From: a virus
Lineage: Duplodnaviria > Caudoviricetes
Length of the DNA: 36,249 bases
Direction: 5' to 3' (one strand)
IMG/VR virus record: IMGVR_UViG_3300029183_000430
Span: 1 to 36,249 of that record
The notes under the pieces were generated by a model. It did no database searches, was not told the DNA's origin, and saw only the letters and a program-made list of their open reading frames with translations. A program made the translations under genes and the position numbers. How positions within the stretch are numbered: the first letter of the stretch is position 1; the number at the start of each line of letters is the position of its first letter. Shown piece after piece: positions 1 to 36,249 of this stretch.

Positions 1-83
1 TATCGTGATGGCGATTGTGCTCATGATATTTGCTGTCATGTTATTCCGCACCACTGTCCAATACTTCTCGCGCTACATGCCCG
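1..83. repeat. Terminal direct repeat, left copy (circular contig overlap)
   Basis: 1-79 is identical to 36167-36245. Position 80 (c) mismatches 36246 (g), then ccg matches again. Confidence 0.97.
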
Positions 84-1390
84 ATTACATTATAAAGCAA
101 AGCCCGACAGCCTTGTCTCGTTTTGCGTGGGTTGTCTTTTATTTGGTCTTAGGCCTTGCTATTCTTAAAGTCCCAGCACGAACCCAAGTATACAACTACA
201 AGCGTCAACCTTGGATAAACAATGCATACCTTGAAACACGTCAGGCTGTGTCCATCGATGGCTATCGTGTCAGTCTTGTATTTGACCTTATAAGCCGTAC
301 ATCAGAAGAGATATCCGCTTTTATATCCCACAGCATAGACAGGCTGTTTAAAAGCTCCAATTCCCAACTCCACACGCCCGATATTGGGTACCGCGCTATG
401 GTGGCAGCGAGTGCGAACGTCGTTAAGTCCCCCCTACTTAAACACGGCCTCAACCTCTTTGCCACCAGCTGCGCTCCTCAACTTATGAAACATGATGCGG
501 GTGCGTGGACAAGCTCTTTTATCGGCAGCAGACCCAAAGAAATGGATGCTATTTTGCGTAGCATTCCCCTTACAGGCGAGCTTGCTGGTGCGACCAACTG
601 CCTAGCCCTAAATAACTACATTGATAAAGCTGTCATTGACGAAGCTCTGGACGAGTACAAGAAATCAGAAACCGTGCTTAACGCCCTTGGCGCCTCAACC
701 AATGTAAAACGCTTTCTTGCCGCATCTGCCATACGCAACCACTACGGCTCGGAGTATCAAACATCAGCAGGTGTCAATATTAAAGCCACCAATCCCGATT
801 GGTTTGTGGTCCTACGTCAAACTCTGGGCGGCTATTTTAAGAAAGCGAGAGGCTTTGGACGCAATAAATCAGGCCGTGTGAGCTTTAACGAAAACAACAC
901 CTTTACCGATAAAAATCAAGTGTATCACGCAAGTAATCGCTTTGATGCACGCCTAAACCAAGCACCTCATATGATTGGTTTGATAAAGATGATGCTGATT
1001 GCAGGGTTTCCTTTTCTCATCTTTCCTGTGGTGGCGGGAGGTTGGCGTGTTTTAATCTATTGGACCGCCATCTACTTCTCCGTTCTCTTATGGCAACCCC
1101 TTTGGTTATTTCTCTTCTATGTCATGCAATCGGTTGTGGGCGCCCAAGCTCAATTGCAGCAGCGCTTAGGCCACAGTGCCGGAGCTGTTATTGGAGCAAC
1201 CCTTATGGAAGATGATATGAACTTTTTCTACCAGCTGTACTACTGGATTCAACTTATTATCGGCCCTGTGTTTAGTTTTGTGATGATATTCTGGCTTAAG
1301 CCGTTTTTCCAAGGCTCAAAAGAAAGTGGAACAGACGCTATTAAGCACAGTAAAAGCGCCGCAGCGTTGTCAGGAGGTCCCATTGTCTAA
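5..1390 (+). CDS. TraG N-terminal-domain-like (TraG_N) multi-pass membrane protein; true start is across the circular join at 36078 (about 492 aa total)
   Basis: Two N-terminal TM segments, a long soluble region with paired Cys, and a C-terminal TM block (PHMIGLIKMMLIAGFPFL...YFSVLLWQPLW) resembling ICE TraG_N proteins. Frame is continuous with 36078-36170. Confidence 0.65.
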   Translation: MMAIVLMIFAVMLFRTTVQYFSRYMPDYIIKQSPTALSRFAWVVFYLVLGLAILKVPARTQVYNYKRQPWINNAYLETRQAVSIDGYRVSLVFDLISRTSEEISAFISHSIDRLFKSSNSQLHTPDIGYRAMVAASANVVKSPLLKHGLNLFATSCAPQLMKHDAGAWTSSFIGSRPKEMDAILRSIPLTGELAGATNCLALNNYIDKAVIDEALDEYKKSETVLNALGASTNVKRFLAASAIRNHYGSEYQTSAGVNIKATNPDWFVVLRQTLGGYFKKARGFGRNKSGRVSFNENNTFTDKNQVYHASNRFDARLNQAPHMIGLIKMMLIAGFPFLIFPVVAGGWRVLIYWTAIYFSVLLWQPLWLFLFYVMQSVVGAQAQLQQRLGHSAGAVIGATLMEDDMNFFYQLYYWIQLIIGPVFSFVMIFWLKPFFQGSKESGTDAIKHSKSAAALSGGPIV

Positions 1391-2141
1391 CCGTGAGACA
1401 GAACCAGAATCATTAATCATAGAACTAACCCCGGAGCAGAAAGCGCAACTTGTTATTTACCGCAATAAATGGATAGAGATTGGGTTATGTACGGAGCCAG
1501 CAAACCGACCGAAAGCGGAGGAAGGGATTAATTTGGCGTATGAATGCGCAGGTTTGGAGCCACCGAAAGAGATTATATGGTGCGAGTCTCCGTTATCAGC
1601 AACATTAATAGCATTTAGAAATTACACGAGAAGACCCGTTGAAAAATTTGTTAGAAGCGATGCGTGGCAGCTTGCTGGAAAACTTATTATGAAATCCGTT
1701 GATAAATTTCTTTTACAACGTATTGGGATGTCCGTTTGGAATCCTGTTTGGAAAAAAGTTGAAATTTCAGTTGGGAATTTTATTATGAAATCCATCTATA
1801 ACGTCCATGACTCTGTTAGACACATTGCTGGAGAGTTTTGTCTTGGTCAACATGATGCGCCATGGTTATCTTATTACGAGCACCTTCGAAAGGAGTTAGG
1901 TTTATACAAGGAAACAGAAGGACTTCAAGGATTATTAATCCAGGCACAGCACGCGGGTTGGTTTCTGCCTTATGAAGACGTGTGTTTTGTCTCAGAGCGT
2001 CCGAACTTCATCAAGCTTGATGATGACGGCCATCTTCACTGCGAAGACGGACCAGCGATTGAGTACCCCGACGGCTTTAAGGTTTATGCCCTGCATGGCG
2101 AAAGACAAGATAAAGGAGCGTTAAAGTGCCAGAACAATTAA
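1383..2141 (+). CDS. DUF6745-like protein
   Basis: Motifs GQHDAPW, GWFLPYEDVCFVSERP, LHCEDGPAIEYPDG. AGGAGG at 1372-1377 favours the TTG start at 1383 over 1326. Confidence 0.75.
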   Translation: MSNRETEPESLIIELTPEQKAQLVIYRNKWIEIGLCTEPANRPKAEEGINLAYECAGLEPPKEIIWCESPLSATLIAFRNYTRRPVEKFVRSDAWQLAGKLIMKSVDKFLLQRIGMSVWNPVWKKVEISVGNFIMKSIYNVHDSVRHIAGEFCLGQHDAPWLSYYEHLRKELGLYKETEGLQGLLIQAQHAGWFLPYEDVCFVSERPNFIKLDDDGHLHCEDGPAIEYPDGFKVYALHGERQDKGALKCQNN

Positions 2142-2455
2142 AAGAACTTCTTGGAAAGAGTGTAACATTCTTGATAGGGCTGCTTATCTTTACGTTTTTG
2201 TATATTACGTTTGTTCGCCCAAAACACTTTAAATCAATGTCTGAGCTAAAGGTGCGGTGCCAACAAATGCAAGAACAACGCTGTATTTCCTATAGTGACT
2301 TGGAAATTCATTACGAGGGCAAGATTGTCGCAACATACGACAGCGAAACAAGGCAATGGAAAACAGAAGACTCAACAAAAGCAACGATGGCGACGATTAA
2401 TATACTCGAACAAGCTGATACATTTGCTCAGGTTGTGCTTGATTCCATGAAGTAG
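2126..2455 (+). CDS. Hypothetical membrane-anchored protein, paralogue of 30007..30315
   Basis: N-terminal TM helix; AAGGAG RBS; shared motif IHY-x-GKIVATYD-x-x-TRQW. Confidence 0.7.
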   Translation: MPEQLKELLGKSVTFLIGLLIFTFLYITFVRPKHFKSMSELKVRCQQMQEQRCISYSDLEIHYEGKIVATYDSETRQWKTEDSTKATMATINILEQADTFAQVVLDSMK

Positions 2456-2463
2456 CCACTAAG

Positions 2464-2492
2464 TTGACATAACCTACCCATTTAGTTAATCT
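2464..2492 (+). promoter_or_regulatory. sigma70-type promoter upstream of the packaging/structural operon
   Basis: TTGACA (2464-2469), 17-bp spacer, TAATCT (2487-2492), in an intergenic gap. Confidence 0.65.
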
Positions 2493-2523
2493 AATGTCTA
2501 CACCTTAAACGGAGAATATAAAA

Positions 2524-3204
2524 ATGTACGAAATAACGGTGCAGGGCGACTATTACGTGCGCAACGGACGCGACCGCGATGTCAGCTCTTATCAAGAAAC
2601 ATTTAAAATGCCAGCAGCACACCAAGCCCTTAGCATTATTCAAAATAAGCTTATCAACGCACGATTGCGCAGCAAAAACTCTAATGCGATTGGATTTCGC
2701 ACATGCCAAATAACAGACTGCAAACAAACGAGTGGCCCTAGGAAATCGACAAAAGATGTATCGGAAATGAGCTTAGACGAGCTTATTGTGTTTTGTTTAG
2801 ACAAACGCCTTAATGTGAATCCTGAGTCCTACGGCTCTGTGTTAGATGCGCGTAATAAAGTGCAAGACGCTCTAGATAACAAGAAACTTGCCGATAAGCT
2901 TGCGGCACAGGAGGAACAAAAAAAGGCTAAAAAGGCACAGGAAGACGAAGATTTGCTTGCTATGAACAACATGGCCGGAAGAGAAGCGCTTGAAAAAGTT
3001 AAATCTAGTAATAGTAATTATGAAACCTACATTAATGTAAGCGAATTGGAATTACCTGACCAAACGTTATCTACCACCGATACATTTGACGAACAGCCTA
3101 AGCCTGCGCCTAAAAAAGCAAAGAAGCGCGGTAGACCAAGAAAGAAAGCAAAAGCACCATCTAAGGAGGAAACACCGGAAGTCGTGGTTACTAACCTTGA
3201 CTAA
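2524..3204 (+). CDS. Hypothetical protein with charged low-complexity C-terminus
   Basis: 226-aa ORF with GGAGA RBS; KKRGRPRK AT-hook-like motif near the C-terminus. Confidence 0.75.
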   Translation: MYEITVQGDYYVRNGRDRDVSSYQETFKMPAAHQALSIIQNKLINARLRSKNSNAIGFRTCQITDCKQTSGPRKSTKDVSEMSLDELIVFCLDKRLNVNPESYGSVLDARNKVQDALDNKKLADKLAAQEEQKKAKKAQEDEDLLAMNNMAGREALEKVKSSNSNYETYINVSELELPDQTLSTTDTFDEQPKPAPKKAKKRGRPRKKAKAPSKEETPEVVVTNLD

Positions 3205-3210
3205 CCCCGT

Positions 3211-3762
3211 ATGGCAAAAAACGCAGACAATCTTACCGATAAACAGATACGATTTGTCGCGGCTTATCTTGAAACCTTAAACGCCGCCGAAGCAGCACGA
3301 CGCGCCGGGTACCCTGAAAAGTCAGCCCGAGCTAACGGGTATAATCTATTGCAATTACCTCAAGTTCAAAAGGTTATTGAAGCCAAAAGAAAAGAAATTG
3401 CTGAACGCACTGACGTTACTTTAGAAAAAATAGTAAAAGAATACGCCTGCATTGCCTTTGCTAATATAGCCGATTTTGTTTATTGGGACCAAGACACCGT
3501 AACCTTAAAACCTTCCGATGAATTGACTCGAGAGGATACGGCCGCCATTATTGAGGTAATTCAAACGACATCATCTGACGGATCAAAAAACGTACGGTTT
3601 AAGCTGGGTGATAAAAAGGGGTCACTTGATTCATTAGGCCGCTATAGGGGCATGTTTGATGGAAAACACGGACCTGAAGACTTTAACTACATTGCATGGC
3701 TTAAAAAATTAGCCGACCAATCTAACACCGATGAGCAAAATAAAGAACCGTCTACCGAATGA
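3211..3762 (+). CDS. terS: Terminase small subunit
   Basis: LTDKQIRFVAAYL-x-x-LNAAEAARRAGY HTH signature (Terminase_2 type), IAFANIADF, KLGDKKGSLDSLGRY; directly upstream of TerL. Confidence 0.93.
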   Translation: MAKNADNLTDKQIRFVAAYLETLNAAEAARRAGYPEKSARANGYNLLQLPQVQKVIEAKRKEIAERTDVTLEKIVKEYACIAFANIADFVYWDQDTVTLKPSDELTREDTAAIIEVIQTTSSDGSKNVRFKLGDKKGSLDSLGRYRGMFDGKHGPEDFNYIAWLKKLADQSNTDEQNKEPSTE

Positions 3763-5344
3763 CCTCTATGCCATTCACGAGTCGATTCAAAACGACTTAA
3801 TCTTTTATGCCAAAAACCATCTACTTATCGTCACTAAATCAGGCAGTGTGGTGCCGTTTAAGCTTAATTACGTTCAAAACTATATCCACGATCAATTAGA
3901 AGACCAACTACGAACCACAGGCAAAGTCAGAGCCCTTGTTTTAAAATGCCGCCAGCCTGGTTGCTCAACCTATGTCGCTGGCCGCTTTTTCCACAAAACA
4001 ACTCAAAAGCAAGGGAAACGCACCTTTATTCTATCTCATGACTCCAAAACCACAGGCGAACTATTTAAAATCGTCAAACGCTTTCACGAACGCTTACCTA
4101 ATCCCGTAAAACCTGTAGCGAACACATCTAACCTTCAGCAGCTTATTTTCTCTGCCATAGAAAGTAGCTACACTGTGGGCACAGCTGGCAACGTCGAGGT
4201 TGGCCGTGGTTTAACGCTTCAGTATCTGCACGGCTCTGAAGTCGCCTTCTGGCCTAATGGCGATAAACTTATGAAAGGGGTGGGCCAGGCTGTTGCCGAC
4301 ATGCCAGGAACCGAAATAATACTCGAAAGCACCGCCAATGGCATGACCAACGAGTTTTATCGCATGTGCATGCAAGCCATCAAGGGCCGCGGGGACTACC
4401 GACTTATTTTTATTCCCTGGTTTTGGCATCATGAGTATGTCCGGGAGGTGCCAGATAACTTTGTTTTATCTGATGAAGAACTCCAATACCAAAAAACCTA
4501 TGACCTAACCGATGAGCAAATGGCGTGGAGACAAGCCAAACTTGAAAACTGGGGCGGTATCGAAAACGGTGCTCTTTGGAAATTTAAGCAAGAATACCCC
4601 GCGAACCCCATGGAAGCCTTTGAAACCTCCGGCGATAGCCTTATCAAAAGCGAATTTATTATGGCTGCCCGCAAAAGCAAACTCAAAGACCGTAACGCGC
4701 CCCTTGTTATGGGAATAGACAAAGCCCGCTCAGGTGACCGTACCGTCATTGCGTTCCGCCGCGGCCGTGAGGTCCCTAAATGCTACGCCTATACCGATAT
4801 GAACGAAATGCGCTTAGCCGGCATTGCTGCCCAATTAATAGACAAACACAAACCTAAAAAGTGCTTTGTCGATATTACCGACGGCTGGGGCTGTGTCGAC
4901 CGTCTTCATGAGTTAGGCTACCGCGATATTGTCGATGGCATCCACTTTGGGTCCAAAGCCACACAAGAAGACTTGTACGTCAATAAACGTGTTGAAATGT
5001 GGATATCGTTGCGTGACTGGTTCCACCAAGACGGCGAAAAGAACATCCCAGATGAAGACGAAATACAAGCCGACCTGACCGCCATTCCCGACGCCAAAGA
5101 ACAATCCAACGGTAAAAAATACCTGGTCTCTAAAGATAAAATTAAAGAAGCTTACGGAGGTAAATCACCCGATTACGGTGATGCCCTTGCTTTAACATTT
5201 GCTTTTCCTGTCCGAATAGAGCACAATAACCGCAAACATATGTCCACAAATAAGTCACAAGGCATAAAAGCATTTGGGCGTATGAGAAAAAATGACCAAG
5301 ATATAAACGAAACATCAATCTATATTGATGCCATAAGGAGATAG
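3731..5344 (+). CDS. terL: Terminase large subunit
   Basis: ATPase motifs LKCRQPGCST, YLHGSEVAFW, ILESTANG; FKQEYP; nuclease motifs MGIDKARSGDRT and KSPDYGDALALTF. Confidence 0.95.
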   Translation: MSKIKNRLPNDLYAIHESIQNDLIFYAKNHLLIVTKSGSVVPFKLNYVQNYIHDQLEDQLRTTGKVRALVLKCRQPGCSTYVAGRFFHKTTQKQGKRTFILSHDSKTTGELFKIVKRFHERLPNPVKPVANTSNLQQLIFSAIESSYTVGTAGNVEVGRGLTLQYLHGSEVAFWPNGDKLMKGVGQAVADMPGTEIILESTANGMTNEFYRMCMQAIKGRGDYRLIFIPWFWHHEYVREVPDNFVLSDEELQYQKTYDLTDEQMAWRQAKLENWGGIENGALWKFKQEYPANPMEAFETSGDSLIKSEFIMAARKSKLKDRNAPLVMGIDKARSGDRTVIAFRRGREVPKCYAYTDMNEMRLAGIAAQLIDKHKPKKCFVDITDGWGCVDRLHELGYRDIVDGIHFGSKATQEDLYVNKRVEMWISLRDWFHQDGEKNIPDEDEIQADLTAIPDAKEQSNGKKYLVSKDKIKEAYGGKSPDYGDALALTFAFPVRIEHNNRKHMSTNKSQGIKAFGRMRKNDQDINETSIYIDAIRR

Positions 5345-5346
5345 AT

Positions 5347-5622
5347 ATGGGAGGCTCTGCTAGTGTTTTAGGGGCTGCATTGGCCCCAGTTACTTTCGGA
5401 ACCAGTCTAGCTCTCACGCAAGGAGCTAAAAAGGCAGGACAATTGATAACACCTAAACCCCCACAAGCGGGCTTGCCGCAACAGACCCCAACTGCCAGCG
5501 ACGATAACGAAGACGAGGAAATTAAACGCCGTGCTCGATTGGGTCTTATTAACGAACAGTCTTTACGACAAAGCTTTGGAACGCCTCAATCGGTAGGACG
5601 ACGACGCCTTTTAGGCAATTAA
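5347..5622 (+). CDS. Small hypothetical virion-associated protein
   Basis: MGG start, ends RRLLGN, between TerL and portal as is common in this podovirus layout; AAGGAG RBS. Confidence 0.65.
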   Translation: MGGSASVLGAALAPVTFGTSLALTQGAKKAGQLITPKPPQAGLPQQTPTASDDNEDEEIKRRARLGLINEQSLRQSFGTPQSVGRRRLLGN

Positions 5623-5650
5623 TTAATGTATCACGGCGATATATTATAAA

Positions 5651-7369
5651 ATGGCAAATAAACTAATAGATTACCATACTCCTGAAAAAATAACGCGTCG
5701 CTTTGAATCCCTCAAGACGCAAAAAGCAGCTATCCTCGAAGACCTGCGTGTCATCGATAAATACGTCAACGCACGTGAAACCGCAGGCGATGAAATGTCG
5801 CTCATTAAACTCGTTAACCGCGAGCTTTTTGATTCCACCGCACGAAAAGCCAATAAGCTTATGGCCTCCATCATCGTCGGTATGCTATGGTCTGGCGCAA
5901 CACGCTCCATACGCCTAGAACCTCCTGAAGAACTGCCCGATAACCAAGCAAACCGCGAATATTACGATTTTGTAACACGCGAAATGGCGCGCACCATGGA
6001 TGACCCACGTTCAGGATTTTCCATGGCCATGAACGAATACATGAAAGACCAAGGTTCTTATGGAACCAGTGGACTGTACTCCGAAGAGGCCCCCGATGAT
6101 GACCCCATCGATGTGCTATTCCAAGCCTGGGGCCTCAAAAGCTTAGTTATTAACGAAGGATCCAATGGATTCGTTGATACCGTCTACCGCGAGTTTGAAT
6201 GGCCTATCAATAAAGCCGTAAAAGAATACGGCCTAGACAATCTGAGTGACGAAAACAAAGACAAGTTTTTAAACAATCACGGTCATGAAAAGATGCGTAT
6301 CCTGCACGCCATCGAACCACGTGTAGGAAGAACAAGCGATGACCCAAGTAACCAAAACATGCCGTGGGCTTCGATTCACTTTGAATCTAAATCAAAGAAA
6401 ATACTACGAACCAGCGGATTTGCCGAAATACCCGTTAAAATAGCACGCTTTGACAAAATGTCAGAAGACCTCTATGGCCGCTCACCTGCCATGGACGCTC
6501 TAAGCGATATCCTCGAATTAGACGGTATATGGGAATCTCTTACCCTTGCCATTGAAAAAAACCTCGATCCGCCCATCGTCGTACTAGATGACGGCCGTCT
6601 TGGTGCAGATAAAATAGACACAAGCCCTAAAGCCATCAACGTATTCCGTATTACAGGGCGTATCGGCAATCAACCCCCCGTGTCTCCCATGTTTACCGTA
6701 GGGGAAATGAAAAGCACCCAAGAACTTGTCACCGTCCTGGTCGATTCCATCATGCAGCATTTCCTTATCGACCGTCTTCTCGACCTCAATAACGAAACCC
6801 AAATGACCCTAGGCGAAGCTCAAATTAGAAACAGCATACGTGGCACCCTCCTAGGCTCTGTCTTTGACCGACAAATTACCGAAATGCTCACGCCCACCAT
6901 CCAACGCACCTTTAACATCAAACTTAAACGGGGCTCCTTGGGTGTCATCCGTGGTTCCGAAGATGAACAAATCCTTATTGCAAAAGGCAAACAACCTGTC
7001 TATATCCCCGATGATGTCGCTAAACTTATCCTCGACGGCAAAGACGTCTATCGCATTGCCTATTTTACGCCCGCTATGCGCATGCTACGCGCCGAACAAG
7101 CTCAAGGCATACTACAGACCTGGAATTTTGTTAAAGACGTATCACAAGGAAAGCCTTCCGCAATGGACAATTTTGATGAAGACAAAGCAGTGCGCGAAGT
7201 GGCTGAAATTGCTGGCGCCCCTGCTAAAATACTCAAAGATTTTAAAAGTATGATTAAAGAACGTCAGATGCGTACACAAATGGTTGAACAGCAGGAACAA
7301 ACCGCACAACTTGAACAAGCGGCCAATATTGCGCAAGTGGCTACAAAAGCCGCCGCCAACGTAACCTAA
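5651..7369 (+). CDS. Portal (head-to-tail connector) protein, T7 gp8/BPP-1 type
   Basis: FDSTA, GFVDTVYREF, YGRSPAMDALSDI and QMTLGEA motifs; 572 aa; synteny. Confidence 0.93.
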   Translation: MANKLIDYHTPEKITRRFESLKTQKAAILEDLRVIDKYVNARETAGDEMSLIKLVNRELFDSTARKANKLMASIIVGMLWSGATRSIRLEPPEELPDNQANREYYDFVTREMARTMDDPRSGFSMAMNEYMKDQGSYGTSGLYSEEAPDDDPIDVLFQAWGLKSLVINEGSNGFVDTVYREFEWPINKAVKEYGLDNLSDENKDKFLNNHGHEKMRILHAIEPRVGRTSDDPSNQNMPWASIHFESKSKKILRTSGFAEIPVKIARFDKMSEDLYGRSPAMDALSDILELDGIWESLTLAIEKNLDPPIVVLDDGRLGADKIDTSPKAINVFRITGRIGNQPPVSPMFTVGEMKSTQELVTVLVDSIMQHFLIDRLLDLNNETQMTLGEAQIRNSIRGTLLGSVFDRQITEMLTPTIQRTFNIKLKRGSLGVIRGSEDEQILIAKGKQPVYIPDDVAKLILDGKDVYRIAYFTPAMRMLRAEQAQGILQTWNFVKDVSQGKPSAMDNFDEDKAVREVAEIAGAPAKILKDFKSMIKERQMRTQMVEQQEQTAQLEQAANIAQVATKAAANVT

Positions 7370-7376
7370 TTACTTT

Positions 7377-7709
7377 ATGAGCGAAGAAAACCGCCCGGGC
7401 CTATCTACGCGCCAAGAACAAGCCAAACTCAAACGCCATCAAGCAGAAGCCCAAAAACGCGTCGAATACGAACGCCTTATTCAAGACATCAACACCACCT
7501 TTGCCACCGAAGAAGGTATTCGCACTCTACGCTGGCTCATGAATGAATGTGGCTTTATGGAATCAAACATCGTCTTCAATGGCAGCACCCTCGAGATTAA
7601 TGAAAAATCTGTGCTTTACAATGAAATGCGACGTGCTCTATACTTGCGAATACGAAGCATGGTAAGACCCGAAACACTTCGTAAGGTAGAACACGAAGGA
7701 ATCATTTAA
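7377..7709 (+). CDS. Bbp19-like conserved phage protein
   Basis: TFATEEGIRTLRWLMNECG...YNEMRRALYLRI pattern immediately after the portal. Confidence 0.7.
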   Translation: MSEENRPGLSTRQEQAKLKRHQAEAQKRVEYERLIQDINTTFATEEGIRTLRWLMNECGFMESNIVFNGSTLEINEKSVLYNEMRRALYLRIRSMVRPETLRKVEHEGII

Positions 7710-7711
7710 AG

Positions 7712-8035
7712 ATGGTGAGTCGGATACGTAATTTGTTATACAAATGGATATGCGATGTCTTTTACACGACCAACGCCAGTGACGAAGAACGTCAAACCAA
7801 GCGACGCCTTTTTGAGCAACAAAACACTCAGTGCGAAAAATTAACGCACGAAAAGTTGTATGGCGTAGAAGTAGAATTAAAAGAAGACGAAAAGGGGCGC
7901 ATGCCATTCCCAGTTAGCTGGACCGATGAAGGCGTTGAAATTATTTGGTTAACCGAAAAAGAATACCGAGAGCTCGCAAAGAAAAGGCAACAGCAAATAA
8001 ATCAAGAACTAAAAGAAGCGTTTGAAGGGAGTTAA
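7712..8035 (+). CDS. Hypothetical protein
   Basis: 107-aa ORF tightly packed in the head operon. Confidence 0.6.
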   Translation: MVSRIRNLLYKWICDVFYTTNASDEERQTKRRLFEQQNTQCEKLTHEKLYGVEVELKEDEKGRMPFPVSWTDEGVEIIWLTEKEYRELAKKRQQQINQELKEAFEGS

Positions 8036-8036
8036 T

Positions 8037-8897
8037 ATGTCGGAACAGGTCAGCCAAGAAACTAACATATCATCTAACGAAACCCTAGGCGGTGCCGAAG
8101 AAAACGTACAAACACCAACCACTTTACCCGAAACACCCGAACGCGTCGATTTATCCACCCTCGACTTCCAAGACTACATACCCGAAGAACACAAAGGCAA
8201 AGACTACCTTAAACCCGTTAAATCCTTCGATGACCTGTTTAACCAGTTTGATAATATACAAAAGCTTATTGGTAAGCGTAACCTGCCCGCTGATGATGCA
8301 ACCCCCGAACAATGGGACGAATACTTCTCTAAACTGCCAGGCAGACCCGAAAAACCAGAAGACTACGCCTTCGAACATCCCGAAGACCATCCCAAAAACG
8401 AAGAGTTCGACACCGCCGTAAAACAACTCATGCACCAAATAGGTCTATCTAAACAGCAAGCCTCTATCCTTCAAAAAGGCTTCGACGGTCTCATCAACCA
8501 ACAAATGCAAGCACAGGCTACCGCTAAAAAAGAACAAGACCAAGCATTTGAAAAACTAGCCGATAACCTGTTCGGTGATAAAAAAGATACCATTCTATCC
8601 GAAGTAAAAGCACTCATCGATGTGCATGCACCTGATGACTTAAAACCCCACCTTGGCCGACTCGATAACGAAAGCCTGATGCTCCTCGCTGGCGTGCTTA
8701 ATTCCGTACGTAACAAGTACATTAAAGAAGATTCCATACACCAAGGCCCCAATGACTCCGTCTCCATGAGTGAACAAGAAAGACGTGAAGAAGGTAGAAA
8801 ACTTATGCTGTCCGATGCCTACCGCGATTCCATGCACCCTGACCATGATAACGTTGTACATAAGGTCAATATTCTTTATGGAACAAAAAAACCATAA
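8037..8897 (+). CDS. Putative capsid scaffolding protein
   Basis: Acidic and helical; GRPEKPEDY motif; C-terminal AYRDSMHPDH; upstream of the capsid gene. ATG 8037 follows AAGGGAG. Confidence 0.8.
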   Translation: MSEQVSQETNISSNETLGGAEENVQTPTTLPETPERVDLSTLDFQDYIPEEHKGKDYLKPVKSFDDLFNQFDNIQKLIGKRNLPADDATPEQWDEYFSKLPGRPEKPEDYAFEHPEDHPKNEEFDTAVKQLMHQIGLSKQQASILQKGFDGLINQQMQAQATAKKEQDQAFEKLADNLFGDKKDTILSEVKALIDVHAPDDLKPHLGRLDNESLMLLAGVLNSVRNKYIKEDSIHQGPNDSVSMSEQERREEGRKLMLSDAYRDSMHPDHDNVVHKVNILYGTKKP

Positions 8898-9017
8898 TTT
8901 AATAGTAAGAATCCCAGCCTAACTAGCGTAAATATCATCACAAATGACAATATAACCGTGTAATTAAGCCACTTTAGAATCCTTCTATTGTGCCTTGGCA
9001 GTGTACAGGAATAAGTG

Positions 9018-9200
9018 TTAGTCTAAAACCAACTGTCTCATGACCGAACCGTCACCGTATGGTGTGCCTGCGCTAATGAGCTAGGGCATGAGATTAGATA
9101 CGCTGGCAGCGCGCATTACCGGCGTCAGTTGGCCCCGTTAGACTGAAGCCTTAAGTACCACTTAGGGGATTTGTAGGAATAATGGGGCCTTTCATTTTTT
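9018..9200 (+). ncRNA. Candidate structured RNA (multi-helix domain plus alternative terminator-like helix)
   Basis: Helices 9018-9026/9138-9146, 9029-9035/9126-9132, 9036-9042/9087-9093, 9053-9064, 9100-9106/9119-9125, 9149-9167. All non-Watson-Crick pairs are G-U on the + strand. Confidence 0.6.
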
Positions 9201-9237
9201 CCTTTACTTTCCTAGACAATTGAGCTAAGTCTAGACA

Positions 9238-9388
9238 CAAGGTCGGGTAGCGTCTCTGACGTCCGACTTGCTGACAGGTAAAGCTGTCCGCCTAGCCCGC
9301 GCGATGGGTTAGAAAACGTCCGTACTACACAACACGGGTAGCGTTTTCGGAATTATGAACAAGCACAGCATGAGCTGTGTGTAATTTC
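9238..9388 (+). promoter_or_regulatory. Structured 5' leader of the major capsid gene with a duplicated bulged-helix motif
   Basis: Five consecutive hairpins. CGGGTAGCGT at 9244-9253 and 9335-9344 each pair with ACGTCCG (9259-9265, 9316-9322), leaving a TAG bulge. Confidence 0.6.
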
Positions 9389-9414
9389 GTTACGTTATTT
9401 GGAGGAAGTGTAGT

Positions 9415-10302
9415 ATGGCTAGTGATTCAGTAGATCGCGCACTAATTACTCAGTTTTCAGACATGATTCACGTAAAGGCGCAGCAGATTCGTGCGCGGTT
9501 GCGTCCTTATGTACAGATTAAGCCCATGACTGGCGATATCATGGCTTACGATGGCTTAGGTGATGTGGAGAGCCGTGAGGTGAGCGGACGGGTTGTTAAA
9601 ACCGTTTTCGCTGACATTGAGCATCTCCGTCGTAAGATTCCCCGCAAACGGTTTGAAGTCACTCTACCGATTGACGGACATGATGTCGACGGCATGCTGC
9701 TAGACCCATCCGGCCCTTACGCAGAAGCATGTATCCGTGCCATGGAGCGTCGCTTTGACCGTGTATGTATCGAGTCCATGTTTGCCGATGTAGAAACCGG
9801 CCGTGAGTTTGATACCACCACCACCTTTGCGAATGATGGTGGGCGGACTGTCGATGCAACAGCAGGCTTAACCTATGAGAAGCTGTTAGAAACCGAGCAG
9901 AACTTCACCGATGATGAAGTAGGAACCGACCTGCCTGAAACCTTTGTTCTTGGCATTACTGGTAAAGAACACACCGCATTGATGCAGGAAAGTGAACTTA
10001 CCAGTGGTGACTTTACTCGCCAGTTTGCCATTGAGAAAGGGCAGATGGTAAGAGCCGGAGCTTTTGAGCTTATTCGTTACGGTGGTCAGGTAAATAACCC
10101 AATGCTATCCGTGAGTGGCGGCACAAGAGATTGTTTTGCCATGTCAACGCGCGGTATTTGCGTAGGGATATCGAAGCAGTTCAAAATATCGATTATGCCT
10201 AACCCGAACTATGTGGACTTAAAGCAGGTACAGATTGTCTTTACGTTGGGCGCAGTCCGGACAGAAGGCAAGCTCGTTCAGAAAGTCCAAACGACTGAAT
10301 AA
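9415..10302 (+). CDS. Major capsid protein (BPP-1 Bbp17-like)
   Basis: ITQFSDMIHVKAQQ-x-x-ARLR N-terminus, AMERRFD, C-terminal GAVRTEGKLVQ; GGAGG RBS; synteny. Confidence 0.88.
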   Translation: MASDSVDRALITQFSDMIHVKAQQIRARLRPYVQIKPMTGDIMAYDGLGDVESREVSGRVVKTVFADIEHLRRKIPRKRFEVTLPIDGHDVDGMLLDPSGPYAEACIRAMERRFDRVCIESMFADVETGREFDTTTTFANDGGRTVDATAGLTYEKLLETEQNFTDDEVGTDLPETFVLGITGKEHTALMQESELTSGDFTRQFAIEKGQMVRAGAFELIRYGGQVNNPMLSVSGGTRDCFAMSTRGICVGISKQFKISIMPNPNYVDLKQVQIVFTLGAVRTEGKLVQKVQTTE

Positions 10303-10320
10303 TAGGGAGGTGTATAGAAT

Positions 10321-10824
10321 ATGGCTGTTGAAAACAAATACGTAAATAGTGACCTTGCTGCAGGTAAGGTAGGTAAGGCAGCTTACGTAAGCGGAGCAGA
10401 AGCTTACATCGCTGTAGCACATGCCACTGTGGCTGCTGCTGACGATAACGGCTCAATCTACCGCTTATTTAAAGCCTTGGCTCCTGACTTGATTCCCGTC
10501 AAAATCGAAATCTTAAATGATGCGATTACTGGCGGAACCGACTACGATCTAGGCTTTTACGAGCCTCTTGAAGGTGGTAGCGGCCCCGTTATAGACAAAG
10601 ACGCACTGGTAGACGGTGCTGACTTGTCCTCGGGGAATGGTCAGGGCTCTGAGCTTACCGGTTTGAGTGCTGTAGGGGTTGAAGAATCACAGCAGCGCTT
10701 GTGGGAGCTTGCAGGTCACACCGCAACCCAAAAACAAGATGCGTATGATATTGCCTTAACTGCCAACACGGTCGGCACCGCCGCAGGCGATATTGTCGTA
10801 AAAGCGTGGTTTGTACAAGGATAA
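10321..10824 (+). CDS. Putative capsid decoration/cement protein
   Basis: Beta-rich Ala/Gly/Asp protein directly after the capsid gene; strong GGGAGGT RBS; followed by a terminator. Confidence 0.65.
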   Translation: MAVENKYVNSDLAAGKVGKAAYVSGAEAYIAVAHATVAAADDNGSIYRLFKALAPDLIPVKIEILNDAITGGTDYDLGFYEPLEGGSGPVIDKDALVDGADLSSGNGQGSELTGLSAVGVEESQQRLWELAGHTATQKQDAYDIALTANTVGTAAGDIVVKAWFVQG

Positions 10825-10854
10825 TACAGACCACCATATGTTAGTACCCGGTAT

Positions 10855-10889
10855 AAGGGCGGTCGATCGCTAAGGTCGCCGCCCTTTTT
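10855..10889 (+). terminator. Rho-independent terminator after the head genes
   Basis: AAGGGCGG-t-CGATC-loop-GGTCG-CCGCCC-TTTTT. Confidence 0.85.
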
Positions 10890-10908
10890 ATTAACTATAG
10901 GATAAATT

Positions 10909-11559
10909 ATGTCAGCACCTACGAGCGCCGTTGAAATATGTAACCTGGCCTTAGACCATATTAAAGTGGATGGAACAGACCAAGTTACCAATTTAGATGA
11001 CCCGTCTATTAACCTAGAAGAAGTATGTGCCCGGTGGTATGATGCCACACGCCGTAACCTTCTTCGTCGACACGGATGGAACTTTGCAATTAAACGCGCC
11101 ATTATTACCAAAGACGCTACAGCCCCTGCCTTCGAATTTAGCGATGCCTATAATTTACCCAATGATTACATACGCTTAGTAAGTTTAGGCGCGGCGGGCG
11201 AGTTTGACGACTATGTAGTTGAGAACAACCAGATTTTGATGGATAGGTCGGATCTATACGATTCTGGCGATGACCTAAAAATAAGATATATCTACGACCA
11301 TACATCCGTTGCTAAATTCGACCCCATGTTTGTTACCCTTCTGTCCTTATTTCTAGCCCGGGAGCTTGCTTATAAATTGTCGGGAAGTAATACGGTAGTT
11401 CAACGTTTAGATAATCGTATTGATACGGAAATTGTAGATGCCTTTGCCGCAGATGGCCAAGAAAGGCCCCCTAAGCGTATTGAGAAAAGCAAGTGGACGT
11501 CCAAACGGTTCTTTGGTGGCAGGGGTGTTGCAGGTAATGTCACGGTGGTTGATGATTAA
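10909..11559 (+). CDS. Tail tubular protein A / adaptor (T7 gp11-like)
   Basis: VEICNLALDHI, HGWNFAIKR, YNLPNDYIRL, FDPMFV motifs. Confidence 0.88.
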   Translation: MSAPTSAVEICNLALDHIKVDGTDQVTNLDDPSINLEEVCARWYDATRRNLLRRHGWNFAIKRAIITKDATAPAFEFSDAYNLPNDYIRLVSLGAAGEFDDYVVENNQILMDRSDLYDSGDDLKIRYIYDHTSVAKFDPMFVTLLSLFLARELAYKLSGSNTVVQRLDNRIDTEIVDAFAADGQERPPKRIEKSKWTSKRFFGGRGVAGNVTVVDD

Positions 11560-14120
11560 TGCCTCGCGCTAACATTACGATTAGCAACTTTGCAGGGGGC
11601 GAAGCGTCTCCCAAGATGCGCGGGCGATATGATCTGCCTATTTATCCCACCCTTAGTGAGCGTATGCTCAACTTTATCTCTCAAACCCAAGGTGGCGGGA
11701 CCTACCGCAATGGAACTCGCTTTGTCAATCATACCCGTCTTAATAAAACCGCCTTTTTCTATACCTTTCAGTTCAATGACGAACAGTCCTATATTATGGA
11801 ATTTACAGATAAAAAGCTGCGGTTCTTTACCAACGAAGGCTTTCTGCTTGAGACTGCTAAAAACATTACAGGTATCACCCAAGCCAACCCCGGGGTGGTT
11901 ACTTCGGCGTCACATGGCTATGAAAACGGCGACGAGGTGTACATCACGGGCGTATCAGGCATGACGGAAGTCAACGGCAAGACCTTTATTGTGACTAATA
12001 AAGCAACAAATACCTTTGAATTATACGATGTGGATGGGAATAAGGTAAACACATCAGGGTTTACAGCTTATTCATCAGGTGGCACGGTGGCTCGTATTTA
12101 CGAATTAGACACTAATTATTTAGAAGCCGAACTATTCCAGCTTAAGTTTGCCCAAAGAGCAAACGTGATGTACATTACTAGTTTGAAGCATGAGCCTAAA
12201 AAGCTAACACGAGTCAGTGCGACATCATTTACGCTATCTCGCTATGACCGCACAGCTGATCCCTTCACAGACCAAAAGACTATAACAGGAATTACGCAGG
12301 CAGACCCGGGCGTGGTAACAGCGACGGGCCATGGCATATCAGATGGCACCGAAGTTATTATTGATGATGTAACAGGCATGACCGAAGTCAACGGCGAACG
12401 GTATGTTGTAACCAATAGCACTGCCAATACCTTTGAACTCTATGACACGGATGGAAATACCGTGGATACATCAGGATTTACGGCCTACACGTCGGGTGGT
12501 TATGCTACAGAAACGGATGAGTTTCCCGCGGCTGTTACGTTTTATGAAGATAGATTAGCGTTTGGAGGAACGACTAACAGGCCGCAAGGACTTTTTAAAA
12601 GTAGAACAACAGACTCAAGTGGGAACACGCGGTATGATGATTTTACATTAGGCACTGACGACGACCATGCAATAATTACAACGCTAGCCTCGCGCGAGGT
12701 TAATTCGATTCGTTGGATGGTTGGAACAGATAAGCTTATGGCGATAGGAACGTTCGGAGCTGAGTTTAGGGCATCAGCCTCAACTGATAGCGAGGCCATT
12801 ACTCCTACCAATATTAATGTGCGGCCTGTTACGTATAACGGAGCTGCTGACCAAAACCCAGTCACCCATGATAATATTATTCTTTATGTGCAGCGCGGTA
12901 AGCAAATATTACGCAGTTTTGAATATGATGTTGTAGCCGATAGTTTCGTGTCTTTTGACCGTAATCTTATTGCTGACCACATAACCGAAGGTAATTTAAA
13001 GCAAATCACATTGCAGCAAGGACGCCCTGATGTGATGTGGGCCGTAAAAGAGGATGGTGAGCTATTGGGCCTCACTCTACAGCCCAAAGAAAATATATCG
13101 GGATGGCATCGACACAGTTTATCCGGAACGTCCGCAAAAGTACTTAGTGTGGCTGCGTTGCCGCGGAACAACAACTTTGACCAGCTGTGGCTCGTTGTCG
13201 AACGTACCATTGATGGTAACACCAGGCGCTATGTTGAGTTTATGGAAGATACGCCCGTGTATCCCGTATTAGAAGACTATTTTAGTGGGGCCTCAAATAG
13301 AGTAGCTGACCAGCAAAAATACTGGCGTGAACTATTCGAAAAGCAAAAGGAATACGTCCATTTAGACGCTTGCGCAACATACGATGGAAGAGACACAGGG
13401 ACCAATAACAGCGCGACAATAACTCCCGGAGCAACGACAGGCACAGACGTAACGTTTACAGCAAGTACATTCCCTATTTTCTCAGCATCAGATGTGGGCC
13501 GTGAAATATGGAAACAAACCATTGATGGAGAGGGCCAAGGTCGTGCTGAAATAACCGAGTTTGTAAGTACAGGCAGCGTAAAATGCGAAATTTATGAGGA
13601 CTTCGATAGCACCGATGCCATTGCAGCTGGTAGATGGTTTTTGACAACCGATAGCATTACCGGCCTTGACCATCTGGAAGGCGAAACAGTCGATATCGCC
13701 ACAGACGGCGGAGTTCATGCACAAAAGACGGTTGCTAGCGGAGCTATTACTTTAGATGACCAAGCTAGTGTCGTGCATGTTGGCCTTGGGTATCGCGGTT
13801 ACATTAAGACTATGCCCATTGAAGTAGGAGGTGTGCAAGGTCCTGCGCAGTCTCGTCTTAAAAATGTATTTCAACTTGGCGTCTTGTTTCTCCATACATT
13901 AGGTACACGCATAGGCACCGATTTGTATAATATGGAAGCAGTAACCGACCGCTCAGCCGAACATTTTACCGACAGACCACCCCCTTTATTTAGTGGAATG
14001 CGTATCGTGACGTATGAAGATGTGCCAGGTGTGCAAAAAAGTGTTATTATTGAGCAAAATAACCCCACGCCCTGCACGGTATTATTGATAGACCCGCAGG
14101 TAAGCACAGCGGTGGATTAA
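11559..14120 (+). CDS. Tail tubular protein B / nozzle (T7 gp12-like) with two inserted FCCH-like modules
   Basis: NFAGGEASP N-terminus, FYEDRLAFGG, GWHRH, GLDHLEGETV, VHVGLGY; two 76-aa internal repeats. Confidence 0.88.
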   Translation: MPRANITISNFAGGEASPKMRGRYDLPIYPTLSERMLNFISQTQGGGTYRNGTRFVNHTRLNKTAFFYTFQFNDEQSYIMEFTDKKLRFFTNEGFLLETAKNITGITQANPGVVTSASHGYENGDEVYITGVSGMTEVNGKTFIVTNKATNTFELYDVDGNKVNTSGFTAYSSGGTVARIYELDTNYLEAELFQLKFAQRANVMYITSLKHEPKKLTRVSATSFTLSRYDRTADPFTDQKTITGITQADPGVVTATGHGISDGTEVIIDDVTGMTEVNGERYVVTNSTANTFELYDTDGNTVDTSGFTAYTSGGYATETDEFPAAVTFYEDRLAFGGTTNRPQGLFKSRTTDSSGNTRYDDFTLGTDDDHAIITTLASREVNSIRWMVGTDKLMAIGTFGAEFRASASTDSEAITPTNINVRPVTYNGAADQNPVTHDNIILYVQRGKQILRSFEYDVVADSFVSFDRNLIADHITEGNLKQITLQQGRPDVMWAVKEDGELLGLTLQPKENISGWHRHSLSGTSAKVLSVAALPRNNNFDQLWLVVERTIDGNTRRYVEFMEDTPVYPVLEDYFSGASNRVADQQKYWRELFEKQKEYVHLDACATYDGRDTGTNNSATITPGATTGTDVTFTASTFPIFSASDVGREIWKQTIDGEGQGRAEITEFVSTGSVKCEIYEDFDSTDAIAAGRWFLTTDSITGLDHLEGETVDIATDGGVHAQKTVASGAITLDDQASVVHVGLGYRGYIKTMPIEVGGVQGPAQSRLKNVFQLGVLFLHTLGTRIGTDLYNMEAVTDRSAEHFTDRPPPLFSGMRIVTYEDVPGVQKSVIIEQNNPTPCTVLLIDPQVSTAVD
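11856..12500 (+). repeat. Two 228-bp (76-aa) repeats within tail tubular protein B: 11856-12083 and 12273-12500
   Basis: ITGITQAxPGVVT...HG...GMTEVNG...NTFELYDxDGNxVxTSGFTAYxSGG in both copies. Confidence 0.9.
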
Positions 14121-14626
14121 TGAATAAGGCTGCAATAATCGACATAGAAGAAACATATGACGATACAAGCCGTAAATTTGTACCGTTTCACGTGGAACAT
14201 TTAAACACCATGGCGTTACGGGAACAAGAACAGCAGGAGATGGAAAAGCTAGACCGTGTGAGAGACCGCTACGAAAAGCTAAGTCAAATGGGACCGGCGT
14301 CCAGCGTCATCCATCATGGGCGTGTTATCACCTGTGTAGGGGTGGTAGAGCATTGGCCTGGTAACTGCGAAGTATGGCAGGTGCCGTCTATTTACTTGGC
14401 ACAAAAGCCTTTTTACTACGCACGACTGATGCGACACTGGCTTGAGTCGGTCGCAAAGTCCTTTGAGTGCCGACGGATGCAGACGGTATGTGTTGATGAT
14501 GACTTGCATGCACGCTGGATGGCTTTCTTAAAGTTTGAGTCGGAAGGTGTTTTAAGGCAATATTCGGTATTAGGACAAGACTATAGACAATATGCGAGGT
14601 TATTTACATGGCAACAGGAGCCTTAA
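14120..14626 (+). CDS. GNAT-fold protein (T7 gp13 position)
   Basis: GVVEHWPGNCEVW and RWMAFLKFESEGVLRQY motifs; position after the nozzle gene. Confidence 0.7.
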   Translation: MNKAAIIDIEETYDDTSRKFVPFHVEHLNTMALREQEQQEMEKLDRVRDRYEKLSQMGPASSVIHHGRVITCVGVVEHWPGNCEVWQVPSIYLAQKPFYYARLMRHWLESVAKSFECRRMQTVCVDDDLHARWMAFLKFESEGVLRQYSVLGQDYRQYARLFTWQQEP

Positions 14627-15054
14627 TTGGCGGCTCCCTTTTAGGGGCCGGCGCTAATATAATCGGAGGTGCTGCCGCCGATGAAGCAGCTCGCCAGCAG
14701 TCCTCTATTATTCTTCAACAAGGAGCTTTAGCTCGAGAAGAGTCAGAAGAAGAAGCCCGTCGTCTCGAAATAGAAGCACGTAAGTTTAGAGCCAGACAAA
14801 ATGTCCTATTTGGTAAAAGCGGTGTAACCCTCGAAGGCTCTCCTTTGTTAGTGCTAGAAGAAACACGGCGTGAAGGAGCAAGGCAAGCAACAGCTGTGCG
14901 GAGACAAGGCGTAGCACGTGCTAATCTTGCTGTAGCAGAGTCCCAGCGTGTCCGCAATCAAGGCCGTGCCAGGCTTCTTACAGGCTTTTTAGGAGGTGGT
15001 GCCAGTCTATTTAACACATTAGGTCAGTTCTCGTCTTTTGGAGGTCCTCGTTAA
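14608..15054 (+). CDS. Internal virion/ejection protein (gp14-like)
   Basis: Gly/Ala hydrophobic ends, SGVTLEGSPL motif; synteny. Confidence 0.75.
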   Translation: MATGALIGGSLLGAGANIIGGAAADEAARQQSSIILQQGALAREESEEEARRLEIEARKFRARQNVLFGKSGVTLEGSPLLVLEETRREGARQATAVRRQGVARANLAVAESQRVRNQGRARLLTGFLGGGASLFNTLGQFSSFGGPR

Positions 15055-16799
15055 TGGCTCGCGTGCCTGAATTTCAGCGACGCCGTTTGGCTTCCAGTGT
15101 CGTGGGCGTGCCAGGTCAAGACACGTCAGGTCAAATTATTGCCCAAGGAGTAGGGCAGTTAGGGCAGTCCGTAGCACAGTTTGGTCAGCAAGAACTAGCC
15201 AAGGAACGGGAACGCACGTTACGCAAGCAACGCATCAATGATGCCACATGGACGAGCGCACAATCAGCTGAGTATGACTTTCGTTCGACCCAGGTTTTTA
15301 ATAATTTTCAAAACGAGTTCAAAGACGACCCGCTAGATAAGCAAGATATTTTACGAGACCGACTCACAGCACTTGGCCAACAGTTGGGAGACAATGCGCC
15401 TTCAGACGAAGCAAAAGCATCGTTTCAGCGTATGATAGATACCAGCGTAGGTAATATCTTATCTCAATCTGTGCGGTGGGAAGACCAACAGTTTGCATCG
15501 GTGGCAGCCATGCGGTCAGAACAAACAGCAGAAACCTTAAACACATCGGCCTTGCGAGCTGCCTCCGAAGCAAGCATTCCAGATTTATTTAACCAAGTGG
15601 AAACCTCTGTCATGTCGAATGCGGAATTGCTTAGTAGCGAAGCCATGGCACAGCAAGAACGAACCATGAAGCAAGGGGTTGTGAATAATACAATAGACGG
15701 CATGCTACAGCAAGGAAATATAGAGCAAGCTGAAGCATTATTAAACAGCAAAAAATATGACGATGTGCTAGGTTCCGATTCCATTAAATCTGCTCAAGGA
15801 CGAATCAATCGATTTAAAAGTCAGCAAGCGTCATTGCAGAAAAAGCTTAATAAGCTACGCAAAGATAAGCCGTGGGAGTTTGTCGTTGCGTCAGGTATTA
15901 ACGAAGGGCTAGCCCCTATCGATTTTCAAGGTGACTTGTCTGATACCATTACACAGCGCCAGTTATTTATCGACCGTGTAAAAACAGACCATAATCTAGG
16001 CCTACCACTGCTTATGCCCCAAGAAGTGGATATGTTACAGAACTTCTTTGAAAGCTCATCTGAGCCAGAAGTCGCCGGGTTTTTGTCTCGATTTAAGACA
16101 TCCTTGACGAACGACCAAGCGTTAACAGTCTCTCAGCAGTTATTTGAAAAAAACAAAGCATCAGGTGCTGCGCTAGGTGTAGCCGATGACGATGCTAAGA
16201 CAGCCCAAAATGTGCTGCGTGGGGTTAATTTGATTGCAAATAAGGCACTTGTAACGCCATCAGACAGGGAAATGCAGGAGGAGTTTTTTTCTAAGCTTGA
16301 TAGAGCGGTAAGGTCTCCTGAAGTGCGGGGTGTCATGTTCGAGGGAGTTAAAGCCTTATACGCACAAAAAGCATTTTCTGAAGGTATCACAACAGGCGTG
16401 TTGGATACTGACCTGCTTGAGGAATCCATGAATGAGCTTGTAGGGCCTGTAGTATATGAAGACCGCAACTTGTTTCGTGCAGACCGCTTAGGCACACTGT
16501 CGTTTAGAGACCCCGATACGGGCCAGTTTTTAGAAAGCGACGAGTTTGATGATGTGATGGATGATTTGACCTTTGAACAGGTACAAAAAACCCACGGCGA
16601 TGTGCCGCGTAACGTGAATGGGGAATCTATACCCTTAGAAGACATCCAGAAGCTAGGCGAACTTGTCGTCGTGGGAGACGGATTATATCACATCATTTTT
16701 AATTTGGACAATAGCCGACAGTTCGCTGTCGATAGCAAAGGCAATCCCTTTGTGCTTGATTTACGACAAATCTATCAGGCACAGAAGAGAGGAAGTTAG
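15054..16799 (+). CDS. Putative internal virion/ejection protein
   Basis: MARVP start, long helical Q/E-rich protein; translationally coupled in the ejection block. Confidence 0.65.
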   Translation: MARVPEFQRRRLASSVVGVPGQDTSGQIIAQGVGQLGQSVAQFGQQELAKERERTLRKQRINDATWTSAQSAEYDFRSTQVFNNFQNEFKDDPLDKQDILRDRLTALGQQLGDNAPSDEAKASFQRMIDTSVGNILSQSVRWEDQQFASVAAMRSEQTAETLNTSALRAASEASIPDLFNQVETSVMSNAELLSSEAMAQQERTMKQGVVNNTIDGMLQQGNIEQAEALLNSKKYDDVLGSDSIKSAQGRINRFKSQQASLQKKLNKLRKDKPWEFVVASGINEGLAPIDFQGDLSDTITQRQLFIDRVKTDHNLGLPLLMPQEVDMLQNFFESSSEPEVAGFLSRFKTSLTNDQALTVSQQLFEKNKASGAALGVADDDAKTAQNVLRGVNLIANKALVTPSDREMQEEFFSKLDRAVRSPEVRGVMFEGVKALYAQKAFSEGITTGVLDTDLLEESMNELVGPVVYEDRNLFRADRLGTLSFRDPDTGQFLESDEFDDVMDDLTFEQVQKTHGDVPRNVNGESIPLEDIQKLGELVVVGDGLYHIIFNLDNSRQFAVDSKGNPFVLDLRQIYQAQKRGS

Positions 16800-18532
16800 T
16801 GGCACTTGTTGATCTAATTCAACAAAAGAAGACCATCCCAGGCGATGCCCCGCTTCAGGACATGCCTACTGGTTTTTTTGAAGTTGTAGCTTCTAGCTTT
16901 GAATCCAGCCGCGATAACCACATCACCGACTCCCGTGAACGTCTGATGTTTAAACAACAGCAAGAGCGGCAGAACCTATATAAGGATATTACAGGCAGTG
17001 AGCTTACACCGCAGATGGCGTCTAATTATAAGCCATTTGTCGAGCCTCGGGGCGTTGGTATCTTATCGGGGGGTTTAGACCCCACCAATATCGAGCTTCT
17101 ACGACAACGCCACAATGACCGGTTTATCGAGCAAGCCGTTAATGAGCTTAAGCGCCACGAACCAGAACGCTTTAAGGAGCTGAAAACACACGAAGAAATG
17201 ATGCAGGCAGCCAAGCAGAAGGCGATTAGCTCGGGCCGTAAGTTTGACAGCATAGCAAATCGTTCAGGCAGCCTATCACGCGTTGTCGGAAGTTTAGTTG
17301 GTGGAATCGGTGCGCAGTTTACTGACTTTATTAACGTCGCAACCCTACCTTTCGGCGCAAGTGCTGGGCGCAGCATTCTTAAAGCGGCCCTCATTGAAGC
17401 AGGCATTAACGCCGGAGTGGAATCGGTAACACAGCCTAACATAGCGAAATGGCAGAAAGAAATAGGGAATCAATACGGGTTTAAAGATGCCATGATGAAC
17501 ATCGGGCTAGCGGCTGTGATGGGAGGTGGTTTTACAACGGTTGCTAGAGGCATCAAGCCAACTGCATCATTCATGTTTAGGCATGCCGCGGACTCAAAGC
17601 TACTGCCTGGTCCGGCTCGTCGTGCAGCAGCGTATATGTCACGTGCTGCTCACATTGAGGAAGCAACTCCGTTTATTGCTAACCCTAAAGCAGACTCAGG
17701 ACGACACATCAAATCAGTAACACGAACAGTCGAAGCATTTAACGAACGACGTGCTGTGCGCACAGATGAGCTGCCTATTAGTGAAAAAGAGTTTCAGGCC
17801 ATTGATACAACACCGAAGCGTGGTTTAAGTGATATACAGAAAACCCAGCTAGAAGAAATAAAACGCTTTCAAACCAAGCTGGACGAAATAGAAAAAACAG
17901 AAGGCCAGCAAGCCCTTAGACTGTTTGCTGAGCAGAAGACGCCGAAGAAGACAGTAGGCGATTTACCTCAACAGTTGCTCAAAAAGGCCGATGATTTAGA
18001 AAAGGGCGAGAAGCTGCTCGCTAAATCACTGGCTCAAGAAGAGCTTGAGATGCTTAAAGAAGCAGGGATAGAGCCCGATAAGAACGGTGTTATACCTAAG
18101 AAAAGGTTACAGACAGAGTTTAAGCAGCGGGCGGAACGCGGTGATATCGATACAACGCTTGAAAAGACGAATACGGACCATATTGAAGAGCATCGCTTAC
18201 TGCAAAAACAGGATGAATCAACCCCCGTAGCAACTCAGAATAGAGCGAGAGAAGCGACCGATGAATCGTTAGAGCCAGTAGCTGCCGAACGTAATTTACA
18301 GCTTGTAAACGAAAAGGTGCAGCGTATTGCAGAACAAGAAGAGGTGCTGCGTCGTGCGGCTTCTTCGGAGTCGTTTGAAGCAGAGTTTGAGCGCTTACGG
18401 TCATTAGCTGATACGGATCCGAATCTTAAAGTAACATTGGAAGACGGGCAGACCACACTTAAAAACATTTTAGATGAAATTGAAGCCGATGAAGTGCTGC
18501 AAAGGGAGATGCGCCAGTGTGCGCTAGGATAG
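16799..18532 (+). CDS. Putative internal virion/ejection protein
   Basis: Gly/Ala hydrophobic segments followed by coiled coil; synteny. Confidence 0.65.
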   Translation: MALVDLIQQKKTIPGDAPLQDMPTGFFEVVASSFESSRDNHITDSRERLMFKQQQERQNLYKDITGSELTPQMASNYKPFVEPRGVGILSGGLDPTNIELLRQRHNDRFIEQAVNELKRHEPERFKELKTHEEMMQAAKQKAISSGRKFDSIANRSGSLSRVVGSLVGGIGAQFTDFINVATLPFGASAGRSILKAALIEAGINAGVESVTQPNIAKWQKEIGNQYGFKDAMMNIGLAAVMGGGFTTVARGIKPTASFMFRHAADSKLLPGPARRAAAYMSRAAHIEEATPFIANPKADSGRHIKSVTRTVEAFNERRAVRTDELPISEKEFQAIDTTPKRGLSDIQKTQLEEIKRFQTKLDEIEKTEGQQALRLFAEQKTPKKTVGDLPQQLLKKADDLEKGEKLLAKSLAQEELEMLKEAGIEPDKNGVIPKKRLQTEFKQRAERGDIDTTLEKTNTDHIEEHRLLQKQDESTPVATQNRAREATDESLEPVAAERNLQLVNEKVQRIAEQEEVLRRAASSESFEAEFERLRSLADTDPNLKVTLEDGQTTLKNILDEIEADEVLQREMRQCALG

Positions 18533-18535
18533 TTT

Positions 18536-20998
18536 ATGGCGTTTATTGATTGTTTATTAAGCAAAGTTGACCGCAAGCTGCTTACGAAAGGTCAGGTTGA
18601 TACCATTGTGGGCAAGTATGAAACGCTTGTGGAGAGGTATAAGCGCAGCATGGGCGATGAGCAGGCAGCTGCTCAAGCAGCATCTGACCTTGTAACAAGA
18701 GAAGCACAAATACTAGCCGATAAAAAGCGCAATTCAATACGTGGGGCGTTAGCACAGCGTCGTATTATGGATGATTTGGAAAAGCAGGTAGGCGAAGGCG
18801 TAGCGTTTGATGAGGCAGTTAGAAACCTTTATGAACGTGCTTACTCACGTAAATACAGCATACTAAAGCAATACTACGCCAATATTGACGAATTTGTAGA
18901 AAAGTTTCGCAGTAAAGCAGCGGGGCTGTATCGCAATACACGCGATATGGAACCTGTAGTGCGGGAAATGCTGGGAGAAACCACAGGCAATGCGGAAGCA
19001 AGAGCATTTGGCGAGTCTTTGCGCAAAACATTTGATTTAGCCCATAAGCGCTATAAAGCAGCAGGTGGGATTATTGGCAAGATAGACAACTACTTTCCTC
19101 AAATCCATGCTCAGCAACTTATCAAAGCCGTATCATTTGAAGAGTGGCACGACTTTATTAGACCGCGCTTAGACATAGACCGCATGATTGATATGGATAC
19201 GGGCCTGCCATTTACTGAAGAAAAGCTACTTAAGCTTATGCGTGATGATTACGAAGGTATTGTTACCAATGGTCTGTCAGAACTGAAAAAACGAGCGGAA
19301 AAGGGGCTCCAAACATTTGGTTTTGGAAAAGATGTATCGCAGCGACGGATGGCAAGCCGCTTTTACCATTTTAAAGACGCACAGTCTTTTCTAGAATACA
19401 ACTCGCGGTTTGGTTCCGGCGATGATGGTTTATTTGATATGGTGATTGGCAGTTTGGAAGGAACAGCACGTGATACGGGCGTATTAGAAATACTAGGTCC
19501 TACGCCAAACGCCATCCAGCGCCACCTAGACCTTCAGCTGTCAGCACGAGGAACAGGAGTTATAAGTAAAAGCTGGACCAACGGCATGTATGACATATTG
19601 GCGGGTCGCACGGACGGGCTAGCGGGGGAAAGCTGGTGGTTTACCGCACTGGCCAATACCCAAAATGTGCTTCGGTCAGCGCTTTTAGGTTCAGCGTCAA
19701 TATCAGCCATATCCGATTCAACGTTTATTGTAGCGACAGCCCGCCTTAACGGACTATCAGGCACGCAAGCCATTAAGCGCTATTTAAAGCTTCTTAATCC
19801 AACATCGAGCGCTGACCGAACATTAGCCAAACGGTCAGGGTATATTGCGGATATTGCAAGGGGTCGCGCCTTAACAGAAACGCGGTTTGCGGGTGAGGCT
19901 ATGGGAGGAAAGGTAACTTCTTGGTTGGCCGGGTTTACTAACAGAGCGTCTGGTCTTCAGGCAATGACAAAAGCCGCATCAGATGCCATGGCTCTAGAAG
20001 CAGAAGGAGCCTTGGCGGATTTAGTAACACGTCAGGTGACCTTTGGAAATTTGGATAAATCACTACGTGAGGCACTTAGCGCCCATGGAATCGGTGATTC
20101 CGAATGGAATGTAATCTTAAAAAGTAAGCTGTTTGAGCCAGAAAAAGGTGTTAAGTTTTTACGCAGTCAGGAAATAACACTTACCGATGTGGGGGATGCT
20201 AAGCTAGCGCTAGAGACCGCAACGAAAGTAGACGATTGGATTAATACCATGCGGTTTCACGCCGTCAATGACCCGACACTAAGGACACAGGCATTGTCGA
20301 CAGGAGCGATGCTGGGGGATGGTCGTAAAGGGTCAGGAGCACGTGCATTAGCCAGCTCACTGTTTATGTTTAAATCATTTCCAGTAACCGTGCTTTTTAA
20401 TCATGTACTGCCTTCATTGCGTCGGGCAGCCAACCATCAGTACGAGCATTTTGCTACGGTATTTGTAGGCACAACATTATTAGGTGGTATGGCGTTACAA
20501 CTTAAAGATTTATCGAAAGGCAAAGACCCGCGAAGCACAGATAGTTGGAGATTTTGGGCCGCATCTGCGTTGCAAGGAGGTGGTATGGGACTTTTTGGTG
20601 ATTTTTTGTTTGCAGATTACAGCCGGTTCGGCCGAGACCCCATTGTCGATAGCATAGGCCCGGTGGCTGGTTTGGGTTCAGATGTGCTCCGAACGTTTAT
20701 GGGCAACTTTCAGCGAGCGTTAGAAGATGAGTCGGGGAAAAGTATGGACAAATTTAAAAGGGATGTATTTAATTTGGCAAAAAGAAATACCCCTGCTGTT
20801 TCATTGTGGTATACTCGCCTCGTTTTGGAACGACTGTTACTTGATGAAATTGAACGAATGGCGGACCCAAGGTTTGACCGACATAATCGCATGATTGAAA
20901 AACGAATGCAACGCGAGTTTGGGCAACAGTTTTGGTGGAGACGTGGTCAGCAAGCCCCCCAAAGAGCCCCTCGTTTAGATAATGTGGTAGGCAGATAA
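18536..20998 (+). CDS. Large internal virion/ejection protein
   Basis: YFPQIH, FMFKSFP, LQGGGMGLFGDFL and LWYTR motifs typical of the last ejection protein of BPP-1-like podoviruses. Confidence 0.75.
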   Translation: MAFIDCLLSKVDRKLLTKGQVDTIVGKYETLVERYKRSMGDEQAAAQAASDLVTREAQILADKKRNSIRGALAQRRIMDDLEKQVGEGVAFDEAVRNLYERAYSRKYSILKQYYANIDEFVEKFRSKAAGLYRNTRDMEPVVREMLGETTGNAEARAFGESLRKTFDLAHKRYKAAGGIIGKIDNYFPQIHAQQLIKAVSFEEWHDFIRPRLDIDRMIDMDTGLPFTEEKLLKLMRDDYEGIVTNGLSELKKRAEKGLQTFGFGKDVSQRRMASRFYHFKDAQSFLEYNSRFGSGDDGLFDMVIGSLEGTARDTGVLEILGPTPNAIQRHLDLQLSARGTGVISKSWTNGMYDILAGRTDGLAGESWWFTALANTQNVLRSALLGSASISAISDSTFIVATARLNGLSGTQAIKRYLKLLNPTSSADRTLAKRSGYIADIARGRALTETRFAGEAMGGKVTSWLAGFTNRASGLQAMTKAASDAMALEAEGALADLVTRQVTFGNLDKSLREALSAHGIGDSEWNVILKSKLFEPEKGVKFLRSQEITLTDVGDAKLALETATKVDDWINTMRFHAVNDPTLRTQALSTGAMLGDGRKGSGARALASSLFMFKSFPVTVLFNHVLPSLRRAANHQYEHFATVFVGTTLLGGMALQLKDLSKGKDPRSTDSWRFWAASALQGGGMGLFGDFLFADYSRFGRDPIVDSIGPVAGLGSDVLRTFMGNFQRALEDESGKSMDKFKRDVFNLAKRNTPAVSLWYTRLVLERLLLDEIERMADPRFDRHNRMIEKRMQREFGQQFWWRRGQQAPQRAPRLDNVVGR

Positions 20999-20999
20999 T

Positions 21000-22652
21000 A
21001 TGACAATATCGAACCAAACAGTACAGATACGGGAACAGGGAAACGGCTCTAAAACTGACTTTGACTTTCCATTTCCGATAGCCCTGTCAAGTGAGCTTAA
21101 GGTATGGAAGATAACACGAGCCACTGACGCAAAGACCACCTCTGACCCTCTTGTTTTAGGAACTGATTACACGGTGACTATTAACACAAGCACTGAGGGA
21201 GGAACGGTTACTTATACGACAGCCCCCGCGTCAACCGAAGACTCGTTTATTACAAGAGAATTAGATTATACGCAACCAACCGTATTCCCCCGTGTAAATG
21301 TGTTCCCTGAAGATACAGTTGAAAAGACGTACGACCGCAATGTCAAACTGATACAACAGATTAACCGCGAAACCAACCGCGCTCTTAAGCTTCCTGATAC
21401 CACCGAAGTGTCTGATGTGTTAACAGATGAACCCACAGACGCCACCGTTCCGCGATGGAGTTCAGCGGATAGCCAGTATAAGCACGTAGCCATTGCCGCC
21501 TCCGGTAGTTATGTGGACCCGGTTACCACTGAAGGCGATACTATTCAGGGCAGTAGCAGTGGTGTGCAAGAGCGACATCCCATCGGACCAGCTAATACAA
21601 TAAGAATATCTAACGGAACAAGACTTGTTTACGGCAAAATAGGTATTGATAACATTCAAACGGGTGTAATTACACTAGGCAATCTTGATATTCCAGCCTT
21701 TCATAACGCGCTACCTCCTGATTTTGTGGTGAAGTATGTGACCGATGACACCATCGATATTGATTGGGTTAAGCCGGGCCTTGTTCTACAAGATACCTCA
21801 CAGCAATTGTTCTATGTGCCCAAGGGGAACTATACATGCGACATCACGACCACTGGAGCTAATGGTTTAGATGCTGGATCTGCCACGAATACCGGCTATT
21901 ATGTGTATATTATTGCTAACTCGACGGCCCTATCGACCGGTACAACAGATTCGACAACGGCATCAAAACTTGAGGATAGTTCGGCGGATTTTGTGACAGA
22001 TGGGGTCAAAGTAGGTGACCGCGTACGTAATGTAACCGACAATACAGAAACTTACGTGACAGCCGTCGATGATTTAAACACACTATCGGTAAACGATGAT
22101 ATTTTTATAAGTGGTGAAGATTACGAGGTATATGCTGTTGCCTCATTGCTAGCAGCATCCAGCACATCGCCCACGATGCCAAGTGGCTATGACATGAAAC
22201 GTATTGTGGGATGGGTGTCTCGTATATCAGGAGCGCTTGTTCCCTTTTATCAGCACAGGTATCATTGGAAGCATACACAGCACGGCGATAGCTATAATGT
22301 AGTAGCTGGGGACACATCACTATCCACAACGGCTGAGACCATGAATTTTGGGACGGGGCCAACGGCACCGGCAGAGGCAAACCCCATTAATATTCGTGTG
22401 CGGTATCGCGTTAACCACAATGCAGCCAATATTTTCTTTGGTATCGAGGTGTTTCACTCGGATGAAACCTCCGGAGATTCAGTGATTGAGGTGGTAAGTC
22501 AGGTTACAGGAATAAGTGTGTATGATGTGAACAATACGTGGATAACACAGGATACGAGTCAGCAGGCGAAGTATAGGCGAGGCACGGCCACATCACCTGC
22601 CACATCAGAGGATTTACAGATAAGTGTCATGGGATTTGTGTTAAACATCTAA
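21000..22652 (+). CDS. Tail fibre protein
   Basis: N-terminal adaptor GNGSKTDFDFPFPI...LVLGTDYTV...GGTVTY (T7 gp17-N type); GLDAGS...YYVYII...PTMPSGY domain. Confidence 0.85.
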   Translation: MTISNQTVQIREQGNGSKTDFDFPFPIALSSELKVWKITRATDAKTTSDPLVLGTDYTVTINTSTEGGTVTYTTAPASTEDSFITRELDYTQPTVFPRVNVFPEDTVEKTYDRNVKLIQQINRETNRALKLPDTTEVSDVLTDEPTDATVPRWSSADSQYKHVAIAASGSYVDPVTTEGDTIQGSSSGVQERHPIGPANTIRISNGTRLVYGKIGIDNIQTGVITLGNLDIPAFHNALPPDFVVKYVTDDTIDIDWVKPGLVLQDTSQQLFYVPKGNYTCDITTTGANGLDAGSATNTGYYVYIIANSTALSTGTTDSTTASKLEDSSADFVTDGVKVGDRVRNVTDNTETYVTAVDDLNTLSVNDDIFISGEDYEVYAVASLLAASSTSPTMPSGYDMKRIVGWVSRISGALVPFYQHRYHWKHTQHGDSYNVVAGDTSLSTTAETMNFGTGPTAPAEANPINIRVRYRVNHNAANIFFGIEVFHSDETSGDSVIEVVSQVTGISVYDVNNTWITQDTSQQAKYRRGTATSPATSEDLQISVMGFVLNI

Positions 22653-22675
22653 GCTAGATGGGGGAGGTAAAAGGA

Positions 22676-23524
22676 ATGAAAACGATACGGTCAATGATAG
22701 CGGCGCTGCTTATTTTCGGGCTTGCTGCATGCGGTCAAGAAACAACGGATATCGCAGAACGAACACGGGTTGATAGCAATGTGTTTTCCACCGGAGAAGT
22801 TTATCCTAACGAGGTAGGAAAAACAGCCATTGTGTCCAAGCCTGCGGCCTATGGCCAGATGTTCATTGATAGCTGCACATCTACAAATAACTCAGGCTCT
22901 GCGATTGATTTAGGGTGTGCGCGCTTACTTAATAACGATGACTGGACTTTCTGGGCTTTAGATGATTCGGCGACACCTGATGCCACAGACGACACAACCG
23001 ATGCACAAGACGCAGGTGCAGGCGATATCGTCTTATTTACGACGACTAACAATGATGGCTGGATGTGGTGTGGCAACTTTCGCCCTACGGCCATTGGTCT
23101 AACCGTAAGTCAGGCTCAGACAGGGTCTCCTGTATATGCGTATAGTTACTACAATGGAACGGATTACAGCTCGACCATCACACCCATACAGGCCATATCG
23201 TCTTATACAGCGGCAGACCATGTGTTAGCGTTCCCGATGCCAGCTGATTGGGAAAAGGGCTCTACAGTTGCGGTAGGTGGTCCAGCTGATGATGACCAGT
23301 ATTGTTTGCGTGCGATTGCAACCACCGCTCCAAGTCAGCAGGTAGAAGGGACCATTGCCTGGGCATTGAGACATGAGAAGTATCAGCAGGCCATTGAAGA
23401 TAAGAATGCACTAGGTTTAACGTGGCAGCCCCCGCTTTTGCTAGGCAAAGGAGAAGGGTTTTTGTGTACGTTTAGCACAGCAAGTGCCAATAACTCATGT
23501 GTTATTAACTGGAGAGTTAAGTAA
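22676..23524 (+). CDS. Predicted lipoprotein, beta-rich, in the tail module
   Basis: MKTIRSMIAALLIFGLAAC lipobox; GGAGGT RBS before ATG 22676. Confidence 0.7.
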   Translation: MKTIRSMIAALLIFGLAACGQETTDIAERTRVDSNVFSTGEVYPNEVGKTAIVSKPAAYGQMFIDSCTSTNNSGSAIDLGCARLLNNDDWTFWALDDSATPDATDDTTDAQDAGAGDIVLFTTTNNDGWMWCGNFRPTAIGLTVSQAQTGSPVYAYSYYNGTDYSSTITPIQAISSYTAADHVLAFPMPADWEKGSTVAVGGPADDDQYCLRAIATTAPSQQVEGTIAWALRHEKYQQAIEDKNALGLTWQPPLLLGKGEGFLCTFSTASANNSCVINWRVK

Positions 23525-24306
23525 TGAAGCACGCTAAGCACATTTGGAAGGTTCTTTTAGCTGTGATAATTCTAGGCACATACGCTGTGGCTATGGATGT
23601 CAAAACCATTCCAAGTGGCGGTGGCGGCTTATCGGGAACAGCTGGTTCTGAAGATGATGTAGTGTGCTGGGATGCTTCAGGAGAGCTTGTATCCTGTCAA
23701 TCGGGTAATTTAACCTTTGATGGCACGACGGTGCAGGCAACGGTCGATGGTTCGTCTGGTGCAAAGTATTTTTCTATTATCGACGACCAAGCAAGCTCCG
23801 AAATGTTCTTTTTTCAAAACCAATCTGGAAATGCCCTGATTGGCACAAAGAACGATTCGGGTTTGTCAGGAATGGCTCTTCGGGGGGATTCTGATAGAAC
23901 TTTTATTACACACTTTGCTGCTACGGCGCATATTGATGTCACCGCAACGGGTGCCGGCAACGTAAGATTAGCATCGAGCTCGGGCGAAATCGACATGCAG
24001 AATCCCGTGCAAATGGATACTTCTACGCTTACTGTATCAAGTGGGGCTGTTACGGCTGTAAAATCCTATCACGTTATAAATGGTGAGGGAGCCTCTGCGG
24101 ACACGCTGGATACTATTAGTGGCGGCGAACAAGGTGATATTTTGTGGCTAGAGCGTGGAGATGCAGACATCACTTTAGACTGTGACTCAGGCGCAGCAGG
24201 TAACATCCGATGTGGTGGTGGTGCTGATATTGTACTAAATGATGGGGAAGTGATTCAGTTTATTTTTAATAGCGACTCAAACTGGGCATCGCCCGAAACA
24301 TCGTAA
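23524..24306 (+). CDS. Signal-peptide-bearing protein with a tail-fibre-like C-terminal domain
   Basis: MKHAKHIWKVLLAVIILGTYAVA (A-x-A cleavage site); LTVSSGAVT...DTLDTISGG..GDIL motif; TAATG coupling. Confidence 0.65.
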   Translation: MKHAKHIWKVLLAVIILGTYAVAMDVKTIPSGGGGLSGTAGSEDDVVCWDASGELVSCQSGNLTFDGTTVQATVDGSSGAKYFSIIDDQASSEMFFFQNQSGNALIGTKNDSGLSGMALRGDSDRTFITHFAATAHIDVTATGAGNVRLASSSGEIDMQNPVQMDTSTLTVSSGAVTAVKSYHVINGEGASADTLDTISGGEQGDILWLERGDADITLDCDSGAAGNIRCGGGADIVLNDGEVIQFIFNSDSNWASPETS

Positions 24307-24326
24307 CAAACAGGAGGAACCTAACT

Positions 24327-24563
24327 ATGCCAGATGGAAACGTGAACCGTTCATTTACGATACTTGAAATTAAGTACAACTTTACGGACGTCGGAGGTCC
24401 TTGGAAAGCGACCGTACAGTACGATAATGTCGATCCGGACGAAGGTGTTTCTGATGAACCGTTTGAAATAGATTGGCAGCTCAATCCCAACGAGCTTGCC
24501 ACGTTCCGCGACCGGGCTGTGTTGGATATCACTAATGCCATGCAGCATCTAGCCAATACCTAG
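24327..24563 (+). CDS. Hypothetical protein
   Basis: 78 aa with AGGAGG RBS. Confidence 0.7.
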   Translation: MPDGNVNRSFTILEIKYNFTDVGGPWKATVQYDNVDPDEGVSDEPFEIDWQLNPNELATFRDRAVLDITNAMQHLANT

Positions 24564-24576
24564 GAGGTGATCAATT

Positions 24577-24927
24577 ATGTTGGCTTTAGGTATTGTCGTA
24601 TTATTGTATCCGGCACTGCTTTTTGGGCAAGACGGTGGAGGTAATACAGATCCGATTATCTCCATCGTCAATGCTATTATTGCGGTCCTGACTCCGATTG
24701 CGGTATCAGGCCTAAAGAAACTGTGGAAATCATTGAATGATAAGCAGAAAAAGCTTATTCCATTCATCGCGCCTCTCGTTGGGGCAGCAGCAAGTATATT
24801 GGCTCATGTGGCAGGTCTTACGCCAGGTAGCACGAATACGGTTATTGTAATCAGCGGTCTTTTAGCAGGAGCAGTGGGACTGTGGTTACGAGAAGCAATT
24901 AAGCAGACGACACCGCTGAAATTGTAA
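24577..24927 (+). CDS. Holin-like small membrane protein
   Basis: 3-4 hydrophobic segments, AGGAGGT RBS, upstream of the endolysin. Confidence 0.55.
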   Translation: MLALGIVVLLYPALLFGQDGGGNTDPIISIVNAIIAVLTPIAVSGLKKLWKSLNDKQKKLIPFIAPLVGAAASILAHVAGLTPGSTNTVIVISGLLAGAVGLWLREAIKQTTPLKL

Positions 24928-24929
24928 CT

Positions 24930-25640
24930 ATGGTAACGGCCGCACGCATCATGGGGGCGATTGTCGCTGTGTTGGGTGCGGTCATTTGTATTGGCTGGCT
25001 AACAGGTAATACAGCGCTCGTTCAAATTCATCCCTCACTTACGCCGCAACAGTTTAATACGGCCCTTAGCTTTGTTCTATTAGGGCTAAGCATTGTTTTA
25101 ACACCGACCAAGATTAGTATTTATCTTGCTCATTTAGTTGGTATATTTGCGACCGCAACATTTGCTCAAGACTTGTTGGGAGTCAATTTTCATATTGATG
25201 AGCTGTTTTTAGATCATTATATTGTAACAAATACACCCAATCCAGGACGCATGGCCCCAAATACCGCGATTTGCTTTGCGATGTCCGCTTTATTTTTATT
25301 GTGTCATTATCGCTATCGACGGGCGTTTTTAGACGCGTTTGCCATCTTTTCGTCCGTAACCGTTCTTTCCTTATCAAGCATTTCACTTTTAGGTTATGTG
25401 TTTCGTGCTGATACACTTTATGGCTGGGCCGGCGCAACATTCATGGCACTGAATACGAGCATTATGTTTGTTATTGTGGCATTTGCACTTAGTTTATTGG
25501 CATTTCCTCATTGGTTTACAAAAGCAAAGCTTGTGCGTGAGATTGAGACGCGTATTTTAGCGAACGAACAATTAAAACAGAGTGCGGATGGTGAGGAATC
25601 GCTCCGAGCGTTATTAAAATCGTGGAAGGGTATCGAATAG
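24930..25640 (+). CDS. Stand-alone integral membrane sensor-like domain (about 6 TM)
   Basis: Three repeats (QQFNTALSF, RMAPNTAICF, FMALNTSIMF) plus GW and LLGY...LYG motifs, as seen N-terminal to histidine kinases/GGDEF proteins; no output domain. Confidence 0.7.
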   Translation: MVTAARIMGAIVAVLGAVICIGWLTGNTALVQIHPSLTPQQFNTALSFVLLGLSIVLTPTKISIYLAHLVGIFATATFAQDLLGVNFHIDELFLDHYIVTNTPNPGRMAPNTAICFAMSALFLLCHYRYRRAFLDAFAIFSSVTVLSLSSISLLGYVFRADTLYGWAGATFMALNTSIMFVIVAFALSLLAFPHWFTKAKLVREIETRILANEQLKQSADGEESLRALLKSWKGIE

Positions 25641-25641
25641 A

Positions 25642-25920
25642 ATGCAGTTCACGTGGGAGATGGCAGTGGCCGCAATTGGGAGCGTGGCCACGGTATGTTA
25701 CACGCTATATCAAATTAAAGGGCCAAGTAGGTCATCGAGCAGCAATTTAAGTTCGATGAGAGAATGGGTCAAAACGCTTGATAAGGATGTGCAAGGGCTA
25801 TCGACAAAGGTGGCCGTGCTACAAGAAAGATACCCTGAATTAATGGGGGATCTAAAGGAACTTAAGAACAAGCTAGAGAAGCTAAATGATGCGTTGTTGA
25901 AGTTTTTAAGTTCAAAATAG
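25642..25920 (+). CDS. Small protein with N-terminal TM and coiled coil (lysis region)
   Basis: Hydrophobic N-terminus, heptad-rich C-terminus. Confidence 0.6.
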   Translation: MQFTWEMAVAAIGSVATVCYTLYQIKGPSRSSSSNLSSMREWVKTLDKDVQGLSTKVAVLQERYPELMGDLKELKNKLEKLNDALLKFLSSK

Positions 25921-25928
25921 AGGGCAAA

Positions 25929-26102
25929 ATGGATGAAAAGAAACCAACAAAGGACGAAATAGACATCAAAAGTGACGCGCTGGAGTCACTTATTAAGCAG
26001 TATATGCTGGCAAGTTTTCGTGTAAAACGCAGAATAAACGCTATGTTGCGTGATGGCATAAAGGAAAAAACGCTACCGGACGAGATGCCTCATAATGTAT
26101 AA
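25929..26102 (+). CDS. Small hypothetical protein (57 aa, MDEKKPTKDEIDIKSDALESLIKQYML...), not in the ORF track
   Basis: GAGGG RBS; fills the gap; stop overlaps the endolysin start. Confidence 0.6.
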   Translation: MDEKKPTKDEIDIKSDALESLIKQYMLASFRVKRRINAMLRDGIKEKTLPDEMPHNV

Positions 26103-26544
26103 ATTTAGTAGACGGTCACTAAAACAGCTTGGCACATGCCATAAGGACTTACAGCGGCTGTTTCACACTGTCATTAAGTACCGCGATTGTGCCGTTCTTG
26201 AGGGATTTCGAGGCAAGCAGGCACAGGATAAAAAGTTTGATGAGGGGTATAGCAAGCTGCAATGGCCTTACGGCAATCACAATCAACTACCGTCAAGAGC
26301 GGTTGACGTGGTGCCTTACCCGATTAAATGGCGTGAGTGGGAACGAAATGCCAATGTGGAGCTGTATGAGTTTATTGGGTTTGTCAGAGCTATTGCAGCA
26401 ACGCTTAAAATCGATGTGATATCAGGGATAGACTGGGACGGGGACCTAAACTTTATTGAGCACTCATTTCTTGATTTTCCTCACTGGCAACTGGGTAAGG
26501 CCGTGATAAAAACAAAAGAACCTGTTGTTGTGGGCGTTCCTTAA
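26095..26544 (+). CDS. Endolysin, M15 family L-Ala-D-Glu peptidase (T5-like)
   Basis: MYKFSRRS, EGFR-x-x-x-x-Q, Zn ligands H-NQLPSRAVD and DFPHWQL. Confidence 0.92.
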   Translation: MYKFSRRSLKQLGTCHKDLQRLFHTVIKYRDCAVLEGFRGKQAQDKKFDEGYSKLQWPYGNHNQLPSRAVDVVPYPIKWREWERNANVELYEFIGFVRAIAATLKIDVISGIDWDGDLNFIEHSFLDFPHWQLGKAVIKTKEPVVVGVP

Positions 26545-26765
26545 TGCGAATAGACCTGTGGTTAGGGGCATTTATTGAGTTTGCTAAGCTTGTCTCGCCC
26601 CTGCTTTCAACCCTATGGGAATATTACAAGCATGATGGTCCGGAGAAGGTGAAGCGGTTTGTGGATGTGGTTAAAAAGACCGTAGCAGACTCCAGAGACG
26701 AGTTGGGAGCATCAAAAGGGCTATCAGACCTGATTGATAAAATCGACCGACAGGAGGCAAAATGA
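26544..26765 (+). CDS. Possible i-spanin-like protein
   Basis: N-terminal hydrophobic segment and helical C-terminus, between endolysin and a lipoprotein. Confidence 0.45.
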   Translation: MRIDLWLGAFIEFAKLVSPLLSTLWEYYKHDGPEKVKRFVDVVKKTVADSRDELGASKGLSDLIDKIDRQEAK

Positions 26766-27034
26766 GGCATTTAATCGCCATTCTCGCTATTGTTGTGGGG
26801 CTTACTGGATGCTTTTTGAAGTCATCATCTCAAGACCCTATTATTTTACCTTCGGACCGGCTTTTGTGGCGTATTGTTTGTCAGGACACCTTGTGCAGTG
26901 CAGTGGTTCGTGATGAGGAAGGTGTCATTGTAGCCGAAAAAGCCATCCACGACCTCAACGGGTTTTTTGCAATCACACCGGGCTATATGGTCGATATCTT
27001 TCAGAAGTGTGCTATTGAAGCCCAGTCTCGTTAG
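26762..27034 (+). CDS. Lipoprotein, possible o-spanin
   Basis: MRHLIAILAIVVGLTGC lipobox at the end of the lysis cassette. Confidence 0.6.
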   Translation: MRHLIAILAIVVGLTGCFLKSSSQDPIILPSDRLLWRIVCQDTLCSAVVRDEEGVIVAEKAIHDLNGFFAITPGYMVDIFQKCAIEAQSR

Positions 27035-27675
27035 CCCGCAAAACGAATAGCATCTTCTACCAGTCCAGTAGGTATTTGTAATTCTTTGGCGAGGTCAGCC
27101 ACTGATTCCCCCGCACTAAACCGCTCACAAATAGATGAAGTAGGTATGCCGATTCCATTAAGTGTTGGCTTGCCAAAATTTAAGGTTGGGTCAATGATTA
27201 TGGGCTTAGATTTGTTTGGGTCATAAGGGTGAGGATCTCTAAGAAATGGAAAAAATGCGGTTGGATCGCAGGAAGCGTCATATAGGATGCGTTCCAAATA
27301 TATTTTGTTGATGTGTTGAAGGTGACTGATAAAAAGATGCGGCTTAAGCAGCGGCCTTTGTATTTCTTTGGTCGTTAAACGAAATATCTCGTTGCAAATG
27401 ATGTTTTCTGGAACCCCACACCGGTGTTTAAGCAAGTAAAACACATATGCTTGAATTAGACTATTGAACGATAGGCCTTTGTCTTTAAAATGAAAAGTTT
27501 TTTCAATTTGTATAATTGGTGGCGTGTCTTCGTAATAGCCAGACACAAGCCATCTATCTAAATCGTGAATTGACACGTGTAAATAACGGGAGGCATCTGA
27601 AATAGAGCAAATCGGAATATCTCTAACATCTTTCCCCTGGCGCATATACTCAAATATTTCCTTTTCTGTCCCCAT
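27031..27675 (-). CDS. DUF433-domain protein with N-terminal HTH (VapB45-like antitoxin architecture)
   Basis: IIIDPTLNFGKPTLNGIGIPT..I.ERFSAGESVADLAKE...VEDAIRF; N-terminal SISDASRYL.V....L.RW. Confidence 0.88.
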   Translation of the reverse strand: MGTEKEIFEYMRQGKDVRDIPICSISDASRYLHVSIHDLDRWLVSGYYEDTPPIIQIEKTFHFKDKGLSFNSLIQAYVFYLLKHRCGVPENIICNEIFRLTTKEIQRPLLKPHLFISHLQHINKIYLERILYDASCDPTAFFPFLRDPHPYDPNKSKPIIIDPTLNFGKPTLNGIGIPTSSICERFSAGESVADLAKELQIPTGLVEDAIRFAG

Positions 27676-27698
27676 GCTTATGTTACATCATAAAATAA

Positions 27699-27764
27699 GC
27701 GAATACGCAAATAATTACTTGACACCTCACACATAGCATGAGATGGTGATTATAGCGAATACGC
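27699..27764 (+). promoter_or_regulatory. Early promoter bracketed by two GCGAATACGC operators
   Basis: Operators at 27699-27708 and 27755-27764; TTGACA at 27719-27724; 27699-27727 is identical to 31935-31963. Confidence 0.8.
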
Positions 27765-27790
27765 TTGCTATTAAGCGAGGGGGGATAATT

Positions 27791-28003
27791 ATGAAGAAAA
27801 AACAACGATTTAGCAACTTACTTCACAAAGTAGGTATTGTATGTGGTGTGGAGGTCACGCGGGAAATAGAGCAAAGCTACTGGGATGCTATCAAGGAGGT
27901 AGACTTTGACACAGTCAAGACGCTACTACTCGATGGTTTATGGTGCGGTGCTCCGTTTCCAACGCAGGAAACGATGAACGAATGGGCTGTCTGTTATGGG
28001 TGA
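27791..28003 (+). CDS. Small protein resembling the phage helicase loader/inhibitor (G39P-like) N-terminal domain
   Basis: F..LL..V....G.EV.....SYW.AI......V........FPT pattern; GAGGGGG RBS before ATG 27791. Confidence 0.5.
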   Translation: MKKKQRFSNLLHKVGIVCGVEVTREIEQSYWDAIKEVDFDTVKTLLLDGLWCGAPFPTQETMNEWAVCYG

Positions 28004-28637
28004 TGAAGAGATGATTCATAAAACACATGTTAAATGGTTTGAAAAACTAAAAACAAAAATAGCCCAAGAGATCCCCAAAACGGATTGCCAAGCGCTGTTT
28101 AATAGAATGTGCGGTATAGCCAACCGCCTAACAGATGCTGAATTTGAAAGCGTAAAAGCACAATTTCAAATGTATGTTGTCGCCCGTGTGCGAGAAGTTA
28201 TCATAGCCACTTATGAGAAACCAGCGCATGCGTGTGAAAAGCAATGTTATTGCGAGGTTGAATCGGTAGTTAGTGCCTGTGCTCAGGTGACCAATAAAGT
28301 ATTTGCACTACTGCATACGCAAAATGTTTGTGATGAGACCTGGGCCGATGCTGAAAAACTATCATTTTGTGTTGCCTGGGGTGCTCAGTTCGCAGCTACA
28401 AAAACCCAGTCATTGATTTGTTCAAGTTGTGCAGATGTCATGTGGGATGCAAGTCGGTGCGCGACAGCCGTAGCTCATATAGCCAAGAATGACGAATTTA
28501 GCCCATCAATTGCTGCAGCATGCTTGGCATGTTGCCTCACCTATTTTGAAGAGGAACAAGCAGCGCAATGGTTTAAATTGGCAAAATTACTAGCACACAA
28601 AATGGAAACGGTTAAACAAGCAAAGGAGGTCGCGTGA
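27996..28637 (+). CDS. Cys/Ala-rich helical hypothetical protein
   Basis: 213-aa ORF coupled to its neighbours. Confidence 0.7.
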   Translation: MGDEEMIHKTHVKWFEKLKTKIAQEIPKTDCQALFNRMCGIANRLTDAEFESVKAQFQMYVVARVREVIIATYEKPAHACEKQCYCEVESVVSACAQVTNKVFALLHTQNVCDETWADAEKLSFCVAWGAQFAATKTQSLICSSCADVMWDASRCATAVAHIAKNDEFSPSIAAACLACCLTYFEEEQAAQWFKLAKLLAHKMETVKQAKEVA

Positions 28638-28638
28638 C

Positions 28639-28923
28639 ATGTCCTGGATTAAACTAGCACTACCAGCACTTATTTTAACCGGCTGTGTATCTCTTCCCAA
28701 AGAAAAGAACCACCCCATGACGTGTACAGACGCGGGGCATGGGTGGGAGCGGTGTTCTAACCAAGAAATCACTATGTATCTATACTACACATTTGATGGA
28801 ACATTAGTCGTATCACACAGCCACATGACATCACGTCAGGATATTAACATGACCCCAAGTGATTTAGATGGGTTGCCATTAGTCCCACCAGGAGAAGCAT
28901 ATGAGTCATACGCAGACAAATAA
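28639..28923 (+). CDS. Small lipoprotein
   Basis: MSWIKLALPALILTGC lipobox; AAGGAGGT RBS. Confidence 0.75.
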   Translation: MSWIKLALPALILTGCVSLPKEKNHPMTCTDAGHGWERCSNQEITMYLYYTFDGTLVVSHSHMTSRQDINMTPSDLDGLPLVPPGEAYESYADK

Positions 28924-29476
28924 ACCAGAAAAAGAAATAGGCGCCGATTGTAACTATTATCAAATATGTGACTTTGTGGACGTGTGCAAAGATAAGCTTA
29001 CGGAAAGCAAAGCTGAAGATTGGGCTAACGAAATGCTGTCATTAGCCAGTAAAGCAGATCTATATCGAGTAAAGAAAGAGTTTCTTATCTATGTACTAAA
29101 ATACTTAGAAGATCGGTTACCAATAACAGATATATCTACAATAGCAGAAGAATCTATACGAGATGCAACATTCTATATAACTGCCCACGCCCTTAATACG
29201 ACTAATATGCGTCTAAAAGCTAACGAAATTGTCGATAAATTTAACACCATTGTAAGTTTTGCCCGCTCAAGAGCTCGATCAATAAGCACAGCATGTTATG
29301 CGGTTCAAATGTTCGACGGGCCTTTTATGGATATAGCAAGAGTGCTAAAGGAAGCTGTTTCATGTCTTTATTCCGTTCAAATTGAAAAGAAAATTAAACC
29401 AACCGACGATTTTGAACAGGCGATATGGCAACAATTCGCCGATAAACTGCTAGAAATCATGAAGGAATCACAGTGA
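28901..29476 (+). CDS. Hypothetical helical protein
   Basis: AGGAG RBS; C-terminus WQQFADKLLEIM. Confidence 0.7.
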   Translation: MSHTQTNKPEKEIGADCNYYQICDFVDVCKDKLTESKAEDWANEMLSLASKADLYRVKKEFLIYVLKYLEDRLPITDISTIAEESIRDATFYITAHALNTTNMRLKANEIVDKFNTIVSFARSRARSISTACYAVQMFDGPFMDIARVLKEAVSCLYSVQIEKKIKPTDDFEQAIWQQFADKLLEIMKESQ

Positions 29477-29718
29477 GTGAACGTAAGTTAAAGGAAGTGC
29501 ATTGCCGTGGGTGTCGTGATGATTACTATAATAGCCATGGCAGTACATGTTGGAATTTTAAACCAGCAGAGTTTGAAGACAGCATTCTTGTGCGATTAGA
29601 CGAACGCCCACCTTACAAACAACACATTTTTAAGAAAAGGCTTAGCTGTTACCGTCGTTCAGGTTATGCAAAAATAAATCGAGAGGGGTGTAGACGAAAT
29701 GGGTGGATTGATGAATAA
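29473..29718 (+). CDS. Small Cys-containing hypothetical protein
   Basis: CRGCRDDYYN...CW...CY motif; GTGA overlap; AAGGA RBS. Confidence 0.7.
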   Translation: MSERKLKEVHCRGCRDDYYNSHGSTCWNFKPAEFEDSILVRLDERPPYKQHIFKKRLSCYRRSGYAKINREGCRRNGWIDE

Positions 29719-30010
29719 CAACACGTCCATTTCATGGATTAGCCTTAAGGACGAAAAACCACCATATGGTGAAAATGTATTCGTTTGTAATGTTAATGAT
29801 AAGAAACTAGAAACCAAAGAAGCTACATTAATTCAAAGTCAATTTTGTACATCGAAAGGCTATTACGATGTATGGGATGTATGGATTGATTGTTATGGCG
29901 GTATTTACGAGCCGGTTACGAAATATGACGACTCCTATGATAACTATAAAGACTATGAATTTACCCATTGGGCACCAATAATTAAACCACCTGCCAAGGA
30001 CTCCAAATGA
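29711..30010 (+). CDS. DUF551-like protein
   Basis: WISLKDEKP ... THWAPIIKPP signature. Confidence 0.75.
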   Translation: MNNNTSISWISLKDEKPPYGENVFVCNVNDKKLETKEATLIQSQFCTSKGYYDVWDVWIDCYGGIYEPVTKYDDSYDNYKDYEFTHWAPIIKPPAKDSK

Positions 30011-30315
30011 GCACACGATTCTTAGTCGCTTGCTCAATGGCGTTTTTATTCATGCGTTGCGAGGTGGGTTTGGCAAGTAAACAGGTCCGCCCTGGGCATA
30101 GCGTCCAATATGTATGCTTGAAATATACTACATGCCCGCCAGGTTCGCTCTGCCCCCTCCCCCGGTGCGAAATACGTGGCAGGATTGAAGTGAAATACCA
30201 TGACGAGGTTGTCGCGGTTTATGACCGCAAAACCCAGCGTTGGATTAAGAAAGACAAAGACAAAGCGCTCGATGCGTTGTTGTCCGTGGTTTATCATTTT
30301 GGAGAGGTGCAATGA
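30007..30315 (+). CDS. Hypothetical exported/membrane protein, paralogue of 2126..2455
   Basis: Signal-like N-terminus; IEVKYHDEVVAVYDRKTQRW. Confidence 0.65.
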   Translation: MSTRFLVACSMAFLFMRCEVGLASKQVRPGHSVQYVCLKYTTCPPGSLCPLPRCEIRGRIEVKYHDEVVAVYDRKTQRWIKKDKDKALDALLSVVYHFGEVQ

Positions 30316-30614
30316 TTTACATCAGAGAAAAAAGAGACACTTTACTGGATTTAATGAAGGATGTCGAAAAAGCTTTATATGAGGTTCGACAACAGTATTT
30401 TGGCACACCATCCGTCGCTGTGAGATGGGAAAATCTACGGTGTGTTGAAGCGGGGTTTATTCTAACTAAAAACGAAATAACTAACAAAGAAGATGAGAAG
30501 CATTATGTTTTGATAAAAGATGCAGCCCCGGCAAACCCAATTCTTCATCAAAGAATAAGGACTTGGGTTCAAGACCACGAATGCGGAAATGTAGAAGTCA
30601 GAACGTCGTGGTGA
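30312..30614 (+). CDS. Hypothetical protein, paralogue of 30977..31291
   Basis: GGAGAGG RBS; ATGA coupling; C-terminal VEVRTSW. Confidence 0.7.
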   Translation: MIYIREKRDTLLDLMKDVEKALYEVRQQYFGTPSVAVRWENLRCVEAGFILTKNEITNKEDEKHYVLIKDAAPANPILHQRIRTWVQDHECGNVEVRTSW

Positions 30615-30618
30615 TGAA

Positions 30619-30984
30619 ATGAAGCCTTTATATAAGCACGAATATTACCCAGGTCATTATAACGGCAGCGCGATAGAACGCTATAGTTATATGGTTGTGT
30701 TTTCAAAAGGTGCAATAAATATTTGGGCCAAGAAATGGCACGAAATGGGCGGAAGAATGGAGTTGGTAGGTGGTGTTGAATACCATTATAGAAAGTGCCC
30801 AGATTATATGCGGAATGAAGCGCCATCACACGAATACTGCAAATTACTAAAAGCGCCGTGCTGGCATGAAGGGTCAAGTTTGATGTTTTTTGAGAATAAA
30901 GCGTTACAAAACGCAATAAAGAACGCAAACCATAACCACGTATTCGCTGAATTGAAGGAACTACTAGCATCTTGGGATGGTTGA
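30619..30984 (+). CDS. Hypothetical protein
   Basis: GGVEYHYR...C.LL.APCWHEGSSL motif; packed in the operon. Confidence 0.7.
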   Translation: MKPLYKHEYYPGHYNGSAIERYSYMVVFSKGAINIWAKKWHEMGGRMELVGGVEYHYRKCPDYMRNEAPSHEYCKLLKAPCWHEGSSLMFFENKALQNAIKNANHNHVFAELKELLASWDG

Positions 30985-31291
30985 AATGAACCCGTTTATA
31001 AGCAAACTCCAACCATTACCGATAGCACAAAAAACTATCTTACGTGACCTCATTGTAGCCACAAATGCAATTCTTGATGATATTGGTAAAGACGATGAAT
31101 CGCCGCACGCAAGGTCCGCCTCTACATGCTATGCTTATGAGGCCGGCATTATATGGTGTTCCAGCAACGACATATTTTTAACCGTAAGGGTTGATGGGTG
31201 GTCACCAACAGACGACGGTTACAAAGCATTAATTCGTAAAAAGCTGGTAGAAAGGGGCTGGGGCGTTGTTGATGTCGTGGTAGAGTGGTGA
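30977..31291 (+). CDS. Hypothetical protein, paralogue of 30312..30614
   Basis: YEAG motif; C-terminal VDVVVEW. Confidence 0.7.
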   Translation: MVEMNPFISKLQPLPIAQKTILRDLIVATNAILDDIGKDDESPHARSASTCYAYEAGIIWCSSNDIFLTVRVDGWSPTDDGYKALIRKKLVERGWGVVDVVVEW

Positions 31292-31437
31292 TGAGTAAGT
31301 TAGAATTAATAGAGGGCGCTGTTCGTTTAATCTTTATTATTTATTTGGTATGGATAATATGTGACCTCGTTTTAGACAAGTATCGCGATTTCAAATATAG
31401 CATACGAATTAAAAAAGTGCAGAAAACGGATGATTGA
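31291..31437 (+). CDS. Small single-TM protein (48 aa, MSKLELIEGAVRLIFIIYLVWIICDLVLDKY...), not in the ORF track
   Basis: TGATG coupling to the upstream gene; one TM helix plus basic tail. Confidence 0.65.
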   Translation: MSKLELIEGAVRLIFIIYLVWIICDLVLDKYRDFKYSIRIKKVQKTDD

Positions 31438-31445
31438 GTAGATCA

Positions 31446-31606
31446 ATGTGCAAGTTACAATTAATAGGCGATATTGGTGTTCTGGTGGTTGTTTCTATTC
31501 TTTTTTTATGGTGTTTGATATACTTTTCGAAACGTACTTTTCCTTAAAAAAGAGTTACCGTGAGCATGATACAAAAACAAAGCAGATTTCCGATGATGAA
31601 GATTAG
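31446..31606 (+). CDS. Small single-TM protein split by a T-TTT-TTA site (0-frame stop 31545-31547; -1 frame stop 31604-31606)
   Basis: MCKLQLIGDIGVLVVVSILF plus -1 frame MVFDILFETYFSLKKSYREH...DDED together resemble 31291..31437. Confidence 0.45.
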
Positions 31607-31925
31607 AAAGATAACGGGAAGTTGGATACCAAGGCTCATGAAAGCAGACGCTGTCACTATCTATCCCTTCGTGTTCTTTGCCTCTAAAACCCCATCAAAT
31701 GACCTACAACGACACGAGTGGATACATGTGCTACAAATCAGAGAGAAGGGCTTGACATCATTTTATCTCGACTATTTTAGACAATACCTTTTACTCCGAC
31801 TCAAAGGCAAGTCTCACGCCGTAGCCTACCACGGCATTACCTACGAACAAGAAGCCTACGCCAGACAAAACGACACGCGTATTGCTGTCGGTTTTAACGA
31901 CACATCAGACACATACCCGACCTAA
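31593..31925 (+). CDS. Small HExxH zinc metallopeptidase-like protein
   Basis: AVTIYPFVF, RHEWIHVLQ, YEQEAY. Start is more likely ATG 31593/31596 than GTG 31560. Confidence 0.75.
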   Translation: MMKIRKITGSWIPRLMKADAVTIYPFVFFASKTPSNDLQRHEWIHVLQIREKGLTSFYLDYFRQYLLLRLKGKSHAVAYHGITYEQEAYARQNDTRIAVGFNDTSDTYPT

Positions 31926-31934
31926 ATAATAATC

Positions 31935-32002
31935 GCGAATACGCAAATAATTACTTGACACCTTAGGGCATCTATGAGACGCTCAATTTATCGCGAATAC
32001 GC
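31935..32002 (+). promoter_or_regulatory. Second early promoter bracketed by two GCGAATACGC operators
   Basis: Operators at 31935-31944 and 31993-32002; TTGACA at 31955-31960. Confidence 0.8.
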
Positions 32003-32021
32003 GAGTTGATTGGAGGGTGTT

Positions 32022-32297
32022 ATGGCAACAAGGTATCGATGGAAGAATGAGATAGTGCAAGCAAAGCGAATGTTACCGCCGGAGGGGTCGGATAAGGTGC
32101 ATACGTCGGTATTTGAGGATTCCCCTGTATGGCTTATCATTAATATACCCCATGGTAAGCTTGTGGCTCCGGAGGGTCATTGGCTGGTGCGCACGTCAGC
32201 AGGCAAGTATTATACGTTGAGTCACGAAGCATTTATGCGGCATTTTCAGGAGGTTGAGTATACTGGAAGTGACGCAAAAACGGCTAAGTTAGGTTAG
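32022..32297 (+). CDS. PGDYG-like phage protein
   Basis: PHG...APEGHWLVR..AGKYY......F...F pattern; GGAGGG RBS. Confidence 0.6.
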   Translation: MATRYRWKNEIVQAKRMLPPEGSDKVHTSVFEDSPVWLIINIPHGKLVAPEGHWLVRTSAGKYYTLSHEAFMRHFQEVEYTGSDAKTAKLG

Positions 32298-32318
32298 CAA
32301 CACCAAAGGAGAGCAAAA

Positions 32319-33005
32319 ATGGAAACAAACAAACAGGATGGCGCAAGTCGTATTGCGTTATTGAACAAAATCCAAAAAATCACAAAAGACATTAGTGGGG
32401 TGCCTAAAAGCGGCAAAAACGTTGCCCAAAACTACAAATACGTAACGGAAAGCGATGTGTTGGAAGTAGTTCGTAAAGCATGTATTAAGCATGGGGTTAT
32501 TGTAACCCCTACAATGAAGCACATAGAGCATAAGCAAAGTATTAAAGGAACGACGCTTTTGACCCATATTATCATGAGTTATTGCATTTCGGATGTAGAT
32601 ACCGGCGCCTTTATCGTTGTGGATATTCCGGGTACAGGCATGGACCCGGGTGATAAGGGAGTGTATAAGGCGCTTACCGGTTCATACAAATATTTTTGCC
32701 TGCGAACCTTTATGATTCCATCCGGTGATGACCCAGAACGCGATAGCGAACCAAAATCATCGGAGCCCCCGTATTACCAGTCATATCAACCAAACTATCA
32801 AAAAAGCGGGCCATCAAAACAACCTGGCGTAATTTCAGACAAACAACGTGGTTTTTTGTTTGGTTTGGCAAAACAGCACGGCTGGACAGATGACGCGCTT
32901 AAAGCACTAATAAAGCAAAACTATAAGGTGTTGAGCTCAAAAGACCTACCAAAAAGCGTGTTTAACGACTTAATCGCAATTGTTGAGAAAGGACCCATCG
33001 AATGA
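32319..33005 (+). CDS. erf: ERF-family single-strand annealing protein
   Basis: KSGKN..QNYKY, GMDPGDKGVYKALTGSYKY.....F.I..GDDPE; C-terminal ISDKQ domain. Confidence 0.9.
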   Translation: METNKQDGASRIALLNKIQKITKDISGVPKSGKNVAQNYKYVTESDVLEVVRKACIKHGVIVTPTMKHIEHKQSIKGTTLLTHIIMSYCISDVDTGAFIVVDIPGTGMDPGDKGVYKALTGSYKYFCLRTFMIPSGDDPERDSEPKSSEPPYYQSYQPNYQKSGPSKQPGVISDKQRGFLFGLAKQHGWTDDALKALIKQNYKVLSSKDLPKSVFNDLIAIVEKGPIE

Positions 33006-33397
33006 CCAAAGAAAAAGAAAAAAAGAAGATAGATGCACGCGATGAGGCGTGGTTTGAGGTTCATCAACTAAGCATTCCGGAGGTAGAGTATGAGTTTCAT
33101 CTCTACCGCAAGTGGCGCTTAGATTATGCCTGGCCCGAAGAAAAGATAGCATTGGAAAAAGAGGGGCTATTTCGCACGGGAGGAGCAAGAGGCGTTACAG
33201 GCCATACCAGTGTAAAAGGTGTGATGCGGGACATAGAGAAGTACAACGAAGCAGCCTTAGATGGTTGGCTACTGATACGTCGACCTGCCCACATTTTTTA
33301 CCAGGTTGAAACCATCGATATACTCAAACGAGCGTTTCATGCAAGAAAAGTACAAAAACTTGCGAATACGCTTGACAACCATTTAAACAAAGGTTAG
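33002..33397 (+). CDS. PD-(D/E)xK endonuclease (Vsr/DUF559-like)
   Basis: EYEFH..RKWRLDYAWP..KIALE.EG...GH....G..RD.EKYNEA...GW...R. Confidence 0.85.
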   Translation: MTKEKEKKKIDARDEAWFEVHQLSIPEVEYEFHLYRKWRLDYAWPEEKIALEKEGLFRTGGARGVTGHTSVKGVMRDIEKYNEAALDGWLLIRRPAHIFYQVETIDILKRAFHARKVQKLANTLDNHLNKG

Positions 33398-33400
33398 TAT
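33362..33400 (+). promoter_or_regulatory. Promoter with GCGAATACGC operator abutting the -35 box
   Basis: Operator 33362-33371, TTGACA 33372-33377, 17-bp spacer, TAGTAT 33395-33400. Confidence 0.8.
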
Positions 33401-33443
33401 AAGAATACGGGAGAATCATCTTTAGGTGATAAGGAGAGCGACA

Positions 33444-33719
33444 ATGAGAAAACGATACAGCGAAAAGAAGAAGCGTCAAATAGTAAAGGAATTTCAAGAA
33501 GGTGCGACGATAGCGGAGTTACGTAAGCGCTACAAAATAGGAAACTCGACGCTTTATGCGTGGCATAAGAAATATATGGAACAAGCATCTAAAGTCACAA
33601 ACAACGGGCGCGATAACGCCGAGCGAATTAAACAGCTAGAGCATGAAAACATTAGACTTAGGGTTGCGGTTGTTGATTTACTTTTAAAATGTCAAACGCT
33701 GGAATCGCTGAGGAGATAG
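33444..33719 (+). CDS. IS3-family OrfA-like HTH + leucine zipper protein (no OrfB)
   Basis: RKRYSEKKKRQIV...GATIAELRKRYKIGNSTLYAW...RIKQLEHEN.RL; AAGGAG RBS before ATG 33444. Confidence 0.8.
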   Translation: MRKRYSEKKKRQIVKEFQEGATIAELRKRYKIGNSTLYAWHKKYMEQASKVTNNGRDNAERIKQLEHENIRLRVAVVDLLLKCQTLESLRR

Positions 33720-33732
33720 GTAAAAACACAAT

Positions 33733-33942
33733 ATGAGTCAAAGAGAACTAAAAACATTGAAAGAGTGCCGGTCATCGCAAAACATGACAGCAAAAGATGT
33801 TGCTAATACGATAGGTGTGAGTGAATCCACCATTTACCGGTATGAATCGCAGCACATGGAACCAACCATAAGCAGGGTGTATCAGCTGAAGCGGTTATTT
33901 CCCCAGCTTGATACATCGACACTAATGAGAAGAATCATCTAA
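33733..33942 (+). CDS. XRE/Cro-like HTH transcription regulator
   Basis: LKECR....MTAKDVA..IGVSESTIYRYE....EP. Confidence 0.9.
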   Translation: MSQRELKTLKECRSSQNMTAKDVANTIGVSESTIYRYESQHMEPTISRVYQLKRLFPQLDTSTLMRRII

Positions 33943-33960
33943 AGATGATGCGAGGAGAGC

Positions 33961-34185
33961 GTGATGATGGAAACAGCAACAGATAATAACAAAGAACGAG
34001 TCAAGCCTGTAAAGCCGGTTGACCATGCGTGCCGTGCATGTGAAGGACAAGGATTGGTCGAAACACAAGTTCCAGTCCAGTGGTGTGGCATCGAAAACGG
34101 AACACTGGTTCCCAAGATAAGTATTAGTAATTGTTATAATCCGTGTTTGGTGTGCAGCGGAACGGGGCGGATCGCATTTTGCTAA
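33961..34185 (+). CDS. Small zinc-finger protein (DnaJ-type CxxCxGxG x2)
   Basis: CRACEGQG and CLVCSGTG; GAGGAG RBS. Confidence 0.75.
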   Translation: MMMETATDNNKERVKPVKPVDHACRACEGQGLVETQVPVQWCGIENGTLVPKISISNCYNPCLVCSGTGRIAFC

Positions 34186-34228
34186 TTTTTAATTGTAACC
34201 ATTTGAATATTATGTATATGGTTTGCCA

Positions 34229-34305
34229 GAAGGCCCTCTGTTTATTCATAACGACCGTCCCGCTCTCTAGTTATGACTCAACACAACACGCAGCAGGGGG
34301 CCTTC
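34229..34305 (+). other. Long intergenic stem-loop
   Basis: GAAGGCCCTCTGT/GCAGGGGGCCTTC outer helix with inner TCATAAC/GTTATGA helix. Confidence 0.55.
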
Positions 34306-34329
34306 ATCATCTTTAGATGATTGTTTGTT

Positions 34330-34674
34330 ATGTCGTACAAAACCAATCTATCTCTGGATGACCAAACACCACACGCTATTATTATTAATAATACGTACTA
34401 TCGTGTTTTAGCAGAAGGGCCTAAAATATCAAACCCTGAGCTACTGCATCTTGAACCACGCCAATTCTACATCTTAAGCTCTAAAAAAATAGAACATCGA
34501 CTCATAATAACCAACAAAGGAACAGGGTTTTTTTATGGTTACTATTACGACGACCAAGGCAACGATAACGGATGGTGCACGGAAGTAGAAATCGAGCGAA
34601 TTGTATATAAAAATGCCTCCGAGGGAAATGTGTATTCGGTGGCAGGAAATCGTCCCAAGGAGGCATTGAACTGA
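34330..34674 (+). CDS. Hypothetical protein
   Basis: ORF with TGATG coupling to the next gene; start uncertain (34321 or 34330). Confidence 0.55.
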   Translation: MSYKTNLSLDDQTPHAIIINNTYYRVLAEGPKISNPELLHLEPRQFYILSSKKIEHRLIITNKGTGFFYGYYYDDQGNDNGWCTEVEIERIVYKNASEGNVYSVAGNRPKEALN

Positions 34675-34931
34675 TGAAGTTTAAAGTGTATAAAGGAACA
34701 GGTAGCCAAACACAAGCAAAAAGTAACAAAAAACGACTGAAAATATTATCTTCTCAGTCCGTCCCATACCACCCCAACCAAAGGCGCCGGACATCCACGG
34801 CGCTTTTGGATACCATGATACCTTTACTAGGCGTCATCGTATTAATCCTAACAGCAGTGATTGTTATCAATCAGATTGAACGACTTGTTTTAGACCAGTA
34901 TACCATACCCGTCTATCATGTTGTCGACTAG
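34674..34931 (+). CDS. Small basic protein with one TM helix
   Basis: AAGGAGG RBS; IPLLGVIVLILTAVIVI. Confidence 0.7.
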   Translation: MKFKVYKGTGSQTQAKSNKKRLKILSSQSVPYHPNQRRRTSTALLDTMIPLLGVIVLILTAVIVINQIERLVLDQYTIPVYHVVD

Positions 34932-35217
34932 CGCTACACGACGCGAATCCTGGGAAGCCACACAACCAACCCTACCTAAACGCCGTGAAGAGGTTTACGC
35001 ACTTCTTCAAAAACACTCTCAAGGTCTAAGCGCCTGGCAAATAGCTCGTTATCTTAATCGTGACGTCTATACCGTGAGACCTCGTATCACCGAGCTCTAT
35101 AATATGGGTATCATTGAATGCACAGGTAAACGCTTTGAACCTAAAACCAACCGAAAAGAAGCCGTGTGGAGCCTTCCTAAACAGCGACTCAAAGAAAGAC
35201 AATTTGAGTTGTTTTAA
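34918..35217 (+). CDS. Winged-helix DNA-binding protein
   Basis: GLSAWQIA..L......VRPRITEL...G.I...G.R.....R...VW. Confidence 0.8.
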   Translation: MLSTSATRRESWEATQPTLPKRREEVYALLQKHSQGLSAWQIARYLNRDVYTVRPRITELYNMGIIECTGKRFEPKTNRKEAVWSLPKQRLKERQFELF

Positions 35218-35226
35218 CACACCCCC

Positions 35227-35235
35227 TGTGGATAA
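35227..35235 (-). promoter_or_regulatory. Consensus DnaA box at the start of a 540-bp non-coding region (candidate origin)
   Basis: TGTGGATAA is the reverse complement of TTATCCACA; single copy. Confidence 0.45.
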
Positions 35236-35621
35236 CTTTTGTAACCTATTGATTTTTCGTAACGAACAGTTGACTGTATTTAACACATGAAACAGGTGCC
35301 ATGATAACGACAAATGTAGTTTACGGTTTCATCTGGTGTTATTTAGTACACTTATTAATTACAGCTTTGCTTAAAGTCCCAGAAATGTACGTGGAGGTTT
35401 TAAAAATAGTTCGTAGTAGTTAGCAGCATCAAGATTAACGGTCCCCTGGCTCCTTGCGGGCCGGGACCTATCTTGCTGCTTATATGTGCTTTGTTAAAAG
35501 GAAAGCGTTTTTGGTTTAGAGGATAGTACGTTGTCTCTTTCTTCAAAGTTTTGTAGCTCTCTTTACTAGGCCCCTAACTCCAGTTCGAAGTACGTACCTC
35601 TTTATAAAAAACCATGTCAAG

Positions 35622-35664
35622 TGACAATTTGTCAAAATCGAAAAAAAACCATGACATTTTGTCA
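35622..35664. repeat. Two TGACA-N3-TGTCA palindromes 30 bp apart
   Basis: 35622-35634 and 35652-35664; AAAAACCATG also repeated nearby. Confidence 0.7.
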
Positions 35665-35756
35665 CTGCTCGGTAACTACGATAAACAAAGGGTTTGCGGT
35701 TGTATAAAAAAGAATGGAGTGAGGTTTTATTATGAATGTGATAAAAGATAGGTCAA

Positions 35757-36020
35757 ATGATGACGTACGATAAGTTCAAAGAGCTGATAAAAATGGTGTT
35801 TGCTCTTGAGTCACTTAAACCATCTGAGGACATTATGATGGCATGGTGGGATACGATACCTGACGAGATTAAGGAAAAAGGTGTTTCCGAAGGCTGTGAG
35901 GCATGTGAAGATGGTCGTGTATACATGAAAGTTCGTGGAGTTACAACAATTTACCCATGCCCTTCCTGCTTTAATATCAATAACTATATCGAATCAAACA
36001 CCAAAGACGTGCTGCATTAG
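35757..36020 (+). CDS. Small protein with loader-like N-terminus and C-terminal zinc finger
   Basis: MTYDKFKELI....WWD; CEAC...CPSC. Confidence 0.6.
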   Translation: MMTYDKFKELIKMVFALESLKPSEDIMMAWWDTIPDEIKEKGVSEGCEACEDGRVYMKVRGVTTIYPCPSCFNINNYIESNTKDVLH

Positions 36021-36058
36021 CGAAAACGCTTGACTTAAATCCATCACTTTCGTATGCT
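36020..36058 (+). promoter_or_regulatory. Promoter of the TraG_N-like gene with variant operator GCGAAAACGC
   Basis: Operator 36020-36029, TTGACT 36030-36035, 17-bp spacer, TATGCT 36053-36058, RBS 36066-36072. Confidence 0.75.
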
Positions 36059-36077
36059 TATACGCAAGGAGAGCGCC

Positions 36078-36249
36078 TTGTTTGTTAACACAGCATATGA
36101 AGCATTTTACATCAGTATGGGCCTTCGTCTGCATGAAGGTATCGTCAGCATACTAACTCACCAAACTATCGTGATGGCGATTGTGCTCATGATATTTGCT
36201 GTCATGTTATTCCGCACCACTGTCCAATACTTCTCGCGCTACATGGCCG
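36078..36249 (+). CDS. 5' part of the TraG_N-like gene (MFVNTAYEAFYISMGLRLHEGIVSILTHQTIVMAIVL...), continues at the window start
   Basis: TTG at 36078 preceded by AAGGAGA (36066-36072). Open and in frame with ORF 5..1390 through the terminal repeat. Confidence 0.8.
   Translation, partial: MFVNTAYEAFYISMGLRLHEGIVSILTHQTIVMAIVLMIFAVMLFRTTVQYFSRYMA
36167..36249. repeat. Terminal direct repeat, right copy
   Basis: Same sequence as 1-83 with one mismatch. Confidence 0.97.

Follow-up and report, generated by a model that had tools for sequence, protein, structure and literature searches.

A lone, full-length TraG_N/VirB6-like gene in a podovirus genome and its possible use on a co-resident ICE

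The stretch of viral DNA analysed here (36,249 nt; hereafter, the window) encodes a complete set of podovirus morphogenesis proteins together with one mating-pore subunit, which sequence comparison confirmed as a full-length, diverged member of the TraG_N/VirB6-like family. A phage-borne traG is known from this one genome. The best single reading, which we hold tentatively, is that the phage hitch-hikes on a co-resident ICE in the manner of SGI1.

The first 83 nt of the window recur at 36167–36249 with one mismatch, and the window is thus a circularly permuted version of a 36,166-bp circle, cut inside the traG_N-like gene. Across the joined ends the gene runs from TTG 36078 to TAA 1390 (492 codons, no stop), in keeping with the uninterrupted ORF of about 492 aa described in the initial annotation. 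The same protein (P0001, 492 aa) was found on a separate Logan contig of 15,273 nt, as the 30 codons of the window's tail followed by the 462 of its head, identical throughout. The parts of the gene and the main structural region are as follows.

36078..36249, plus strand: 5' part of the traG_N-like gene, with a TTG start (36078) that aligns with the start of the ICE homologues; 36167–36249 is the terminal overlap.
1..1390, plus strand: 3' part of the traG_N-like gene (residues 31–492), encoding a large loop between two hydrophobic helices on the N-terminal side and about three on the C-terminal side.
3211..22652, plus strand: morphogenesis genes of podovirus type (terminases, head-tail connector, capsid, tail tubes, internal virion proteins, fibre), sharing a contig with traG.

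Read assemblies were compared over window positions 1–16,000. A contig from run X1 extends 363 nt before window position 1 and covers 1–14,910 with 0 differences, including the genes for terminase, portal, capsid and tail, and a 1,705-nt contig from run X2 extends 968 nt before position 1 and bridges the join. An 87-aa ORF upstream of traG, or its C-terminal part, is recorded on the contigs of 15,273 nt and 1,705 nt. Because both runs belong to one study, which may be the source of the window, they represent an independent assembly, not an independent sample or habitat.

Pfam and PHROG scans of 53 window ORFs recognised podophage genes for small and large terminase, head-tail connector, capsid, tail tubes and internal virion proteins, as well as fibre, holin and endolysin. 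No integrase, polymerase, primase or helicase was recognised among these 53 ORFs, and no tRNA was detected in the window. The second half of the circle may have lost an integrase region, given that the assembly comparison covered 1–16,000. The genome is compact, with 4.9% of it non-coding. Based on Bbp19, phrog_332 and Mtd-type matches, we take the phage to belong with the BPP-1/APSE-like podoviruses. Two other elements were observed, i.e., Rfam DUF3800 RNA motifs IX and VIII, which exceed the gathering score and lie in the gap preceding the capsid gene (9035–9098 and 9129–9191), and a 21-nt inverted repeat (95%; 33930–33950 and 34305–34325) around a 354-nt segment.

The phage TraG is predicted to be polytopic, with hydrophobic segments at residues 20–53, 66–90, 352–409 and 442–466 and a large central loop containing C187 and C230, two cysteines common to the ICE TraG family. 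P0001 itself had no match to Pfam TraG_N (PF07916) at E ≤ 0.1 and did not reach the gathering score, NCBIfam offered no family for it, and word-index homology searches returned P0001 as the sole match. Its assignment as TraG_N/VirB6-like is therefore based on homologues and structure. An exhaustive phmmer search gave 55 relatives; of the 27 scanned, 16 matched Pfam TraG_N and 6 did so above the gathering score. P0011, P0014, P0015 and P0018 (phmmer E 3e-50 to 4e-37) surpass the TraG_N cut-off of 36.1 bits, and Atlas features agree with TraG_N for 29 of 30 matches. An HMM built from 71 ICE TraG proteins, with P0001 left out, matched residues 1–484 of P0001 (E 4.9e-120). The structure model (pLDDT 71) was searched against 48,161 solved chains, and DotA ranked first (9ngy; Z 8.3, rmsd 6.9, 251 aligned) and TrwI/VirB6 seventh (7o3v; Z 5.9, rmsd 6.3, 203/261 aligned), with Z values within the chance range for helical proteins. 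Foldseek gave no match in its pdb and viral sets at E ≤ 0.001, nor did a sequence search of the PDB. The TraG_N-like identity first proposed from the sequence is thus upheld by the end-to-end match to the ICE-family HMM and by the Pfam matches of the relatives; the top rank of DotA would fit it, at a Z value that helical proteins can reach by chance, and a direct Pfam match and a Foldseek match were not obtained.

The phage copy is about 30% identical to ICE TraG proteins, versus 46% among the ICE copies. These are natively 489–526 aa long in 62 of 64 cases, so the phage protein, with 492 aa and the native start, is not truncated, and nothing therefore marks it as a decoy. Among near-invariant family columns, 33 of 94 are altered in the phage protein; it retains 59 of 93 conserved columns, and other diverged members retain 42–75. 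Identity to ICE members reaches 40–47% in the membrane segments and 15% in the loop at residues 191–340. In a quick tree of 52 rows, in which its placement is weak, the phage branch measures 2.88 versus a median of 0.74; this long branch could come from an unsampled ICE. A complex prediction of the phage TraG with an ICE TraH gave a score of 0.23 (mark 0.32) and was given no weight as evidence.

To what kind of element the family belongs was read from 77 genome loci, fetched from the best 80 of 98 stretches in a closer alignment. All 77 carry another ICE marker and so lie in conjugative elements, and 62 bear Bdellovibrionota-group labels. The same ICE neighbours were found at 23 of the 24 metagenome loci with neighbours. 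The usual gene order is ATPase, thioredoxin-like TraF, pilin, TraE, TraK, TraB, VirB4, TraH-like and TraG, with TraH annotated in 10 of 32 members. TraG is followed by lipoprotein-MobC-MOBP relaxase or by FtsK-Replic_Relax, and then by an excisionase-like HTH gene and an integrase. Two apparently lone traG copies (L175 and L179) turned out to be ICEs once the wider region was fetched, and two loci (L180 and L229) are too short for a lone or ICE call.

Taken as a group, these loci outline a compact ICE family, found chiefly in Bdellovibrionota, whose channel is F-like but reduced and which has two alternative DNA-processing modules (MobC plus MOBP relaxase, or FtsK plus Replic_Relax), often in several copies per genome (L003–L079 and L206–L237; e.g., L004:1-17000). 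It is present in 39 of 401 sampled genomes, and our literature search found no relevant published description of it. A small lipoprotein gene (family F14, e.g., in L019) directly follows traG at 42 of the 77 loci from the best 80 of 98 stretches. Its product is a candidate entry-exclusion factor; exclusion genes occupy the corresponding position in other systems, according to the available text of PMC11493245. One family member, P0013 (950 aa), is a natural fusion of a TraH-like protein and TraG.

In the phage, traG stands alone, as originally noted. When HMMs of 22 other ICE gene families were run against all six frames of the window, nothing was found at E ≤ 0.05 except a match to a serine-recombinase model (E 0.03). 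No tra, relaxase, VirB4, coupling protein or integrase gene was detected in the window by Pfam/PHROG scans of the 53 ORFs and the ICE HMMs, the latter also finding no TraH or lipoprotein remnant. TraN had no Pfam match in the window, and no TraN family occurs in these ICE loci. By blastn, the window matched the ICE loci inside traG only. Among related phages, traG was found in 0 of 45 records, 25 of which are at least 90% complete, and three pattern scans of viral contigs yielded no further phage copy. A tblastn search with the window protein returned nothing from 50,697 phage or 72,556 plasmid records, as did searches with P0011 and P0036 against the phage records and with P0036 against the plasmid records.

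Expression signals were mapped next to traG and across the early region.

36020..36029, plus strand: box GCGAAAACGC, which differs from the phage box at one position and abuts the -35.
36030..36058, plus strand: predicted sigma70-like promoter TTGACT-17-TATGCT (9/12 consensus; TTGACT at 36030, TATGCT at 36053).
36056..36071, plus strand: second, weaker box (two mismatches, 36056–36065) over the -10, then the RBS AAGGAG (36066–36071).
1373..2141, plus strand: GGAGG within the last traG codons and the overlapping DUF6745 gene (TTG 1383).
27699..27764, plus strand: two exact boxes around the first early promoter.
31935..32002, plus strand: promoter preceding the Erf recombinase operon, flanked by two exact boxes.
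33362..33400, plus strand: exact box abutting TTGACA-17-TAGTAT, in the same geometry as the traG promoter.
27031..27675, minus strand: HTH + DUF433 gene, the sole one on this strand, oriented divergently from the first box; it may encode the regulator that binds the boxes.

Promoter, RBS and the exact native start of traG are packed in 57 nt, and traG is likely coupled translationally to the DUF6745 gene that follows. The initial annotation had described a GCG-N4-CGC box abutting the -35; the RBS, the sigma70-like promoter and a one-mismatch box at the -35 were all recovered, but the loose pattern is not enriched in the window (11 seen versus about 7.8 expected), and the real box is GCGAATACGC. 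The latter has five exact copies versus 0.055 expected (200 shuffles), four instances of box plus TTGAC versus 0.045 expected from shuffles, and exact copies at three early promoters. Across 251 genomes the box gave 15 matches in 14, not above the reversed control, and a viral scan gave single scattered matches. Box plus TTGAC occurred in 0 of 109 ICE loci, 84 related-phage loci and the region of the closest prophage found (in genome G370, below). Neither enriched in genomes nor present in ICE loci, the box is probably the phage's own, and we set aside regulation by the host or an ICE as the less likely reading of it.

Boxes placed against a -35 may bind activators as well as repressors. The regions 27699–27764 and 31935–32002 share near-identical 38-nt promoter heads with a perfect TTGACA and a poor -10, one box lying one helical turn upstream and a second downstream; an activator may be needed there. 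From its position and fold, we infer that the minus-strand protein is a candidate box binder. It is HTH_66/DUF433 antitoxin-like, with no PIN toxin partner recognised, and could act as the box regulator or else be an orphan antitoxin that counters host defence.

Downstream of traG, the ICEs carry an element of the form hairpin + NNN + CT(T/G)GC, present in 50 of 51 MOBP-type regions and 0 of 14 FtsK-type loci, with stems that covary (0/500 shuffles). In these elements (e.g., L003:11611-11652, alignment A4) an 18–27-nt hairpin with a variable central 6-bp palindrome is followed by three bases and CTTGC. We infer that the element is a putative oriT; its position before mobC-relaxase and its hairpin-plus-nick layout fit one, as far as the available text of 10.1101/2024.01.30.577996 goes. 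Two features of the phage are relevant.

35440..35476, plus strand: hairpin (35440–35468) abutting TAT-CTTGC, within a longer stem (35422–35480); candidate oriT mimic of MOBP ICEs.
35218..35756, no strand assigned: 539-nt non-coding gap, the largest in the phage; candidate replication origin, with a DnaA-type box (35227–35235) and TGTCA/TGACA repeats (35615–35664).

The hairpin and its TATCTTGC site lie 600 nt upstream of traG, are non-coding and single in the window, and show the modal TAT spacer; the hairpin's value is -7.7 kcal/mol. A core descriptor of such sites, written post hoc once the phage site was known, was found in 3/500 shuffles at ≤-2.6 and 0/500 at ≤-5.1. In 1.8 Mb of control phage DNA, consisting of matches of the viral box scan, it gave two sites at ≤-2.6 and none at ≤-5.1. 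A broad descriptor was found in 31/500 shuffles; in the control phage DNA its rate was 0.2 per 36 kb. A covariance model of 38 ICE elements recovered 14 sites in 33 other ICE loci, and the window site was absent among its 12 matches to E 10. The phage hairpin is 29 nt long (ICE, 18–27 nt) and has neither the central 6-bp palindrome nor the T-tract seen in the ICEs, and TATCTTGC falls inside a longer stem of 59 nt; the nick-type motif pairs upstream in 21 of 50 ICE elements as well. On this comparison, the site at 35440–35476 is a candidate oriT mimic, to which we give about one chance in four. The surrounding gap holds five TGTCA/TGACA repeats and an exact match to the consensus of a DnaA-type box; the window has no recognisable gene for a replication initiator, helicase, polymerase, integrase or partition protein.

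Relatives of the phage point to a host. The 401 genomes searched come from the phylum of a Bdellovibrionaceae genome. One of them, G370, contains an integrated prophage whose capsid and terminase are 69% and 55% identical to those of the window, the highest of those seen, and a gene in the prophage flank tracks the relatives of G370. A Bdellovibrionota host is likely; the capsid family is broad (1,101 matches), so the host is not fixed. Neither the prophage nor the rest of G370 has a TraG match, and seven near relatives of G370 are not among the 39/401 ICE-positive genomes. A DNA search of window 16300–36249 in the 401 genomes gave short chance-level matches only and no host link. The prophage itself (G370:C13 ~49,200-84,100; L185–L187) is podoviral, with a tyrosine integrase and an Acb2/Tad1-hairpin gene.

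If the phage hitch-hikes, a TraG/VirB6-like subunit would have been captured, likely from a Bdellovibrionota-type ICE, and placed behind the phage's boxed promoter. It would replace the ICE's own copy in the mating channel of a co-resident ICE. The circular phage DNA might then be nicked by the ICE relaxase at the oriT-like site, and would also pass into recipients that shut out the native channel through an ICE of their own. The host, expression of the gene, entry of its product into the ICE channel and escape from exclusion are all conjectural steps of this scheme. It is favoured by an intact diverged subunit, an ICE lipoprotein neighbour, a circular genome without integrase and a possible oriT, and because known elements with VirB6/TraG but no full channel are hitchers. 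According to the available texts, VirB6 homologues occur in SGI1, GISul2 and an IncP island, none of which has a full channel (PMC5704250, PMC11493245, PMC11389934); SGI1 TraG enters the helper pore and disables helper entry exclusion (PMC5704250), and similar pore remodelling is proposed for GISul2 and the IncP island (PMC5704250, PMC11493245, PMC11389934).

Also counting for hitch-hiking are the family-wide ICE linkage, the native length and start, the absence of ICE flanks, the coupling to the next phage gene, the closest prophage lying in a Bdellovibrionota sample genome, and the oriT-like descriptor site. Against it count that the covariance model misses the site, that the hairpin departs from the ICE form and that the descriptor is post hoc; that SGI1 also brings TraH and TraN and the phage neither; that there is one genome, that G370 is without TraG, that the capsid family is wide, that the branch is long and that the Z values fall in the chance range. 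A full virion module, moreover, makes conjugation unnecessary for the phage. Of the roles originally suggested, engagement of an ICE transfer system gains most. It is doubtful that the genome represents a two-exit phage of predatory bacteria, leaving in virions and by conjugation via a co-resident ICE with its own pore subunit and oriT mimic; if true, it would rewire a conjugation channel as SGI1 does.

Rather unlikely, in our view, is that the protein blocks conjugation, i.e., that a diverged subunit jams the ICE channel so that pili are not built or DNA is not moved, and superinfecting phage would then miss a pilus receptor or the ICE would be inactive during infection. The membrane segments that keep their identity around a diverged loop, the altered near-invariant columns and a box common to early genes would suit such a role, but the native length, both cysteines and the conserved columns, retained as in other diverged members, give no sign of inactivation. 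The dominant-negative or decoy subunit of the initial annotation thus gained no positive evidence. In a lysogen, which is where exclusion counts, the gene would be silent should the box serve a repressor. Nothing points to the pilus as the receptor, and no paper on such a blocker was found in the literature.

It is improbable as well that the protein has been exapted away from the ICE for an inner-membrane role of the phage, for example keeping out the DNA of other phages or altering the envelope. Such a role would fit the long branch, the lack of a partner gene in the phage and the closest prophage's genome being without the ICE gene. However, the whole-length family profile is kept, and the homologues lie in tra clusters at all 77 genome loci (from the best 80 of 98 stretches) and, of the 24 metagenome loci with neighbours, at 23.

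We likewise give little credence to passive cargo. On this reading, a diverged ICE outside the sample donated the gene fairly recently, the gene came to lie between an existing boxed promoter and the DUF6745 gene, and the phage does not yet benefit from it. This would agree with the single genome, a variable slot before the terminase in relatives, the GC3 of traG (0.495, the highest of 19 long genes) and other long branches being ICE-borne (L184). On the other side, 1.5 kb is kept intact in a compact genome, the native start, RBS and promoter lie within 57 nt, no TraH or lipoprotein remnant is present, and the codon score of traG is mid-range (0.043; range 0.012–0.092). The clean ends, the absence of ICE flanks and the overlap with the start of the next phage gene favour the domestication suggested in the initial annotation over a pasted-in piece of an ICE; cargo is kept as an unlikely reading. 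An assembly chimera joining ICE and phage DNA is largely refuted and very improbable: the record is classed as linear and 89% complete and the read-assembly comparison spans only window 1–16,000, but contigs of two runs cross the join, one of them running from the upstream ORF through the join and traG to the capsid genes with 0 differences, and the traG promoter bears the phage box.

We found no paper on a phage-borne TraG/VirB6 in the literature. Section 6 of a review (PMC12282955, citing Huang et al. 2023) reports no conjugative phage-plasmid or prophage, only ICE-mobilised prophages, and conjugative transfer, if used by this phage, would be a rarely seen phage route. A complete phage keeping one mating-pore subunit under its own box is a concrete case of a phage acting on conjugation machinery. 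Whether the phage rides or blocks, a structural subunit would become a further point of conflict between phages and ICEs; if it blocks, it would amount to a conjugation inhibitor of natural origin. The analysis also outlines a widespread Bdellovibrionota ICE family with a covarying putative oriT.

In comparison with known systems, the phage protein shares with the TraG of F/R100 and SXT/R391 the N-terminal VirB6-like membrane domain, needed there for pilus assembly, and differs in being without the C-terminal TraG* domain (452–940), in the available texts of PMC9797247 and PMC4027160. In F/R100 TraG the exclusion determinant is described as residues 610–673 of that domain (PMC9797247). The phage TraG ends after its last hydrophobic helix and so is not the known exclusion determinant. 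The link to F and SXT/R391 entry exclusion is accordingly not supported as first proposed, the C-terminal exclusion domain being absent from the phage protein and from its 489–526-aa ICE relatives alike. Relative to Bdellovibrionota ICE TraG, the phage copy agrees in family, length, start and cysteines; it is more diverged and lies outside any tra operon, and it has its own promoter, whereas the ICE gene is coupled to traH. The morphogenesis block and gene order are those of BPP-1/APSE-like podoviruses, from which the phage differs in carrying traG and in having no recognised polymerase, primase, helicase or integrase. Like pOriT/iOriT elements and ICE-mobilised prophages, it may be transferred via a look-alike of a helper-relaxase oriT (10.64898/2026.01.13.699239); its site, however, is a candidate that departs from the ICE model, and the available text of that source describes no phage-borne channel subunit for pOriT/iOriT. 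SGI1, with TraG(S), and GISul2 and the IncP island, with TrbL, are integrative islands that also carry TraH/TraN or TrbJ/TrbK, whereas the phage has one subunit and no integrase. The promoter of SGI1 is helper-activated, and the phage box is neither found in ICE loci nor enriched in hosts. At best, the phage resembles an SGI1-type hitcher without being a member (no TraH, no integrase, a candidate oriT), and what it shares with these islands is a VirB6/TraG of its own in an element that lacks a full channel.
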